A DNA stretch of 64,000 nt from Psammoneis japonica. Its lineage: Eukaryota. Of the stretch, positions 1 to 64,000 are shown in pieces. A program made the position numbers and the translations under genes. Every line of letters starts with the position of its first letter. Positions within the stretch are counted from its first letter, which is position 1. The stretch covers positions 124,001 through 188,000 of the forward strand of contig QPGO01000029.1 in assembly GCA_008632985.1 (NCBI GenBank), in the 5' to 3' direction. The notes beneath the pieces are model-generated. The model did not search any database. It was not told where the DNA came from and worked only from the letters and a program-made list of their open reading frames with translations.

Positions 1-1007
1 AGCAGTTTTTCGGCACCTTCCTTTTCCATGGCAGCTGTGTTTGCTAGCACCTGCACGTTGGGCACAGGATTAGCTTTAGGAAGATCAAACTGTGATTTTG
101 TAGCGAAATTGTCTTGCAACATCTCCTTCTGTTTCTCGAGAAGCACCCGCCTTCCTTCGTCTCGAACCATGGCTCGCAATTTCGCCTTGTCTTCCAACTC
201 TTTCCTTTCGGCCAACCTCTCCTCTGTCCAGAAGTCCTCGTCTAGATTTGCTTCAAAATAGGCCTTCTCAAGCAACTCTTCAAGCAAAAGCTCCCGTTGG
301 GTAGGATAAGTTTTATCCATGTGCCATGTATGGGATTCGAACTGCCAGAACCCAGCATCGTCGCTTGGCATGGGAGCTCCGATTACTCCGTTTCGACGGC
401 CCCACAACATTTGTTCAGCTTCAGGAGAAAAGGCTTTCTCAACTTCTTCTGCAGTGGTTAACCACAACGGTGCCTCTTCCTCTAGCTCATCGACAACCAA
501 TTGTCGAGCTTTCCTAAAGCGTTCATTCCTCGCATCACGATTCTCTTGTGCAACACGCAGCTCCTCTTGGAACTCTTCGTGGCGTTTCTGTTGAATTTCG
601 CGTTGACGAATGGCGTTCTGAGCCGACCGAATGTTCTTTAACCTCTGCCTCTCCAACCTGAGCCTCGTTTGTTCTTGTCGTTTGGCTTTTTCTTCCGCCT
701 CGTCTGCAGCTCGTTGCGCTGCTACTTCAGCTGCATACTGTTTGCGGAGTTTAGATACCTCCTTTTTGTATGCCGCTCGTCGAACAGCAAAGTCCGTCGC
801 TCTCTTTCTCGCAGCTCTGGCAGTCTCTTCCTGCAATATTGCAGAGTTCGAATAAAGCCTCTTAGTGTTCAGAAACGATTTTACATCCTCTTCGATTGAT
901 CCGCACCGTGCTACACAATAGGCTGGGTGGAAGTATCGACCAACCACAGCGCTGCGGCGAGTTGAACTTAGAGAAAGAGAGCGCAAGACGATTGCAGTAT
1001 TTGACAT
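1..1007 (-). CDS. Coiled-coil protein with mitochondrial-type presequence, possibly mitoribosomal mS26-like; 3' end runs off the window
   Basis: Manual translation from ATG 1007 is open to base 1: MSNTAIVLRSLSLSSTRRS (R/S-rich), then a long E/R/Q/A helix, then LVVDELEEEAPLWLTTAEEVEKAF. Not in the ORF track because there is no stop inside the window. Confidence 0.7.
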   Translation of the reverse strand, partial: MSNTAIVLRSLSLSSTRRSAVVGRYFHPAYCVARCGSIEEDVKSFLNTKRLYSNSAILQEETARAARKRATDFAVRRAAYKKEVSKLRKQYAAEVAAQRAADEAEEKAKRQEQTRLRLERQRLKNIRSAQNAIRQREIQQKRHEEFQEELRVAQENRDARNERFRKARQLVVDELEEEAPLWLTTAEEVEKAFSPEAEQMLWGRRNGVIGAPMPSDDAGFWQFESHTWHMDKTYPTQRELLLEELLEKAYFEANLDEDFWTEERLAERKELEDKAKLRAMVRDEGRRVLLEKQKEMLQDNFATKSQFDLPKANPVPNVQVLANTAAMEKEGAEKL

Positions 1008-1846
1008 TGTCCGCCTCTCCCCTTGATAATAATGGTACTGAAAGTATCAAGAGAAGCTCTTTGCTTATCTATCCCTCTCGGCTTTCAAGGTACTTGTAAG
1101 TAAGGTGAAACATCCAACATAGCAATGTCAACACAAGGTCAACACCGCAAACTCCTGTCAGTTGTAACCTCCGCTTTGCGGCCGACGGACAGATGGGCAA
1201 CATGGGCAGATAGATAGAATGGCAGACTGACATGGTTTGTTTTTATCAAACAATGCATATATCGAATTCTGTACGCGGGCAGTATTGATTCATACAAGTA
1301 CCAATTCCCACGAGCCACAAACGTGTGAAATAGATATTTCTGGGTTACGCAGACACTTCACAATTGTGGCTCTCGTGATTCCTGTGATTTCGCGCGACGT
1401 CACAAAATCGAGATTTATGACCACTCGTTTATGTCCGCGGTATGATTTTTAAGTTGTGCTGACACAGGCGAAGTCTATCGGATGCAACGGAGAATCTAGT
1501 CCATTTACTATTGAACTTATAGATAGGCTAGGTAGTAATATTCCTCTACAGCACGAATGTTCATTAGGCTATTCAAACTGATGCACAGCGCACAAGTACA
1601 TAAGGGCTGATAGTTTCATATAAGCCATATCATCTCTGTGAAAAAATCGTTAAATAACTTTCGCAACGGCCAGGGGAAAAACGACTTCTTCAACGGGTCA
1701 CAGGGAGACATTCGTTTGTGCACGTAACGTGAAGCTGAGTACTCGCTCGCCGTAGCGCCCCATACAAACTCAACGTGCGTGCTCTTGTTGTTCTCTCTTC
1801 TTCTTGTAGTTAGTTGTTGATTCAGAAAAACGTGCAGCAAGCGACC

Positions 1847-3726
1847 ATGAACCGCCAGAACTCCCAGCCGGGCGGGGGCGAAACAAGTGAGAAGTCACCT
1901 CTTTCACTCCTTGTCCATGCAGCTGATGCCCAGAATCAGCCAAAGCGACCGCCCAACGGCGGCTCTGGCAGAGGAAAGCCGCCCCAGGCAGCTGCCGGTA
2001 CGTTGAGACGTGAAATCAACGAGCCCAGCATCGAAGAGCAGATTATGCAGCGCCAGGTTGCTGTAGCCAGAGCTGAAGCTGCGTTTCAGAAGCAGCAACA
2101 GCAGCAGCAACAACAAGGTCTTCTTCCGCCCCACCTCCAACGGGGACTCGAAGCTGAACTGTACCAACAGAGTACTTTAGCGGCGGCTGCTCAACAACAG
2201 CAGCAACATGCCGCCGCCATGGCGATTGCGTCCGATCTTCGCTCTGCTGTGGCCGCTGCTCAGCTCCGTCAAGCTGCCCAGATACAGAACCACGATCTTC
2301 TGCTTGCTCGCGCCGCACAGCAGCAACTTGGATTTGGAGCCGGAGGACTACCGGTAGACCAACTTCAAGAGCTCGAACTTCAACGTCTAGAAGAGTTGGA
2401 GAGACGCCACCTTCTCGCCCAGGCTGCAAGTGGCCATGCTCCTCCTCGACTACCCAATGCGGCCTTAGCGGCTCGTCAGTTGGAGATGCAAGAAGCGCAA
2501 CTGCGTCAGGAGCAGCTTGAACGCCTACAACAGGAAGCGCTTCTCGAGCAGAGTAGGGTTGCACGAGGTGGACCTGCTGAATTGGCCCCTGCCCAGGGTG
2601 CCAACGCTGACGTTCCCGTCGCCGGTGTCCCGGGAGACACACACAGCGATAGCTTTGAGAGGACCCCTGGTTCCGTCGTAGTTCCCTGTCGTGCTCGTGG
2701 GATGCCAATGGACCACAACTTCAAGGTAAGAATATGAATGTTGCGTATTTATTGATGTGATTGTATGCATCGTATTTTTCATACCAAACACACATTGTTC
2801 TTATCGTGGTGTTTCCCCTTCAGACCGCCTACTTTGTCATTCCAGAAAACGTGGAACACGGCGAGGAGCTAATCTGTTCCTATTACGCCTGCCGCAACGC
2901 TGGTATCAAGTTCCGTTATTGCACGTACTGCAAAGTGCCGGTGGCTAAGAGGAACTTTAGAAAGCGCCACAGGCACGGCATAACCGAGAAAAACGAAAAC
3001 AAGGATGCCGACGACGACAGCCACTCGGGTGATGAAGCGGGGTCGACTGCAAGCGCGAAACCCGACAAGCAATCCACTGCTAAAGAGCTAGGTGAGATGG
3101 GCTCTGATAACGAGACCAGCAAGCCTTCCTCAAAGGAGTCTGAGGATGCCGCGGAGAAAAAGTCACCCGAAGAGCCCACTTCAAAAGACGTGGAATCACC
3201 CGTCGCCAAAAAGAAGAGTGGCGACGAAGACGACGATGGCGACGATGACGATGGCAGGATCGACGGAGAGAGGAAACGTCGTTGGGCAGCTCTACTTGTG
3301 AATCGCCCTCCAACGAAAAATGGAAGTGCCATGTCTACTTGGTTGATGGAGGTCCTTGCCGTTAGTGATTTGGACACACCGCTCGCGGACAAGGCACAAG
3401 GAAGTGAATCAAAGTCTGAAGCCAGCGCCGATCCTTCCGAGAAAGAAGAGAGTGCCAAGCCTGACTCCACTGCTGAGGAAGAGAATGATGAGGAAGAGAA
3501 AGAGAAGGTTGAAGGAGCTAAAGCTGTGGTGTCTTCTGAGAGCGTTCTGATCAAGAAGAAGCGCCCTCTGTCAATCTTCATCAACAAGGAAGAAGACAAA
3601 GAGGAGAAACCCGAGAAGTCGGGGTCTGATCCGTCTGATAACGACGATGGAAGTAGTGGTGGCTTCGCCGAATGGAAAGACCGCAAGAAACAAAAAGTTC
3701 TTCAGAAAAAGGGGATGCCGGAATAA
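1847..3726 (+). CDS. Q-rich nuclear-type protein with Cys/His (putative zinc-binding) domain; 2 exons
   Basis: GT-AG intron 2726-2823 joins ...PCRARGMPMDHNFK|TAYFVIP...CSYYAC...FRYCTYCKVPVAKRNFRKRH. Poly-Q N-terminus, acidic C-terminus, basic NLS-like clusters. Confidence 0.8.
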
Positions 3727-3846
3727 ACTGGGATCATGAGTTGATGGGAGGAATTATTGCATTAGCTTTGCACCCCTTCATCGGCGATAGTTTTTTGGGG
3801 TTAACAGTGTATGGTATATAGTATTTGTGTTAATACCGGTATGTTG

Positions 3847-3890
3847 CTCTCTCTCTCTCCCTCTCTCTCTCTCTCCTAGAGCTAGCTAGT
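3847..3890. repeat. (CT)n microsatellite followed by CTAG/GCTA patch
   Basis: ctctctctctctccctctctctctctctcctagagctagctagt. Confidence 0.9.
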
Positions 3891-4114
3891 TATTCCTTCC
3901 ATATCAGACCACCTTGCTTGCCATAAGATGGTCGACACCAACCTCATCTTTCGCAGTGTATAATAGGTGCGGCCGGCAGTTTGAAGTCTATTTATTCGCG
4001 CGCGGAGGGAACAGCGGTTTCACTCCTGCTTCGCTCTCCACTGTGCAATCTGCCGTCGTCGTTACTGGTCAGGCCAACATCAACGAAGCAGGAAGATTGT
4101 ATCGTATCGCTTAT

Positions 4115-5037
4115 ATGAAATTCAGCCTACTAACATGGATTTTTTTGGTGTTTGCAACGACTGATCTCAAAGTTGACTGCACACAGCCGCCTTTGCTTGA
4201 GACATCAACTCGCCATCAGCATGATGAGTGGCCAACCAACGTTCCGACCAATGCCACGAGGGTAATAGAAAGTATTGTCCATCAGATATTGGTGTGGAAA
4301 AGTGAGGCGATGAAAATGAAAGAAAAACAAAGGCTCCCATTTGTGACTCTAGCCTACGCCCAGAGTTTGGACGGAATGATTGCAGTGGCATCCTCCGATC
4401 AAGCGGGTGGGTCTACTTCGAGTAACTTCCCTCTAAGTGGCTCTGAATCATTGCGCATGACTCATGCTCTCCGTTCAGTGCACGATGCTATTCTTGTTGG
4501 GGGTCAGACACTCGTTATTGACAATCCAAGGTTGACCAATCGACTGTGGCATACCACAACGCGTCTGCAACCTCGAGCTGTCGTGCTGGATACAAATTTG
4601 CGTCACCTAAGACAACGTTGCGAGAGGGTTGCAGAGCCAAGGATCTTATCGTGTGTTGTAGCTATGAAGCTGCATCTAAACACCAAGCAATAAATCCTGC
4701 TAGCTCAATTGAGTTGCTGCCGTGTCGGTGTACGAATGAGGGAAAGCTTGATCTGCTGGATGTGTTGAGACAGTTACATGAACGGTTCGGCATTAGAAGT
4801 ATCATGGTGGAAGGAGGTAGCTCAGTTCTGACTTCCTTTTCAAGCAGAATGTTAGCCGATTGTGTATGCGTTACAATTGCGCCCTTGGTTCTGGGCGCCG
4901 AACGAGGTCTTCCGGCCTTTGGCCGACTGTCAGAGTCTGACGGATGCAAAACCGAAGAGCATGCCCAAATGAGATTCTCTTCATCGGTATTTATACCCCT
5001 CCAGTCAGATTGTATTTACATTGGTCGGTGCCACTGA
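4115..5037 (+). CDS. RIB7: RibD C-terminal domain pyrimidine reductase (RIB7-like); one frameshift near 4620
   Basis: PFVTLAYAQSLDG, THALRSVHDAILVG, DNPRL, QPRAVVLD in one frame; SIMVEGG and IAPLVLG in the next; hydrophobic N-terminus. Confidence 0.8.
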
Positions 5038-5092
5038 CATAGATACGAACTGAACATCTTATTTCGATTGTGTTCTTACGTTATTATTGGTG

Positions 5093-6408
5093 CTACTCTG
5101 AACGAGAGCCCTTGGAGCTCGGTTCTTGCTCCTTTGATTGTGTGGCTGACACCAAAACCTTCTGGATATCCGCCTTACTCTTTGCCCTTCTTGCCAGCAA
5201 AGCTTCCTTACCACCACCCTTTTCCTCCCAGTATCTTATTATTTGTTCCCCTGCAACCTCCCCGGTGCTTGTATCCCATATGAGTTGAAAGCCTACGTTG
5301 GGATCCACCATATGCATGTCTCTTTCTTTCGGTTTACCAAGGGGGTTATGAATGTAGCGGACCCCCTTGAAATCGAAATCTTTTGGACGGTGCGAATGCC
5401 CAAAGACGTGAAGATGCCGTACATTGGATACCGTTTTTGGTACGAGTGATCGGAGCTGTTCATCCAAAAGATCAGATCCTGCAACCTTTGCAAATTTTGC
5501 AGATATTTGCGGGGCACCGTGGTCCAGCCACTCGTCTCGCAAAAACTCGGGAGAATCCACGTCCTTCCAGTCCGGCAGACACTGCTGGTTTGGTAGAAAG
5601 TGTGATACCGTCATTACTCCAAAGCCTCTGTCATCACCCTCTCGTCTAAGTCTCCCAAGTTCTCTTTGAACAGAGCTTATATCAGGCTCGTTACATTTTA
5701 TTAAATATTCTGTCAGATCTTTTGGAATACGTGCATTTTCATCCTCCAAAGCTCGAGGAGGGAATTCGTGTGGCCACTGACAACGTGAAAAATCTGTCCA
5801 GGGCCAAGTTGAGAAACCGTTGCAAAACGCTTCACAGCCCTTGACGCTCAACGTGCCATCGTACCACCCCTGCATGGGAACAACCCAAACAGGACAGTTT
5901 GAATCTCCTCCCACCCGCAGAGAATTCGTGTATACGCCCATTTGTCGACACATTTCACAAGTAACCTGCAGCTTTTGTACTGAATCTTCAATGCACATGG
6001 CGCGACAGCTACTTGTCAACCAAGCTTCGTGATTTCCTGGAACAAAAAGATATCACATTGTAGTTGTTGCAACACTTCGATTGTCTTTGTAACACAGGAC
6101 AATTCATGAGCAATGTCACCCGCCACAACTAACAAGTCTCCTTTTCCTGGAATTTCGTCGTTCATTGTGGCTTTGGTGCACTTGTGTTCGAGCCATCTCA
6201 TGTTGATGGCAGAGTCAGTGTGTAAATCTGATAGACAAAAAATTCTCTTGGCGGTATCGAGACGTTCGCATTCTGTTGGAGCTTCTGTGGAGCTTCTGAG
6301 GGAAAGTTGGATACGTCTTGTTCGCCTCTCAACCGCGCATCCGGTCAATAATGAAGTACTTCGTTTTATACAGAGCAGCAGAAGAAACGCCGCAACTGAC
6401 TTTGACAT
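5093..6408 (-). CDS. Calcineurin-like metallophosphoesterase; frameshift near 6045
   Basis: LSDLH, VAGD, GNHE (restored by adding one T to the T-run at ~6043-6048), SHF and FGHSH motifs; signal-peptide-like N-terminus. Confidence 0.85.
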
Positions 6409-6706
6409 GATGGAAAGCCGACGAGGTCAAAATCACATGCGCTGAGCAGGGTGTAGTGTACAGTACACTCTCTAGCTCAAGCTTGTTGAATACCTGGGCA
6501 TATATTTATCTTTTTGACGGCGGCCTCTCTGAAAAATCACATGTGCTGAAGTCGTTTCGCTTCCAGCTTGCGCCGCCCACTTCGCTTCTCGCTTGATCGT
6601 CAAAAGGGGTGTCATCGCTTTGAGGAATGTGAAGGTCAATTAACGGTCATCAGTAACGAGGAAAGTATTGAATTTTTTCGAAAAAGTTAGCGCGCGACTT
6701 CTCGAG

Positions 6707-6776
6707 CTTTGGGCTTTGGGCGACGTTGCTTTCTGCAACTTCTTTGGGCTTTGGGCGACGTTGCTTTCTGCAACTT
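6707..6776. repeat. Perfect tandem duplication of a 35-bp unit
   Basis: ctttgggctttgggcgacgttgctttctgcaactt twice. Confidence 0.95.
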
Positions 6777-6785
6777 CTGTGTTAT

Positions 6786-6974
6786 AAATTTAACGTCTGT
6801 ATCGTACGTTTAACGTCCGATCAAACCAACCCTCTTAGGTTTAACGTCCCATCAACGGCTGCTTGGATGGTTTCCATTACATATGAGATTTTTGTGCACC
6901 ACGATTGATCGGCCGTTAAAAATTGAAGGGTTGGTTTGATTGGCCGTTAAATGTATGTTAAAGACGTTAAATTT
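6786..6974. mobile_element. MITE/foldback-like element with ~75-bp imperfect inverted arms
   Basis: Left arm aaatttaacgtct...tttaacgtccgatcaaaccaaccct... is reverse-complementary to right arm ...agggttggtttgattggccgttaaa...agacgttaaattt. Three TTTAACG iterons per arm. No clear TSD. Confidence 0.6.
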
Positions 6975-7274
6975 CATCATTTGATTAGTCCGACTGAAGT
7001 ATCGTATGTTGAATGTTGGCGAGAGCGAGACTGTTTTCAGTTTTCAGTTTGATGTGATTGAAGTCGTTTTCGAAGTAGCAATGGACCATTGCCAATGGTA
7101 ATATCTATCTTCCTCCCGGCACACTGTTCGTCTTTGGGAACTATCTCTAAAGTGATAACTGGCAGAAGATGCGCCTTGCTATCCGTCGAAAGTTCTCGGG
7201 TAGTTTGGAACGGTCTCCATCCGCTCTTTTTTCTCTCCCACCGTAGCACTGTCAGGAGGGCTCTTGGGATCATC

Positions 7275-8080
7275 ATGTCAGAAAAAGGACTTGTTCCAGA
7301 GTCAGTGTTTTCTATTGCAAAAGAGACGAATCAAGGAAAACACAATTCGGCGTTTTACAAGCGTTCGCTACGGAGAAGAAAAGGGCTCACAGACATGAAA
7401 GATTTCGTATTGATTGTACTGCCACCAACGAGCGTGCTTCCAGACCTCTATCCGGAGCGACTTTTCACGCCAAGGCTGGTTCAGTGGGAAAATAGGCTTG
7501 TTCAATTGCAAAGCGTCGCGGCCTTTTACGCCACGCTTGGAGGAGGCTATTTTTTGTGTCGATATCTAAGTACTGCCGTTGTGCTTGCACGAAAACAACG
7601 CGCCATTTGCGTAGCCATGGGTGACTACGAGGCAGCAGATCGATGCACCATCAATGAAGCTTACAATTATGTACGTTGTCGCCTCTCATGTCTTTGGAAT
7701 TTATGAAATGCTCTGTAGTTGTACAGAATCTCACTTGCTCTCCTCTTTCCAAATAGATCCATGCTGGTCATTTCAATCGAGCTCTCGCCCTGATTCGGTC
7801 AGTCAAGAAGGAAGCGAAGCAACGTGATGATACCATTACTGTAAAAATGTCGAACAGCGCCCTTCTTTTTTGTAAAAGAGTAAGACGAGCATCGAAATAT
7901 GATGATTCAAACAATGGCGACACGACAACAGCCGAATCATCATCGGGCCATGCGATGAGACCCAACAGGAAAGAGTCAACGCAGGGCACTTTGTCTCGTG
8001 CGAAAATTCAAGCTACGTCCACAGTAGATGACTATCAACGCATTCGTATTGTGAAGGATCGGACTCGCAATGCCATTTAG
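7275..8080 (+). CDS. Conserved hypothetical helical protein (DUF4807-like); 2 exons
   Basis: Intron 7671-7756 keeps frame: FYATLGGGYF...AMGD...RCTINEAYNY|IHAGHF. Family assignment from remembered motif only. Confidence 0.7.
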
Positions 8081-8253
8081 CCTTGTGTCGAACGATGACA
8101 TGAAATTCCACACACGGAACTTGGGAGCTGTACCGATGCTTGGGGTGTACCGATGGTCGTTTTTCGTGTTTCTCCCTGCTATTGTTGAAGCTTGTTGAAA
8201 GAGTGCGGAAGCATAGCAACATGTTGTACCACCATAGTAAGGCTAAAATGCTT

Positions 8254-10418
8254 CTATTTTTTAGATGTTGATGCCGTCGACTCTGATTCCGATGCCACTG
8301 GCCTCGCGTTAGATGACTTTGCCTTTCGACTGGAAGAATTAGAGGTGCCCATTGATATACCGCCATCCCTAATAGCCTCCTGTAAAAGTAGCTTGCACTC
8401 AGCAATGAGACTTTGGCGATCGCTATTCTTCATTTCCGCGCTTGCAGCTAAATAGGCTTCTTTGGCAGCCAACTGGCGCTCCACTCTTGCCAAATTATCT
8501 CGAACTCTGTTGAGATGCTCCTTAGCACGTTCATTGTACTTGAACATACCGAAGAACAGATCAAAAGAGTCGGACGACGTCATCTCTGCAACATCGCAGA
8601 GAGCAGCATATTCCTTTGAAGTAACTGGGGTTGCTGGAAGCAGCTTGCGGTCAATTAGGCGGCCGGTCAGGTGCGTAACAAACTCAGCATCAGCGGTTGA
8701 AGAATCAATCTCTTCGGCAGTCATTTCCACCATTTGGCATCTAGCTTGCTCAAAAATAGAGAGAAACTTGGTACAACGCCCCACGTCAGCAATTCGCACC
8801 TTTTCATACACCAACGGGCATCCTTCCCAAGATGATGCAGTGTAGGCTTCCTGATTCGGCACCGGTCCAAACATTGGGTGCGTTGATAAAATGTCAACGT
8901 CCGGCGCCAGATGTCGCAGCATGACTGACTTGGGAAAACCACTGAGAGGATTCACTTCCACAACCAGCTTTCCTCGGAGCCGATCGGAGGGTATCGAAGT
9001 AATGGCGCTTTCAAAATCAATCATGGGCACCGCTACGATGATAACGTCCGACTCTGCAAGGAAGCTAGACATTTCGTAGTGTGGGTAAAAGTCTATTCCA
9101 ATTTCCTGGGCCTCTTTTGACTTTCGCATGCATCCATGAAACGAGCAAAATACATATCGGTTTAGAACCGCATGCTTTAAAGGCATGATAGAAGAACAAG
9201 TTCTCTTACCTTGTCAGCTATGTCAACACATGATAGCTTGTGTCGCTTCGACAGTTTACGTGCCAGAAACTGTCCATAGGCACCAAATCCAATGATTCCA
9301 ATCTTCATAGGGACAACACCTTCTGTATCACTGGGAAGTGATGCAAGGCTAATTTCCCTTGGGTCAATATGCATAGTCTTGAGCTCTTCCACCTCATCTG
9401 CGACCGGTCCCACAAGCCGCGACTTTTGGGGATAGGAACCGAGGATTCTGCAAAAGTCTGCCTGCTCTCGTAAATGAGCCAAAGCATTCTGTGCGTTTTC
9501 GTTGAGCTCACTTTCCAAAAAATCAAGATAGAAGCAATATCGAAAGCGGGGAAGGTCCGCCTTGTTGCGCGCTTTACGCCCCGACTGCTGACTACGGAAC
9601 TTGAGGAAGTTTAGAAGCGACGCAGAAGTGGGTCTACTTTCAATCTTGGAAAAATCAATGTCACGAAGAGAAAAACACGCCAGTGCTTTGTACAGTGCAC
9701 CTTTGGTGTTTGGGAGTGTGAATACAATGGACGTCTTTGATGGGATCTTCTTGGTCAGATATTGCATTACACCTTTGCGAGCTAGCAGTAGGAAGCGCGT
9801 AAAGTTGGTGTCATCATCCTCAATACCCACGTCAACACAATTCAGCCCATAGGTATCGCCCGCAAGATCCGATGCAATGGCTGCAGTATTTTCTGGGGTG
9901 CAATCCTCAGGCAAGTTTCCTTCAGCAATCATTTTCGCACTTCCAGCAGTGTCATAAGTTGGAATTGGTTTTATGCCGAGTCCTCGAAGAAAATTGTCGC
10001 ATTGAGCCAGGGCCTGGGGGTGTGATATGGCGTACTTTATGTCTGATCGTTTCACTCCTGGCTTTGCTAGGAGACAATGTTTAACTCGAAATTCATGCTC
10101 TCCGATGATTGTGAGGTCGTAACGAAGCATGAGGTCGTAGTTTTCGTGAATTGAACCTCCCAGCGAATTCTCGACTGGTAGACATGCGTAGTCACACTCC
10201 ATAGAAGCTACAGCTTGAAAACATGATTCAAAAGTCGGGCGCCCAATAGCAACAACCTTGGAGCCTAACAGCTCACGCGTAGATTTCTCCGAGTATGCAC
10301 CAGGTTCGCCCTGATAAGCAACTCGTATCGGTGTGCTACCTGCACCAGTGCCAAGGGAGGCTCCGTCTATAAAAACCAAGGATCCCAATACCAGCAAGGA
10401 AGTAAGTAGAAGCCTCAT
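8254..10418 (-). CDS. Fusion of prephenate/arogenate dehydratase (PDT+ACT) and TyrA-type arogenate dehydrogenase; signal peptide
   Basis: VAYQGEPGAYSE, PVENS, SHPQALAQC, NFTRF, KIESRP; then IGIIGFGAYGQFLA, THPMFGP, DSFDLFFGMFKYN. GT-AG intron 9121-9209 joins the two ORFs in frame (DIADK|SKEAQE). Confidence 0.9.
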
Positions 10419-10769
10419 ATTCCACTATGGTGTACGGTGTACCGGTATCTCTCCTTTGCCGTTCCTTCTGCACGCAACCGCCATGGGACCCTCAATTTTG
10501 TGAAGGGAAGTGAGACGTGAGACATCATTCTCTATTCTACAATATACATATCCATAGCTTTTTATATGCCATCTTGTTGGGTTATCAGCCGGCCTTCGAC
10601 CTGCATCTTCCAATCTCCAGACTCTCTCTCTCTCTCTACCGGCACTGCTCTACTCCAGCCACGACTGGTAGAGGGCCCCTGCTCTCTAGAGCAGCTGCCA
10701 GCTCCGAAGTAAGTAGAGAGTACCTGGTACAGGTAGAGTGGAGCTCTAGAGACGACGAGGAACTCCTCG

Positions 10770-12010
10770 ACCTTGCTTTGCTTTGTTCGCAATGCCACTT
10801 GCAAGAAACCTTTTTCGCCAGCCCCAGAGCTTGCCAGAAGCTCAACAAGAGTCTGGTGTGTGAACTCTCGTCCACCCCAAAATTGTGGCATGAGCATTGC
10901 CTCCAAGCCTTTCTTGATTTGGGATTTTTCCAAAGGAAGTTTGATCCTTGTCTCTCTTTTGCTCTGACCCAGGAGAGACTGTGTGGTGTGGTCATCTGCC
11001 TGAATCGTGACTGTGGGGTCAGCGCCGTGCACCAGTCTGCCATTTTTGATCAAGTCATCCAAGGCCCGCATGAAAGCTTTGCCAAGTTTCTTGGGATGCC
11101 AAGTCTTGGAAGCAGATGAGCAGCAGCACTGTCAAATTGTCTCGCACAAAAGCGCTGCTGGTGCAATGATCAACATGACATCGGCAATGGCTGCTGGCAT
11201 GCCCCAATGGCACCAAGTGATGGCAACAAAGACAAAATGATTGACGGTCAAATTGTGAGCAGAGACAGGGAAGATTTTTGGAGCTGCATTGCCAAGAGGC
11301 CTCACAACAGGAAACATGCAGACAGCAGTGCTGAAACATGGCCCCAGAACGCAACTTGGCTGTGATGACCTTTTCTCAGCAGGCTGTCACAAGCACAATG
11401 CACGAAAGAACAAGAGTTCTCCTCAACTCAGAAACCAGAGCTCTTGATGCATGGGGGGGGGGGGGGGGGGGGGGGGGGNGGGGGGGGCAAGACATTGAGA
11501 TGTCAAAAATTTGGGCTGCAAACCCCCAGCATTTTGTCAACAGCAGCTGCTCAAGCACTTCTTGGTGTGGTGACCCCACTGGCAAGTCTGTGGATCAGTC
11601 TTGGGGCTGCCCTTCCATCGCTGGTGTGCTTTTGCACTTGTCTGCAAACAATCATCATGGCATTGCTTTGGCAGCAAATCAAATTGCAAGACTGCTGCTC
11701 CCAAGCAGTCTCATCATGTTGCTGCTTTCAAAACCCTTGTGTCTGGCACCTTGCTCAAGAGAGCTCACACTGAAGGCATTTGCTTGCCTCCTGCAGACAT
11801 TCTGGATCTTGATGAGTCTGTGGGTTGGCATCAATTTCACCAGCCTCTTCCACCAGCAGCTGGGTTCCAACCCAAACTTGGCCCAGTCCCGTGCTGGCCA
11901 CTTGACCACCCTCTAAACACCTGTCCTTTGGTCCTCTGGAAATGACAGCTCCAGACTGCAATCTCTTGCTTCACTCTCAAAGCTGAGTGACAATGCACCT
12001 CTTTTGCCCT
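10770..12010 (+). mobile_element. Degenerate Ty1/copia RT-RNase H remnant
   Basis: KLNKSL...PKLWHEH...LGFFQRKFDPCL; DPTGKSVDQSWGCPSIAGVLLHLS...IALAANQIAR; PKQSH; SRAGH; CPLVLWK*QLQTAISCFTLKAE match copia motifs (APKLWY, GFxQSxxDPCL, YPSIVGMLLYL, PKQSH, CPLxWKSQLQTxIxxSTxEAEY). Confidence 0.85.
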
Positions 12011-15000
12011 CAGAGGACCTCTGTTGCCTTTGAAAGGAGTGTTTTGAGCAATCTCATGTTGGCCTTTGGTGTTGGAAGTTGTGGCCAGCCATCTGGCTCA
12101 CATTTGGTCTCACCACCACCCCAACTCACTGCGTGGCTTGCAAACACATTCTCACAGTGCCGTTGTCCACTGTTGCCATGTTTGCCAGGTGCAGAAGCTA
12201 AAAAGTGAGCACAAGACCCACCACCCAAACCAAGTTGTGAATGTAAATTTGCCATGTCATCCACAATTGTCAGTGCATCTTACACTGCAGCTCTGTCTGC
12301 CTCTGACCCTGATGTTCCAACATTTGGTGCTTGTCAAGATCTCAACACAACACCTCTGTTTGTCCTCAGGAGTGTTTGAGGACAACCAAGAAGCCCTCTT
12401 TCTTGTGGCTGGCTGCCACATCATCAACCACACCAACACATGTTTTCTGGTCAATTGGAGTTGACTCTGGCCCTGTTGTCACAAATTTTTGGTTGAGGTT
12501 GAGTGTGCAGGACAACTCACAGATTTCTTCTCCAAACCTTTCACTGGAGAGCTCTGCATTGCAGGCAGGAAAAATGCTCAGGCCAGGATGGCAAATTGTT
12601 GCGTGTGTCCATGTTTGTTGGTTGTTTGCCAGCATGCATTGTGGCTCAGGCCAAGATTGGAGGTGCTGCAACCAGGCTTCAAACTTGCTTGTCCCAACTG
12701 GGCTCTTTCTCACAAATTGTTTCAAATTGGCAGATGAGTTGAGGATCATCTGTCCAGCAACCCAGCTTGTTTCCATCTGTTGATGCAAGTTGTTCCCACC
12801 ATCATGTTGGCCCCAACTGCTCCTCTTGGAGCTCAGAGGAGCACAACAACAGCTGTGCATCATGAGTGTCACAAAGCCAGTTTTGGCTCTTCTTGGTGCA
12901 AGGTTGGTCATTGAGAACTTGGCATCTTGCTCCTCCATCATGGTGTCGCAACTTCTCTCTTCCATGCACTGTGAGCTGGACTTGCCCAGCTGCACTCACC
13001 TGATTTTGGCCTGGACAGCTGACAATTGTGGTTGGCCATGTTGTGTGAAGGACCTTCTTTGACCCAATGCTGCGCCATTGTTTGTCAGCAGAGCATCTCC
13101 TTGCACTCCCATCTGATGCACTGACCTGCAATGGAAGTCCAGTCAGTGCTCTGGAGATGGAAAAGGTGTGCAAAGCTCTCTGCTGCACACACCCAGCCCA
13201 CCACAAGCTGCTGTTTTTGCCATCAACAATCAACAGGCACCAGAGCAGCTCAGTCAGCTGGGATGACATTCTGCAACAACTGCCCCATTGCTTGTCAGGA
13301 GAGAACATGTGGCAGAAGAAAGGACACTCAAGATGCTCCCTCTGTGCCACTTTTTACATGATCTTGCCCATGACCCAAACATTGGCCAGCATTGGCAGAA
13401 ATGAAAAATGACAACATGCTGAAATCATGACATTCTTGCTTGCCACTTCTCTGTTGGGCTTGGCATGTAAAACTTGTGGGCATCTGTTTTCTCACCATCA
13501 AGAAGTGGCAGCAGAGCTTCCCAAACATGACTTTGAGTTCAGGCCAGTCTGGTTGTCCATCACAAAGCCTCCCATCTGGAACAAAGTGCATGTCTTCTTC
13601 ACCAAGTTCAACTCATTCTCACTGAAGTGCATGGCTGGAGCTTGACATTTTCATTTCAAAGGAACCACCAAGTGCAGGAGCTGGGTGTGCACTGTTTGTT
13701 TGCCAATGAGTGTCAGCAGCAGGACAGCATCACAGGATTTCTCTTGCATCTCATGTTGGGAGTGGCACTCAACTGAGGATGGTCTTTCTTGCCATCTCAT
13801 GACAACCATGTGAAGAAGCCTTGGAGGGAGCCAACATCCAAATTCAAGAAGGAAGGGGCTGTGCACTCACTGTGTTGCCACCCAAAAACAACATTTTGGC
13901 TGGGGCAGAGATTTCAAGGGTCCATTTTGACAACAACTGTGCCCCCCCTCCTCTGCATTGTGAAATTGGGCAATGCTTGCAAGAAGCAGATGGTTGAGGA
14001 TGACCACCACCTTTCTGAGGAGCTCAGCTCAGGTCACTTCAATTTTTCAGCCATGTCTTTGAAAATGATCCAGGGTGTGATTTGCAAGTTTTTCTCTGTG
14101 ACATTTGGGATGCCACCAGGACATCAGACTGGAGAGGATTGCTGAGTGTGTTTTTGCAGATGAGGTTGCAAGGTGTTTGTGTTCATTCTTCATTTGATGG
14201 GCATCATCCAAGCAGCCCCTTTTCAGCAAAATTGGAGGTGCTGATTGCAGCACTTCTTTGTGAACAAGAGTTTCAAGGCCACATTGATGATTGAACTTAA
14301 AAGCTCACAACTGTTTGACACATGTGCAAACCAAGTTAATTTCTGACACATGTTCTTGCATTTGAAACACTTTGTGACAGAAAGTTCAGATCTGCATCAA
14401 TGCTTGAACTCAGGCTCATGTTGTGGAGTTGCAAATCAAGTCATTTCTGAAGCTCACTGGTGCACAAAAAGAGAGCCCTCTTTTCAATTTAAAACCTGTG
14501 ATGGTTTGAGCTGTTGGTGGAGAGAATTGTTGAAACCAGGTGCAACTTGTCATTTTCTGCAAGAAGACACTCAGAATTTGAGTCAGCAAGCATCCACTGT
14601 CCATTTCATTCTTTTTGAAGATTCAAGATGATCAGAGTCTTTCAAAGTGCACGATGTTGGACAACATTGCCGCTGCCACACCAGTCTTCTCCAACTCATC
14701 ACAAAATCTTTTTCCAACACAAAATTGGGAGCGCCATTTCAGCACGACACCCACTTGTGTCTCACCTCTGCACAAGTCATTCACAGTTGACTTTGGCTTG
14801 GTGCCACAGCCAGTTTTCTGCCCTCCACAGGTGCTGGCCAGAAGACAGTCCAGAGAGCAGACAAGCATTTTTGACTTGTTGGATGGGTTGATGATGCCAC
14901 TGTCTTTCTGGGGCAAAAGATGCACCAGACTGTGGGAACAGACAGATGCTTTGATGAATGACATTGTGCCAACTTTGTTGCTGGAAGCACAGCTGTGGAC

Positions 15001-15430
15001 TGAGAATGACCCCCACAGTTCTCAACTCTGTTTGAAGACATTGCAATGTCCTCCACACAAATTCACGTTCTTGTGCCATCTCGGGTCTCTGTTGGGAGAG
15101 CCTGCAGAAGAAGCCAAGTGGCATGTACTTGGGCTGTTTTGCAGGGATGCCTGCCAGTGATTTTTCACAAGAAGGAGTGGTCAAATTGAAATGTTTGAAG
15201 AGCACCACAATCAATGGTCTCTTTCTGAAGATGCATTGCTTCCTTTCTTTTCACTGGATCGGCACCCTCCACCGCAGCCACAGCATGTCTGAACCCATTG
15301 TGGGGTGTTCCCCGGTTCTTGCCACAACTCGACTTCAGCTTCCACTGGACTGTGCGGTCTTCCACTTACCAAGTTTGTCAGTCTGGAACAACATCACACT
15401 GTCAGCATCCGTGACGGTGCCAGAGACTCT
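12010..15430. mobile_element. Unidentified degenerate (probably transposon-derived) sequence, TpA- and CpG-depleted
   Basis: Same composition as the adjacent copia remnant, fragmented coding-like frames, no motif I can assign. Confidence 0.5.
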
Positions 15431-15631
15431 GACGACTATTAGAGACTAGCATGATGGCTCTCTACTTAGAGACATAACTGTAAATTATTTATAATGCAAC
15501 TATCTAAACAAAAGAAGAAGTCGAAACTCTAAATCAAAAAGATCATACAACCAAATCGGATTATGATGATTCGGTTGGACAGCTCTATCAAGAAGATTTG
15601 GACGTGCGTGCGACAAAAATAAAATCATTGT

Positions 15632-17182
15632 TCAAACCATCTCAACGTAGTTGGAAGAACTCTTGTTATCGGGATCGCTCCAGGACTTGGACGTTTCAGG
15701 TTCGTTCTCTTCAACGATACTGGCCATGGTGGAAACCGGCTTCCTTTGATCATCCGGTTTGTTCAAGTCAGGGAGCGTCTCGGGCATGCAGAACAGATAG
15801 AGCAATGCCGGGAGGAGCGACATGAACGTGAGGATAAAAAAGGCGGTCTTGTACCCATGATCCTGGGCCAATGCTTGACCAAGGTATCCCGATACAGTTC
15901 CACCAATCGACATGGCGGCGGTCGTAAGGCCAAGGGTCAGGCTGAATCGACCGGTACCCCCGCTAATATCACTGGTGACCAAAATGTACATGGTTCCAAA
16001 TGTTCCAGCACCAACTCCGTCAAGGATCTGCGTCGACAAAGTTAATAACTGTAGAAGGGTCGAGGAGCCATTTGCGTCAATGTATCCGGTGAGGTACGTC
16101 AGGATCAAACACCTGATGGGCACAACAAAGAACCCAATGAGGAACAATGGCTTGCGGCCGTATTTTCCGGAGTAAGTTCCGCAAATTTTAGCCGCGATCA
16201 CCATAAAGACTTGTGCGACAATGATGCAGAGTCCACTCATGAGGATTCCGCTGCTTCCATTGCCAATGGCGAGACTTTGCATACAGAGAGGAAGGACTGT
16301 GCCGTTGGCCGTGTGGAAGAGGAAGACCGTCACAATGAAAATCAACAAAATGGGGTGCTGCAAGACTTGAAGCGGGGTCTCGGCATGAGGAGAGTCGCCT
16401 GCATCATCCGCAGGATCAGTGCCTCCAAAGCCAAAGTTGAAGCTAGGCTTTGTCTGATACTTGGGTGCAGAATACGGTGTGCTCGAAGCACTTGACGGAC
16501 TTTTCGGGCGGTCACTAATGTGTGTCTCAAGGGTGAGACCTCTTGCTGCATCATGGTCAATGTCCTTCGCACTGATTCTATTCAAAAAGAAGAGAACACC
16601 CGCGCATGCAATGGGACTGACAATAAAAAGAATTCCGATATCAGGATATTTGAAGTATGCAATGAGCGATCCTGACAAGACAATTATCGCCGTTCCCAAA
16701 TGATTCATCATCTCGTTCATTGCGACCTGCGTCGTCATACCCACAGCTCCAACAATTCCTTGGGTGATGCTATTTAAGCCAGGTGGAATCATACTGGTTA
16801 CGGCTCCCTGCAAGAACTTGACAAGAATCATGAGCCCCAAGTTAGCGCCTTCATCTTTTGCAAACACTGCCGTTACAATGGTCAAAAGAGTCGTCGCCAC
16901 GGCCGCGGCACAGAGCCACAGAATCTTTTTCTCGCTATAGTCCATGATGTAACCAGCCGGGGTCTGGAACAAAAACTGAGACATGCCAAAAACAAAGAAC
17001 AACACTCCTGCCTGCTTTTCGCTGTAGTTCTTGGATACAATAAGAAAGGCGTTCTGCATGTTGATCATGGTCAAACCATCACGCAACTCTCCAAGAAAAA
17101 GCGCAGCCCAACGAAGATGCGACTTGGCTTGTCCACCACCCGCCTGGCGAACGTTTTTGGGTTGTATTTCTTCAAGCGGCAT
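15632..17182 (-). CDS. Major facilitator superfamily transporter
   Basis: 516-aa ORF, about 12 hydrophobic segments in 6+6 arrangement with central loop; GYIMD and GKYGRK motif-A-like sequences. Confidence 0.9.
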   Translation of the reverse strand: MPLEEIQPKNVRQAGGGQAKSHLRWAALFLGELRDGLTMINMQNAFLIVSKNYSEKQAGVLFFVFGMSQFLFQTPAGYIMDYSEKKILWLCAAAVATTLLTIVTAVFAKDEGANLGLMILVKFLQGAVTSMIPPGLNSITQGIVGAVGMTTQVAMNEMMNHLGTAIIVLSGSLIAYFKYPDIGILFIVSPIACAGVLFFLNRISAKDIDHDAARGLTLETHISDRPKSPSSASSTPYSAPKYQTKPSFNFGFGGTDPADDAGDSPHAETPLQVLQHPILLIFIVTVFLFHTANGTVLPLCMQSLAIGNGSSGILMSGLCIIVAQVFMVIAAKICGTYSGKYGRKPLFLIGFFVVPIRCLILTYLTGYIDANGSSTLLQLLTLSTQILDGVGAGTFGTMYILVTSDISGGTGRFSLTLGLTTAAMSIGGTVSGYLGQALAQDHGYKTAFFILTFMSLLPALLYLFCMPETLPDLNKPDDQRKPVSTMASIVEENEPETSKSWSDPDNKSSSNYVEMV

Positions 17183-17514
17183 CTTGACGTGATCACAATC
17201 GACTCAGTCAACAAGGTTGTGTCGAATGTTATTGTGTCTCGTGTGATGGGCAGTGAGCGATAGCTTGCTTTTGTGCGTGTTCGTGTGTGCCAATGCGGGA
17301 AACGTGTTTCCGTTGGGCCTGAGGCGAGCAGTCGCCAAAACATATGTCTATATATAGTGCTAAATAATTAATAAAAAGAATATATGTATGAGTGAATGAG
17401 GCTGTCTGTTGACCACACATTGATTAAGCTACGGTACTGCAGTTACTGTATTAGTTATGTAGAATACCGTAAGCCAGCGGACGGACGGCGACTTCCCCCT
17501 GCTTTTTTTTTTTG

Positions 17515-17712
17515 ACTTCTCTCTACTCTCTACCTCTCTAGTAGCTAGAGTAGAGCTAGCTCTACTAGAGAGTAGAGTAGCAGAGAGTTAGTCTATCTAT
17601 GTATGTTACCGGTAGTTCGTTCGTGCGTTCCTCGCTCGCGATCCTTCGGCTTATCTCTCTCTCTAGCTATGGGGCCCTCTCTAGAGCTAGCTACTAGTAG
17701 CTACTCTACTTC
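17515..17712. repeat. Low-complexity CTAG/TAGAG/CTCTA-rich intergenic patch
   Basis: ctctactctctacctctctagtagctagagtagagctagctctactagagagtagagtag...ctctagagctagctactagtagctactctact. Confidence 0.8.
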
Positions 17713-17875
17713 TGGCCAGAAACGTAGCTTCAGCTTTGTGTCTGGTGGAGAAAACTGCAAACTGCTTTTTAAAATGGTCGCAGCCAAATATGTAGCTCAA
17801 ATTTAGAACCGAAATTATGCTAGAGACTATTTATGTACGCTTGCATTTTCAAAATATGAATAAGCAATCTGAAAG

Positions 17876-19507
17876 CTAAGTTCGAGCAAACGCCTTGAGT
17901 GCGGGAATGATGTATGCGCATACAAGCCAACTGTAGGGAGCCGTGAACACATAGCTGTCCACACGATCCATGATTCCTCCATGTTCAGGGATTAGATCCC
18001 CAAAATCCTTGAAACCGGCATCCCGTTTTAACATCGATGCTGTCAAGTCTCCAATGAGGCCTAGTAAGCCCACAATTATTCCATGTGTAGCTCCAGTCAC
18101 TAGCCAATATGGCCATTTTTGTACCCAAGCACCAAGAATACCCAATGCGCAGCTCACGGCACACCCACCAAACACTCCTTCAACAGACTTGTTTGGACTG
18201 GTGGCACCCGCCGCCGGTGCTACTTCTCCCAACTTGGTGCGACCATATTTTCTTCCAACAAAGTATGCTCCAACATCGCTAAAGGCAATGGCAAGCCATG
18301 TCCAAAAGATGAAAATGGATCCTGTTGTGATTGGAAGATGAATCGATTTGGGAATAAAGGCGGGAAGAGCACTTGCTTTTGTCCCTAGTAACTCGAGAAG
18401 AGGACGAACCAGAGGAGCCAATCGGGTTGGTTCCATGCCTCCGCCAATCAAGCGAGTCCGGACCCAAAATGAGGGAACATAACCAAACAGGAACATTCCT
18501 GTAAACGTAGTTGCAATCTCTGGAATGGTGGTCACCTGTCGACGCATGGTCAAGAACCAAATCATTGCCCACAAACCGAACATTGGAAGGCATATCTGAT
18601 GAAGGTTCGGAGCAAATAGCGCCTGAAGTCAAAGAATGAAAAAATGACACAATGAGTGAAAATCATATAGTTTTTGTGCCTGCCTTTCCGTAATGGCAGT
18701 TGATCGTCGCCTACTTACAGTAAGAAACATGGAGCATGCCCCCACGACAGATATGCGTCTTGCAGGATAAACACCAGTGTTGATGACCATGCGATAGTAT
18801 TCTAATTGCCCAAGTATAGTCATCAGCGTGAAGAGAAGAGTAAAGATGTAGTTCCCTGAAAACACCCAACACGCCACAGCAGCTCCCATGACGGCCCCGA
18901 AAAGCACAGAACGGCTGCCCTTCTTCTTCGTCTTTTCCTCGACTGCTCCCTCGCTCTTCTCTTTGCCGCTGTCCGTCAAAGCAACAGCCGTTTCATTTAC
19001 CACAATTGATGGTTCACTCACTTTGGCACTAAGCTCGTGTTTTGTATCGTTGCTCTTGTGCATTACACTTAGCATTTCTTGACATGCTGACAGTAGATTC
19101 ACACGTGCAGTCTCGGTCTCTTCCTCATCATGAGTGATATCAAAATACTCTTCTCCTTGAACAAGATGCTCAACTCTCTCGATTGCAGCAGTAGCCTTGT
19201 CTTCTGCAATTCGTCTTCGAGCTACGGGGCTCGTATCAATCCACAGTCGTGCAAAGTAACCAGAATAAATGTTCCAAGCTCTTCGCGGCAGTGAGCCCTT
19301 CTTTTCTTTTGTCTCGTTCTCGTTTGAAGATGTTGCAAATTTACCAAAGTTTCTACTCTCAATTTTAGGAATAGAAGAAGATGGAACATGAAGTCCTCTG
19401 TGGATTCCATTTTGTCCAACATGGTGGTTGGGGGCGAAACTAACTACTTTTGGTACGCCGCTTAAAACGAGAAAGTAGGCAGCAAGCAACTGCGCTTTGT
19501 TCCCCAT
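17876..19507 (-). CDS. CDS: Phosphatidate cytidylyltransferase (CDP-DAG synthase), plastid-type presequence; 2 exons
   Basis: SDVGAYFVG, SPNKSVEG, GDLTASMLKRDAGFKDFG.LIPEHGGIMDRVDS. Intron 18623-18718. Signal peptide ending VVS-FAP. Confidence 0.92.
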
Positions 19508-19912
19508 GCTGTTGATCCGACCGGTATTTTCGGAATTTCTCCTCCTCATCACAGTATTGTATCTAGAGGAATGGTACACGTAGCAACGAGATCAACGTAA
19601 CCTCGAATGGATTAAGAAGGTGCGTCGCTGCTAAGGCCCATTACTGTCGTCGGATTGCTCGTGTCAAATGTTCAACATGTGCCGTGTCAACATCCCGTCG
19701 CGATTGCGTGCGTGTTGCATCGTGCCGTTACAGGCAGTACGAACGACGACAAGACGGAGGTGAGTTGGAGTGGACCTATCTATCCCTCATCGGAGGTTGT
19801 GCTATCTCCGGTGCAAAACGTGGATCATGGACGGAACGTTGGTGAAGCACTCGTATTGTGACTTACTCTCCCACCTAGCTATGTATTACAGTATGATTCT
19901 AACAATAGACTT

Positions 19913-21057
19913 TCAGAAAACCTCTGTGACAGGTGGCTTCCACTCATCTTCAGGTTTGTTACCTTCTTCCTCGAGACGTTTCCGCTCCTCTTCCTCAGCT
20001 CCCTTCTTTTTCCGCCTCTTTTCTCTCAACTCTTCGACCGAATAGCCAAACAATTCCTCTCTGTAGAACAAAAGCCAATTAGCACATTGCGCTCTCCTTG
20101 TTTTGTTTGGTGTCAATTCAGCGTACTGCAGATTAAATGGCAGAGAAAGAATCACTTGGTGAGGACACAAAGACAAGCGATTGGAGAAGACAAATCCACC
20201 TCCACTCTAGTAGCCATGACTGACCTTGTAGCCACGGAAACCGTAGGGCTTGAGATGCGTTTTTAGGCTCTGCTTGTTATCCACAGGTACACTTCTCACA
20301 ACTACATGCGTACAAAAGAGAAGGCAAGAAAAAGGGCTGAGCAACCATTCATTTCCAAACTACAAGACGCATGTTTTTTGCACGTACGAGCTTGGTTCGC
20401 TCTCAGACTCGGTTGATCAATTTCTTTGGAATAGATACGTCGCATACCAATCAAGTCTGGCGGGGACTCGTACTTATCCTTCCATTTTGGAAATACCTCA
20501 TCATTCTTCCAAGATTCACTGTCGGCATCGAAACGGTAACCCAGGCATTTCCATACAAGTGTGTTGACCTTTAGGAAAATGTGTGTGTAACAGAATTAGA
20601 CTGACTCTGCGTGCAATCAGGCATCAAAACACTGAATGCCCTGTCTTACCTCCAAGTCGGAGCACTCAATCATGAGAATCTTTAACAAATTCTCGTTGCT
20701 TAATTCTTCTTTTGTCGGTTCACCGCTCCGTGACAGCACAAAGTCCTCTTCACCAACGGGTCCTCGCACACTATACATTGGATCCGCTGCGGGAAGGAAG
20801 GGTTCCAGAATGTCTGGTTTTACACTCTCCGGAAGGGAATCCTCCTCCGAATCTTCTGCTTCCTTCTCCTCCTCTGTCATTTTGAAATCAAAAGGTTGCT
20901 GATTCAACACAGATCGTGACTTGACCATTGCGGGCATGCCGGAGAACGCTTCGACGACTCCATCATGTATGACATTCGCCGCAATCAGCAACAAGGCTCC
21001 CATCAGAATATGAACTTGAGGCGACCTCATGACACGAAAGCGACCTAAAGCGAACAT
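19913..21057 (-). CDS. DUF1823-like plastid protein (cyanobacterial-type family); 4 exons
   Basis: Introns 20569-20649, 20302-20387 and 20126-20224 give VNTLVWKCLGYRF...PPDLIG...LVRSVPVDNKQSLK...GYKYAELTPNKTRRAQCANWLL. Signal ending VEA-F. Start may be ATG 21030. Confidence 0.8.
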
Positions 21058-21390
21058 CACAGCGTTGTACTGTAAACTCTTCGCGATGTCCGATGCTGAT
21101 GACAGCTGATGGTTGAGATGATTTTTGGCGAAAACAAGGCGACGCAGGAGCGAGATGAATGAGCGATCTTCGACTCGTTCGATCGATCTCGCGCCCCGCC
21201 GCACAGACGCTCAGCACACGAAACCGCGCATGCGCGCTTAATATTTACAAATTATGGTGCACGAATATTTTTTCATTCTCTCGAGTCCGAATTTTTTCAC
21301 AGAAGATTCTGCTTCAAAAACCATCACAAAAGCATGACAACGATGCGAAGGTGCATGAGCGGTGGTTTGACTACTAACTAAACCGCAACC

Positions 21391-23651
21391 ATGGCGTAAG
21401 TTCCCAAGCGGTATTGTGTATTGATTTTCATGTGACGACTGCTCACTCTTTAGAAAATATGTTTGTGTCGCGAAAGGTACAATCGCATGATGTCCGAGAT
21501 GGACTTCACCAAAACACAGTTGGCCGTGTACTTTGCTGTTCTTGTTCTAGCTGTTGACAGCATCAATCCCGTCAAGATTTTCCTTCACGTCTTTCCGAGT
21601 GTTCAACCGTGGCATATTGCAGTGTTGTCATGTAGTCTTATAGTTTACGTAAGTTTCGCACTATGATATTCCTGTTGCAGCTCGTGGTGTTCCTCACTAC
21701 TTGATTGTTCTTTGTTCTCGATCTGTTCGCAAATCTGCTGGTATTTTTTGTTTTGTAATCCGTCTTGAAATCTTCCCAGGTGTTCATTTCTGAAATGAAA
21801 GCTCTCTTGTACTTTGGCGTCAAGATCTTCTTTCATTCCATTCTCTCAATATTTTTTCGGGAGGTACAGATTGTTGGTCGGGATAACATTCCTCGATATG
21901 GGCCTGTGATCTTTACGAGCAACCATGCCAATCAGTTCATTGATGCCGTGACAGTCCTGTGTACGTGTCAACACAAAATATCCTATCTCATGGCCGAAAC
22001 GAGTTGGAATCGTCGGATTGTTGGAGACATGGCTTGGGCGCTCGATGCAGTCCCTGTGAAGCGTCCGCAAGATTCCGCAAAGAAAGGAACAGGAAAAATT
22101 ACCTTGGCGGTGGAAGAAAAACGGGAAGAAAATGTCAACTTGGAGGCTGCACTCCCCACCCTTGTTGTGAAAGGAGTAGAAACGATATTTACGTCAGAGC
22201 TGAATGTGAGCGACAAAATTCGTCCGCCAGGCACATCCGTTGCTCTCAAGATTACCAGCATCCAGAGTGACACGGAGTTGCGCGTGGAAGGAACGTCTAA
22301 AGATCAACCTCCAATTCCAGAGGAATGTTTCAAGAGTCCCGCACCCTTTGATATCTTGAACGCATTGATCAAAAGGTTGTTTATGAAAAGGTTTTGGACA
22401 AGCTTGCCAGTGGTGGAGCTATTGGTATCTTTCCAGAAGGCGGTTCTCATGACCGGACGGAACTCTTGCCTCTCAAGGTTGGTGTGGCGTTGATTGCCTA
22501 TTCTGCCCTTGAGAAGGATGGATTGAACATTCCCATTGTTCCTGTTGGTCTGAATTACTTTCGGGCTTACAAATTTAGAGGACGTGCTGTTGTTGAATAC
22601 GGACAGCCAACCTACATTGACCCGAAAACCCTGCCAGCATACAAGGAAGGCGGTTTGGAAAGGAGGAGAGTTTGTAACGAACTGTTGGAGAGAATTCAGG
22701 ATAGCATGCAGTCCGTCATTGTATCCACGCCTGACTATGAGACGCTTCAGCTCATCTATGCGGCAAGGAGATTGTACCAGCAGAAAGAGTTGCTGGCATC
22801 GGAGAAACAGGACCTGAATCGGAGATTCGCTTTGGGCTACAAAAGGTTGTTGTCGGTTTCGGAAGGAAAGCTCCCAAAAGAGTAGGTCGAACATCAGGTG
22901 TATGTGTCTCTATGTGCTCGCATATGCTGTGCGCTGACGTGTCTCGACTCTTTAACTCTAGGTGGCTCGATCTGCAAGAGCGTGTTGTGGCATACCAAAA
23001 GGAGTTGTCCGATCTTGGAATCCGCGATTATCAGGTTCCAAGTCTCAGCCGCGAGAAATATGACATGGACCCGGATAACGTGCTGAGGGAGATTCGCCTT
23101 CCATACGAGATAGCTCACGGCCTTATGCTTTTCTTCTTGGCAATTATACCTACCGTCTTTTAAATTTGCCTGTTGGGCTCATGGCGAGATTGTATGCGGT
23201 GCGACGAAGAAAGAAGGCGCTTGCCAAGTCCAAGGTCAAGATTAAAGGTCTTGATGTGATGCTTACAGAGAAAGTGATCTTTTGCATTGTCATGGTGCCG
23301 TTGCTGTGGGTGTTTTATGGTTTCCTTCTTTACAAGTTCACAGATTTAGACGGTCCTGCAATAGCTCTTGTAATCATGTCGTTTCCGTTATTCTCCTACA
23401 TGGGAATCGTGGTTGCAGAAGCCGGAATGATTAGTCTCAAGGACCTTCGTCCTCTGATAATGAGATTGTTTCCGTCCTCTAGGCGTCGAATGGCCGCGCT
23501 CCCCGAGATGCGAAGAGGACTTCAAAACGATCTGAGAGCACTCGTAAAATCGTTTGGTCCCGAACTTGGTGAGGTGTACTATGGTAAGGATCTTGATTGG
23601 AAGGCGATTAATGAAGAGGCAAGACGAGAGTCTTTGAAAAAGGAGAATTAG
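21391..23651 (+). CDS. GPAT: Membrane glycerol-3-phosphate/DHAP acyltransferase (PlsC family, Gpt2/Sct1-like); introns and frameshifts near 22360 and 23160
   Basis: NHANQFID (HxxxxD), PVKRPQD, IFPEGGSHDR, IVPVGLNY. Introns 21396-21476, 21649-21779 and ~22882-22961. Confidence 0.9.
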
Positions 23652-24388
23652 TTTACAAAAGGGGCCCGAGTTTTGTTGGGCGGCATGGAGCATCGCGGCG
23701 TGGTAGAATGGTGCATAGGAATCACTGAGCATAGCTTTTGATCTATATTGAGCTAGGCTCTTTTTACAAATGCACAAAGCTGGAAACTCTTTGTAGTACT
23801 CTATGGCAAACAAATAAATAAGCTACTACTAAAGAGTATAGGCACTACTCTGAAGTTTGATTGTTTCCTCCGGACTCGAAAAAAAACAACAGTGGTGATT
23901 CCAGACGAAACGGGCCACTTGTTGCTTGTTGGTCAATTTCGATGCATTTGGAAACATCATAACTTTAGGAACAGAGGGTGACGACAACTAAAGAAGTAGC
24001 CCTTAGGCGAAAAAAGGCGCCTACTCTAGGGGACTGCTTGATTGAATAGATTGTTCAAGATTGGGAGAAACAGATACAGATATTATATATTATTCTGCAG
24101 AGAATGCATGTTCTTGTTCTAACTAGATATTCGTTCTCAACGCAAGTACCTACAGTATCTGATCCAACTCATGAAAAAATGGCGAGCTCTCATTATTCAT
24201 CCGCAAAGCTGTTTTTTTTTCGTGCACTTTTAATAAAAATGTGATTAGCATTTAGCAACCGAATGGCGAGAAAATACGTGGGCGAAACACCGGAAACAAC
24301 ATAATGGGACTCACAACCTCTCCGGAGAACTTCTGAAATAGCCCGTTGCCATCAGACGAGTTCTGGGGAAAGCTCCCGAGGGGTCAAT

Positions 24389-26760
24389 CTAGCTGATGTG
24401 TGCATCTAGGAACTCAAGAAATCGTGTCGCATACTCCTCTGGATCAACACAGCTGATTGCACTTCTATCGTAGCCCATCATTCCCTTAATATGCCTTTCA
24501 AGAATCTTTCGTGCTGTCCAGGGTTGAAGAAATCGATCAATCCCATGTAGTAAAGTGCTCGTTTACCAGCCCTCCTGCCCTTTATTATGGAAAGTGCCCC
24601 GCCATTAACGCCGCAGTTGCCCGCACCATAGTAAGGAAGTGGCTTTGTATAAACTGTAGAGAAGATGGCTTCCACCATTGAAAACGCTCGCCGGCAAAAA
24701 AGTAGTGGCGGGGCCACGAGGATGCGAATTGGTGCACCAATAGAAGACAAAACTACCCGTGTTGCGGATTTTCGTTCTTCGCCACTCCGTTCGCGTCTCG
24801 CATTGACCATCTTTGATTCCAAATCATGAGAAAGTTCTACGAGCTGCAACGACTTTGCATCAATGCGATGAGAATCCATGTGAACGACCCCCACCAATAA
24901 GCTGTAATCCATCACATTACAAGCAACGAGAAGGCGGACATCCGGCGAAGTTGCGACAGCAAGGAAGATTTCGCGGTCGCTCCAATTGAATTCCGTGCTG
25001 CGGTGCTCCTGATCGAGTCGATGACAAAGAACGCACCAACTCAACCTCTCGCGCCAGATCCAAATCTTTGAGAACCGCGTTGTTACCGCTTTTCTCACGT
25101 TCTTCTGCGGAACATTCTCTTTTTATGAACCATTGAACCAGGCCGTGAGGATCTCAACGCAAACGGCCAGAGAAAAATCAGGCTCAGCAATCCCAGGTTC
25201 TTACCTTCCTACAGTGGATCCCTTAAGGTCGTATCTCTCCGATATGAATTGAGATGCCTCCGCTGGAAAGACTGCATTCATGACCACGAAGATATGCTCC
25301 TCCTCGTCGCTGGAACGGAACTTGCTCGAGATGCTGGATAATAAACTATACACAAGTTGCAATATTCAAAAATAGCGGATTGTGAGACTCCACAACGAAC
25401 CATTCGGCGCCTTCTCTGAAGAATGACAACAATCATTACCTTCGTTCAGACGATTGGGGAGAATTACCAAGACGCACTCCGTACATTCCACAAAATCGAG
25501 TCAAGAGTGAACGCCTTGCGTTTCTTTTCATAAACATGTGATACTTTGGCAGCATGGACATGAAGGTTCGAGCTTCCTCTTTCTGTATCAAAGTGAATCC
25601 AAAGATCAGCGTCTCTCTGCTTTAAAAAGTAACAAGCTCGGCGACAACTCTTACCTTGATACTTTTTATCATGTATGCTCCATCCCTCGTGAAGAAAAAG
25701 ATTCCACCTGAGTGTGCACGGGTTAGAAGAAGAATCGGATGATCACAACAATCAAACGAGATCAGCATCAACCTTACCGATTCGCGCCGCTCCCTTGGAA
25801 TTGCTTTGAAACGACACAAAGGGTCCCGATTCCAGTATAGACTTCAAAAAGTCCGATTCATCGACACCAAATCGAGATCTTAAGTCCGAAAAGGTTTGAG
25901 GTGCATACACAGAAAGGCGTGCATAGCGACGAGACGATTTGGTTTTATTGTAGGATATTTCCGAGGACAAGCAAGTTGCGTAATCCCATTCTGTCGTATT
26001 GAAAACACATAAAAGGTGGTGAGAAAGCTGCTCTCTGCATATTCGATTGTGCATTGTACCATTTTGTGAAATTGGTCAGCCTCCGCATACCTTCCTCTTT
26101 GCTCCATGTATCATCGACCCATGAATCCAAATCGTCTTCTTCCTCCTCATCAATTTCTTCGCTGGACTTTGAGCTCGGTCTCCAGCCATAAAGATATTTT
26201 GGTGCTGCGAGAAAAGCTTTGGGTATTGATTCTTTCAAGCGACCGGAAAAGCTGCTGGATTTTTCAGAGTCCTTCTCAGCTTTCTTATCTCTATGTTCAG
26301 TGACTGGACTCAAGGAAAGTGAGTATGGATCCTCGTTTCCATTTTCTGATTCAAGGGCCGCAAGGAGCCGCGAATCGATGAGTTTTTCTGTTCCTTCGTC
26401 TTTATCATTTTCAAAAGCCAGGCGGACGCTACGTTGAAACAAAAAGGAGGCCTCCCAAACTGGAGACACTTGAGAAGAATCGGACCCATTTTTCTTTTTT
26501 CCCGCGTGCAAGTCATGAGGGCCAAGAATGAGGGGTCCATCCATGACGCCGATAATTTCGTGTTTTTGGAGGTACAACGCCCGTGATCCTGCCCTCAAGG
26601 TTGCAACGATGGTTGATGCATACGCGAGAACAGCCAACGCAGAATCTCCCCATACCACCATCTTGCGAGCTTGCGATATCAACCGCTTATCTTTCAGGCA
26701 AGCGCTGTTGCTGAAGATCTCGTCGTCGCCATCGTCTTTTTTTGGCAGTTGTGACGACAC
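24389..26760 (-). CDS. Phosphatidylinositol-phosphate kinase (PIPK domain); multi-exon, several frameshifts, start uncertain
   Basis: YAPQTFSDLRSRFG, FFFTRDGAYMIKSIK, LTRFCG, YDLKGS, KDLD, MDYSLLVG, YMGLID, ISCVDPEEYATRF. Confidence 0.85.
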
Positions 26761-27197
26761 GCGGAACGAAAAAAAAAATCAAAAAACTCCGACATCCGAG
26801 GGAATCTTCCGCGCACGAATCTTTTCAAGAAACGCGCGACTTCGAAATTGATCGATCATGTTCGTCATGACGTCATAGTTTCCGTCCATTCAACTTCGCC
26901 GACCCAAACAGTCGCCGACCTCTCGGGAGAGCTCACAAAATGATCGTGATGCGAGCTTGTTTTGCTCTCTCACAATTTGCTCAAGAAGCAACAAGAGAAA
27001 CAACAAGTTACTACAAGCAATGACGAACTCTATCCATACCACGATAAGACTATCGAAGAGCAGGCAAAAAATTTGATGCTCTCTGATCCTGACTTGCAGG
27101 AAGAGGCAAACTTGACAAACTTCAACATGCAGCGCCGGCGACAACAAGAACGACTTGAAGAAAGAGGTAGACACGAAGAAGGAATCTCAAAGCCAGT

Positions 27198-27902
27198 GTG
27201 TCCTTATCGTTTGTACCACTTCGCATGGGCGGAGGTGGTCGAACTCACGTGCCATCGGCCGAATCCAAGAAACTTGTCAGGGAAGAGGTGACTCTCCAAG
27301 ACTTGCAAAAAATGACGGAACTCTTTTACGACAAGGCATTTCAAGACGAGACTCTCGACAAATTTATTCGATCTCATGACGATCCTCATGGACCACGCTT
27401 TGCAAAGTGGATTCATTCCAAGTTGAGCGGATCAAATGTTTGGGAAAAGGATCGTGCCTCGAGGAGTGACGAGCCGGTGGAGGTTGCAGGCGGACGACGG
27501 GTTGTGGTTCATGACCGGACATCGGCTCATGCGGCTGCCTGGTATTCACCCAAACGTCCTCGTCATGAAGTGGGTCGCCACTTTGAATTGGACGAGTGTC
27601 GTGTCTGGATGAGGCTCCACTTTTGGGCCATGCGCGAGTCTGGCATCATGGAGAAATCTCCATCCTTCGCCGACTATTACGTGAGGTTCATTGGACATTT
27701 CGTTCGAGTCTATGAGGGTACTGCTCCCATGTTTGCGCGTGAAAGCTTTCGATGGTCTCAAGACCCTTCCAATATCGATCGGTACATTCGCCAAGGACGC
27801 AGGATGAATGATGTGTTGGGTGTTGATGTCCACACGGCGTTGCAAGAGCTTCCGGAATCTGAGTCTCAAGACTATGACTGGCCATACCATGTTTGGACGT
27901 AG
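27198..27902 (+). CDS. Truncated-globin-like protein; true start uncertain
   Basis: LFY (B9-B10-like), D.TLDKF, HGPRF, SAH (proximal-His-like), HF...RVWMRLHFWAM (G8-Trp-like). Confidence 0.65.
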   Translation: MSLSFVPLRMGGGGRTHVPSAESKKLVREEVTLQDLQKMTELFYDKAFQDETLDKFIRSHDDPHGPRFAKWIHSKLSGSNVWEKDRASRSDEPVEVAGGRRVVVHDRTSAHAAAWYSPKRPRHEVGRHFELDECRVWMRLHFWAMRESGIMEKSPSFADYYVRFIGHFVRVYEGTAPMFARESFRWSQDPSNIDRYIRQGRRMNDVLGVDVHTALQELPESESQDYDWPYHVWT

Positions 27903-28004
27903 ACAACTTCGAGTGTAATATATAGTAGTGCATGTACCGGTAATAGTAATGATGGATTTGACGGTATCTTTTCTATTTGCAGTCTACAGTGCAGTAGCTA
28001 GTCC

Positions 28005-28634
28005 CTATTCTAGTGATCGAAAAAGCGATGAAATCGGTATCATTTCTGGACGTGGAAATCCACCGCCTTCCAAAGGCTCAATAGGATTTTTTGGATCATA
28101 CGGATAACACCACATTGCGATTCGTTTCGAAAGCTTTGGAGGTTGGCGAAACGACACGTCTGGCTGCCCCCCTTTTGTTGTCACGTTTGTTTCTTCGTTG
28201 CTCGTTGTATCGGTATTTTTGTAGAGGAGTAGGGCACTCTGATAGGGTCGTATTGGCTCTAACCGATAAAGCAATTGGAGTGCTTCACCGAAAACTTGTC
28301 GGTCATATTTTCTCTCTTCGGACTGCGATTCCTTTTCTTCCTTTTCTCGTTCCTTCTTTGTTCGTTTTCGTTTCGTACCGGCCTTGGCTTTTTGCTTCTT
28401 GTTGACTTCTCCAACAATCTCTGAATCCTTCTTTTCCCTTTGTGGAGTTAGCTCTTGTTCGAATTCCTTGGGGAGAATCTTTTCTCCCACGAGCCGCCGC
28501 AATTCACGTTGGTGTGCTTCTCCAGACGCATTGAACCACTCGACATCCCTGCGTCGCAAGTGTACCAGAACTTCGACTGTGCGATTCTTTGCCACCCTCA
28601 GCTCCAACAGTGTACGAGTACCAAACGAGGACAT
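28005..28634 (-). CDS. Hypothetical protein with basic NLS-like segment
   Basis: 209-aa ATG-initiated ORF with normal coding composition; KRKRTKK cluster. Confidence 0.7.
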   Translation of the reverse strand: MSSFGTRTLLELRVAKNRTVEVLVHLRRRDVEWFNASGEAHQRELRRLVGEKILPKEFEQELTPQREKKDSEIVGEVNKKQKAKAGTKRKRTKKEREKEEKESQSEERKYDRQVFGEALQLLYRLEPIRPYQSALLLYKNTDTTSNEETNVTTKGGQPDVSFRQPPKLSKRIAMWCYPYDPKNPIEPLEGGGFPRPEMIPISSLFRSLE

Positions 28635-28947
28635 ATGATGTTGACGGTATTATCGATGCAGATAATTCACCAATTGTTTGGAAAATAAGCGAAGTGTTGT
28701 GTGTTGTTGTTGTTGTGTTGACCACCTTTCACCTTGAACCTGCACACTTGCACACTGAACGTATCACGAAAAGGCGAAAGATCCAGAAAGATCTGTCCTG
28801 TAGAAATCGTACGGGGGTCTACACAAGCTCCATCCGACGCGACACCGCGACCCATGACTACCAGCACCGACACAACCCTCAATCCCATTCCTTATATAGC
28901 AGCGGCTGCAACAAAGGGCGCTGATATTAGCAGTTCAGTCTCGTAGC

Positions 28948-30245
28948 ATGGCTTATTTAGGAGATGATGACGCAGTGATGGCGTCGGCGGTACCCATTTT
29001 TCCTCCTAGACCGGATGCGATTTGCACAATGTTGACTTCGGATGATTATCTACCTGGTGCTCAGACGTTGTTGTACTCGGTAAAGGTGCGTGACTGAGGT
29101 TTGGGAGGTGTGGTAGCTTCCGATTCTGTCATGATGTTCTGACTCTAGTCTACGTTTCCTTACGCCAGAAATCACTTCCTACCGACAAAGACTACCCACC
29201 GGAGATTATTGTTCTCGTGACTCACAGCGTCTCGGCAAAAACTCGCGCAGCGTTGCACCCCGCGTTCTGTACTCGCATTATTGAGGTTGCACCGATTTGC
29301 TTTCCTCCAGATTCCATCAATAAAAAGATATCATCAAATTTGTCGTGGGACAACTGTGGCCTGACAAAGTTGCATATCTTTTCGCTTGCAGTATATGATA
29401 CACTTTTGTACTTGGATGCCGACTGCCTCGTCGTGGAGGACGTTTGCACGCCACTTTTACAGCTGGGCAAGGTCTTTATTCAGTCGGAAGCTTTGATTGC
29501 TGCCGCACCCGATATATTTCCTCCCGACAAGTTCAATGCAGGCGTTCTAGTCGTGAGGCCCAGCAAGGCTGTGTTTAACAACATGATGGCACAGCGATCG
29601 CTGCTTCGTACCTATGACGGTGGAGACACGGGATTTCTTAATGCCTACTTTTCCGATTGGTACAGAGACATGCCGCCCATGGCCAGGCTTCCTTTTGGGT
29701 ACAACGCGCAGCGCTTTCTGTACACTTGTACCTATGAGAAGCAGCCCAACTATTGGGATTTAGCAGTCGCTCCAGACCTAAAGGTGATTCACTACAGCTC
29801 CACCCCAAAGCCGTGGGAGAAACAAACATTGCATGCCACTGATGCAGATGGGGACGGAAAGCCGGCCGCAGCAGCAGAGCACTTGGATGAGGAAGCTGCT
29901 CGAATCATACAAAAGAGCGGAAGCAAATCGGGGGATTTGGATCAAATATGGAGAAAGTGGTATCAGCGAAGTCGCAACTACGCAATCAAGTTTCGCAAAG
30001 AGCGAGACGAACAAGAAAAACACGCAGAGGAGGCCAAGAAAAAGAGGGCGGCGGAGAGAGCTTTTGCTCCCCGGGATCCAAAAGAAATGCACAGGCTGGT
30101 GACAAAGCGGTACAAACAGCTCCGAAAAGAAGGAAAGAGTGTTCAAGATGCCATGACACAGGCAAGACGAGAGCTTGGAGCTGACAAGGAGGACGACGTA
30201 AACCCGGGTGCACAAGTTGCAGCCATGTTTGGTATGCCTTTATAG
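28948..30245 (+). CDS. Glycosyltransferase family 8 (glycogenin-like); 2 exons
   Basis: TMLTSDDYLPGA, TKLHIF, YLDAD, FNAGV, DGGDTGFLN, HYSSTPKPW. Intron 29086-29168 in frame. Confidence 0.9.
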
Positions 30246-30280
30246 TCTAGTAGCTTTGTGTTCAATCACTACCCTCAGTG

Positions 30281-31288
30281 TCAGTCCGCCTGTAAAAACG
30301 TAGCAATCCTGGATGCCAGAACTTGGCACCACGCAACGTCTCGTGGCGTAAAGCTCTTGGCAGTATCCGATCCAAGAACGAGCACAGACAAACTCCCACC
30401 TTCACTCGCAACAGGAAGCAACAAGGCCTCTTGTGTATTTGGAGGCAAGTAGGTGAATTCCACTCTACCGGGCAACGCTTGAAGGGTTGGAAGGTAGCTT
30501 TCTTTGGATGTGTTGGTCCGAAACCTATCAAGAATCGGAGTCGTTGACGACTCTGGCAACGACGGATCGCTGGGAACAATCCCCGCCAAGGCTGATATGC
30601 TCCATCTATCCGCAATATCCGTCAACAGCACTGCTGTTTTTGCCGGAGTAGCAGCCAGCACAGATGTCATGGCCCATTCTATATCCTTTTGTCTCGTTTG
30701 AATCGAGTAATTCTGAAAGACGGGTGACGATAGCAACGTTCCTTCAAGCGTCACAGACTCGGCCAGCGCAGAAGTCACGTCTAGTTTGCTAACGCCATTG
30801 AGCAACACTGCACCAGAGGCAAAGACAGCCAACAGATCAGATCGTGTTTCCTGTCCCAATGTTTCTGTCGACAAGGAATCCATTTCTGCCAAGCGATTCC
30901 CAACCGCAAGAACCAATCCAACTAGTCCCAAAACAATCGAGCCAACGTCGGAAGAGATCAAGGACAAGAGGTAGTCAAACACATTGGTAAAGCCCCCATC
31001 GCTACTACTGCTCTCTATTCCCGAAAAGCGCGCTTTGCCTCCAGAGCTCTTTTCGGTATCACTGTTTTCGGTAGCAGCCCATCTTTTCGTTGTTTCGTAC
31101 CGATAAGTTCCATCACAATCCGCAGTAAGCCGGTCTCTGCGCGATGCAATCATGGCGGTTGTCGCGTGGGGTCTGCAATTTACGGTGAACCCTGATACCG
31201 AAATGAAACATAAGATAATCACTCCTACGGTCATTATCAGCCGACACGGTGTCATGCTTCTTATCCTTCCGACGGTAGGCGTCGTCAT
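30281..31288 (-). CDS. CCB4: Cytochrome b6 heme ci assembly factor, CCB2/CCB4 family, plastid presequence
   Basis: VGNR...RSDLLAV TM pair, YLPTLQALPGRVEFTYLP.NTQ, LVLGSDTAKSFTPRDVAW; signal ending VSG-F. Confidence 0.8.
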   Translation of the reverse strand: MTTPTVGRIRSMTPCRLIMTVGVIILCFISVSGFTVNCRPHATTAMIASRRDRLTADCDGTYRYETTKRWAATENSDTEKSSGGKARFSGIESSSSDGGFTNVFDYLLSLISSDVGSIVLGLVGLVLAVGNRLAEMDSLSTETLGQETRSDLLAVFASGAVLLNGVSKLDVTSALAESVTLEGTLLSSPVFQNYSIQTRQKDIEWAMTSVLAATPAKTAVLLTDIADRWSISALAGIVPSDPSLPESSTTPILDRFRTNTSKESYLPTLQALPGRVEFTYLPPNTQEALLLPVASEGGSLSVLVLGSDTAKSFTPRDVAWCQVLASRIATFLQAD

Positions 31289-31598
31289 GGTGTAATATGA
31301 CGCCGCCGCCTAAACAAAAACCAAAAAACAAAAAAGGAATGTACAGGATGGACAGAGGGACGGACGGCCCCACAGATGACAAGAAACAGCACATAGACCC
31401 AAGCAGCAAAGGTCTGATGCTTGTCGTCAGTCCATCGTGCGAAAGCGCGCGACTCGCGCAGAGCGCTGATGGCCGGTTCGTGTTGACGGATTCCAGGATG
31501 ACGGCATCAACAATGACCTTGCGGCGTTGTCAAAGACCGGCAAGCCAAGCGTGAGATAAAGCCAGTAGAGCAAAACAAAACAAAAAAAGCAGTTCACT

Positions 31599-33250
31599 AT
31601 GCATCGTCGCAGCGTCAATGAAGCTAGAAACACAAAGGTGCTGCCCACTCAGAAGAAAGGCACCCGAGATAAAAAGAAGGGAACACAAACCGTTTTTGTT
31701 TTCTTGGTGCTTGCGATGTTTGTGGCTCCTCTGATTTTGTTTCTTGCGATAAAATCCCTTCCCGAGTCAACGCGCAGTGACCGAGTAGAGTATCCACTAC
31801 CGTTACACGGACTTGAGAATCATCGTCTGCGACAAAAAAAGCCTCGAAGAGTTGATGATCATCCGGACCCACCGAAAGATGCTCTGAGAGAGCCTCCAGT
31901 CACTGATGCGGAAGTCAACAAGGACCAGAAAGTCGCCAACATCAGTAAAGACACGGAATATTACATGATCTTTTCTACGTCGTGTTCTGCCTTTCAGGAT
32001 TGGCAGTCTTATGTGCTTTTCTACACTGCCATGAAAGTCAAACAGCCCGGTCACGTGATTCGTCTTGCGTCGGGATGTACCGAAGAAAAAACTGAAGTGC
32101 TCAAGAAAATTCACGAGGAACGAATCAAACCCATGTCTGAAAATTTCCATGTTCATTTTACACCAGACTTTGCGGGAGAAGGCAAAGATAGGTACAAGTA
32201 CAATAACAAGCCTTTTGGATTGCGTCACTTTATGGAGAACTTCTTGGGATACCCTGAAAACAAAGAGGCCGAAGACGCGGTTATCATTATTGTGGATCCA
32301 GACCAGTTGTTGCTGAAACCAATCACACGCGACTTTTCCCAAACCAATGTTATATGGCATTTGGGACCCGACGAAATGAAGGGGATCAAAAAACCGAGAA
32401 CTCGAGTCGAGCACGGAACTCCTATTGCCCAAATGTATGCTTTTGGGGATCAGCCCTTTCGTAAAGTCAACATTTCCGCCGTCGCTGGCAAGGACTCTCT
32501 TGCTCTTAAAGTTTCTACCAACGAGGCAATTTCCTACTATCCCGCTGGTCCACCGTATTTGGCAACCACACGAGACATGTACAATATTGCAGTGCACTGG
32601 ACAGAATTCATGCCCGAGATTCACCGTCAGTACCCGGAACTTCTTGGTGAAATGTTTGGATACTGCCTGGCATCTGCACACGTGGGCCTGCCGCATCAGA
32701 TTGCCGAAAGTTTCATGGTGAGTGATCCAGACATGACACAGGAAGGGTGGGGCCTGTTTGAATCGTATCCTGTCGAGAGCTTGTGCGAGCCAGATGCGGT
32801 GCCCGAACAAGATTTGCCGCAGGTTCTGCACTATTGTCAACGGTACTGGCTGGGGAAATGGGTGAGTTACCGAATTGAGTCTGCTGACGGGCTTTCGACG
32901 TTTGCCATTACTAATGCTATATCATTTTTCTCTAGTTTATCGGAAAATACCGTTTAGATGAGAACTTTATTTCTTGCGAGGCCCCACTCTTGACCGAGCC
33001 ACCAAAGGATGTCGGAGTCAAGTATGACTATTACATTGCACCGGGAGGAGTTCCTTATGGAACAAAGGTGGAACTGTCTCCTGAACGAGTGAAGCGTCAT
33101 GCGTGGACCATGTGCTTCTTGATTCGAACTTTGAATGAGGTTGCCATTTACTTCAAAAAGCACCATTGCGACGAGACCGCCAATTACAACATGACGTATG
33201 TGTTTGGACCGAATCGCACCGAGTACTCAAGCAAGTTACAGAAGCATTAA
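31599..33250 (+). CDS. Type II membrane HPAT/SERGT1-like glycosyltransferase; 2 exons
   Basis: N-terminal TM, FSTSCSAFQDWQS, RL, NKPFGL, DPD, GPPY, EMFGY, LHYC. Intron 32862-32935. Confidence 0.8.
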
Positions 33251-33586
33251 AAAAAGAAAAGATTGTGATATACTGTACTTACAGAACTGGTACCACGAAG
33301 ATTACCTAATTGTCCAAAAAGGAGGATCGCACTCGGGTGGTGAGCTGATAATCTTCGCTGGAATAGGGTTGTGCTACACTGAACGCATGAATCAATCCAG
33401 CGATTGCATCTTTGGAATGCACAGGTAATAGCAATACTGTTAGGTTTTATTAGCTATCTTTTGCTCATTATACTTGCTTACATGGGCCAATTCTACAAAA
33501 GCTTGACAACAGATTCGATCCATTACTTCTCGCATCAACCATACAACCAATTATTTTAAAATTTCACACAAATACAAAAAACAACT

Positions 33587-34282
33587 TTACAACCCCGCCT
33601 TTTTTGCTGCCTCTGCCTGTAGCTTGGCAATGTCTGCTTCAAGCATCGCGTCGTTGTATCCCTTGACTGTCGGATTCAGTCTGCAAATCGACTCACTTAG
33701 TGCAGTAGCAAGAAGAAGCCATAAAAGATAGGGTATCAACAAAATCCCCGATAACGGATAAACGTTGTAAAATGAGGAAATGATTGGCAGGAGGGTCGCA
33801 ACCAGCGCAATGTTCATTACATGACCAGCACGAAGTCTCTTCATTCCAAAGAAGACAAAGGCCCACGAAATGTTTAGGGCATAGTGAAAGAAGGCCAGTT
33901 TCATTTCGGGAGAATTTAGGCCTTTCACTTTAAACACTCTGAAGCCCGAGTATCCAATGAGAGAGTATAGAATCGTCCAAACGATTGGAAACACTCGGTT
34001 TGGAGGTGTCCAGTCAGGCAGACTGATCCTTTTGTACCAAGTATCTGTGGCTTTGGCTACAAATGGTGAACCAAGAGAGCCACCAATAACTGATCCCACT
34101 ACCCACGTCACTGCACTACTCCCGATAGACATGGTCAGGGGCTTGACCGTGTTGACCCCACGAGGCTGAACAATCCGTCGCTCCTGCAAACCCAATTTTG
34201 ACGATGGTGTCACAAGAGCAAATCCCGAGAAAGACCTACTGAGCAACACGAGAAACATTGACAAGGTTTTGAATCGGCACAT
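33587..34282 (-). CDS. TSPO: TspO/MBR translocator family protein with presequence
   Basis: WYKRISLPDWTPPNRVFPIVWTILY, LNISWAFVFFG, LLIPYLLW. Confidence 0.9.
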   Translation of the reverse strand: MCRFKTLSMFLVLLSRSFSGFALVTPSSKLGLQERRIVQPRGVNTVKPLTMSIGSSAVTWVVGSVIGGSLGSPFVAKATDTWYKRISLPDWTPPNRVFPIVWTILYSLIGYSGFRVFKVKGLNSPEMKLAFFHYALNISWAFVFFGMKRLRAGHVMNIALVATLLPIISSFYNVYPLSGILLIPYLLWLLLATALSESICRLNPTVKGYNDAMLEADIAKLQAEAAKKAGL

Positions 34283-34682
34283 GGTGAATGAGATGGTCTG
34301 GCAAAGAGCTCTCACTCTTTGATCTCAGTCTAGAGCTAGTACGGTAGGGTGCCGTTGCCCATTGCGGCGAAAGAGGCGAAAGTCCGAAAGATCAAAGATC
34401 TCTCAGATTGAAGATCCAGATCGCGTCACGCAAGACATCGCGTGCAAGGACAAAAAACAGACTGTGTGTCGTCATTTGAAATTTCCGGGTGCCTGGCTGG
34501 GCCAGTGAAGAATGAAGAATCATGAATCATTGAATCATTCATCATTCATCATTCTCATTCAACGCATCGGCAATCGAGCAATCGACAATGTTCGAGTGCG
34601 TTCCAAGCAAAGGAAGTCCGAAGAACCGAAGAACCGACCACAATCTCATATTTTTCTATAGTTAGCATATGAGGGATCACTG

Positions 34683-36364
34683 ATGTGTCAGTCAGAACAG
34701 AAGCGACAACGACCAAATTGGGAAAGTGTGCCGAAAACTCGTGCTTCAGCGGGGCTCCTGGTTATGAGAACATTTCTACTATCCTTGTCGAGGAGAACGG
34801 GTGAAGATGCTGTTGTTGTTGTTTATCAGCTCGCGAAACAAATCTGCTCTTCAGCATGGCAAGGGCAGATTCTTCCCAGGTTTACCGTGGTACTTTTTGG
34901 TCAGTTTGCCATTCATGTTTTTCTATTCGGGTCATCGCCATTTCTGGAGTCGACTGAGAATAATCGACTCGCTTCAGCACGGCTATTATCACTTTTACTG
35001 ATAATATTGAATACAGTTCTCAATGTTATCGGCTATGGGTTGTTGGTGAGGCTGTACCGGCATTCGGTCACCACCATATTTAATAGGAATCTTCCAAATA
35101 CTGTCAGGCAATGCATCCCATCGTTTGGGGCTCACATGGCGATGCTTCGTCCTTTGGAAACCTGCTGGCGTTATGCAACGGCAAGGTTCCGTGTTTTGCC
35201 TGATATTATTGTTCTTGGAGAAGTTAGATGTGGCACCACGACCCTATGTCACCATTTATCTGACTTACCGGGTTGCAAACAACCGTTTTGCCTGTGGAAG
35301 CACCCAGAGCTCGATAGAAAGGAAACATTCTACTTTGTAGGACACTATCTCGGAATGGTGGACCCCGTGTATTATCGGATGTGCTTTCCTCTGGCGATTA
35401 CCAAATGGTTTCACCGAGTCGTGCTGCGCAAACCCTTTTTCACGTTTGATGGATGCGCACAATACCTCACCAGTCCGACCGCGCCCTATCTCATTGCACA
35501 AGCCTACCGATTAGCCGGCCAACCACCACCAGTGTTGGTTGCATGCGTTCGAGATCCAGTGGACCAAGCTGTTAGCTGGTGGAGATTTGAGAACAATGCT
35601 ATGAGTTGGTAAGTATTTATCCACTTCCTATAGCGACCCGCTGTATCGATATGAACGCGACCAATTCATGTCCCATTTATCTTCTGTGCAGGGGCAGCAG
35701 CATGGGATTAACTACTTGGAACACGGATTTGAGATCATCGTCATATCCACCAAGCACAATTTCCAATGCGGTTGACTTTTCATCTTCGGAACCGGTCGAA
35801 CAGTCATACCAAAAAGCCGAGGCGCTGGCCAAGAACATGATCTCGAATCCACCAAGTCCTTTTGTATTCCCATCGTGGGCCTTGACGTGGCCTTCTGGTC
35901 AACTTTCAGTGATTGGGCGAAATGGACTATACTGTCACAATATTCGTAGGTATGAAAGGATCTTTTCCGAGTACTTTCCTATTTTGGAGAAGCAGTCGAC
36001 ATTAGAGGACATTTATCCCAGTCAATCAAACTTGAGACACGTAAATGTTGTGCCACTCATGAATATGAAGTCAACAACCCAGCTGAGCAACATCATGACA
36101 GCACTAATGAAACAGATCACTACACGCCAAACTGAAAATGCTCCTCATTTAGAGCTGGCATCCCATGGCACAATAAGGAGCTGCAGCCCTGTACACCGAA
36201 ATGCAACGCTTTCGCTACAAGAAGAGGACAAGTTACTCACACCACAAGAAGAAGCCCGTTTGATCCACACATTCTCTAGAGATACGCAAGAGTTGGAATC
36301 CATATGTGGCTTTTGCTTTGGTTGGAAATCTTCTCAGCTGGAGACGGGAGAAGAGACTCGGTGA
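34683..36364 (+). CDS. Sulfotransferase-domain membrane protein; 2 exons
   Basis: LPDIIVLGEVRCGTTTL (5'-PSB-like), KETFYF, RDPVDQAVSW (3'-PB-like). Intron 35609-35691. Confidence 0.8.
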
Positions 36365-36849
36365 CAAATTCCGAGTAATGGAGAAGAGAGAGTTGCCAGT
36401 GCCACACAGTAATGCACACGCAGTGCAATCGTAGGTCAAGCCACAGTTGGAGTCCATTCTTTTGGCGCTACAGCTAGCGATTTACCCGCTGATGCCTAGT
36501 AGATAGCTAAATCGCTAGTAACTGATGCCAAACTCCACAAACTGAAATGCATTTGAGGCACATAGCATATGACCCATTGCCAATGTCATCCAATAAGATG
36601 CTTCGTCTCGAAGTCGCACTCTAGAGCTGTCTTTCTCTAGTCACAAGGCTGTGTTTAAAGGGACAGTGATTCAAAACAAACATTTTAGAATTTTGGGGAG
36701 GAGTTCAAAGCGCTTATGACGCCATCTCCACTGCATCCACCTCGCTCTATTCTACTTTAGTGGGTCGGGCTGGCTGACTGGCCGGCCGGACCTTGCGGGT
36801 CCTCACAAAAGCGCGCTCGACTGTCCTCAATGTCACAGTAGACTAAGAC

Positions 36850-38963
36850 GCTCACAAGAGCAAATGGTCTGCGCAAGCAAGGACGCTTGCCCTCACTCTT
36901 GCCATGTGTGCAGCAACTGACAAAGAAATGGAACTTGGTGGCCAGGGGCCAAAGAAGCCAAAGGCAGGTGCATGTGGGTGCTGAAGCACTGCCCAGATGC
37001 AAAAGTCTCTGCTGGGAAAGAGCCATTGAGTGCACAATCCTTGCACCACAAGTGCACATTGAGGCTGCAAGCTGCAGCAGCAGTTGCTTTTGTGAAAAGA
37101 CGGTCTCTGTGAAGCTTGGGATCAAGTGCTCCATTGACACACAAGCTGTCTCATCATGTGCTCGGGTGAGGATGATCCAAAGCATCATTTGGACAGCTGC
37201 AGGTGTCAAGAACAAGGCAGCAAAGTGAGCACGTGGGACAACTGCCAACTCCTTGCTGCTGCAAGGAGCAATTCTTTGAGAAGAGGGTCGTGGCACCAAA
37301 GATCAGCTGGAGCAGCACCTTTTGGGCAAAAATTGTCTCAAAAAGACAGTCAACACAGCCATTGTCAAGCCCATTGTCAGGCAACTGTGCTTGGCTGACT
37401 GGAAGATGAGAACAGGGTGGGACAAATGGAGCAGCACATGAAGAGTTCACCAGAAAGGAGCTGTCATCACCTCAACACCCAAGTGAGAGGTTGGTGCAGC
37501 AAGCCAGCCAAGGTGGGCAAAACATTTTTGAGAGATCCCCTTTCAGAGTGTGTGTGTGGGGGGGGGGGGGGAATCCAAGAAGCAGTGCTCAAGACACATG
37601 GTGCCCTGAAAAGTTCAAGCAGTGCTGGGGTTGTTAATCTGGTCTTGCTGAGTGGTGGGAGTCTCCTCTGCAACTGGCAAGGAAGATTGTTTGGAACACT
37701 TGGATCAGCCAAACACTCTGGATGACAAAAAGGAAATTGGTTGTGGCCATGAAGAGCATGTGCCTCCTCCTTTGGAACATTTCCTGCCAATGATGGAGAG
37801 CACCTCCTGCTGTTGACACCAGCCCAGGATGCAAAGCAAGCTGCCGGTCATTCAATCTTTGCACTTGAAGCTGCTGATGAGCTTGTTGCAGCTCGGTCCA
37901 TTTCAGGCAGTGTGGAGCAAATCATCTTGCTGATGCATGCAGTGGTGGATGAAGAAGAAACTCTGACAAGAGCACCGCCAGGTGGTGCTCTCCATTTCAT
38001 GAGACAGCTCAGCAAAACTCAATCTTCATCTGTGCTGGCTGCAACAACAAAGAAGAAGTTGCTGCACAGTGCACTGATGAGAGACGGGAAGTCATGAGAG
38101 CAAGCAGTTGGCAACAGCTTCAGCTGTGTTGCTGAACAAGTTTGGAGAACTGTGCCATGTCTCAAGGTTGTTTGCACCAGTTGAGTCAAAGTCACAATCA
38201 AGCTTTTTCAACACCACAAGGTTGACTCAAAAACTCAGAAGTCTTGCTGCTTGACTTGCAGACCAAAGAGGAGCCAGCCCTGGTCAAGTGCTTGAAGCTT
38301 TGTCAAGAAAGGCCAAGCCATCAGAACCATGAGGTGTGTTGTTCTCTGTGCTCTTGTTCTGGGTGCATGTTGACAAGCCAAGAAAGACCAACAAAGAGAC
38401 AAGGGCAGATGGGTCATCATTTCAAAGCCACAATGGGGCATCATTGGTCAAGTGTCCAATCATGGCCAGCATGCTTGGCTTCAGCTCTTTTGAGTTGCCA
38501 CCACAGGCAAAGTTGGTGTGCATCAGAGAAATCCACCAACCCCCAGGTTCCCAAAGATGCATCATTGCAAGACACACTTCTTTGGCTGACACAAAATGTG
38601 GGCCACACTGAAGAACAATCCATGGAAGCTTGAAATGTGCTGGCTGAGAGAATGCCCCCCTTTTGGTGTTGCACTTGTTGTGCAGCACATTGTGATGAGA
38701 GACAACTTGCTTGGAAAGCCACACACAAAAAGGGCTGAAAAGCCATCATCATGATTCATGGCATGTTTGGTGGACTTGGACCCAGTCACCTCTTGCACAT
38801 GATGCTGCCAGCTCTTTCTTTTGCAAGCTGCTCGGGGTGCTGCTCAGTGAAAGATTCATTCAGACAGCCACTCTTTGAGTGCAAGAGAAACATTTCAAAT
38901 GATGTGTGAGATTTAGAGTTGAGGCTTTGTGAAGGTTCTGTCTCTCAGCTGGCAAGGGCCAAC
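36850..38963. mobile_element. Unidentified degenerate TpA-depleted repeat-derived sequence
   Basis: Compositional continuity with the copia element to the right; no assignable motif. Confidence 0.45.
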
Positions 38964-39387
38964 TGTTGGAACATCTAGAAGATGGGCAATTCCAGGAGCC
39001 CAGACATGTTGAAGAGAAAATGTTGTTGCTCCTGACATGGAGGATTCAGCGACTCTTTGTGATTGAAATTTCATCATCATTGATCTCTCTTGCCTTTCTG
39101 TTTGTCTCACTCTTTGGAGCAAATCATTTGGTTTGTTTGGTTTGCATGATTTTGTTGCATTGGTGGTGCCACTGGGTGTCTGTCATGTTGCAGGTGTGAA
39201 GTTTGCACTGACAACTTCTGGGCAACACACAGCTGCTGCAAGCAGCCAAAGCAAGAATGACAAGCAGCACAGGAAGTCTCACAGGATTCCCTTTTGGTGA
39301 CATTAACTTGCTGGCTCAATGTTGACTCCAAAGAGTGAGAAGCACTGCATTTGGTGCTTGACAACACTGTTCTAACTGCAGTCAACA
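38964..39387 (+). repeat. Putative 5' LTR (right boundary approximate)
   Basis: Starts TGTTGGA; first ~310 bp align by eye to 48227-48530; candidate end ...gtcaaca. Confidence 0.65.
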
Positions 39388-40399
39388 GATTGCAGAGTGC
39401 CTGCACAATGAGAGGCAGAGGAAGTGGCAGATCTGACAACCAAGGCTGAGGATGCAGTCACAGAAGAGGTGACAAGAGTTCTGGGTTCTCTGGTCTGAAG
39501 AAGAGGACCATTGCTGAGAAGCACTTTCAGCCTGAGATGAAGTTCCATCCTTCATCACTGAACAGCAACTCTTGCAAGAATGCAACATGCAAAGACATCA
39601 AGGAGAAGATCACACAACACACACAGAAAGAGGGTGCTCAAGATGTGCATTTGAAAAGATCCACAGAAGACATGAAATGCAATGTCTTCAGTTCTGAGAA
39701 GCCAAAGTCAGGTGCAGCCACAATGACCTTGCAAAGCAAGGGAGATGGAAACTGTCAGTTAGAGCTGGAAAAGAGATGACAAGAGGAAAAAAAGCTGGAG
39801 CACCAGTGCAAGGGGAGCTTCATGAGCACACAATGACAAAGTGAGGCAGTTCAAAGAGAACAAGGCTGCTGCATGCACCAAGATCCCAGACATTTGCTGC
39901 ACCAAGCTGACAAAGAAGAGGGAGTGCAAGGCAATCTCACTTGTGCAAGCATTGGCGACAATCTGATCAAGCCACTGAAGCTGCTGATCCAGTCACTTGC
40001 ACTTGACACCCATCACACACACTTGCCAAGTCTCTGCAAAATGGGCTGGATGAAAACAGCAAGAAAATGAGTTGCTGAACAACTGCCTGTCAAGATTCAA
40101 GAATCAACAAGATGTTGCAAGTGAAGGTCTTTTGGGAACAAGATGCCAGATGGATTCATTTCCCACACCAAGGAGCACAAGAACAGCATTGTGGTGAAGA
40201 AGCAAGTGCTGAAAAATGCAGTGTTTGAGAAATGGACAACATTCCTTGTTCACAAAGAACAGCAACCCTTGACAAAACAGTGGATGCTGAGTCATCTGAA
40301 AGACAACATCCCTCATGAGGGACATGACAAGAGGAACAACAACAGCAATGATGAGAACAAAAACAAGAGGTCCAACCATGCAAAGGACTGGATCTGCAC

Positions 40400-43130
40400 C
40401 CAAAAGGGCAATCAGAGTGACACCACAGTTTGTGCTGCTGTTGCAGTGAACTGAGTCACAAGTCCCCAGACTGCAAGCTTCAAAATGACATTGCATCTGA
40501 CAACTGATTTAAGAATGTTGAGTCCAGCCTCAAGTTTGTGCTGCTGAACTGCACAGCCCTGGTCAATGTTGAAAGTTTTACACAAATGGCAACCACCTTG
40601 CCTGCAGGAGGTTCCATCATCATTGCTGGTTTGACCATGCTTTTTTGCATCTAGGGCAAAATTTGGAAAGACAAAGGATGGAAATGCTGCGCAAGCAGAT
40701 GTTGACATTTCTTGTTGCACACAAGAGGCTGCTCCCACATTGTGTTTGTGGCTTTGCAAGCACACAGAACAGGTGTTGCAAGGGTTCAAGGATGAACACA
40801 TTGGGGTGGAAAATGTGGGCCGCTGCTTCCAAAACTGCACCCGCCAGGTTGAACACCATTTTGCACCCCTCCTGAGAAAGAAAGTGAGGAGCATTCTCAT
40901 GAACAAGCATTTGAGTTTAGCCAGCAAATGAACAGGAGTCACTTCCCCATGCATTGGCAGCACCACAATTTGGAGACTTTGGAGTGTGGCATTGAAGAAA
41001 CACTTCCTGGTGGCAGCCCGCCATTTGGCCATTACCTCGACATTTTTGAGCTGACATGCTTTGATCTGGTGGCAGCCAAAGTTCTCTGCAAGGATGCCAA
41101 AGAACTCTTGAATGATTTTGATGCAAAAATTTGCAAAGTTTCCTGGGGTGGCCAGAGATTCTCCATCCCAGATTCTCACAACACCTTCCATGGGTGCTCG
41201 ATGCTAGAGAACCCCAGCGGCAGCTTCAAGAAAATTGTTTGGAACTCATCGTAGATGCCCATGCTCGGATGGATGGATGGATGGCGCCGTGATGATCGAG
41301 ATTTTCCTTGTTTCTCAGAGTTGTGGCGTTCACGTCATTGACGCTCCGCCCGATTTGCTGATTGGTGGATCTGATTCGTTGGACATGCCAGACGACTTTC
41401 AACAATGGCTGGAAGGATCTGAGAAACAAGTGAAGATGGAGAAAAGGTTCCAGGACGCCACAGTGTGCTGTTTGTGCTTTCTCCGGCCTCTCAAGATCCC
41501 AGACAAGAAGCTGGATGAAATGAGCCGCATTCCTGTCGGCTGATTTATGATGCAGCAACTGCAAAAGCATCCTTTCAAATGCTCTCAATTTGATGAATGC
41601 CGAGCTTACACACAGCTGTCGTTTGGTCCTCGTCAACAGCTGGAGAGGCCGCATTCTTGACTCTGCTCTGGAACTGCATGCACTTGAGCGCAGGTGTGGA
41701 CGCGTTGTGCAGCTGCAACAGAAGAAGTGGTGCACGCGGCAATGCCCGTGGGCTTTTTCCTTTTGGTCCCAACATTCTGCGACGAGGTGGGATGAAAGAA
41801 TCCCACATCCCACGCATCACTTGAGCAACAGGGAAAACACCAAGTGCAGGGAGCCCCGAAGTGCCCCTCATCTCAACCATGGATGCTGCAGCTAAAACAA
41901 GAAGGTGAAAGTGTCATGACCGGGGCTGTCAATTTAAGTGCTCGCAGCAGGTTCGACAGAGCTGCAAGTGGTCGACATGTGCGAAATCAGCAGCTGCACA
42001 AGTGAAATCACTTGCAGCCAGCACGTTTCTTGCAATTGAGACAACCCTGCTCATGGCACTTTTGTTGACTCCAATGTTTGCCCTTCATGTGCTGCAGACC
42101 GCCCATGCCTCGAATGGGATCCTTGGCGCAATTGCAACATGACAACCAGTCAATGTCTGCGGAATCCCAAATGTCGCCCACGCAGCAAGCCTGTCCTTCC
42201 GTTTTCCTTTGTTCCTCTTGCAGCATTTGCATGGTTGGAGGCCAGGCAGTTTGGCCCATCCAATGCGACGTGTCCACGGGTGCGCAACAAAAATGGCAAG
42301 ACATTGTTGTTTCGACCTGGGCTCTGACGGATGTTCTCAAGCAACAACTTTCTCTTGTCCTCTGACAGCAAGCGAAATGTTTGTCGCTGGTTGTGTGACG
42401 GAGCATGTGTGAGCCCATCATGCTCATCGGCTGTCGCAACTTGCATGCCGCCTGCAGAGGCGGGGCCTCAGTTCTTCATTTTCATTGGCTGCTGAAAAAT
42501 TCGGCGCGGCACAGCAGAGCTGTAGATCCCTCAACCTCTCGTTGTGGATGAAGTTTGTGTTTTTGTGATTTGAACTTTTGCAATTTGAAATCGATCGGAA
42601 GGATCTCTCGATCTCAACCTTTTTGCCACCAATCCTCGATCTGACATCTGACAGCATCTTCCTCTTGTTTTTCCTGCTCTCGCTCTCCACGCCACCATCA
42701 TGACAAGTTCTTTCCAGTCATCCAACTGGTCTCGCATTGCAGCACAAACAGCCTTGTTGCTGTCTTGTTTGTTGTCATTGGCAATGTGCCCACATTCCAA
42801 AGTGGAAGAATCCTTTCTGTTCCAAGCATTGCATGACTTTGTTTTGACTTGCTGCATTTTTTTGGCATTTCCCAGTTCACCCGCACGCTGTGCGGCAGGC
42901 AGAACCCAGCGCCATCGCCCATCCAACGCAACAACTCGGTCGTCGTCGCATCCATCGTGGCGTCCCTTGGGAGGTTCCCCCGTCAACCTTCCACTGCTTG
43001 TGCACGAGTCGTCACACACAAAAACGACATGTCAACACCTTGTCAGTGGACAGCAACAGTGCCCATGTGTCGACGCCACCAGATCCAATTGATCAGCACG
43101 TTCCAGCTGAAGCAGGAGTGCTGCATGGCA
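40400..43130. mobile_element. Unidentified insertion between gag and pol; much of it CpG-retaining but TpA-depleted
   Basis: Interrupts the copia polyprotein order; abrupt rise in CpG from ~41200 to ~43100. Boundaries approximate. Confidence 0.5.
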
Positions 43131-43139
43131 TGGATTGCA

Positions 43140-46100
43140 ACTGGCAAATGAAAGGTCAGAGATGATGAGCATGAACCAAGCCAAAAAAAAAGACACTGGC
43201 GTGGTGGATGAGATCAACCTTGACATTGGCTCTGCCCCCAGCATGGCAGCAAGCCAGACATGTGTGCACAATGTGCGGCCAGCAAAAATCAAGATTAATC
43301 TGTTCACAAACACAGGAATGGTTGTCCCAGATGAAGACCGCACCACATGCCTGAATGGGAAGGATGTGAAGCTTGGATTGCAAAATGTGACAGCAAACAT
43401 CCTCAGTTTCAAGGACATGAAGAGCAAGTGCAGTGTCACATGCGACAACTGGGCAGCGGATGAGCAAACAAGCTGTGGTGTTCAAAGTCAACAACACATT
43501 GGCGCCAAGCCAGAAGTTCTCTGACATGCAAAAGATCTCAAAGAAAGAAGCAAGTCATGTGCTGGCATGCTGTCAAAGAAGAAGGGGGGGGGGGGGGGGG
43601 GGGGAGGAGGTGGTGGTGAGTGCTGCTGAGCAAGTGCTCAGATTGCACCATGAAGCTGGAATTCCCAGAGTGAGAGATTTCAAGCTGTTTTTACAATTAA
43701 ACCAGGTGATGAAGAACTTGTCCATCTTGCCTGAAAATGTGAACAGGATGGTGGCCATGTTTGGGGAACATCTGCAGATGTGCTGAAAAAGGGAAGTTCA
43801 AATGTGCACGTTGGTCCCATCAGAGAAATGACATTGTTGCTGTTCCACCCAAGACACACAAGAAACAGAAAGAAGGTGTGATCCTCTGCATTGATGCTGC
43901 AGAAGCATGCAGAGTGAAGATGCTGTGTGCAATTGACAAGATGATCAAGTGTCAGTCAAGTGTGAGATTGCAATCCAAGAAGCACATTGACACACACAAT
44001 GCATTGGACATGACACTGTGCCAGTGCAACACAGCTTTGTTGAACAATGACTTCATTGAGTGTGAGGATCCCCAGTTCAAAAACATGTTGGTGGAAGTCA
44101 CAGATGGCATGAACCCAGAGCCAACATTTGCAAACAATGGCAACCATGTTTTCTGTGAAGTTGGGTGTGGAGCATTGAGACCATCAAGGAGCAAGCTCAC
44201 GTCCATGCACACCACCTGTGCCACACAAAATGACACCCAAGTTGATGTGCAAGCATGCCATGATCAAGAACACTGTGATGGCAAACATGTGCCCACAGCA
44301 GGAAAGAATTTCTGACATGTGCAGTCCATGACACACTGCTGTGCAACAAAAAAACCTTGACTGTGACAAGCACTTTGTGCTCACCTTTGGCTCATTTGTC
44401 CCATCTCACATTGAAAACAACCCAACAAACACCATGGACACACATGGGGCATTGACAGCACATGCCTGCAACCATGTTTTGACATTCCCAAGGTGGTCAC
44501 TGCACTGTGAACCTGCATGCATGGAAGCTGTTGAACCCCTGCAAGTGTGCTGCCTGTGCCCCTGACCAACACACATGCACCAAAGCAGTTGAGAAGACAG
44601 CCTCAGCACAAGGCATCAAAGGCTTTGAATTTGTGGGCAAGTGTGGAGACAACCTGCGCGAGGCAGGTTGGATGGCAGGAGTTGACAATGACGACAGCAA
44701 CAGCAACAGCAAAGACAAAAGCAAGGATGAAAACAAAAATGAGCACAACAATTAAGAATGGAAGGGCTGTGAAGACAAACCTGACCCAGATGATGAACAT
44801 GAAAAAGCCAATGAGATCTGGCAGGCACAAGATCCAGCCCCAATGAACAGCACAATGACCATGAAGATGATGAACAAGAAGACTGCAAACAAGACAAAGA
44901 GTCAGAAGAAGGCAAAGTGTCCACAGATGAGAAAAGCAGAGAAGCAAAACTGACAGATGAGGTGGGAAAGATGCCAGGCACAGTGACAAAGAGTGGCGCA
45001 AGGTTCAGTGCATCCCACAATGCAGGGTCACATGAGCACAGAAAAAAGAAAGTTCAGTTTGCAATGAGAGCGGCAGAGATGAAGAAGTGGAGCAAGAGCA
45101 GAACAAGCTCAAGCACTGCCATTGCTTGAGAACAAACATTGGCCCCAATCCAGAAACTGACGTTGAACATCACACAGAAACAGGAACGGTGCTGGCACAA
45201 TTCATGTGTGAGATCAATGACCAACTCTGATCAGGAAAGGGCACTTCCTTTGCCCAATGGCATTTGCTGCATGAAGGCCTGAAGCATTCAGCCAGAGGGG
45301 GCATGGTGCCTTGCCAGAGAAGGAGATGAAACAGTTCCATGACAGAGCATGCTTTGTGCCAATGTCAATCAAAGACATGACTCTGGTTGAGAGGACCAAG
45401 GCCATGGTTGTTCTGACATTTCCAACAGAGAAGCAAGACAGTCACCTGAGAGGGCAAATGGTCTGCAATGGAAAACCAAACAAAGAATGACTGGACAAGG
45501 ACAAATCAGCTGGCCCGACAGCATCATTGGAAGGAATGCTGATCACAGCTTTTGTTGATGCCAAAGAGTGTGACGTGATGAGAGCCAATGTGCCAAATGT
45601 GCTCACATGCAGACATGGAGCCAAAGGAAGGCAAAGACCAGCTCATGATGAAGATTGCAGGAGTGTTGGTCGACGTGCTTGTGAGCATGATCCCAACCTG
45701 TGGCACGGTCATGGAGAAGGAGAAGAGAAGTCTCCATGTCCAAAGCTGTGCAAGGCACACCAAACATGGCTCCACTGTTGTGTGAGCATGTTTCACAAGG
45801 ACTTGGAGAAGATTGGGTTTAAGCTTGACCCATGTGATCTGTGCATTGCCAGTCAGTCAGGAGTGTCAATGGCAAGCAGCACACTGTTTGTTTCCATGCA
45901 GATGATCTGTTGTCAAGCCACAAAAAACAAAAATCAAACAACAAATTTTTGAGTTGGCTGAACAAGATGCATGGAAGCCACATGGTGAAGTTGCACAGCA
46001 ACATGAGAGAAGAAGCATGGCTGCCTCAGCATGACCCTGGACTTCAGCCACAAGAGCAAGGTGAAGGTTGACATGACTGAGTGCACTCACAAGATGTTTC

Positions 46101-46860
46101 ATCAGTTTCTGGACAAGATCAAGAGCACAGACACTGCCATGGCACCATCAGGGAAAACCTGTTTGATGCTGGTGGTGCCAGATTGCCAGCCAAGAAAGCA
46201 AAGACATTCCATGCAGCATGGGTGGCCAAGGGACTGTTTGCATCCAAGAAAGGCCACTTGGATGAGCACCCCACCATTGCAGAGTTGTGTGTGCAAGTCA
46301 GGCAGGCAGACAACAAGGATTGGGGAAAGCCACTCTGTTGTCTCAACTTTTTGAGCTGGACACAAAACAAAGTTGCTGCATTGAGCACAAAGGACCTCCA
46401 AGTTGTCAAATGGCATGTGGATGCATGATTTGCAGTGCACCCAGATTTCAAGAGCCACACGACAGGATTTGTGACTGTGGGCAATGGAGCAGCAAGCAAG
46501 CTGTGTTCAAGCAACAAAAGCTCAACACCCAAAGCAGCACCAAAGCTGAGCCAGTGATGACACAATGACCACCATGGCATTGCAGATGAAGTTGTTTATG
46601 GAGCACCAAGGCCATCCAAATGACAAGAACATCCAGCATCAGGACAACAAGAGCACCATGCTGTTGGTGACCAGTGGGCACAGGAGGGCGGAAAACACTC
46701 CAGAGCACTTGATGCTCAGCATTTTTTCATTGCTGATCAGATCAAGAAGGCAATCTTAGAGTGCAGTGTTGTCTCTCTGATGAAATGCTCAGAGACTTCA
46801 TGATTGAGCCACTGCAGGGCAAGAAATGTCAAAAATTCAAATGAGCTGTTTTGTGGGGTG
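43140..46860 (+). pseudogene. Copia pol pseudogene (protease end, integrase, RT, RNase H)
   Basis: ANILSFKDMKSKCSVTCD, LHHEAGIPRVRDFK, FGSFV..H.ENNPTNTM, EMKQFHDRACFVP, TEKQD, VCNGKP, PTASLEG, GFKLDPCDLC, GKQHTVCFHADDL, KWHVDA*FAVHPDFKSHT, QGHP...HQDNKS. Confidence 0.9.
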
Positions 46861-46885
46861 TCAACTTCAAGTGTGACAGGAGTGT

Positions 46886-48218
46886 TTCCTGTTTCTGACT
46901 GACAAGAATTCTGATGCATGTGGATGAAAGAACCCTGCAACCCCCAGAAGATGTGGCGAACCACATGTTTTTTTAGAGCAAGCATGATGTTGATGACCAT
47001 GATTGCTGGCTGTGTGCAAGGGAGCTGCCAGGGCACATCAACAAAATCCTTGAGCCAAATGATGCAATTGATGGCCATGACATTGTTGGGATGTGGAGTT
47101 TAAAAGTCAGATGGATTGCCGGACAAGAAGAGGAAGAAATTCCAGGAAGATGACTGCTGTCAAAAGGCACTGGAAGAATGTGACAAGTGGATGAAGTGTG
47201 GACACTCCTGACTGCCTCAAGACCCACCACGTTTTCACAAAGAAGCAACCAATGTGGGTCTTTTGATGATTGAGTTCAACAAGGACACGAGGATGCCCAC
47301 CTGGAGCATTCTCAGTGCATGAATGGTGGAACAAAACAAGAAGAAATTTGTGGAAATGTGGCATGAGCTGTGGACAGCAAGAAGGCACAATCTCATGTGA
47401 GATGTGCATGCTCAAATGGACAGGGTGGCCTGACAAAGTGTGTCGGTGCATGTCCGCTGCCACATGCTGATGATCTCCCTGTTTGACATTGCAGGAAATC
47501 ACACAAGTGCCAACAAGGGAGGGAAGCACACAAGACCAAAGAATGTTGGCAATTGTTGAAGGCCAAGCCTGGGTGCAAGACAAGGGACAGCACCACAAGG
47601 AATTGCATCATGACAAGCATTCCAACAAGTGTGGAAGAAACAACAATCATGGGATCAAGAGGCAATGAATTTTTAGACAAGCATGGTGTCAACCATCTGA
47701 GTGGACTGTCATCAGTGGGTTGTTCCACCTGTGGCATGGGCTTCTGTGGGGGACATGTGGCCTCTCTTGTGGAGTGTGGCACCAACTGACCCAGAGAGAG
47801 CAAAATGTGGTGATTTGGATTGGTGGTGTGAGGCAACAATGGTGTCATGCATGATGCTTTGAAGTTGGCATGATTCTTCCAACATGACATTGTTGAAGCA
47901 AAGCCTGAAGCACAGTGGGCCTGTCATGACATGGAGCTCTTTTAGCCATGCTCATGGACAATCATGATTGGGTCATGCACCCAATCAGCCAAACAGCAAG
48001 GCTGCAATGGAAAGGACTCATCACACTCATGTGAAACATTCAGTGGATCAAGCAAGCAAGATCACAAATGCATTTGATCATCTGCTTGATTTCCATTGTT
48101 GCAAACCAGGACAGTCACTCACTGTCTGTGATCTTGTGGCAGACACACCAGAAGAAAGTGCCAAGCTGGCATGCTTTGACAAAGTTGGGCAGTGGCAGAA
48201 AGTTGATGTGAGCTGCAG
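46886..48218. mobile_element. Nested ~1.3-kb insertion at the PPT/3' LTR junction
   Basis: Flanked by near-identical 9-mers caggagtgt (46877-46885) and caagagtgt (48219-48227). Confidence 0.5.
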
Positions 48219-48226
48219 CAAGAGTG

Positions 48227-48530
48227 TGTTGGAACAAACAGAAGATGGGAAATTTTAAGAACCCAGAAGTGTCAAAGAGAAGACAGCGTTGCTCCTGATG
48301 TGGAGGATTGGGCAGCTGCTTGCATTTGAAACTTCATTGTCGCCAATCTCTCTTGCGCCTTTCTGTTCATCTCATTCTCAAGCTTTGGAGTGAATCATTT
48401 GTTTTTGCCATTTTTTTGCACTGGTGCCACTGGGTGTCTGTGGCATTGCAAGTTTGTGTCAACAACTTCCAGGCAACCCAAACAGCCAATGCAAGCAGCC
48501 AAGACAAGCATGACAAACAGCAAAGAAAGC
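48227..48530 (+). repeat. Putative 3' LTR (apparently truncated)
   Basis: tgttggaaca...gaagatggg...gttgctcctga...tggaggatt...ggtgccactgggtgtctgt...acaacttc...gcaagcagccaa shared with 38964-39275. Confidence 0.75.
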
Positions 48531-49301
48531 CCGCTGCACACTGCAGAAAGTGATGCCCTGCCAATGTTGAGAAAGCTGCAGCAACCACTGGAGAAGCAGC
48601 AAAAGACACAAAGCTCTGGGAAGCATTGAAGTGCAAAACATGTGAGAGCACTCAAAAGAGCTCCCACCCACTCTGCCTCAAATGGCGCCTCTGCACTGGC
48701 AAAAGACACCACAAGAGCCAGCTGAGTTTGAGGATGAACTGTTCTTGTCTCTGCACCTCCATGATGGCAAGGCGCTCAAGTCACTTGCAGCCAAAGCAGA
48801 GGCTTTCAAGGCAGAAGCTCTGCTGCACAAGTGTGCGCGGCTGCTCCCGAAAGAACTGCTGCCATGTGGTGAGTGTGCACACTTGCAAACAACGTTGTCC
48901 ATGGTGGCATTTGCTCCACTCCATTGTCAACAACACCTGTTTCCTGTGATTCATCCTCACCAACAACTGACAGGCTTCATTTCTGCCAACAAGAAGTGGG
49001 GCCATGGCCAAACATGGAGTGTCTCTGAAGAAGAGTGCGACGACCCCCAGCAGGGAGTGGCTCTCCGCGTGCTTTTGGGGCACGCAACACGCAACGAAGG
49101 CTGCCATGAAGTGGTGGCGCACAAGCTTTGTTTTAGGTTGATGTCCGCCTTTCTTTCCTTCTCTCTTCTTCTTTTCTCTTTCTTCCCTTCTCTTCCTTCC
49201 CGCCCTCCTTTACAGCATGTCTCTATCTGCTTCCGCCCCTGACACCTGACGCCTCTCTCCGCACATCGCGCGCATCCACGGAATTGTTGCCTTCGGCCGC
49301 A

Positions 49302-49329
49302 GTCGTCGGTCGTCGGTCGTCGGTCGTCG
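49302..49329. repeat. (GTCGTCG)4 tandem repeat upstream of GNAT gene
   Basis: gtcgtcggtcgtcggtcgtcggtcgtcg. Confidence 0.9.
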
Positions 49330-49383
49330 TCTTCGGTGCAGTTTTTTACTTTTGCTCCTTTCCAACTTCGACCAGGGTCGCCC

Positions 49384-50469
49384 ATGACGATGACGACGTT
49401 GCCAACAGGAGCAATAGCAGCGGGTCATTCACGTTCATGGTACTGGCTAGTAATTGTTCTAACTGTTGTGCATAAGACGCAGAGTAGCGCTTTTTATGGT
49501 TTTAAACAGAGATGCTCGTTTGTGACACCAAGAAAAGTACCTGCTGCAATTCGAGTCAAAAAGGGTTCTTTTTCTCGAACGTTTCTCTTTTTTCGCACTG
49601 TGGATCCACCAAGACCAAAGACGCCGTGGAAAATTCCGGAAAAAGCTAAAGAAGAGCTGCAATCAGGAAAAGTAAATCTTCCATACACATTTAAACTTGG
49701 TTACGACGATGGGGAATCTGCAGCATCTGCTGACTCGGCAACTCTGAATAGCACGGAGAGAATACTGACTGTACGGTATTTAGAGACTGAAGATATCGCC
49801 TCCATTCTTCCAATGTGCGTGACCGAATTCGGGCCAGGCCAAACCGCTCAATTAGGGGATTTTCCGTGGGAGGATTTGACATCAACAAACGTGAAGGATT
49901 GGTGGGAGCGATTCGCCTTTGTAAGGCTTCTTGCACTTGCAATGCGACTCAAGATTCAACGGCGAAAAGACGGAAATAATCCTTCCAACCCTGCCAAACC
50001 AGATGATAACATTCTGTGTCTGCAGCAAGATGATAAAGTTGTCGGTATGGTAGAATTGAGCTTGGAACCGCCGTTTGCAGAACGCAACCCGCCACCATGG
50101 CCGATTCCAATGTTTCTCAAGGAGCTCTTTTGCGAACAAAAGGGTATCCCCCCACCGGATGGTTGGATAACAAACTTGCTTATCGATGACCGATATAGAC
50201 AATTGGGGTATGGGAAAGTTCTAATGTGGGCAGCGGAAGGGCTGGCTCTTTCATGGGGCTGCAATTCAATATATTTGCATACTGTAGCCGACAGCATCGG
50301 TGGAGCGATACCTCAGGCCCTGTATCGTGGTCTTAACTACGAGCCGGTAGTAGATCAACAGTCGGCCCAGAAGTTCGCTTGGATGGGTCCCGAGATGCTG
50401 AATTCTGGGCTGTACATTGTGGAAGGCGTACCGCTGTTGTTCCTGCAAAAGCGTTTGAATGCATCGTAG
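49384..50469 (+). CDS. GNAT-family acetyltransferase, probable plastid presequence
   Basis: VVGMVEL, WITNLLIDDRYRQLGYGKVLM (motif A), IYLH, ALYRGLNY; signal ending SSA-F. Confidence 0.85.
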   Translation: MTMTTLPTGAIAAGHSRSWYWLVIVLTVVHKTQSSAFYGFKQRCSFVTPRKVPAAIRVKKGSFSRTFLFFRTVDPPRPKTPWKIPEKAKEELQSGKVNLPYTFKLGYDDGESAASADSATLNSTERILTVRYLETEDIASILPMCVTEFGPGQTAQLGDFPWEDLTSTNVKDWWERFAFVRLLALAMRLKIQRRKDGNNPSNPAKPDDNILCLQQDDKVVGMVELSLEPPFAERNPPPWPIPMFLKELFCEQKGIPPPDGWITNLLIDDRYRQLGYGKVLMWAAEGLALSWGCNSIYLHTVADSIGGAIPQALYRGLNYEPVVDQQSAQKFAWMGPEMLNSGLYIVEGVPLLFLQKRLNAS

Positions 50470-50631
50470 CGTGAATATTCATACCACATTACGACACTAC
50501 ACCGAGTGAAGGAAAACACTTTGAACCGTGTTTGAATCACTCTATGTTTATATGTAACGTTTTGTAGATAGACGAACTGCTAATAATATACTCATTAAAT
50601 TCAAAAATTAACTTTTTCCCTCGATTCCCCA

Positions 50632-52584
50632 CTACGAGTTCATCAAAAATTCAAACAAGTGATCATCGACATCGCCGGTACTCCAGAAATCATCCGGATT
50701 GGACAACGACAATGCTCGAGCCTCCTTGGATCCCGTACCACTGGCCCCTGCCGTTTGCCCTGCATATTGAGAAGCTTCCGCAGAAACAGCGGCAGCTGCT
50801 GCTTCGCCCTCCATGCTCTTATTTTCCGGATGCATTTCCTTGGAATCGTCGTGAGATGATTCTTGTTGCTGTTGCTGCTCTTGTCCCATGGCATTTCTGT
50901 ACTTGTTGAGTTCCTGCTGCTTGAGTGCACGCATCTTGTTTTGAAATGCCATTTGATTCTGCATTTCCCGCTTCATAAAGTTGGTTTCCTCTACATTGGA
51001 CCTTGTAGAGGGTAGGTTCAAGTGCTGTCCCGGCGGATGCTGTGCCTTGCCCCCGTCTCCCACAATCGCAGCAGCAGCTTCATGATGTGGAGAAGAACCA
51101 TCCGGAAGATGCTGCTGCGGCTGCATATCAACAGCTTGACTAGCGGGTGTAGCCCAAGTCACACCATGATCCGCACGAGTAGGAAGCGGTTGTTGCTGTT
51201 GCAGATGCATATTCCCAGAAGCTGGCACTAGTGGTTGCACGGCAACGCTAGTCGCCGTAGTGTTGGTCGAGCCATTGTCCGTCACAACCGGCAAACCCGT
51301 TGTTACATCCACGTGGCTTTGAGCACCAACCATATTATGGTTATAGCCACTAGCTCGGGCACGCTGTTCCATGAGTTGCTGTCGCAACGAGAAGAACAGA
51401 CCCATCAAGTAGCCCATCGAGGCACCGATGGAGGAGTGCTTTTCGGCTTCAGTGAGTTTTGGAAGCGTTACTATCGCCCCATCTGATTGACTTGGTTGTA
51501 CAGAGCCTTGATTCGTTTGTTCTTGGTGAGGAGGTGGGGCGTTGTTATTCTCGGTGCTTGTATCCATCATGGTCGAGTAGGCAAGGTGAGACGCCACCTC
51601 GCCACTCGATAAGGACTTGATGACGGCACCGTCGAGAGTTCCATTCTGAAACTTGGTCACCGATGCCTCATAAGACGACATGAATTCCTGTTTGGACTTT
51701 TCTCTATGAATTCTGTACTTTTGTAAATGACTCTTGACTCGTTCACTAGTCACTTGTTCGTGCCGAGGCATGAATTCCAGCAGAGCCGATGGAGACGCGT
51801 GCTTGAGACCGACATCAAAAATGGCAGACACAAAGTCACGGTGAAGATCTTCGGGCCACGTGAAGCGTTTGGACCATCGTCCGTCCGACGCAGATCCCTT
51901 TTTGCGGCCCTTTCGTTCCGTCTTGTTGTTATTGTTGTTGCCATTGTCGGAGGCAGGCCGCTTTCGTGTTCTTCTGCCTCGAGAGGTTACAATCGAGTCA
52001 TCTGCCGGCGCTGCCGTGATGGCTGGAGCGTTTCCGTGTTGCTGGGTAGAAGTATCTTGAGGTTGTGGGGCATGTTGGTGTTGTTGCTGTGTAGGCATGA
52101 ATTGATTGTGTTGTGGGTACGGAGGTTGCGGCATAGGCATGAGTTGAGGGGCAGCATACGAAGGAGGCTGGTGCGGTTGCTGTTGTTGTTGGTGGTGAGC
52201 CGTTGGCTGCTGTTGCTGTGTAAAGTGTGACGGAGGAGGAGGAGGCATGTTCGTCGGCGCTGCCATGGAGTGTTGGGGACCAACAGCAGGTAGCTGCGGA
52301 GTGCTACTGTGCGTCAAACTCTCGTACACCTTCATCAAATCCGGTACAAGACTTGATCCGTGTTGAGCATGGTAGAACGGCGGGTGCTGTTGCTGAGGCT
52401 GCGTTACCTGGTTTGTATTTTGTTGCGACTGAGAAGCAGCCCCGTCATGTTGCTGATTTCCTTGCTGGGAGAGCGAAGAGAGACTCTCATGTTCACTCAT
52501 TGCAGAGGGACTTGTTGATCTTTCAAAAACAACCACGGTGCTGCCAATGATTTCAGGCTCACTGTTCCTCTGCCCTCCTTGCAT
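50632..52584 (-). CDS. GARP/MYB SHAQKYF-class transcription factor
   Basis: KRFTWPEDLHRDFVSAIFDVG...ASPS...VKSHLQKYR; Q/P-rich regions; C-terminal coiled-coil-like MKREMQNQMAFQNKM. Confidence 0.9.
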   Translation of the reverse strand: MQGGQRNSEPEIIGSTVVVFERSTSPSAMSEHESLSSLSQQGNQQHDGAASQSQQNTNQVTQPQQQHPPFYHAQHGSSLVPDLMKVYESLTHSSTPQLPAVGPQHSMAAPTNMPPPPPSHFTQQQQPTAHHQQQQQPHQPPSYAAPQLMPMPQPPYPQHNQFMPTQQQHQHAPQPQDTSTQQHGNAPAITAAPADDSIVTSRGRRTRKRPASDNGNNNNNKTERKGRKKGSASDGRWSKRFTWPEDLHRDFVSAIFDVGLKHASPSALLEFMPRHEQVTSERVKSHLQKYRIHREKSKQEFMSSYEASVTKFQNGTLDGAVIKSLSSGEVASHLAYSTMMDTSTENNNAPPPHQEQTNQGSVQPSQSDGAIVTLPKLTEAEKHSSIGASMGYLMGLFFSLRQQLMEQRARASGYNHNMVGAQSHVDVTTGLPVVTDNGSTNTTATSVAVQPLVPASGNMHLQQQQPLPTRADHGVTWATPASQAVDMQPQQHLPDGSSPHHEAAAAIVGDGGKAQHPPGQHLNLPSTRSNVEETNFMKREMQNQMAFQNKMRALKQQELNKYRNAMGQEQQQQQESSHDDSKEMHPENKSMEGEAAAAAVSAEASQYAGQTAGASGTGSKEARALSLSNPDDFWSTGDVDDHLFEFLMNS

Positions 52585-53636
52585 TCAAGGCAAATCGAGG
52601 TGAACCCTCCCTTCGCCCAAAAGCTAAGCTAAGGATATAGCATAAGACGTGCAAGTTGGTGAGCGATAAGAGTGATGACACGATGCCATATGAGACAAGA
52701 TTCAAAGCACACATCATCGTGACGAAAAAGCACAACAAAAAATGATCCTCGCTCTCGGAGGGAGTTTTCGCAGGCTTCGTTTAGTGCGAACCCCGATGAG
52801 AAGCCGAAAATACACAACACATCATGGCGTTCTTTCGACGTTGATGAAGGCACGTCGACCCGAGAAAACATCAGTCAAGTCATCTGGCACCATGGAAAGG
52901 CCGCATCAGCAAGAGATGACAGTTGCCCAAGCAAAAAGGCCGCTTTGCATCACAGAGTCCCTAGCTAGCACGTTTTCCACGACCACAGAAACAGCATCCT
53001 CCCTACGAATCACACCTTACACTGTAACTTGCCTTAATGCCAGAGGATGAAGAAAAACTTACGATTGGCTTTCTCGGAACACTCAAGTCAATGCCAACGG
53101 CAACGTATGATGATGGCCTCTCAACCGAGAAAGGCGAGGCAACAGCGACGACGACGACAACAGCAGATTCCGGATCTCGTGGGAGATTCATGAAATTTCA
53201 GATTCACCGCAGATTCGTCTGTCCGCACCAAAATTCCAAAAAAGCAAAGCACGAGACAACATCTATCCGGGCTTTCTTTTCCCAGTCCGTCCGGCCATCA
53301 GAACTTCCCTCCGACACACAACACGACGACAACCACAGGACCAACCGGCAAACCGCCTTCTGGGGGACGTCTTCGGAAGTGAGACTGTCGAAGAAAGTTA
53401 CGTAGAATTTGTACTAAAACAGTCTGTCAATCAGTGCGATTTGGTATTTGGGACCTCTGGACAGATCCTACGTGTTTTCTTGCGCGTACAAAATGTACTG
53501 GGAAAACCCCCAAACGCACTGGCGATCAGACCGCCTTCGACGATCTCACTTCCAAAGACGCCCCCCACTTCGTCGTCTCACCATAAAGCTCAAAGCACAG
53601 CCATCACATCGATCTGATCACGTGATCGCCGCAACC

Positions 53637-56034
53637 ATGGAGGAAGGCACCTATGATGAAGGCGCCTCTGACTACAACCGTCCTCGTCGTCCAAACACGG
53701 ATACAATTTCCTATTTACGGTCGTTGCCTCTCGATATACAAGCCTCGTCGGATGAAATTTCAAAATTTCTATTGAACAAGGATGAAGAATTTCCGCAGAG
53801 TTTGTCGGCCGCCATGTCTGCCATTGATGAAGTTCGAAATGAAGTTGCTTCGTTGGCAGGAGATGAGTATGGATCCCAGTGTATTGAAATCTTGACCCGA
53901 ATCGCCGCACCCTACTCCGAGATTGCCGCAAGAACACTCCTGTTGGGTCTCGCGGGATACCATGTTCACCTTGCGACACACCGGTACGGTTCTCACGTGG
54001 TTCAGACCGTGTTGCAGCTTGCCGTGTCTCCCGCGATTGAGAAGGACTTGGGCAAACATGACGACAGTCCGCAAATTTCAGGACAAGAAGAACTGCCGTC
54101 GCTCTCTGATTTGATTCTCGGTGTCGTACAAGAACTCTCGCCGTTCGCCTCGCAGCTGGCCGTTCATGTGTGCGGCTCTCACGTCTTGAGAACGCTGCTG
54201 TGTGTTTTGGGAGGAGTCGAACTGATTCCATCTCCTGGAAAAAAGCAAAGTAACGAACACTCGATATTTACGGAAAGCGGTGCTCTTCGTCGGGGAAAGC
54301 CAAAAAGCAAAAAGAAGAAAAAGAAAAAGCCGGATGGCACCGACCATGCTACACAACACGCTGGAATGATGCACATGGTGTACCTTTCCAAGTCACGAGT
54401 CGACAAGTCATTTCAAAAGGAGTTTGCTCGAGCGCTTGAATCTCTAACAGAAGCATTGTCGGGCTGTCAAACGGAAGGTCCAGGCGAACTACAGCAAATG
54501 GCGTGTCATTCTAGTGCTGGGCCACTGTTAATTGTTTTGCTGCGAGTGCTAACGTACTCATCGCATCCCCCAGAGAACACTGAAACCAAGCAGCAAGACG
54601 ATGAAAGTCGTGCGATTGCGGATTTTCGTCTTGGAATTCTCAAGCCAGAACCCACCTTTGAATTGAATTCGCCAGCTCATCGGTTGGCGGAACGCATCTT
54701 GTGCTTGCAGCCGACAGCGGCAGCCGCAAACCAAAAGTATGCCGGCGACGTAATTTTTGGTCTTTCGGGAGAACCTCGTGGCTCTCACGTCTTGGAAACG
54801 CTACTGCGCACAAGTCTCAATGAAGTGTACGGTTGCATATTGGAATGTGGCGACTTTGCAAACCCAACCACGCTGCAAGACTACGTCGTGCACGACGTGA
54901 GCAATTTTGTCATTCAAACCGTATTGAATACTCTTCGGACCAAGGAACAGGCGGAAGCCATGTTGAAGAGCTTGGACCGTTCCATGAGTAGTGGTTACGT
55001 GTTGGATCCAACGAACAAACGGAGGGCAGTCTTGTGGAGAGCGACTGAGTTGGCGGCTAAATACCGTGTTGGCCAAGATGCTCTACTCAAGGCTGTCCGA
55101 TTGGGCTTTGCCGCTCTAGCAGAAAAGAGCAATGCCGGAGACGAATCAAGTAGAGACAAGCCGTCAGAGGAAGGCGAAGAAGAAGGAAAGAAGAAGAAAA
55201 AGAGGCGACGAAAAGCATCAACCATGCCAGTTCAGGAATGTGTGAAGAAGCTTCTTGATATTAAGCCGCCAGAAAACGGTCGGGTCGTTATTGATGTGGC
55301 GGGTGCGCGGACGATTTACAATTTACTGAATTTTCCTCCTCGATTGTGTGGAGATGTGCTTGACGGTATTGTTGTAAGCTTGTCCGAAGATGAGTTGGAA
55401 TGGATCATTAAAGATGGGCTTGGTAGTCGATGGTACGTTTTGTTCTCTGTGCTGTCACTTTCAGCTTGATTTGATTCTCTGGCTGACGAATTCCGTTTGT
55501 TTCTTCATTATGATTTTACAGCATAATGGATGGTATTCTAGAGAATAGCAATAAAAACGATGAAGTCTTTGTAAAGGCCGTCACGGACATTGTCAAGAAA
55601 CTGAACGGGCGTTGGGTTGGACTTGCCGTGGATCGCGTCGGACATCACACGGTGAAGAAAGTATTTTGGGCCCTTTCCGACATGGACGATAGGGCTGTCA
55701 TGGCGGTGGAGCTTGCACAGAGTATGAATCGACTGAGTGGAAATGCCATGGGACGTACTGTGATTGACGAATGCTGCTTGAAGGAATTCAATCAAGGAGA
55801 AAAGGCGTGGAAGGATGCTGTCAACAAGAAGCTAGAAAGGAGGCATGGTTAGCAGAGCTTGGAGACAACAGCAAAGAGAAGCATACCGGCAAGAAGAAAC
55901 GCAAGCGCAAGAGACACAAATCAGGGGGTACCAACGAGGCAGAGCTTGATGACGGGGGAGAGGCTAGTGGTGCCGCAAAGCAACAAAAGCACTCCGTCGT
56001 TGAATCCATCATGAATGTCATGTCAGTCAAATAA
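53637..56034 (+). CDS. NOP9: Nucleolar protein 9 (Pumilio-like repeats); intron 55433-55521, frameshift near 55850
   Basis: DTISYL, GSQCIE, HRYGSHVVQT, GSHVLRTLL, GSHVLE, SNFVIQ, DRVGHH repeats. Confidence 0.88.
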
Positions 56035-56209
56035 AGATCTCTTTTTAATTCTTTTTTTTTTTTATTCAGCGTTTTATAATAGTACTGGCAGTATTGCGCC
56101 TGTTCCTTTTCGGACTTGCTTGCAGCCTGTGGCTTTGCAAGGAAAGCGGCGCACTTTCTTCGCATTTAACTCGCCCTCGCTGCCAACACTATTTTTCACC
56201 AACATGCGT

Positions 56210-57673
56210 CTACGGGATCTGATACACAAGCTCAATCGGGGTACTCTTCATTAGCACTGACCATCTCCGTCTTCTTCGGACTTTCTTCTTGACATGGCAT
56301 ACTTAATTCGGCAGTTGTACAATCGAGAGTTCTCCTTTGTACGAGTCATTTCGAGTCCACCCGTCAGCCTTGTCGATTGCCCCCTTATCAGAGGAATGCT
56401 GGAAAGGAAATGGAAGGTTTGTTGTCCCCAATGCGTGTACCCGTTTTCTGGTCCAGTACTAAGAAAGGTGGGACTAGGAAGCTTTGGTGCGTCGCTCCCA
56501 TTTTCGTCTGTTCGAGACTTAAAGTCTGCGTAAACCACCCCGCAAAGCCACTCACAAAGCCAGTAATCTCGCTTCCGTCGATTAAGAAATCAAAGTCACT
56601 ATATTCGGCGTCCTTTGCGATCCCTCGAGAATCTTCGATGGTGCAAGTCATCATGTCAAGAAACTTGACTGCACTAGGTTCATCGAGAACTGCTTCTGGT
56701 GATAGCTCGGACCATCGGCTCGATAAGAGATAGTACTCTTTCTGTTCCCGTTCAAAATCAGGTTCCAAAACACTCATATCTACGCCGTACACCGCCTTAG
56801 TTGATTCTGCAAACTCGTGCCAATCAGCCATGGCATTGGAATACTCTGTATTTGAGGCCTTGCGTTCTTCCTCGTCCTGGATTGGAGCAAAATACATGGT
56901 GGTGTGCGAGGGAAACATGAGACCTGTCCTTTTCTTGAGAAACTTGTCTCGCGCACGGACGAGCGAGTCAAGCATACTCTCGCGAAGTAGAAAGTATCCC
57001 ATCCATTCCGAAATGATAATGTCGACAACCAAATTGGTCCCTTCTTTTTCAGCCTCGAGAGAATCCTCTTCAATCGGCAATTCAATGTCCTCCACAGCTC
57101 CCTGAATCACAGTAACAACATCCTCCACACCGTTGGCCTTCATGACACTTTCAGCATGCTTGGCCATGTCCGTGTATTCAACTATAAAGAAGCGAACCGT
57201 TCGTAGGTAATGTATTTAGCGGATAAAATTCTCTAAGTTTCCCATACTTCAACAACAAAACATGGACTTACCAGCATAAACACGTCGAGCTCCTGCTTGA
57301 GCTGCCCACACGGCAAGGATACCAGACCCGTTCCAACGTCCATGACAACCTTGTCTTTGAAAACAGCAGAATTTCCCAAAATGGCGGAATGATAAGCTGC
57401 CATGCGATTATGATCGGTAAGCATTTGCTTTTGATGATAGAGCTGTGCATACGAACAGAAATAATTGGCAAAGTCGGTCGCTTTTGCCTGTTCACTTCCG
57501 TTGAAGGATGGGATTTCTCCCGTTTCCGAGGCATTGACAAATTGATGATCCGTCATGGCGAGTTTTGTAGTGCAATGCCGCAAGCGAGAAGAACAAGTCG
57601 GAATAATAGTAAAGGCGGATACAGTGTTACTGAGCCACGTGAATGCCAACAACACCAACACAAGGCAGCACAT
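56210..57673 (-). CDS. PRMT10: Type I protein arginine methyltransferase, PRMT10-like, with signal+transit-like N-terminus; intron ~57183-57271, frameshifts
   Basis: DFANYFCSYAQLYHQKQML.D..RM.AY, VMDVGTG, VDIIISEWMGYFLLRESML, THW loop (YTHWGQ). Confidence 0.85.
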
Positions 57674-58532
57674 GCATCAACAACAAATTCTCAACGGATT
57701 GTGAGAATCTTTCATCGGCATCAAAGCAGAAAGCAGACGCTTTGTGTGGTGGAACGCTGTCAACGGTCGAGGGGCGGACGATTCGGAAGAGTCCCGCCGC
57801 CGCGCCGCCCTTTCATTCGTGCGAGAAGCAAAACGCGACCCCGTTCAATGCTCTGGGACGACAATGGTCCAAGGCCTACCGGTGTTCGCTAAGTTTTCGC
57901 AAGAGGTCAACCACCAAGGTGTGAAAACAAATCTCACCCAAGAAAAACCCAGTGCGTGGTCGGATTCCGCGAGTTGATGGTCCCGCGTGATTGCGAATGA
58001 AAATCAACACACAATGCACGGAAATTTCATTGGGACAGAATGAACGAGACCATTTGATTGGTGAAAACACCGTGTCGAAACAAAAAGGTGAGTCAGAGGG
58101 TGCGGACCCTTTTTTGGTTTTCTGAGCTGTCCCGCGCAAGCTAAAGAGACAAAGTGAGCTAAACCAACGGTTATGTTCAATGCAATGGGCTTGCAGAAGG
58201 ACGGGGCAGGAATTATTCATACGACACGAGTACATACGGTACTCCCTTTGGCAACGACAAGGATAGACAGTGCCACTATTCTCTATTCTAGTAGAAAGGT
58301 TCATGCAACAAGGGACGTACGCGTATGCATCTCTCATATCATTGACCCGTCACAGAGAAAAGTGAAACAAATCCAACAATGGGACGAGCAACTCAATGCG
58401 CTTTGAAAAACACGCCACGAGTAGTCTCTAGAAAGAACAGATATAAAGAAGGCAAGAGTTTTCATGATCAATCGGTGTATTCCTACAATCGTTTAGAAGA
58501 ACCATAAATCTCACATTGGCACAATCGATTCT

Positions 58533-60078
58533 CTAAATCATCATGGTCCGTAGTGCCCGCTCCGTTCAAACAACGACGTAACCACATTGTCCATGTTGGC
58601 AATCACCTTGAGTCCCTTTTCCATGGCCATGTCCTTTTCCGCTTCTTCATAGACGACAAGCTGTCCCTTGCCTTGATCCAGAATGCCATGAAACTTTTCA
58701 TCCAAAATCATTTGCGACAACTTCTTTTCCACCACGGGCAGTGGCATTTCAATGAGTTGAGCAATGTGCGAAATTTCCACACAAGAATAGGGTTCAATGA
58801 TGCGAATCAAGTTGCTTTCGAGCAATTGATTGTGCAAAATGTGCAAATGATGCGAAATGAGCAAGTCATCCTGCAATTCCGTCGGGTACTTCTGAATAAC
58901 GGCTTCAAACTCTTTCAGAGAGCGGCTCGAGGCAGCCTTGGCAATGGCAGACATGGCTTCAATGTTGGGTCCCGCGTACTTGACGCCCTGTCGTCCCGAA
59001 ATCATGCCGGATATATCCACCTCGGCGCGGTCCGATTTCACACCTGCGAGTGAAAAAGAAGTTACGAAAGCGTTTGGTGAGAATGATGGTACAACAAACA
59101 ACAGCAATCAACACATCATCCATAAAATCATTTCCAATAGTAACTCACCCACTCCACCCTTGGCACTGAGTTTAAGTGCACGCTTGAGACTATCCAAAAT
59201 CCGACAAAGCATCATGTACTTGAGACAGGGCACAGCTTGCACTTCATCATTCATTTGATCCAACTGTTCAAAAGCTTCCAAAAAGTACGAATGCGCCGTA
59301 TCAAATCGCCTCTTCGCAATGGAGCACACCCGACATTTTATCAATGGACGCTTGCAACCCCGGTGCGACGTAAATGGCATTGGCATTGGTCCGGCTTGCC
59401 GTTAATGCCGCCTTGGATTTGGCAACGTTGCGCAATCCAAAATGAATCTTGCTTTCCAAGAGATGCGTTTCCACCAAGAGTTGCTTATCATCCAATTTCT
59501 TAAGTTCCAACAAGAGCTCATCCACCAACGCTAACGCGGGTCCGTACTTTTCTTGTTCAAACAAGACGTGCGCCAATTTGGCTTGAACGCGTTGACGCAA
59601 AAAGGTACGTTTTTCGCGTTGTGTCCACGCAATGATGGAATTGCAAATTTCTTGTTGCATTTCGAGTTCGGACGGTGCCACGCTACAAACAATGTCCAGG
59701 ACTTGACGTACCACCTTGGCGCATTTTGCCTTGGTTACTGTATCAAAAAAGGACCGACACACGTCGCCCGTGAGCAATTGCACCACGTCTTGATAGGACT
59801 TTGTTTCACAATAGGCGCGTGTCAAGGCATAGACGGAACGTTCTTTGAGAGAGGTTGCTTTGGATCCGTAGCGTTCTTGGGGATCGATAGAATCTTGGTC
59901 AAGAGGGGGATACGCTCTGCTGCTGACGACGCTTCTTCAGAGGATTCAAAGAGCTCCACCAGATCCGAGATGTCTTCCTCTTCGTCATCGTCTTCGACAA
60001 CACTTTCCACGACCGGTTTGGGCTCTTCTGGAGCGGATCCACATCCATGGCTTCTGCTCCTCCTTCTTCTTGTGACAT
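58533..60078 (-). CDS. RPN6: 26S proteasome lid subunit RPN6/PSMD11; intron 59044-59148, several frameshifts
   Basis: KAKCAKVVR, EKRTFLRQ, ELKKLDDKQLLVE, KAALTASRTNANAIY, SYFLEAFE, NLIRIIEPYS.VEI, VEKKLSQMILD.KFHGILDQG. Confidence 0.95.
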
Positions 60079-60426
60079 GTTGTTGTCCAGTGTATAGGGT
60101 GTTTGTTCAAAGCTACTCGCTGTTGTTGCAGCGTCAATGTTCAAGGTGCCGTCGTTGCATTGCGATGTGAAAAGAATGCCGGCGAAAAAGTCGGCGTCTG
60201 TCTGTCACGCAGCCAACGTTAGATGTCTGTCACACCGCGCGCGCGCGCACAACATCGCGATCCACGCCTGCACGTCACCCGTTGCGCGCCAATTCGTCGG
60301 AGGACGGTGCGACGGCCGCATTTTCCTCAAAAAGATTCACACCATGGCGGCCGCAGCGTCGTTGTTTGTTGTTTGTCTCTAACTTGCCCGCCAAAAACAA
60401 TCTCTATCAATATAGTTTCTTTTAAA

Positions 60427-61574
60427 ATGTCTTTTCCAATTCTCGCCAAAGTATCTCAAGACGCCCGCCCCACAACCGACGCGGCATCGGAATTGCAATT
60501 GGCTGCCGCCATGGGTTATCCCAAAACGTGGCGTGTCGTTCGTTCTATCGACGAAAACATGATTCAAGATACGATTTACGCGGGCAATCCCGACGACAAG
60601 GTGGATACGTGGTTTAATCACACGGCAGCACGTCAAGCGGCCGTTTCGTGGGTCGAGGGGGAATCGACCGGGTATGAACACAAGGGCGGACACTTGTTGA
60701 AGAAAGTTGCGAAATTCCAAAAAAATGACATTGTGCAAGTGTATTATTCAGATGATGACACGTGGTATGATGCGACTATTGTCAACGAATTGAATACGAT
60801 GATGAATTTCGTTATACAGTACATTATACGTTGGAAGATTCGACACAACAGCATGTACGTGAAGAACACATTCGTGTTGCAAACGAAACGACGGACGAAT
60901 TTGCCAATGCCGAATCGCTCGGATTGCCATCGGGATGGAGTGCCAAACCCAAAGCCAAGGGACGGTGGAGTATTGTAGCTCCTGATGGACAAGTGTTTGC
61001 TTCCAAGAAAAAGGCTTTACAGTATGCAAAGAAAGGCGGCGCGCAAAACCAAGAGGAGGACGACGAGGGTGATCCGCCGTGGCGCAAAACAAACCATGAG
61101 TATATTGGAAGAAGGGTCCTGTACACGCACTCTCAAAAGTATTCGGGTACACGGTGTATTGATATAACTCAGAGAGGAACCGTGGTGGGATGGATTGCCG
61201 ACACGGATGTGGACAAGGTGAGTTGGTGGCTTCTGGGTTTGTACTATATGGTATGCAAGTCTCATATGCTTCAATTTCTCCCATCAACTAGAATGGCGAG
61301 CCTGGTTTTGTATCGGCTTCTACGGGCCAACCAGCCAATTTGTTTCATGTGGAGTTTGACGATGAGCCCAATCACGACTATGGTGAGCAGTCGTCATTCT
61401 GTTTCTTGTGCATAGTAGTGCCATGTGCCTCTGGTCTTACAAAACTACTCATTGTGTATAGCCAAACATTTGATTGCTGCACAAGATTTGGAAGAATACG
61501 AATTATTGGAATGCATCTTGCCTACGAATGAAGAGACTGGTGAGCCGCCGAGAAAACGACAGAGATCAAGCTAA
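60427..61574 (+). CDS. Putative chromatin protein: Tudor/Agenet-like + MBD-fold-like + second SH3/Tudor-like module; 3 exons, frameshift near 60788
   Basis: FQKNDIVQVYY..DDTWYDATIV...YTVHY; LPSGW...IVAPDGQVFASKKKALQY; YIGRRV...GTVVGW...FHVEFDD...QDLEEYEL. Introns 61218-61292 and 61383-61461. Confidence 0.7.
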
Positions 61575-62532
61575 TAGGGCAGGGGAGAAAACACGAAACT
61601 ACAGTACTCTAGAGGTTGAGAATATAGGATAAGAGGGAGTAGATTTCAAAGTTTTCAGCAGTACAAGTAGACAGCAGCCATGAAGGAGATGCGACTGCAG
61701 ACAAAAGCCAATGGCACCATTGCATGTAGCGTAGGGACCCAAGTCGAGTAGGCGGACGACTCACTCGTCGAGAACAAGGCAAGAAAGTAAAGCTAACCAA
61801 CATTCAGCAGAACAGTAGCTGTTGCTAGAGGAAAAAAGTATCTCTAGAAAGAGACTTAGATAAAAGACAGTACCGTAGAGTTCAAAGTTCCATCACTAGA
61901 GATGTACTGTTCGTATGACTAGGGAAATCGAGGAATGCAGTTCCAACACAAGCCCATAAAGCAGGGTAGAGTTCCAATCATGCCGTACCTGGTAGCGTGC
62001 ACACAGTAGTAGGGCCCACGGGCGAATAAACAATTCACTCTACTGTGTAATAGCTGGACGCGGGGAAGGATTAGGCCTCCAGAGCAGCAGCTTTTCCTAA
62101 AAACTTTGATGTGAAGGGCATAGCTTCGATCTTTCCATGTCGACAAAATTAGCTCCGCAACCGCTGCTTCCCCTTTTTATGAAAAACATCATGCTCTGGG
62201 AATAAAAAGATCCGTTGATAACTAATTATACATGTGGGAACATATTACATTTATTTATTTTGCACGAGTTTCTTCTAAGCAAAACTTTAGTAGTATTAAA
62301 CCATGGATAATACAAATAATGTCCATACAAACCTTTGTTCACGAAGTCCTGGTATGGCTCAGCCAAAAATTCATTCTGGCGCCCTCGAATTGTTGTCACA
62401 CCGCAACGAACCTCTGCCGCCACCAACAGAAACAAAAACTGAGCAACTCAGTGTCACAACACGAATAGAGATGCCAAAGTACTAAGTCGCCACGCAAACA
62501 ACCGGAGTCAGTCGTCTGGAGTGCGAGCTAGA

Positions 62533-62968
62533 ATGTCTCAGCAGCAGGATGATCCGAATCGTGCACACATGCCGCCACGGGAAGAAGGCGGTGCACCTTC
62601 GTCGTCGTCTTCTCATTATGAGGGCTCGAGCAGTGCTGCTAGTCATCGACCAAGGACGTCGCCATTGCATTTGGGCGCTGAGGAATATTATCAACACCCT
62701 CCCGCACCACCAATGGCCATGGGAATGAGACCAATTGGAGAGCGGAGGTCACCTTATACCGAAGCTCAACAAGAAACGCAACAACAACCACCACAACAAC
62801 AATTGGGATCCGTTGAAAGACGAGGACTAAAGGCGACTGCCGTAACACCAGAGTCTGGACAGCTCAGTGCGGGTGGTATGATGAGTCCTACAATAGGGAC
62901 AAGGAAAAGACGGGTTCCAATGGCCACACCGGGGAGCGGTCATGCCATCATGGCCTCGACAAGAACAG
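62533..62968 (+). CDS. First exon of a P/Q/S-rich protein; remainder unresolved
   Basis: ATG 62533, low-complexity coding frame with RKRR, donor AG|GTGAG at 62969. Confidence 0.55.
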
Positions 62969-63740
62969 GTGAGATTCACGTAAATTTGATTCCCTATGTA
63001 TTTTTCTGTTCAACGGAATTGTTTCCGTTCAGTTCGAAACATGTTCGTCAATGTTGATGAAGATAAACTCGTCCACTATTGTTTCCCGCGTATCGGATAA
63101 ATGGACACGAAGGCTGTATTGATCTGTTTGAAATGATTGATAGCGGCCAGTGTTTATGGGCCTTTCTGAGGGGCTGTACGTTTTCGGCCACCAGCTTGTT
63201 CACCATATACGTGTTGAATATCGAACATTGTTTCTTTTCGATAGTAATTTGCGCGCGATTATTGTGAAATTTTGTTGATGGGTCTTGTAGCGGACAAAGT
63301 ACGCGATGCGCACGGTTCGGTCAGTTGAACGTCTTTCTTCGCCTCACAAAACGAGTGTGAGAGATGGAACGCTCTTCGTTTTCAGTCCCACTGATGGTAT
63401 TGAATGAGGCAGGATTACACATGCAACGCCAGTTTCTGAGCTTGTATCATATTTTGGGCAGAATGGTGTTCTTTTGGAGGCCTAAACAATGAGCGACACA
63501 ACGGATCCCGTGATTGGCACTATTGTTAACGAGAGCAAACGGAATGAAAGCCATCTCTGACGATGAAAGAATGCGTCCTGATATCGTTTTCGTTGTTGAT
63601 TCGTGTGCTTGTATCTTCGATGAATCGTTAAACTTTTCCCGTGTTTGCTCATGACAAACAACATTGACCCGTCACTCACCCAAACCGATCTCCTCTTTGC
63701 TTTCATTCTGTCTCTTCTTCTCTGGTCCCTTACCTGACTC

Positions 63741-64000
63741 ATGTACGCTGCGGACGACGACGACTGTGTTATTAATGATGATTCATCTCCTCAAAAACGC
63801 TCTCATGGCGGAAATCAACGTGGTGGTGACTATCAAAAATACTTTATTGTGACTCCAACGTGCCACTATATCAATCCTCGGTTTCCTGAAAAACGTGACG
63901 TTGACTCCGACAATGATCTGCCTTCATCACCCGAATCGTCGATATCCGATTGTCTGTTTCCAATTTCAACATCATCCGACTGGGTTTGCAACGCTTCTGT
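63741..64000 (+). CDS. Possible coding exon running off the window
   Basis: Open frame MYAADDDDCVINDDSSPQKR...DWVCNAS to the window end; no recognisable motif. Confidence 0.3.
   Translation, partial: MYAADDDDCVINDDSSPQKRSHGGNQRGGDYQKYFIVTPTCHYINPRFPEKRDVDSDNDLPSSPESSISDCLFPISTSSDWVCNAS

Follow-up and report, generated by a model that had tools for sequence, protein, structure and literature searches.

RIP of ascomycete fungi, a familiar mutational defence against mobile DNA, turns C into T, chiefly at CpA; it makes TpA, depletes CpA and TpG, and lowers GC content. In diatoms, CpG methylation of transposable elements has been reported (PMC2806351, PMC9998398), and DNMT4, of unknown function, is reported to be related to RID (PMC9998398). 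The closest described system is a TpA-to-TpG/CpA hypermutation observed in real time in the chlorarachniophyte Bigelowiella natans (Mettrop et al., bioRxiv 2026; 10.64898/2026.01.13.699255). According to the text of that preprint, 231 new mutations arose in the integrated viral DNA of mutation-accumulation lines; nearly all were A-to-G or T-to-C, and every one of these lay at TpA; the viral DNA mutates at ~1000 times the background rate, and the genome holds 124 TpA-depleted clusters. The preprint text makes no mention of diatoms, and it cites ADAT2 of amphioxus and Trypanosoma as an enzyme that acts on DNA. A literature search for TpA-targeted mutagenesis found only this preprint and no report from a diatom. 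The statement in the original prediction that no system of this kind had been described is thus out of date.

We analyzed a stretch of 64 kb from Psammoneis japonica, referred to here as the window. When TpA and CpG observed/expected ratios were computed in 1-kb steps, TpA lay at 0.02 to 0.12 across positions 37001 to 49000, versus 0.28 to 0.98 elsewhere; over the same interval the ratio for TG/CA was 1.5 to 2.2, and that for CpG was 0.04 to 0.23, except in 41001 to 43000, where it was 0.60 to 0.70. The region, block B (36845 to 49133, no strand assigned), contains 30 TpA in 12,289 bp, against ~480 expected, an effect stronger than the near absence of TpA and richness in TG/CA originally described for ~12 kb. 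Its left edge is sharp, with dense TpA ending at 36844 and the next TpA at 37635; on the right, TpA occurs at 48256, 49134, and 49211, and is dense again from 49347, so that the return of normal TpA first noted at both ends is confirmed. The longest TpA-free gaps inside blocks are 1,279, 1,167, and 1,074 bp, compared with 304 bp in the flanks.

A second stretch of like composition, block A (10748 to 15366, likewise without strand), had escaped the first inspection of the sequence; it contains 10 TpA against ~181 expected and is largely free of CpG. Both blocks are sharply bounded and intergenic, and intergenic host DNA a few bases beyond them is TpA normal. To the left of block A lies a prephenate dehydratase gene with normal TpA (9177 to 10418, reverse strand; Pfam PDT, E = 2.8e-55), whose product is 75 to 82% identical to named diatom proteins, which identifies the host as a diatom. 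Pfam matches also identified an MFS transporter gene to the right of block A (15632 to 17182, reverse strand) and a GNAT acetyltransferase gene to the right of block B (49384 to 50469, forward strand). The host open reading frames (ORFs) beside the blocks, of 516 to 658 amino acids, are intact; changes of frame occur only within the blocks.

With expected counts derived from the context frequencies of the flanks, the two blocks together contain 40 TpA against 660.3 expected and 187 CpG against 914.2 expected. TA and CG are the only ones of the 16 dinucleotides to be depleted, and strong enrichment is limited to CA and TG (rho in blocks of 0.04 for TA, 1.77 for CA, and 1.84 for TG); the others shift far less, with rho differences of up to ~0.17. 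ApA is nearly constant between blocks (1.14) and flanks (1.17), AG is slightly raised (1.10 versus 0.98), and GC content is the same inside and outside. The combined frequency of TA and CG falls from 0.0931 in the flanks to 0.0134 in the blocks, a drop of 0.0797, while that of TG and CA rises from 0.1451 to 0.2247, a gain of 0.0796, and the total YpR frequency is unaltered (0.2383 and 0.2381, respectively). The matching drop and gain, together with the constant YpR total, indicate a one-for-one conversion.

Loss of TpA and loss of CpG are separable. Block cores have TA survival of 0.054 to 0.071 and CG survival of 0.04 to 0.11, whereas at block edges TA survival is 0 to 0.036 and CG survival is 0.28 to 0.73; in block A, the surviving fraction of CpG rises from 0.04 in the core to 0.42 at the left edge and 0.28 at the right. 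The decoupling is also seen in a 2.1-kb segment of block B (41019 to 43099, no strand assigned), in which TpA survival is 0.098 and CpG survival is 0.79. If its CpG was methylated at all, TpA was lost there at least ~6 times faster than CpG. These figures bear out the proposal of a second process, besides CpG decay, confined to the insertion. Survival of TpA also depends on the neighboring bases: it is 0.51 in TTAA, 0.20 in CTAA, 0.10 in both GTAA and CTAG, 0.022 in ATAA and CTAC, 0.018 in GTAC, and 0 in ATAC, ATAG, and ATAT. At the position two bases upstream, the process therefore favors A > G > C > T, and a downstream A hinders it.

Block B appears to hold a decayed Ty1/copia long terminal repeat (LTR) retrotransposon, in line with the transposon origin proposed for it. 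Collinear tblastn and profile matches from 43081 to 46853 follow the Ty1/copia pol order, with integrase upstream, an RVT_2-type reverse transcriptase, and RNase H downstream: a protease/integrase region occupies 43081 to 44836 on the forward strand, with several frame changes (tblastn and profile), and a remnant of reverse transcriptase and RNase H occupies 45072 to 46853 on the same strand (tblastn). The reverse transcriptase is matched by 1,165 library proteins at E ≤ 1e-3. RVT_2 was found in the relatives, and the translation of block B itself falls below every Pfam threshold. At the site where relatives show W-H-V-DD, block B has F-H-A-DD. Reading this motif as an altered Y-V-DD was rejected, since the first residue is wrong; the sole signature change is V to A (GTA to GCA). 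Over 3.7 kb the element shows no fewer than 8 changes of frame, as well as TGA stops.

A direct repeat, possibly the 5′ and 3′ LTRs, is formed by 38964 to 39276 and 48227 to 48529 (both forward strand), the right copy starting 1.4 kb past the end of pol. The copies are 70.6% identical, and 94.4% identical in a purine/pyrimidine alphabet; over 303 aligned bases they differ by 56 transitions and 17 transversions (5.6% transversion divergence), and TG/CA swaps make up 12 of the 25 adjacent double mismatches. No other internal repeat was found in the window, and a dot plot of the window in the purine/pyrimidine alphabet, noisy at k = 22, likewise gave none. The copia element is old, as its frame changes and the transversions between the repeat copies show. 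A profile built from the N-terminal regions of 11 full-length relatives gave weak, collinear, tentatively gag-like matches in 39513 to 40522 (forward strand), with profile positions 30 to 90, 95 to 267, and 330 to 363 matching 39513 to 39707 (iE = 2.2), 39742 to 40269 (iE = 0.037), and 40364 to 40522 (iE = 0.021). The segment at 41019 to 43099 that kept its CpG falls between profile position 363, which ends at 40522, and position 378, where the matches restart at 43081, and is probably a younger insertion nested within the copia element.

The sole tblastn match in block A is a weak and tentative reverse transcriptase fragment (10838 to 11086, forward strand; P0082 residues 1268 to 1348, E = 7e-4), and comparison of block A with block B by tblastx gave nothing convincing. 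Poly-G runs are present in block A (11453 to 11487, forward strand; 26 G, the single N of the window, and then 8 G) and, 21 G long, in the copia coding region (43584 to 43604, forward strand). A Pfam search of 54 plus 21 ORFs of at least 100 amino acids found no real family inside the blocks, where one ORF matched Internalin_N below the cutoff (16.5 versus 24.1 bits); real families were confined to the flanking host genes. Block A, searched in six frames, yielded no family at the cutoff, and a DiatomPyrShell match (14.2 versus 27 bits) was taken as chance. Stop-masked searches found no family in 40000 to 43600 (reverse strand), 40400 to 43200 (forward strand), or 36845 to 38963 (six frames), and the nested segment at 41019 to 43099 likewise gave none in six frames. 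Pfam was applied to the copia stretches 44821 to 45819 and 45823 to 47100 in one frame only.

Since a close intact parent copy was not found (the best relatives are 33 to 48% identical), the substitution spectrum was read from protein columns rather than base by base. Over 495 columns aligned to copia relatives, 1 tyrosine was observed where 15.1 were expected; His (37 versus 14.1 expected), Cys (19 versus 8.8), and Gln (29 versus 17.8) are in excess, Ile is reduced (10 versus 25.7), and 7 in-frame TGA codons occur. The 14 columns with a Tyr share of at least 0.3 now read CAT (four), TGA (three), TGT (two), TGG (two), CAA, TTT, and TAT (one each). At the 11 columns with an Arg share of at least 0.5 we found CAA or CAG (four), CAC (two), TGT (two), AAA (two), and a single unchanged codon (AGA), so that His, Gln, or Cys now stands in place of CGN arginines. 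Replacement of Tyr by His or Cys, and of CGN Arg by His, Gln, or Cys, implies that the ancestral sequence had TA and CG and that transitions on either strand converted them, as had been predicted for TA; A-to-G and T-to-C transitions are inferred from the codons at columns whose consensus is Tyr, Arg, Val, or Leu. Both outcomes, TG and CA, occur at the Tyr columns of one ORF, block B contains about equal numbers of CA (1,426) and TG (1,352), and the two are finely interspersed (runs test: block B, z = −0.19; block A, z = −1.57). As TA reads the same on both strands, A-to-G is indistinguishable from T-to-C, and the modified base could be thymine.

The lack of TpA is not a trait of the family. 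In all 80 metagenome loci fetched, which encode relatives other than the tyrosine-less ones, TpA rho is at least 0.28 (median 0.64), and the longest TpA-free gap is 395 bp; intact relatives equally poor in TpA, which would have spoken against the original prediction, were thus not seen among them. At least 2% Tyr is present in 112 of 156 related proteins. Another 20 of the 156, from ENA, Logan, and JGI assemblies, are tyrosine poor (≤0.8% Tyr), and at Tyr-consensus columns they have His 26 times, Cys 38 times, Tyr 8 times, Phe 10 times, and other residues 8 times, while 15 control relatives have Tyr at 100 of 122 such columns. The same signature thus appears to be present in copia proteins of other public assemblies.

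We read the Psammoneis blocks as TpA hypermutation of the B. natans type plus ordinary methyl-CpG decay. As described in the preprint, the B. natans process likewise turns TpA into TpG or CpA on either strand, has a strong GC-ward bias, is confined to foreign DNA that has integrated, and leaves a long-term footprint of clustered TpA depletion with CpA and TpG enrichment; TpA-depleted genes there are enriched in reverse transcriptase and DDE domains, and here, too, a retroelement is affected. The differences are that the host is a diatom, a stramenopile, rather than a rhizarian, and that the target is an LTR retrotransposon relic rather than giant-virus or virophage inserts. Depletion is near total here (rho of 0.04, versus 0.45 in the B. 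natans NCLDV region), CpG loss accompanies TpA loss, whereas the main text of the preprint does not name CpG, and a wider sequence context is visible than in the preprint, its supplements aside. The B. natans rate was measured live, while only the endpoint, from sequence, is seen here.

Resemblance to RIP lies in permanent, transition-only inactivation that is restricted to elements, reaches high saturation, and makes stop codons. The dinucleotide shifts are opposite, however, with TpA destroyed, CpA and TpG doubled, and GC unchanged, and the original argument that fungal RIP cannot explain the pattern holds. Decay of methylated transposons at CpG explains the CG-to-TG/CA half of the change, which is strongest in the cores; it cannot remove TpA, and the TpA-free domain extends beyond the CpG-poor one and takes in the nested segment. 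As in ADAR/ADAT deamination, A would be read as G with a preferred 5′ U/T neighbor. Unlike ADAR, which acts on one RNA strand and in clusters, the process hit both DNA strands in interleaved fashion, and the strand-coherent A-to-G clusters that are the hallmark of ADAR were not found in the runs tests.

The blocks are probably old mobile-element insertions rewritten in place by two separable, insertion-restricted mutation processes. In one, specific for TpA, the A of 5′-TA-3′ would be changed to G on either strand, yielding TG or CA, and would have gone ~95% to completion over the whole insertion, up to its edges; enzymatic deamination of adenine to inosine in DNA seems the most likely chemistry. 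In the other, deamination of methyl-CpG would give TG/CA, nearly completely in the cores and partially in the edges and the nested segment. The outcome would be permanent inactivation, with Tyr codons and most CGN Arg codons destroyed and TGA stops made. What the sequence itself shows is the composition, the direction of the change, its presence on both strands, its confinement to the insertions, its uncoupling from CpG loss, and its dependence on context; an enzyme, its targeting through silent chromatin or small RNAs, and a role in defense may be envisaged. The term "hyper" mutation is not proven, as the same endpoint could be reached at a modestly elevated rate, given enough time. We put at about even chances the broader proposal of a dedicated DNA-editing defense, a "reverse RIP," which would turn TA into TG/CA on both strands of silenced insertions, be common to diatoms and chlorarachniophytes and, from the tyrosine-less copia ORFs, widespread in marine protists, act faster than and independently of methyl-CpG decay, and owe its own context preference (A > G > C > T at −2, A at +1 disfavored) to one enzyme, a DNA adenine deaminase or a thymine-modifying one. 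In that proposal it is the extended sequence preference that points to a single enzyme.

Slow neutral decay of heterochromatin, in which an ordinary context bias (error-prone repair synthesis, or polymerase eta at WA) combines with methyl-CpG deamination and no dedicated system exists, would suit the age of the elements, seen in their frame changes and repeat-pair transversions, and saturation masks the true rate. Such decay is nevertheless unlikely, given that intergenic host DNA just outside the blocks is TpA normal, that the nested segment lost TpA while largely keeping CpG, and that the repeat pair, as a rough bound, would put the TpA hazard at ~1.5 per base, compared with at most ~0.05 for other transitions; polymerase eta, initially put forward as a candidate for its WA-to-WG signature, is not borne out, because ApA is not depleted. 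That a functional family natively avoids TA and CG, for example as a way around a nuclease or sensor of the host, has precedent in the dinucleotide avoidance of viruses and phages, but is scarcely credible and was rejected: a functional copia pol cannot do without all tyrosines, Tyr and Arg codons have been replaced, TGA stops and frame changes disrupt the coding sequence, and the relatives are TpA normal and mostly retain tyrosine.

Two further readings place the change outside the integrated DNA. Dense modifications, 5mC at CpG and a mark at TpA, might be miscalled as TG/CA by a signal-based basecaller or polisher, the true DNA keeping TA and CG. Conversion is indeed almost deterministic and context dependent, as systematic miscalls are, and the frame changes, the odd poly-G runs, and the only N of the window all fall inside the blocks while adjoining host ORFs are intact. 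We know of no basecaller that miscalls 95% of methylated CpGs, however, and the tyrosine-less copia ORFs with His or Cys at Tyr columns come from 20 unrelated database entries. Sampled 31-mers of 32000 to 41999, half of which is block, were present at 0.99, 0.36, and none in three runs of one sample, with no RNA run listed among those that contain them; the Logan contigs of the first run, which may be the assembly's own source, should need accurate repeated words, rare from noisy signal-based reads, and this argues against an artifact. With the B. natans signature measured from Illumina reads, as its preprint states (10.64898/2026.01.13.699255), we regard an artifact as quite improbable. Hyper-editing of retrotransposon RNA or cDNA by an ADAR-like adenosine deaminase, followed by integration of the edited copy, would account for edges that match element ends and for a retroelement being the best-identified content, and the 5′-U preference of ADARs is known (cited in 10.64898/2026.01.13.699255). 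Editing of sense RNA, though, gives TA-to-TG on the sense strand only, whereas CA and TG are equally frequent, interleaved, and both found at the Tyr columns of one ORF; the nested segment, with its other CpG state, and the flanking parts are equally TpA free; editing of ~95% of sites in a single molecule is implausible; and the B. natans target, according to the preprint, is integrated DNA-virus sequence mutating in place. Editing before integration is accordingly very improbable.

Rewriting in place by a TpA-directed process therefore remains our preferred reading. The endpoint of a TA-targeted process, reported earlier, so far as the literature search showed, only in 2026 from an unrelated alga, is seen here in a diatom. 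Relics of this kind escape Pfam and repeat annotation, with no family at the cutoff in ~17 kb in the frames scanned, and they carry long spurious ORFs, as only one of the three stop codons can still occur; they can be found by a scan for TpA-free tracts, by comparison in a purine/pyrimidine alphabet, or by a search for tyrosine-less ORFs. Their saturation brings out features beyond the reach of the live experiment, namely the extended context preference, the separateness of the process from methyl-CpG decay, and the order in which changes took place in a nested insertion. If the reading is true, a second major eukaryotic lineage, ecologically dominant and with good genetic tools, would have TpA-directed genome-defense mutagenesis, which would point to a system that is ancient or has arisen more than once.

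The depletion of TpA between 37001 and 49000 is almost complete, with an observed/expected (o/e) ratio of 0.02 to 0.12 in 1-kb windows, compared with 0.28 to 0.98 elsewhere in the window. Over the same interval CpG o/e is 0.04 to 0.23, but 0.60 to 0.70 at 41001-43000, TG/CA o/e is 1.5 to 2.2, and the G+C content is steady at about 0.48. Both edges are abrupt: on the left, dense TpA ends at 36844 and the next TpA is at 37635; on the right, TpA is found at 48256, 49134, and 49211 and is dense again from 49347. These ratios and edges confirm the TpA-stripped block of the original prediction (36850 to 49200), delimited here as block B (36845-49133), and extend it by a second block of like composition that the prediction did not include, block A (10748-15366), located between prephenate dehydratase and MFS transporter genes. 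Blocks A and B together contain 40 TpA and 187 CpG, against 660.3 and 914.2 expected from context frequencies in the flanks. Stretches free of TpA extend to 1279, 1167, and 1074 bp within the blocks; the longest in the flanks is 304 bp. TA and CG together drop from a frequency of 0.0931 in the flanks to 0.0134 in the blocks, and TG and CA together climb from 0.1451 to 0.2247. Pyrimidine-purine steps as a whole have a frequency of 0.2383 in the flanks and 0.2381 in the blocks, and the remaining twelve dinucleotides shift far less, with differences in rho (the o/e ratio) of at most ∼0.17. These shifts are those predicted if transitions turned TA and CG one for one into TG/CA, with no other change. 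Outside the blocks, TpA o/e reaches its minimum at 26001-27000 (0.28; 20 TpA); CpG is normal there at 1.14, and the low value probably reflects ordinary gene composition.

Block A is bordered by the prephenate dehydratase gene (9177-10418, minus strand), whose product is 75 to 82% identical to proteins labelled diatom by their sources, and by the MFS transporter gene (15632-17182, minus strand), whose nearest atlas cluster is mostly Bacillariophyta; a host GNAT acetyltransferase gene (49384-50469, plus strand) lies in the flank of block B. The dehydratase and MFS matches identify the host as a diatom. A 310-residue ORF (8254-9186, minus strand) is located downstream of the prephenate dehydratase ORF on the same strand, with a 10-base overlap, and many diatom relatives of this enzyme are fusions of 650 to 714 residues with prephenate dehydrogenase domains; the gene probably continues through an intron or frame change (8254-10418). 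Further right, a 658-residue ORF (53493-55469, plus strand) has NOP9-like PUF-repeat nucleolar proteins as its nearest atlas clusters (score 0.93).

No Pfam family reached the cut-off in blocks A and B, either in ORFs of at least 100 residues or in stop-masked frames, the latter scan covering block A and 36845-38963 in all six frames, 40000-43600 on the minus strand, and 40400-43200 on the plus strand. A reverse-transcriptase-like string is visible in translations of block B, and a full HMMER search with 45823-47100, translated with TGA as a residue, gave 1165 proteins at an E value of ≤1e-3 (best, 1e-32). RVT_2, the Ty1/copia reverse transcriptase family, was matched by all four relatives scanned, two of them only below the Pfam cut-off. 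Mapping with full-length relatives and with a profile of their N-terminal parts placed a copia protease and integrase at 43081-44836 and a reverse transcriptase and RNase H at 45072-46853; the matches are collinear on the plus strand, with at least eight frame changes. Three weak, collinear gag-like matches to the profile were found at 39513-40522 (plus strand). The profile breaks off at its position 363, at 40522, and picks up at position 378, at 43081, a gap that we read as a nested insertion of about 2.1 to 2.5 kb; this reading is supported by the CpG-rich segment (41019-43099), whose right end coincides with the point where the profile resumes. The sole internal repeat of the window is direct (38964-39276 and 48227-48529) and may be a pair of long terminal repeats. 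Block A gave a single match, a weak reverse transcriptase fragment at 10838-11086 (plus strand; E value, 7e-4).

The direction of change was read from an alignment of the block B pol to its relatives (495 columns, including a 12-codon overlap of the query stretches at 45823-45859 that is counted twice). Tyr was observed once, against 15.1 expected, and Ile (10 versus 25.7) and Arg (19 versus 27.3) were also reduced; His (37 versus 14.1), Cys (19 versus 8.8), Gln (29 versus 17.8), and in-frame TGA (7 versus 0) were in excess. At the 14 columns where Tyr makes up at least 0.3 of the relatives' residues, block B has CAT four times, TGA three times, TGT and TGG twice each, and CAA, TTT, and TAT once each. 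Where Arg accounts for at least 0.5 of the residues (11 columns), the codons are CAC (two), CAA/CAG (four), TGT (two), AAA (two), and AGA (one); the only unchanged column is the one with AGA, a codon without CG (a second AGA column is the same site duplicated by the query overlap and was not counted). These replacements at the relatives' consensus columns identify TA and CG as ancestral, and the presence of both CA and TG products inside one ORF means that both DNA strands were hit. The W-H-V-DD motif of the family is F-H-A-DD in block B, the change from V to A being GTA to GCA; we rejected the H as a former Tyr, since the family motif already has it. TG and CA are interspersed at random (runs test, z = −0.19 in block B and −1.57 in block A), and the two products are near parity in block B (1352 TG, 1426 CA). 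Between the copies of the direct repeat, 56 of 73 differences are transitions, TG/CA swaps make up 12 of 25 adjacent double mismatches, and identity is 94.4% in a purine/pyrimidine alphabet versus 75.9% in nucleotides.

Survival, the count relative to that expected from flank frequencies, separates the two losses. In the cores of both blocks it is 0.054 to 0.071 for TA and 0.04 to 0.11 for CG, at the four block edges (300 to 715 bp each) it is 0 to 0.036 for TA and 0.28 to 0.73 for CG, and in the nested segment (41019-43099) it is 0.098 and 0.79, respectively. Should the nested segment be younger than the element around it, TpA would have been lost there at least ∼6 times faster than CpG (ln 0.098/ln 0.79, taken conservatively); alternatively, the segment is simply unmethylated. 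Whether the segment is young or unmethylated, the TpA process is independent of the CpG process. Survival by region, the codon replacements, and the position of the blocks between normal host genes thus support the proposed insertion-restricted conversion of TA to TG/CA, separate from CpG decay.

Loss of TpA depends on the flanking bases. With both strands collapsed over blocks A and B, survival is highest for TTAA (0.51), followed by CTAA (0.20), GTAA and CTAG (0.10 each), CTAC and ATAA (0.022 each), and GTAC (0.018), and is 0 for ATAC, ATAG, and ATAT. Per strand, the target A of TA is best preceded, two bases upstream, by A, then by G and C, with T worst, and an A downstream of the target TA is protective. 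This dependence looks like an enzyme preference. The WA signature of polymerase eta, offered previously as a candidate, is unsupported because ApA is not depleted (rho, 1.14 in the blocks and 1.17 in the flanks).

Intact relatives are not equally TpA-poor: TpA rho is at least 0.28 (median, 0.64) in all 80 loci examined, the best 80 of 544 confirmed metagenome hits in a ranking that favors intact copies. CpG rho in these 80 has a median of 0.835, and none of them is free of TpA for more than 395 bp. The TpA depletion is not a property of the family. One metagenome relative, L068, has a CpG rho of 0.09, a normal TpA of 0.87, and a G+C content of 31.5%, and represents classical CpG decay only. 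Others are L070 (TpA, 0.38; CpG, 0.11), L069 (TpA, 0.28), L045 (0.31 and 0.47), and L053, grouped with those of partial or different decay; these partly decayed relatives, L068 included, may be intermediate stages.

The same footprint was seen in proteins. Two protein searches returned 156 relatives with a median Tyr content of 3.0%; in 20 of them Tyr does not exceed 0.8%, as in one of 376 residues with no Tyr and one of 541 residues with one. At Tyr-consensus columns these 20 carry Cys 38 times, His 26, Phe 10, Tyr 8, and other residues 8 times; in fifteen control relatives, 100 of the 122 columns of this kind hold Tyr. The ten whose entries were checked each form a cluster of their own and come from ENA, Logan, and JGI assemblies. 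Arg is scarcely lowered in the 20 (P0026, P0052, P0075, P0156, and 16 others), which suggests that such copia-type ORFs of other organisms underwent TpA conversion while keeping their CpG. Because TAA and TAG cannot occur in low-Tyr copia elements, gene callers predict long ORFs there.

The closest match in the literature is a bioRxiv preprint of April 2026 on the chlorarachniophyte Bigelowiella natans (10.64898/2026.01.13.699255), which overtakes any claim that no such system has been described, albeit in another lineage. In mutation-accumulation lines of B. natans, 231 of 302 nuclear point mutations fell in one integrated giant-virus region and one virophage region; nearly all of these were A-to-G or T-to-C, every such one at TpA, at a rate of ∼6e-7 per site per generation, ∼1000 times background, and the hypermutation was confined to some lines. 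The genome contains 124 clusters that are TpA-depleted and enriched in CpA and TpG, and TpA-depleted genes are enriched for reverse transcriptase and DDE domains. An ADAT2-like DNA adenine deaminase is the enzyme proposed by the authors. The main text of the preprint mentions none of CpG, diatom, or Phaeodactylum (10.64898/2026.01.13.699255).

We consider it very unlikely that the TpA-free blocks are an artefact of sequencing or assembly, even though frame changes occur only within the blocks and all three G runs of at least 14 bases (11453-11487, 37558-37571, and 43584-43604, plus strand) lie inside them, the longest containing the window's only N. These G runs may belong naturally to the elements, or they may reflect an anomaly in the assembly of repeats. 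Contigs of one run contain 0.99 of the 31-mers sampled from a 10-kb stretch, half of it block, which implies accurate reads, with the qualification that this run may be the source of the assembly itself. The same amino-acid footprint in the 20 low-Tyr entries, which come from three other assembly sources, also argues against an artefact, as does the measurement of the B. natans process with Illumina data (10.64898/2026.01.13.699255).

Fungal RIP leaves a footprint opposite to that of blocks A and B. Two papers on diatoms mention CpG methylation of transposons and a diatom DNMT4 that is a relative of RID, the enzyme of fungal RIP; the relevant passages describe neither a TpA effect nor RIP-like decay (PMC2806351, PMC9998398). 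A search of the literature found no report of TpA-targeted mutagenesis in diatoms. We file blocks A and B with the newly described TpA hypermutation of the B. natans type. No earlier case of this type appears to be known from a diatom or from a retrotransposon, and the present one is at saturation and carries information on context and timing.

Follow-up and report, generated by a model that had tools for sequence, protein, structure and literature searches.

The erasure of TpA dinucleotides in the analysed DNA of Psammoneis japonica (contig QPGO01000029.1, positions 124,001 to 188,000; this whole stretch of 64,000 nucleotides is hereafter referred to as the window) is separable from the decay of CpG; it neither depends on CpG decay nor is caused by it. 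The two are uncoupled in a non-coding segment of 1902 bp (41199..43100) that is CpG-rich (88 CpG) and TpA-erased (7 TpA) and is flanked by a dead Ty1/copia element short of both dinucleotides. Since the loss of TpA needs A:T>G:C changes and the decay of CpG needs C>T changes, the former cannot arise as a side effect of CpG deamination; the independence proposed in the preliminary description thus holds, TpA having been lost where CpG is retained to approximately 86% per kb and by base changes of the opposite direction. The further proposal that TpA erasure is also the faster process appears plausible if both processes are taken to have affected the segment to an equal degree ever since its arrival.

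Exact counting over 41200-43100 yielded 7 TpA (observed/expected, o/e, 0.06; positions 41205, 41252, 41546, 41607, 41893, 41935 and 42523) and 87 CpG (o/e 0.70). The by-eye estimate of about seven TpA was therefore accurate, the TpA-free tract perceived at approximately 41940-42520 corresponds to a gap of 587 bp between 41935 and 42523, and the three CpG-rich strings quoted as examples of plentiful CpG are all present in the sequence. The flanks are indeed short of both dinucleotides, as had been described (CpG o/e 0.07 and 0.11, TpA o/e 0.04 and 0.03), and retain fractions of 0.09 of the CpG and 0.06 of the TpA relative to background. In windows of 1901 bp, TpA ranged from 41 to 112 (median 74) and CpG from 73 to 150 across the background (n = 416), versus 1-8 TpA and 2-13 CpG inside the depleted blocks (n = 67); with a TpA count in the block range and a CpG count in the background range, the segment thus combines block-type TpA with background-type CpG. 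Mononucleotide shuffles of the segment (n = 2000) gave a mean of 112 TpA and a minimum of 76. The CG:TA ratio of 88:7 in 41199-43100 differed from that of the flanks (49:23 in 9935 bp; Fisher p = 6.7e-5) and from that of the background (2521:1835 in 46808 bp; p = 1.1e-13). The CpG change points delimiting the segment are sharp (41199, support 41016-41218; 43100, support 43075-43201); within them, the CpG loss amounts to approximately 14% per kb, or 26% by o/e, and the G+C content is 0.51 versus 0.475 in the background.

The segment is situated in a gene-free, TpA-stripped block (block B, 36845..49134, delimited by TpA positions and change points) with 30 TpA in 12.3 kb, i.e. approximately 2.4 per kb versus 39 per kb in the background; its TpA change points were placed at 36845 (support 36845-36887) and 49415 (support 49106-49441). 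A second block of unassigned element type (block A, 10748..15367) is stripped of TpA as well as CpG, with change points at 10748 and 15367 for TA and at 11183 and 15260 for CG; the copia profile did not match it at iE < 1, and two of its ORFs had no Pfam match. Across the four TpA change points (36845, 49415, 10748 and 15367), the TpA density drops from 37-52 per kb outside to 1.4-3.8 per kb inside, and at 4/4 block edges the CpG-depleted zone does not extend beyond the TpA-depleted one, its boundary being coincident with or interior to that of TpA (offset 40 to 435 bp); block A has a broad CpG gradient on its left (10817-11427). The TpA-poor state is thereby bounded: host ORFs outside the blocks have a normal tyrosine content (3.1% of 3426 codons). 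CGN triplets make up 72% of the arginine codons of the host genes in the window.

A dead Ty1/copia element in + orientation makes up the flanks of the segment, and its assignment to copia in the preliminary description is borne out by the similarity searches. The read-through translation of 45200-47200 gave 739 phmmer matches at E <= 1e-3; among the long relatives scanned, 10/10 matched RVT_2 (PF07727) at E <= 1e-5, and 7/10 reached Pfam's cut-off of 31.6 bits. A profile built from 11 relatives was colinear with the window from 39697 to 46853, from gag to RNase H and up to position 1566 of 1624, the integrase being located upstream of the RVT_2-type reverse transcriptase. The gag relic (39697..40504, + strand) is delineated by weak colinear matches (profile positions 17-177, iE 0.17, and 234-288, iE 0.068; gag profile at 40286-40495, iE 0.0047, likewise weak) and ends in the zinc knuckle CCCCSELSHKSPDC at 40433-40474; the block, translated in all six frames (24798 residues), contains no other CX2CX4HX4C motif. 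The heavily mutated relic of protease, integrase, reverse transcriptase and RNase H (43190..46853, + strand; phmmer and profile matches) contains 42-46 stops in each + frame; its protease domain aligned with the profile at 43012-43452 (E 1e-6; reliable from approximately 43190), with the LDIGS motif at 43219. Pfam searches of the window DNA itself gave no match for the right flank at E <= 0.1 or for 45200-47200 at E <= 10. The element is flanked by LTR-like direct repeats on the + strand (5' arm 38964..39276, 3' arm 48227..48529; 70.6% identity over 323 bp), apart from which the window has no internal repeat and self-BLAST/tblastx of the block against it gave no match; the alignment does not fix the exact repeat ends or a target-site duplication.

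Between the gag zinc knuckle and the protease, approximately 2.6 kb of foreign non-coding DNA is probably lodged, a reading supported by profile spacing and base composition: the last zinc-knuckle cysteine and the LD of the protease are separated by 44 profile positions in the relatives versus 2744 bp in the window, and change points obtained independently of CG and TA lie at approximately 40430 and 43010. The nested insertion of the preliminary description accordingly stands as to the colinear host and the 2.6-kb excess, but not as to its extent, the CpG-rich tract not being equal to the insertion. The left end of the lodged DNA is placed near 40430-40505 by profile and base composition (A and T change point at 40430, purine change point at 40420, none at 41199), 0.7 kb to the left of the CpG boundary. 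The intervening stretch of unassigned origin (40505..41198; 5 CpG and 5 TpA in 694 bp) represents the left portion of the lodged DNA or, alternatively, an earlier insertion; it did not match the copia profile, and a 259-aa antisense ORF at 40412-41191 had no homologues in the protein search. Its CpG sites (40690, 40821, 40842, 41019 and 41038) become denser towards the tract. To the right of the tract, copia protease DNA forms a shoulder of intermediate CpG density (43101..43503, + strand) with 6 CpG in 403 bp, the maximum in any 400-bp window of deep copia being 5; both shoulders pooled contain 10 CpG in 803 bp versus 30 in 8276 bp of deep copia (Poisson 8.8e-4), a test rendered anti-conservative by the uneven CpG density of deep copia (11 CpG in 44657-45706). 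As the copia relic is interrupted exactly at the segment, the lodged DNA would be younger than the copia insertion; the higher residual TpA of 40505-43010 (12 in 2506 bp versus 18 in 9783 bp in the rest of the block; binomial p = 0.011) was counted in the same direction.

The sequence of the segment gave no assignment of its own. Each of the six frames contains 10-17 stops, so that nothing in the segment marks a recent arrival. Six-frame read-throughs of left flank and segment (with X at stops) had no Pfam match at E <= 0.01, the minus frames of the segment had none at E <= 10, and 14 ORFs gave chance-level matches only; the search for protein homologues, which covered frame -1 out of the six (at near and shorter lengths), returned none. 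No Rfam family matched the segment, tandem repeats relevant to it were absent, self-BLAST disclosed no second copy within the window, and the search for termini, terminal repeats or a target-site duplication of the insert yielded only short matches of chance size. Of 127 stretches retrieved in a metagenome scan with a segment-derived protein query, 0 were confirmed, and a scan with a 30-letter YR-degenerate DNA pattern had 0 matches. Our own by-eye guess of a Harbinger-type transposase was dropped for want of Pfam support; likewise, the assignment as a fragment of a second copia was rejected, the weak minus-strand tblastn matches of copia proteins inside the segment (E 0.17-5) being unconfirmed by the profile search.

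In the host copia, the loss of TpA is mutational. Of the 278 aligned positions of the LTR-like pair, 66 are mismatched, 50 through transitions; YR<->YR changes account for 33 mismatches, with 14 CA/TG doublets among them, where approximately 13 doublets are expected if TA and CG at background level were converted independently in each copy. At consensus tyrosine positions of copia, 0/30 tyrosines are kept, with 9 Cys and 4 His among the residues in their place, versus 13/27 for Phe and 12/19 for His. A natively TpA-free state, examined for the host copia, is refuted by these doublets and by the tyrosine loss. For the segment, a mutational origin is suggested by the mass balance, which assumes a background-like ancestor: TG+CA amounts to 98.2 per kb versus 94.7 predicted from the background (72.7) plus the lost TA and CG. 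The corresponding values are 116.1 versus 115.6 for block B and 112.9 versus 116.2 for block A. A test of tetranucleotide context was uninformative on the mutational origin in the segment (lnL -514.1 versus -513.1).

That the region 40505-43190 is no insertion at all, and represents an unusually long native part of copia such as a gag-protease linker or an extra ORF, with CpG kept in a portion of it, would agree with the missing termini and target-site duplication and with a linker length that differs among the relatives (P0055 has approximately 60 extra residues); we consider it very improbable in view of the excess over the 44 profile positions, the shifts in A, T and purine content at approximately 40430 and 43010, a pyrimidine-rich 42000-42950 within an element that is purine-rich on the + strand, and the absence of a frame open across 40505-43190. 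Improbable too, if slightly less so, is an origin of the lodged DNA from a TpA-avoiding source or element family, with no erasure within it. The segment offers no before/after pair, and the tetranucleotide test is uninformative on it; the TG+CA excess, however, matches the missing TA and CG, the G+C content of the segment is as expected from approximately 57 TA>TG/CA changes, and in TpA density it is on a par with the unrelated copia, with the LTR-like repeats and with other relics nearby. Moreover, the TpA-free state stops at the edges of the blocks and not at those of elements, and the same state was demonstrably acquired in the host copia.

The explanation towards which we lean, by a modest measure, comprises a silent island, DNA lodged in it, two separate processes, a younger segment and a TpA erasure that is faster or bursty. 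The 12.3-kb block would represent a silent island (its silence being presumed) around the dead Ty1/copia element. A TpA-specific A:T>G:C process, converting TA to TG or CA depending on the strand hit and most likely consisting in deamination of the adenine in TpA, would have spanned the whole island, the lodged DNA and, at the edges, a few hundred bases past the CpG-poor zone, and removed approximately 91-94% of TpA throughout; CpG>TpG/CpA decay, presumably by deamination of 5-methylcytosine, would have removed approximately 91% of the copia CpG. The segment may have kept its CpG because it arrived after copia, and TpA erasure would then outpace CpG decay by an order of magnitude, or proceed in bursts. 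Youth of the insert does not explain the raised CpG in the older copia DNA on the right, and the CpG-rich tract is offset from the lodged DNA, whose left 0.7 kb (40505-41198) is CpG-poor. These features are accommodated by a serious, though clearly less probable, alternative, in which 41199-43100 is no later arrival but a locally unmethylated island with shores of approximately 0.4 kb in a methylated silent block. The tract starts 0.7 kb inside the lodged DNA and passes its right end, the CpG density climbs towards it from both sides (40690-41038; 43200 to 43503), the shoulder in protease DNA exceeds every deep 400-bp window, and CpG kept together with TpA lost at the four block edges indicates that such a positional state exists; the raised CpG in these 403 bp of protease DNA fits low methylation as well as youth. 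Against this alternative, the CpG change points are abrupt, with a support of 200 bp or less, in contrast to the gradient at 10817-11427; the searches disclosed neither a gene or promoter nor an RNA family or open frame that could account for an unmethylated island, and the shoulder test is anti-conservative. A locally unmethylated island would leave the uncoupling intact, while the relative speed of the two processes could then not be read from the segment. We favour later arrival as the cause of the CpG retention.

Repeat-induced point mutation (RIP) of ascomycetes changes C:G to T:A mostly at CpA, acts on duplicated sequence and creates TpA and AT-rich DNA. It resembles the process described here in its dinucleotide-specific transitions in repeated or silent DNA, the disabling of transposons and the stop at domain edges (cf. 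the RIPCAL paper, PMC2621366). In contrast to RIP, the process here destroys TpA, generates TG and CA and raises G+C; indeed, blocks and segment have a TpA o/e of 0.03-0.06 and a CA/TG o/e of 1.6-2.1, the opposite of CpA>TpA conversion with more TpA and A+T. The copia flanks (CpG o/e 0.07-0.11) agree with the CpG decay expected of long-methylated transposon DNA, the retained CpG fraction of 0.09 being accompanied by the matching TG/CA excess of block B; the segment, with which they share the TpA loss, has largely been spared this decay (0.86 of its CpG retained per kb). Diatom Ty1/copia LTR retrotransposons are known as CoDi elements. Two studies treat the methylation of diatom transposons (Hoguin et al. 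2023, PMC9998398; Maumus et al. 2009, PMC2806351), and the host element resembles the diatom Ty1/copia elements, as far as portrayed in the latter, in the order of gag, protease, integrase, RT and RNase H, the RVT_2-type RT and the flanking direct repeats. It differs from them in being dead and tyrosine-less at consensus positions and in having its gag and protease set apart by 2.6 kb of presumably foreign DNA.

The sole published precedent encountered, a Bigelowiella natans preprint of 2026, reports a hypermutation restricted to TpA in the integrated DNA of giant viruses and virophages and proposes an adenine deaminase, with a candidate of the ADAT2/3 type (Mettrop et al., bioRxiv 10.64898/2026.01.13.699255). 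Both systems have in common the change of TpA to TpG or CpA with low TpA and raised CpA+TpG, the confinement to bounded stretches of silent foreign DNA (silence being presumed here), the direction counter to the usual GC>AT bias and an adenine-deaminase chemistry (probable in our case). In B. natans, new mutations were measured in mutation-accumulation lines, with a rate greatly raised in some lines only (Mettrop et al. 2026), whereas here the process is deduced from sequence. As described there, the targets are viral integrations of a chlorarachniophyte versus a copia relic, lodged DNA and other relics here, and TpA is erased incompletely (Rho TpA of 0.45 for the giant-virus region) versus 91-94% here. 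The term CpG has 0 occurrences in the available text of the preprint; in the present DNA, CpG decay is overlaid as a second, separable process. The conversion of TpA to TpG or CpA is recorded in the host copia by the 14 doublets and the 0/30 tyrosines and is suggested, indirectly, for the segment by mass balance.

Public copia relatives point to TpA being affected first. Tyrosine falls below 0.5% in 10/150 of them, and P0006, available as protein sequence only, has an open ORF of 541 aa in which 1/17 consensus tyrosines is kept (6 Cys, 8 His) and 16/21 consensus arginines are kept; among controls of greater length (n = 6; 566-711 aa), the figures are 16-18 of 23-28. P0008 and the P0067 cluster are further open copia ORFs that are tyrosine-less. 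The low-tyrosine relatives, P0006 and the 72% CGN arginine codons of the host genes were counted as family-level support for this order of events. We tentatively suggest, with slightly less than even confidence, that this diatom-type alga possesses a TpA mutator acting over whole chromatin domains, probably an adenine deaminase, approximately 10x faster than the decay of methylated CpG and independent of it, whose first effect is to convert tyrosine codons to Cys or His while frames stay open; it would be a fast, irreversible defence of a direction opposite to fungal RIP and shared with at least one distant alga. A segment with TpA lost and CpG kept inside doubly depleted DNA provides a natural test piece for such a process. 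If TpA erasure is both separate from CpG decay and faster, TpA retention would serve as a short-range clock of transposon age and CpG retention as a long-range one, and the mutator would be no side effect of cytosine methylation, which directs attention to adenine deaminases or a TA-specific repair error. In the literature located, the process is in print so far only for the integrated viruses of one chlorarachniophyte; the same process acting on the retrotransposons of an unrelated alga would, if true, make it a widespread defence.

Between 41200 and 43100, exact counting gave 7 TpA (observed/expected ratio, o/e, 0.06) and 87 CpG (o/e 0.70), with a TpA-free gap between 41935 and 42523. The minimum among 416 background windows of segment length was 41 TpA, and the maximum among 67 such windows within the depleted blocks was 13 CpG. 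Per kb, the segment retained 86% of the background CpG and 9% of the TpA, the flanks 9% and 6%, respectively; its CG:TA ratio differed from that of the flanks (Fisher p = 6.7e-5) and of the background (p = 1.1e-13). Its G+C content was raised to 0.51, and the CpG change points were abrupt (41199, support 41016–41218; 43100, support 43075–43201). The TpA-poor, CpG-rich segment is a real, statistically strong feature: the preliminary description, which had noted about seven TpA, plentiful CpG, a long TpA-free gap and copia flanks poor in both dinucleotides, was confirmed far beyond chance.

In its sequence the window resembles nuclear DNA from an intron-poor photosynthetic eukaryote; its long ORFs have matches to prephenate dehydratase, CCB2/CCB4, NOP9 and an MFS transporter, among others. 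In the background DNA (46.8 kb of the window) CpG o/e was 0.95 and TpA o/e 0.57; two gene-free blocks, A (10748–15367) and B (36845–49134/49415, containing the segment), have lost nearly all TpA and, over most of their length, CpG. In the change-point analysis, the CpG boundaries (block A: 11183 and 15260; block B: 36885 and 49038) lay at or inside the TpA boundaries (10748 and 15367; 36845 and 49415) at all four edges, with offsets of 435, 107, 40 and 377 bp; thus, TpA erasure extends slightly beyond CpG decay. Block A gave no copia profile match, and two ORFs tried there no Pfam match; its G-rich run (~11452–11491), which contains the single N of the window (11479), and a run of 21 G inside the copia relic (43584–43604) match each other by tblastx.

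Pfam searches with six-frame read-throughs of block B gave no match; a phmmer search with the read-through of 45200–47200 against 1.84 billion representatives gave 739 matches at E <= 1e-3, and RVT_2 (PF07727) was found in all ten long matches scanned (E <= 1e-5), seven of them reaching the Pfam cut-off of 31.6 bits. A local profile built from 11 long relatives mapped colinearly on the plus strand: gag weakly at 39697–40191 and 40322–40504 (iE 0.17 and 0.068), protease at 43012–43452 (1e-6), integrase pieces at 43607–44442, and reverse transcriptase with RNase H at 44684–46853 (down to 7e-37). A second profile, built for gag from 5 relatives, placed the zinc knuckle at 40286–40495 (iE 0.0047), where CCCCSELSHKSPDC (40433–40474) is the sole CX2CX4HX4C in all six frames of block B (1 in 24798 residues). 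The relic is bracketed by an LTR-like direct repeat pair on the plus strand (38964–39276 versus 48227–48529, 70.6% identity), which is the only repeat internal to the window. Downstream of the RNase H homology, ~1.4 kb (46853–48227) up to the 3' repeat has no profile match and could represent either a further lodged piece or a tail specific to the lineage.

From the last zinc-knuckle cysteine to the protease 'LD' motif, 44 gag-profile positions correspond to 2744 bp in the window (40474 to 43219); ~2.6 kb of extra DNA is therefore lodged between gag and protease and should be younger than the copia insertion. The profile search found no copia signal on either strand of this DNA, the segment has 10–17 stops per frame in all six frames, and no Pfam, Rfam or protein relative of it was found. 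Base-composition segmentation without CG or TA gave change points at ~40430 (A, T, purine) and ~43010 (A 43010, purine 43020, T 42880) and none at 41199. The lodged DNA thus seems to span ~40430–40505 to ~43010–43190, and the CpG-rich tract 41199–43100: the left 694 bp of the lodged DNA (40505–41198) hold only 5 CpG, and 403 bp of copia protease DNA (43101–43503) hold 6, above any 400-bp window deep in copia (maximum 5). A search for termini and a target-site duplication found none; either two side-by-side pieces of different age or one unevenly decayed insert would be present. The longest ORF of block B (259 aa, 40412–41191, minus strand), antisense to the gag end and ending at the CpG boundary, had no Pfam match and no homologue was found; it is probably a chance ORF.

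To judge from the sequence, the TpA loss in the host copia is mutational. In the LTR-like pair, 66 of the 278 aligned positions differ; 50 of these mismatches are transitions, and 33 lie in YR<->YR changes including 14 CA/TG doublets. Background frequencies predict ~26 sites, TA and CG combined, over 278 bp and, if each became TG or CA independently per copy, ~13 such doublets (CpG alone ~7.5). Of 30 consensus tyrosine positions in the relic, none has kept Tyr, 9 carry Cys and 4 carry His; retention is 13/27 for Phe and 12/19 for His. For the segment, a mutational loss is suggested indirectly, by its G+C content, by TG+CA (98.2 per kb observed; 72.7 in background; 94.7 expected when the lost TA and CG are added to the background) and by a TpA-free state common to unrelated neighbours that stops at block edges, not element edges; a sequence natively TpA-poor from the start is improbable.

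Because TpA loss is A:T>G:C and CpG decay C>T, and the segment shows the former with little of the latter, TpA loss is not a by-product of CpG deamination, as had been proposed. Assuming that both losses are first-order from a background-like start, -ln(retained) in the segment was 2.37 for TpA and 0.15 for CpG (ratio near 16 per kb; ~7 by hand arithmetic with o/e values); the corresponding values in the host copia, 2.83 and 2.39, indicate saturation of both. The pattern would fit a later arrival of the segment combined with a TpA process that is faster than CpG decay or acts in bursts, a reading to which the block-edge offsets, residual TpA and the Tyr-poor relatives also point. Residual TpA numbered 12 in 2506 bp of lodged DNA versus 18 in 9783 bp of remaining block B (p = 0.011); most lay in 40505–41940 (11 in 1436 bp, ~4 times the remaining block; p = 3.6e-4, boundaries chosen post hoc), a zone straddling the CpG boundary at 41199, so that TpA and CpG states are offset at sub-kb scale.

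That youth and rate explain the kept CpG has about an even chance. Local protection, as in an unmethylated patch with shores, is distinctly less probable; it fits the offset of the CpG tract from the lodged DNA, together with the shoulders, at least as well as youth does. These flanking shoulders are intermediate (10 CpG in 803 bp versus 30 in 8276 bp of deep copia; Poisson 8.8e-4, anti-conservative because CpG density deep in copia is uneven), and late insertion leaves the kept CpG in the older copia DNA (43101–43503) unexplained. The patch reading is opposed by the abruptness of both CpG change points, and no gene, promoter or RNA signal was found in the segment. That there was no insertion at all is very improbable. 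The original interpretation of a younger nested insertion is partly supported: the interruption of copia, the copia nature of the flanks and the independence from CpG deamination hold, but the CpG tract is offset from the insertion boundaries.

Among 150 public copia relatives, compared as proteins alone and the Tyr-poor ones coming from environmental or run assemblies (Logan, ENA, JGI), ten have a Tyr content under 0.5%. In P0006, P0008 and P0067 (cluster of 12), nearly all consensus Tyr are replaced by Cys/His, with frames open and Arg kept: P0006, an open 541-aa ORF, keeps Tyr at 1/17 (6 Cys, 8 His) and Arg at 16/21, P0008 at 0/8 and 5/6; P0005 is half-converted (Tyr 6/21, 10 Cys or His). 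Six longer control relatives (566–711 aa) keep Arg at 16–18 of 23–28 positions. Since CGN makes up 72% of Arg codons in the host genes of the window, CGA being commonest, CpG decay should quickly break such frames. The near-total Tyr loss suggests TpA erasure of copia elements in other assemblies also.

A full-text literature search found one description of TpA-specific hypermutation, in Bigelowiella natans: of 231 new mutations within two integrated viral regions, 230 changed A>G or T>C, and the GC-biased ones, per the authors, were all on TpA (Mettrop et al., bioRxiv 10.64898/2026.01.13.699255). By term look-up, that report never mentions CpG or diatoms. The search found no diatom paper on TpA loss; the relevant passages of Maumus et al. 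2009 (PMC2806351) and Hoguin et al. 2023 (PMC9998398) concern only CpG methylation of diatom transposons. RIP creates TpA (RIPCAL, PMC2621366), the opposite direction to the erasure in the window. With the caveat that CpG and insertion boundaries differ, what the window adds is topologically younger DNA that is TpA-erased yet CpG-rich.

What the first reader, a model, noticed from the sequence alone, without database searches (positions are those of the whole stretch)
43400..46660. Conserved copia Tyr codons systematically read as Cys or His, giving the direction of mutation
Seen versus recalled CoDi/copia motifs: KYxVTYD->KCSVTCD (~43425-43446), LYH->LHH, VYNGK->VCNGK (45461), NPYD->DPCD (45830), KxYG->KMHG, KWYVDA->KWHVDA (46411), QGYP->QGHP and YQDN->HQDN (46610-46645). 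The RT catalytic region reads GTT TGT TTC CAT GCA GAT GAT (45886-45906), consistent with ancestral VRFHVDD carrying one CG->TG and one TA->CA change. TAY->TGY and TAY->CAY are the two strand outcomes of the same A->G event at TpA, so TpA was lost after insertion rather than by codon preference.
Basis: partly seen in the sequence, partly recalled or inferred. Interest (0 to 1): 0.8.

Follow-up and report, generated by a model that had tools for sequence, protein, structure and literature searches.

The report
TpA-erased dead copia retrotransposon
A dead copia-type jumping gene in what earlier notes of this scan call a diatom genome has had nearly every TA step rewritten to TG or CA, so all its conserved tyrosines now read as cysteine or histidine, the footprint of a rare, targeted DNA-mutating process.

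Summary
I built a profile from 120 uninterrupted Ty1/copia polyproteins, each with a Pfam RVT_2 domain. It maps one decayed element on the + strand at 39414-46853.

- **Tyrosine fate:** 41 mapped columns have Tyr as the relatives' consensus. The window has 0 Tyr there: 16 Cys (TGY), 12 His (CAY), 4 Phe and 9 other residues. No Tyr codon remains among 1503 mapped codons.
- **Controls:** other consensus residues are kept in 419 of 818 columns. In the earlier tally of Tyr columns (39 columns, gap-inflated cell count) the relatives carry Cys or His in only 140 of 4560 cells.
- **Frame independence:** 19 of 21 A-to-G changes at first codon positions follow a T, so codon preference is excluded.
- **After integration:** the two LTR-like repeats differ by 13 TG/CA swaps. 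The TA-free tract (36845-49134) runs past both repeats and through a nested 2.6 kb insertion that still keeps its CpGs.
- **Second process:** CpG decay separately explains Arg turning into Cys, His, Gln or stop.
- **Surviving TAs:** 27 of 39 are YTAR and none are RTAY. This hints at a T-A-pyrimidine preference.

The same signature was noted by this scan on other pieces of this genome. In print I found it only in a 2026 preprint on Bigelowiella natans. The enzyme is unknown; an adenine deaminase is inferred, not shown.

The parts
36845..49134 (.). Main tract almost free of TpA, and mostly free of CpG. It has sharp edges: the last flanking TA is at 36844 and the next one outside is at 49134.
   Evidence: 30 TA in 12290 bases; TA O/E 0.02-0.12 per kb against 0.28-0.98 outside; CA and TG O/E 1.4-2.6.
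38964..39279 (+). 5' LTR-like direct repeat, starting TGTTGGAAC.
   Evidence: 71% identical to 48227-48532, and 87% identical in purine/pyrimidine coding.
39414..40516 (+). N-terminal (gag-like) part of the polyprotein, profile positions 7-377.
   Evidence: The Tyr columns here read Cys 6, His 1, Leu 1, Lys 1.
40517..43077 (.). Nested insertion of unknown nature, lying between profile positions 377 and 399.
   Evidence: The 120 relatives have at most 53 residues in this interval. No Pfam family in any of six frames.
41199..43099 (.). Sub-tract that has lost TpA but keeps CpG.
   Evidence: across 41001-43100 there are 8 TA and 90 CG (CG O/E 0.6-0.7); the neighbouring element has CG O/E 0.04-0.23.
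43078..44730 (+). Protease-like and integrase-like parts of the polyprotein, profile positions 399-930, in several frames. The domain names are inferred from copia gene order, not from Pfam.
   Evidence: Includes KCSVTCD at 43426-43446 and LHH at 43643-43651.
45072..46156 (+). Reverse transcriptase region. It is colinear with the RVT_2 match of relative P0151 (residues 1246-1486).
   Evidence: Pfam finds nothing in the window copy itself.
45886..45906 (+). RT catalytic box, reading V C F H A D D where the relatives have V/I R F H V D D.
46147..46853 (+). C-terminal (RNase H-like, inferred) part, profile positions about 1425-1659. Holds KWHVDA, an in-frame TGA at 46426, QGHP and HQDN.
48227..48532 (+). 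3' LTR-like direct repeat, starting TGTTGGAAC.
10750..15125 (.). Second tract free of TpA and CpG. It is not similar in sequence to the first. It holds only a weak copia-RT-like piece at 10838-11089.
   Evidence: 9 TA and 29 CG in 4376 bases.

Best explanation
This is an old, dead Ty1/copia-type LTR retrotransposon: LTR-like repeats at 38964-39279 and 48227-48532, and a polyprotein remnant at 39414-46853 split by a 2.6 kb insertion. It lies inside a 12.3 kb block of repeat DNA.

After integration, a DNA-level process confined to this block changed the A:T pairs of TpA steps to G:C. On the strand read here, each hit shows up as TA>TG or TA>CA. This removed more than 90% of the TpAs, so every Tyr codon (TAY) became Cys (TGY) or His (CAY). 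It also produced Ile>Met, Leu>Pro(CCA), Val>Ala(GCA), and Asn>Asp, Lys>Glu, Ile>Val and Thr>Ala after a T.

A second, separable process, CpG>TpG/CpA decay, is most simply deamination of methylated CpG. It turned Arg codons into Cys, His, Gln or stop.

Shown here: the TpA context, independence from reading frame, both strand outcomes, the direction, the sharp confinement to the block, and at least partly post-integration timing.

Inferred: that the chemistry is adenine deamination (A to hypoxanthine, read as G) by a DNA-acting deaminase aimed at silenced or foreign DNA, as proposed for Bigelowiella natans; and that it prefers a pyrimidine 3' of the A.
For: - **Composition:** TA O/E is 0.02-0.12 in the tract, against 0.47-0.95 (median 0.64) in 67 related metagenome loci of at least 1.5 kb (12 of the 79 loci were shorter and left out) and 0.28-0.98 in the rest of the window.
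- **Tyrosine columns:** 0 Tyr, 16 Cys and 12 His in 41 columns. Other consensus residues are kept in 419 of 818 columns. Phe is kept in 27 of 32, His in 14 of 16, Cys in 11 of 14.
- **TpA context across codon borders:** 19 of 21 A>G first-position changes follow a T; 0 of 85 kept A-start codons do.
- **Codon identity of replacements:** Leu>Pro 5 of 5 are CCA, Val>Ala 2 of 2 are GCA, Ile>Met 6.
- **No strand runs:** Cys and His outcomes are interspersed along the element (I counted 15 runs by hand where about 14.7 are expected).
- **After duplication of the LTRs:** 13 TG/CA double mismatches. Of 65 mismatches, 48 are transitions. There are 31 adjacent mismatch pairs, against a mean of 13.9 and a maximum of 24 in 2000 shuffles.
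- **Extent of the tract:** it runs beyond both repeats and through the insertion, which keeps 90 CpG but only 8 TpA.
- **CpG decay:** Arg is kept in 5 of 36 columns and replaced by CAA/CAG 9, CAC 4, TGY 5 and TGA 1.
- **Surviving TAs:** 27 of 39 are YTAR and 0 of 39 are RTAY, against 18% and 30% of 15001 TA sites in relatives' DNA (p=5e-12).
- **Published parallel:** the same TpA>TpG/CpA signature was measured as de novo mutation in B. natans (preprint 10.64898/2026.01.13.699255, section 7).
Against: - No enzyme, no methylation data and no whole genome could be examined.
- The ancestor is represented only by a consensus of relatives that share about 30-45% identity with the window copy. Single sites can therefore be wrong: 13 of the 41 Tyr columns are neither Cys nor His.
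- The TG/CA swaps between the repeats may come from CpG rather than TpA.
- The inserted DNA could already have been TA-free when it arrived.
- The 3'-pyrimidine preference rests on 39 surviving sites, some of which could be new mutations.
- Among Tyr codons, TAC went mostly to TGC (13 against 4) and TAT mostly to CAT (8 against 3; p=0.019). This is confounded with position along the element.
- The only run holding the stretch is probably the source sample itself.
Confidence: 0.75

Rival explanations
1. Passive mutation bias. In silenced or late-replicating repeat chromatin, a lesion or repair error that happens to favour TpA accumulates over a long time, together with CpG decay. No dedicated, targeted system is involved.
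For: The element is old. It has about 17 transversions in 293 ungapped repeat columns, many frame shifts and about 1.3% in-frame stops. CpG decay, an accepted passive process, sits in the same tract. TA O/E is already below 1 everywhere in the window.
Against: The edges are sharp to within a few bases. Erasure is near-total while 51-63% of other conserved residues survive. At first codon positions A>G occurred in 19 of 19 sites after a T, against 2 of 87 elsewhere (derived). The CpG-keeping insertion is nevertheless TA-free. In B. natans the same signature arises at about 1000-fold the basal rate, and only in some lines (abstract).
Confidence: 0.13
2. RNA-level A-to-I editing (ADAR-like, with a 5' U preference) of the element's transcripts before reverse transcription, so that already-edited copies were integrated.
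For: Retrotransposons pass through RNA. ADAR enzymes favour a U 5' of the edited A (as stated in the preprint's discussion).
Against: The two LTR-like repeats, which are identical at integration, differ by 13 TG/CA swaps. TA loss continues 2.1 kb and 0.6 kb outside the repeats and through a nested insertion. A second, unrelated tract shows the same loss. Both strands are hit about equally (TG/CA ratio 0.89-1.03). ADARs are known only from animals (recalled, from no call).
Confidence: 0.04
3. Sequencing or assembly artefact: modified bases in repeat DNA are miscalled systematically as TG or CA.
For: There is an N at 11479 and there are long G runs in both tracts. Only one public run holds the stretch, and it may be the source sample.
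Against: Contigs assembled from that run by exact 31-letter words hold 0.93 of the sampled words. Predicted proteins in other public assemblies (ENA, Logan) show the same Tyr>Cys/His recoding: clearly 5 of 82 tested, plus one partial case. The copy also carries indels and transversions typical of a real old relic.
Confidence: 0.04
4. Selection or codon preference against TA in a still-functional element.
For: TA is under-represented in most genomes, and in intact relatives too (median O/E 0.64).
Against: The reading frame is broken into at least 14 pieces with in-frame stops. Columns where Tyr is invariant or nearly so (1.00, 0.99, 0.97) and the RT-box Val (0.99) are replaced. The loss ignores codon phase and covers non-coding DNA.
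Confidence: 0.01

Closest known systems
TpA-restricted hypermutation of integrated giant-virus and virophage DNA in Bigelowiella natans (Mettrop et al., bioRxiv 10.64898/2026.01.13.699255). I read the abstract, sections 7, 11 and 15, and passages.
   Same: Almost only A>G and T>C changes, all at TpA, giving TpG or CpA depending on the strand. Confined to foreign DNA. Leaves TpA-poor, CpA+TpG-rich sequence. TE-type Pfam domains are enriched among TpA-depleted genes there.
   Different: Here the host is a different organism, a diatom according to earlier notes of this scan. The target is an LTR retrotransposon block. Erasure is near saturation. It is superimposed on CpG decay, a word absent from that text. 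Surviving sites point to a 3'-neighbour effect; that text holds none of the words trinucleotide, context or flanking. Here only the fossil footprint is seen, not a measured rate.
Repeat-induced point mutation (RIP) of Neurospora and other ascomycetes (details recalled; mentioned).
   Same: Dense transition mutations limited to repeat DNA with sharp borders. They destroy transposon genes and create a skewed dinucleotide make-up.
   Different: RIP changes C:G to T:A, mainly at CpA, and so creates TpA. Here TpA is destroyed and CpA/TpG are created. Dependence on duplication and on a premeiotic stage could not be tested.
CpG decay by deamination of 5-methylcytosine in methylated transposons. Diatom TEs are CpG-methylated through DNMT5a (PMC9998398, passages).
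   Same: It explains the CpG loss and the Arg>Cys/His/Gln/stop changes in the element.
   Different: It cannot remove TpA. The 41.2-43.1 kb piece has lost TpA while keeping CpG, so the two processes are separable.
Diatom copia-like (CoDi) retrotransposons (Maumus et al. 2009, PMC2806351; term search only).
   Same: A copia-type polyprotein with an RVT_2 reverse transcriptase in its relatives, and flanking direct repeats.
   Different: Membership of a named CoDi group was not tested because no reference sequences were at hand. That paper holds none of the words RIP, dinucleotide or point mutation.

Membership tests
Ty1/copia LTR retrotransposon | Reverse transcriptase of the RVT_2 (PF07727) type | tested here: met
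   Pfam finds nothing in the decayed window copy itself. The copy does match the profile of 120 relatives at E=7e-54 and 8e-51. All 120 carry PF07727 in the precomputed lists, and 3 of 3 rescanned here do too.
Ty1/copia LTR retrotransposon | Gene order gag-protease-integrase-RT-RNase H, with integrase before RT | tested here: inconclusive
   The window is colinear with full-length relatives from profile position 7 to 1659. RVT_2 lies in the last third of the relatives. Pfam names no integrase or protease in 3 of 3 relatives, so those domain names rest on motifs I recall.
Ty1/copia LTR retrotransposon | Flanking long terminal repeats starting with TG | tested here: met
   Direct repeats at 38964-39279 and 48227-48532, both starting TGTTGGAAC. 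However, 1.37 kb of unexplained DNA lies between the polyprotein end and the 3' repeat.
Ty1/copia LTR retrotransposon | Target-site duplication, primer-binding site, polypurine tract | not tested
   The repeat ends are too decayed to fix.
TpA>TpG/CpA hypermutation (B. natans type) | Changes are A>G or T>C and fall on TpA | tested here: met
   28 of 41 Tyr columns are TGY or CAY and 0 are Tyr. 19 of 21 first-position A>G changes follow a T.
TpA>TpG/CpA hypermutation (B. natans type) | Both strand outcomes occur | tested here: met
   16 Cys against 12 His. TG/CA count ratio 0.89-1.03 in the sub-tracts.
TpA>TpG/CpA hypermutation (B. natans type) | Confined to foreign or repeat DNA while the rest of the genome is spared | tested here: met
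   Two sharp-edged tracts; the remaining 47 kb has TA O/E 0.28-0.98. That all of the tract DNA is repeat DNA is not shown: only the copia element is identified.
TpA>TpG/CpA hypermutation (B. natans type) | Directly measured, locally raised mutation rate | not testable with these tools
   This needs mutation-accumulation lines or population data.
Fungal RIP | C:G>T:A transitions (CpA>TpA) that enrich TpA | tested here: not met
   TpA is removed, and CpA/TpG are enriched to O/E 1.4-2.6.
Fungal RIP | Acts on duplicated sequence | not testable with these tools
   No whole genome is held. Within the window only the LTR-like pair is repeated.
ADAR-type RNA hyperediting carried into DNA | Edits limited to the transcript and identical in both LTRs at integration | tested here: not met
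   13 TG/CA swaps between the repeats. TA loss also lies outside the repeats and in the nested insertion.

The most novel reading that the evidence does not exclude
This organism (a diatom by earlier notes of this scan) runs an active genome-defence system that is the chemical mirror image of fungal RIP. A TadA/ADAT-like adenine deaminase would be directed to silenced repeat DNA and would deaminate the A of 5'-T-A-Y-3' on both strands until the TpAs, and with them all Tyr codons and many Ile, Leu and Val codons, are gone. It would act independently of, and faster than, CpG-methylation decay. The same system in B. natans would then be shared across two major branches of the SAR supergroup. The link to the U33-A34 context of tRNA deaminases is recalled, not tested.
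Probability: 0.4. Interest if true: 0.85.

Novelty: new member of a known kind. Interest (0 to 1): 0.68.

Why it matters
If this is a targeted process, it is a second kind of mutational genome defence in eukaryotes, with A:T>G:C chemistry instead of the C:G>T:A chemistry of RIP and APOBEC. It would be present in ecologically dominant algae.

The Tyr>Cys/His recoding gives a simple protein-level marker for finding affected elements in any genome or metagenome. Among the public relatives tested here, 5 of 82 already show it clearly.

The process also makes hypermutated transposons invisible to Pfam, so repeat annotation in such genomes will undercount them.

The surviving-site motif (YTAR kept, RTAY gone) and the piece that keeps CpG but has lost TpA give concrete tests for candidate enzymes.

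Tried and rejected
- **Pfam on the element:** 14 open pieces and 3 stop-read-through frames of 43000-47200 gave no copia family. The only entries were two chance-level matches with E>0.03.
- **Pfam on the rest of the tracts:** 24 frame translations of the other tract parts (10700-15200, 36800-39000, 40500-43100, 46850-49160) gave nothing. tblastn with all 276 fetched proteins against those parts found only a weak RT-like piece at 10838-11089, E about 1e-4. The insertion, the flanks and most of tract 1 therefore stay unidentified.
- **Whole genome:** none is held. No genome-wide map, no search for other copies and no search for a deaminase could be made.
- **Reads:** No read-level check was made.
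- **Purine/pyrimidine self-comparison of the window:** only the LTR-like pair stood out. The many short hits are noise, because the E-values are not valid for a two-letter alphabet.
- **Names of recoded proteins:** The listing of cluster members gave no names or organisms.
- **Strand-coherent runs:** not seen among the Tyr outcomes.
- **Third-base effect on the Tyr outcome:** p=0.019, but confounded with position, so not used as evidence.
- **Literature:**, with term look-ups, found no description of TpA loss in diatom transposons. Only listed titles and abstracts and the named passages were seen. The preprint's supplements (Table S2 with the mutated sites) are closed and may hold flanking-base data.
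Full report
**What is in the sequence.** A per-kilobase dinucleotide count shows two blocks, about 10750-15125 and 36845-49134. In them TpA is almost absent (O/E 0.02-0.12), CpG is mostly absent (O/E 0.02-0.23, except 41-43 kb), and CpA and TpG are in large excess (O/E 1.4-2.6). The other 47 kb has TA O/E 0.28-0.98 and CG O/E about 0.6-1.4. The edges are sharp. On the left the last TAs are at 36839 and 36844 and the next is at 37635. On the right the first TA outside is at 49134. The finding (43400-46660) lies inside the larger block.

**What the element is.** Pfam recognises nothing in this DNA, neither in open pieces nor in frames read through stops with X. A full HMMER search with a 241-residue read-through stretch (45838-46560) found 1340 relatives at E<=1e-3. 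A word-indexed search for longer proteins found 10, of which 9 carry PF07727 (RVT_2, the Ty1/copia-type reverse transcriptase).

Searching with the best full-length hit, P0151, gave 397 proteins at E<=1e-20. The 120 listed are 956-2005 residues long without interruption and all carry PF07727. Their Tyr content is 2.6% or more, with medians of Tyr 3.7%, Cys 1.2% and His 2.5%. In 3 of 3 rescanned, RVT_2 is the only Pfam match (38-45 bits), so this is a divergent copia lineage.

A profile of these 120 proteins (1663 positions) maps the window's + strand colinearly:
- positions 7-377 at 39414-40516;
- positions 399-1659 at 43078-46853, in at least 14 frame pieces;
- best pieces at E=7e-54 and 8e-51.

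Between positions 377 and 399 the relatives have at most 53 residues, but the window has 2.56 kb. This is a nested insertion. A 315-base direct repeat (38964-39279 and 48227-48532), with both copies starting TGTTGGAAC, brackets the element and is most simply its LTR pair. There are 1.37 kb of unexplained DNA between the polyprotein end and the 3' repeat.

**Fate of the tyrosines.** I took profile columns where at least 60 relatives have a residue and Tyr reaches 0.5. There are 41 such columns with a mapped window codon. They read Tyr 0, Cys 16 (TGC or TGT), His 12 (CAC or CAT), Phe 4 and other 9. At Tyr >=0.8 there are 18 columns: Cys 8, His 8, Phe 1, Lys 1 (which corrects, where terminal-gap marks had been counted as residues).

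No Tyr codon is left among 1503 mapped codons. Cys is 3.8% and His is 5.1% of them.

Controls:
- Other consensus residues are kept in 419 of 818 columns (threshold 0.5) and 247 of 395 (threshold 0.8).
- Phe is kept in 27 of 32, His in 14 of 16 and Cys in 11 of 14.
- Cys or His occupies 35 of 785 columns whose consensus is not Cys, His or Tyr (Fisher p=6e-25).

- Relatives carry Cys 22 and His 118 in 4560 cells of the Tyr columns.
- Tyr did not decay evenly: Cys plus His total 28, against Phe 4, Asn 1, Asp 0 and Ser(TCY) 0.

In 70 related metagenome loci with at least 8 Tyr columns covered (9 of 79 loci fell below that limit), the median share of Tyr kept is 77%, and Cys plus His make 46 of 1617 cells.

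The Tyr frequencies in relatives are:

| Motif site | Tyr frequency in relatives |
|---|---|
| LYH | 0.80 |
| VYNGK | 0.78 |
| NPYD | 1.00 |
| KxYG | 0.97 |
| QGY | 0.87 |
| YQDN | 0.69 |
| KY | 0.54 |
| VTYD | 0.65 |
| KWYVDA | 0.68 |

At the KWYVDA site, 7% of relatives, including the closest relative P0151, already have His. The RT box consensus is V/I-R(0.62)-F-H-V(0.99)-D-D, and the window reads V-C(TGT)-F-H-A(GCA)-D-D.

**The change is a TpA event, not a codon event.** At columns whose consensus is Ile, Met, Thr, Asn or Lys (all with A-start codons), the window shows the A>G partner residue (Val, Val, Ala, Asp, Glu) 21 times.
- In 19 of these 21 the preceding base is T.
- Among kept G-start codons the preceding base is T in 50 of 130 (p=7e-6).
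- Among kept A-start codons it is T in 0 of 85.

So first-position A became G whenever a T preceded it, and almost never otherwise. The codon identities of other replacements fit NTA codons: Leu>Pro is CCA in 5 of 5, Val>Ala is GCA in 2 of 2, and Ile>Met occurs 6 times. Loss across codon borders, in the repeats and in unidentified flanks rules out codon preference.

**A second process.** Arg-consensus columns keep Arg in only 5 of 36. The replacements are CAA/CAG 9, CAC 4, TGT/TGC 5, TGA 1 and Lys 9. These are the outcomes expected from CGN codons under CpG>CpA/TpG decay. Diatom transposons are CpG-methylated (PMC9998398, passages). The two processes are separable. Across 41001-43100, inside the insertion, there are 90 CpG (O/E 0.6-0.7) but only 8 TpA. 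Because the two processes push G+C in opposite directions, the tract's G+C (0.46-0.51) stays close to that of its surroundings. That last point is my inference.

**Timing.** The two LTR-like copies are 71% identical, but 87% identical when purines and pyrimidines are merged.
- Of 65 mismatches, 48 are transitions.
- 13 sites are TG in one copy and CA in the other.
- Adjacent mismatch pairs number 31, against a mean of 13.9 (maximum 24) in 2000 shuffles.

Independent resolution of the same ancestral step in two copies that were identical at integration means the change came after integration. However, these sites may descend from CpG as well as from TpA. For TpA specifically, the arguments are that the TA-free tract runs 2.1 kb and 0.6 kb beyond the repeats, that it runs through the nested insertion, and that a second, unrelated tract exists. 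This also speaks against editing of the RNA intermediate.

**Both strands, and a neighbour effect.** Cys (TA>TG) and His (TA>CA) outcomes are 16 to 12 and interspersed. By my hand count there are 15 runs against about 14.7 expected. TG and CA counts are near equal in every sub-tract.

The 39 TAs that survive in the two tracts are not a random sample:
- 27 are YTAR (13 are TTAA) and none are RTAY.
- In 15001 TA sites of the relatives' DNA, the shares are 18% YTAR, 30% RTAY and 6% TTAA (p=5e-12 for YTAR).

If each strand's A is hit on its own, a TA survives when both As have a purine on their 3' side. This suggests a preferred 5'-T-A-Y-3' target. The inference is exploratory, because some survivors could be new mutations. 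The B. natans text holds no words for flanking context.

**Comparison with what is known.** The preprint on Bigelowiella natans reports mutation-accumulation lines in which two integrated viral regions mutate about 1000-fold faster. There, 20 of 20 and 210 of 211 changes are A>G or T>C, all on TpA. The authors propose an ADAT2-like adenine deaminase. The footprint here has the same chemistry and the same confinement to foreign DNA. So I file it as a new member of that kind, in another lineage, on LTR retrotransposons and at saturation.

It is the reverse of fungal RIP, which creates TpA. I recall that tRNA adenosine deaminases always meet U33-A34, and that bacterial TadA meets U-A-C. That would fit a T-A-Y target, but no call tested it.

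I found no description of this in diatoms. Searches were. The founding CoDi paper holds none of the words RIP, dinucleotide or point mutation.

Earlier notes of this scan describe the same TpA erasure on other pieces of the same genome, including two other copia copies with Tyr>Cys/His recoding. So this is a repeat sighting within the scan.

Predicted proteins from other public assemblies show the same recoding. Of the 160 proteins from the first two searches, 82 cover at least 5 Tyr columns and were tested. Five keep at most 20% of the Tyr, with Cys and His in their place: P0021, P0069, P0120, P0042 and P0160. P0010 is a partial case with 4 Tyr, 7 Cys and 4 His in 16 columns. All are unnamed singletons.

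**Verdict.** What is shown is a post-integration, block-confined, TpA-specific A:T>G:C mutation on both strands, plus separate CpG decay. What is inferred is a targeted adenine deaminase. Still open are read-level confirmation, the genome-wide pattern, the nature of the flanks and the insertion, and the enzyme.

Noticed in passing
window 41199-43099: A piece inside the nested insertion has lost TpA (8 left across 41001-43100) but keeps CpG (90; O/E 0.6-0.7). The copia DNA on both sides has lost both. Its origin is unknown; no Pfam or copia match was found.
   Followed up: partly
window 10750-15125: A second tract free of TA and CG (9 TA and 29 CG in 4376 bases), with no DNA similarity to the first. 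It contains only a weak copia-RT-like match at 10838-11089 (E about 1e-4).
   Followed up: partly
both tracts (39 sites; positions listed): Surviving TAs are mostly YTAR (27 of 39; TTAA 13) and never RTAY. This suggests the erasing process disfavours an A followed by a purine.
   Followed up: partly
window 43585-43605 and about 11455-11490 (N at 11479): Long G homopolymer runs sit in both TA-free tracts. One interrupts the polyprotein between the protease-like and integrase-like parts; the other holds the window's only N. They may be assembly trouble or real G tracts.
   Followed up: no
window 46854-48226: 1.37 kb of TA-free DNA lies between the end of the polyprotein match and the 3' LTR-like repeat. 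The relatives have at most 71 residues after that point. It is possibly another insertion.
   Followed up: no
proteins P0021, P0042, P0069, P0120, P0160 (and P0010 in part): Predicted proteins from other public assemblies (ENA, Logan), all unnamed, show the same loss of conserved Tyr to Cys and His. P0160 has 16 Cys, 6 His and 3 Tyr in 26 columns, a possible strand bias.
   Followed up: partly
window 26001-27000 and 17001-18000: Outside the tracts, TA O/E varies from 0.28 (26-27 kb) to 0.98 (17-18 kb). I did not examine whether the low value is a mild or partial case of the same process.
   Followed up: no
locus L060 (1138 bases): One related metagenome locus has 2 Tyr, 2 Cys and 3 His in 8 Tyr columns. 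It is a possible partly converted copy in another sample.
   Followed up: no
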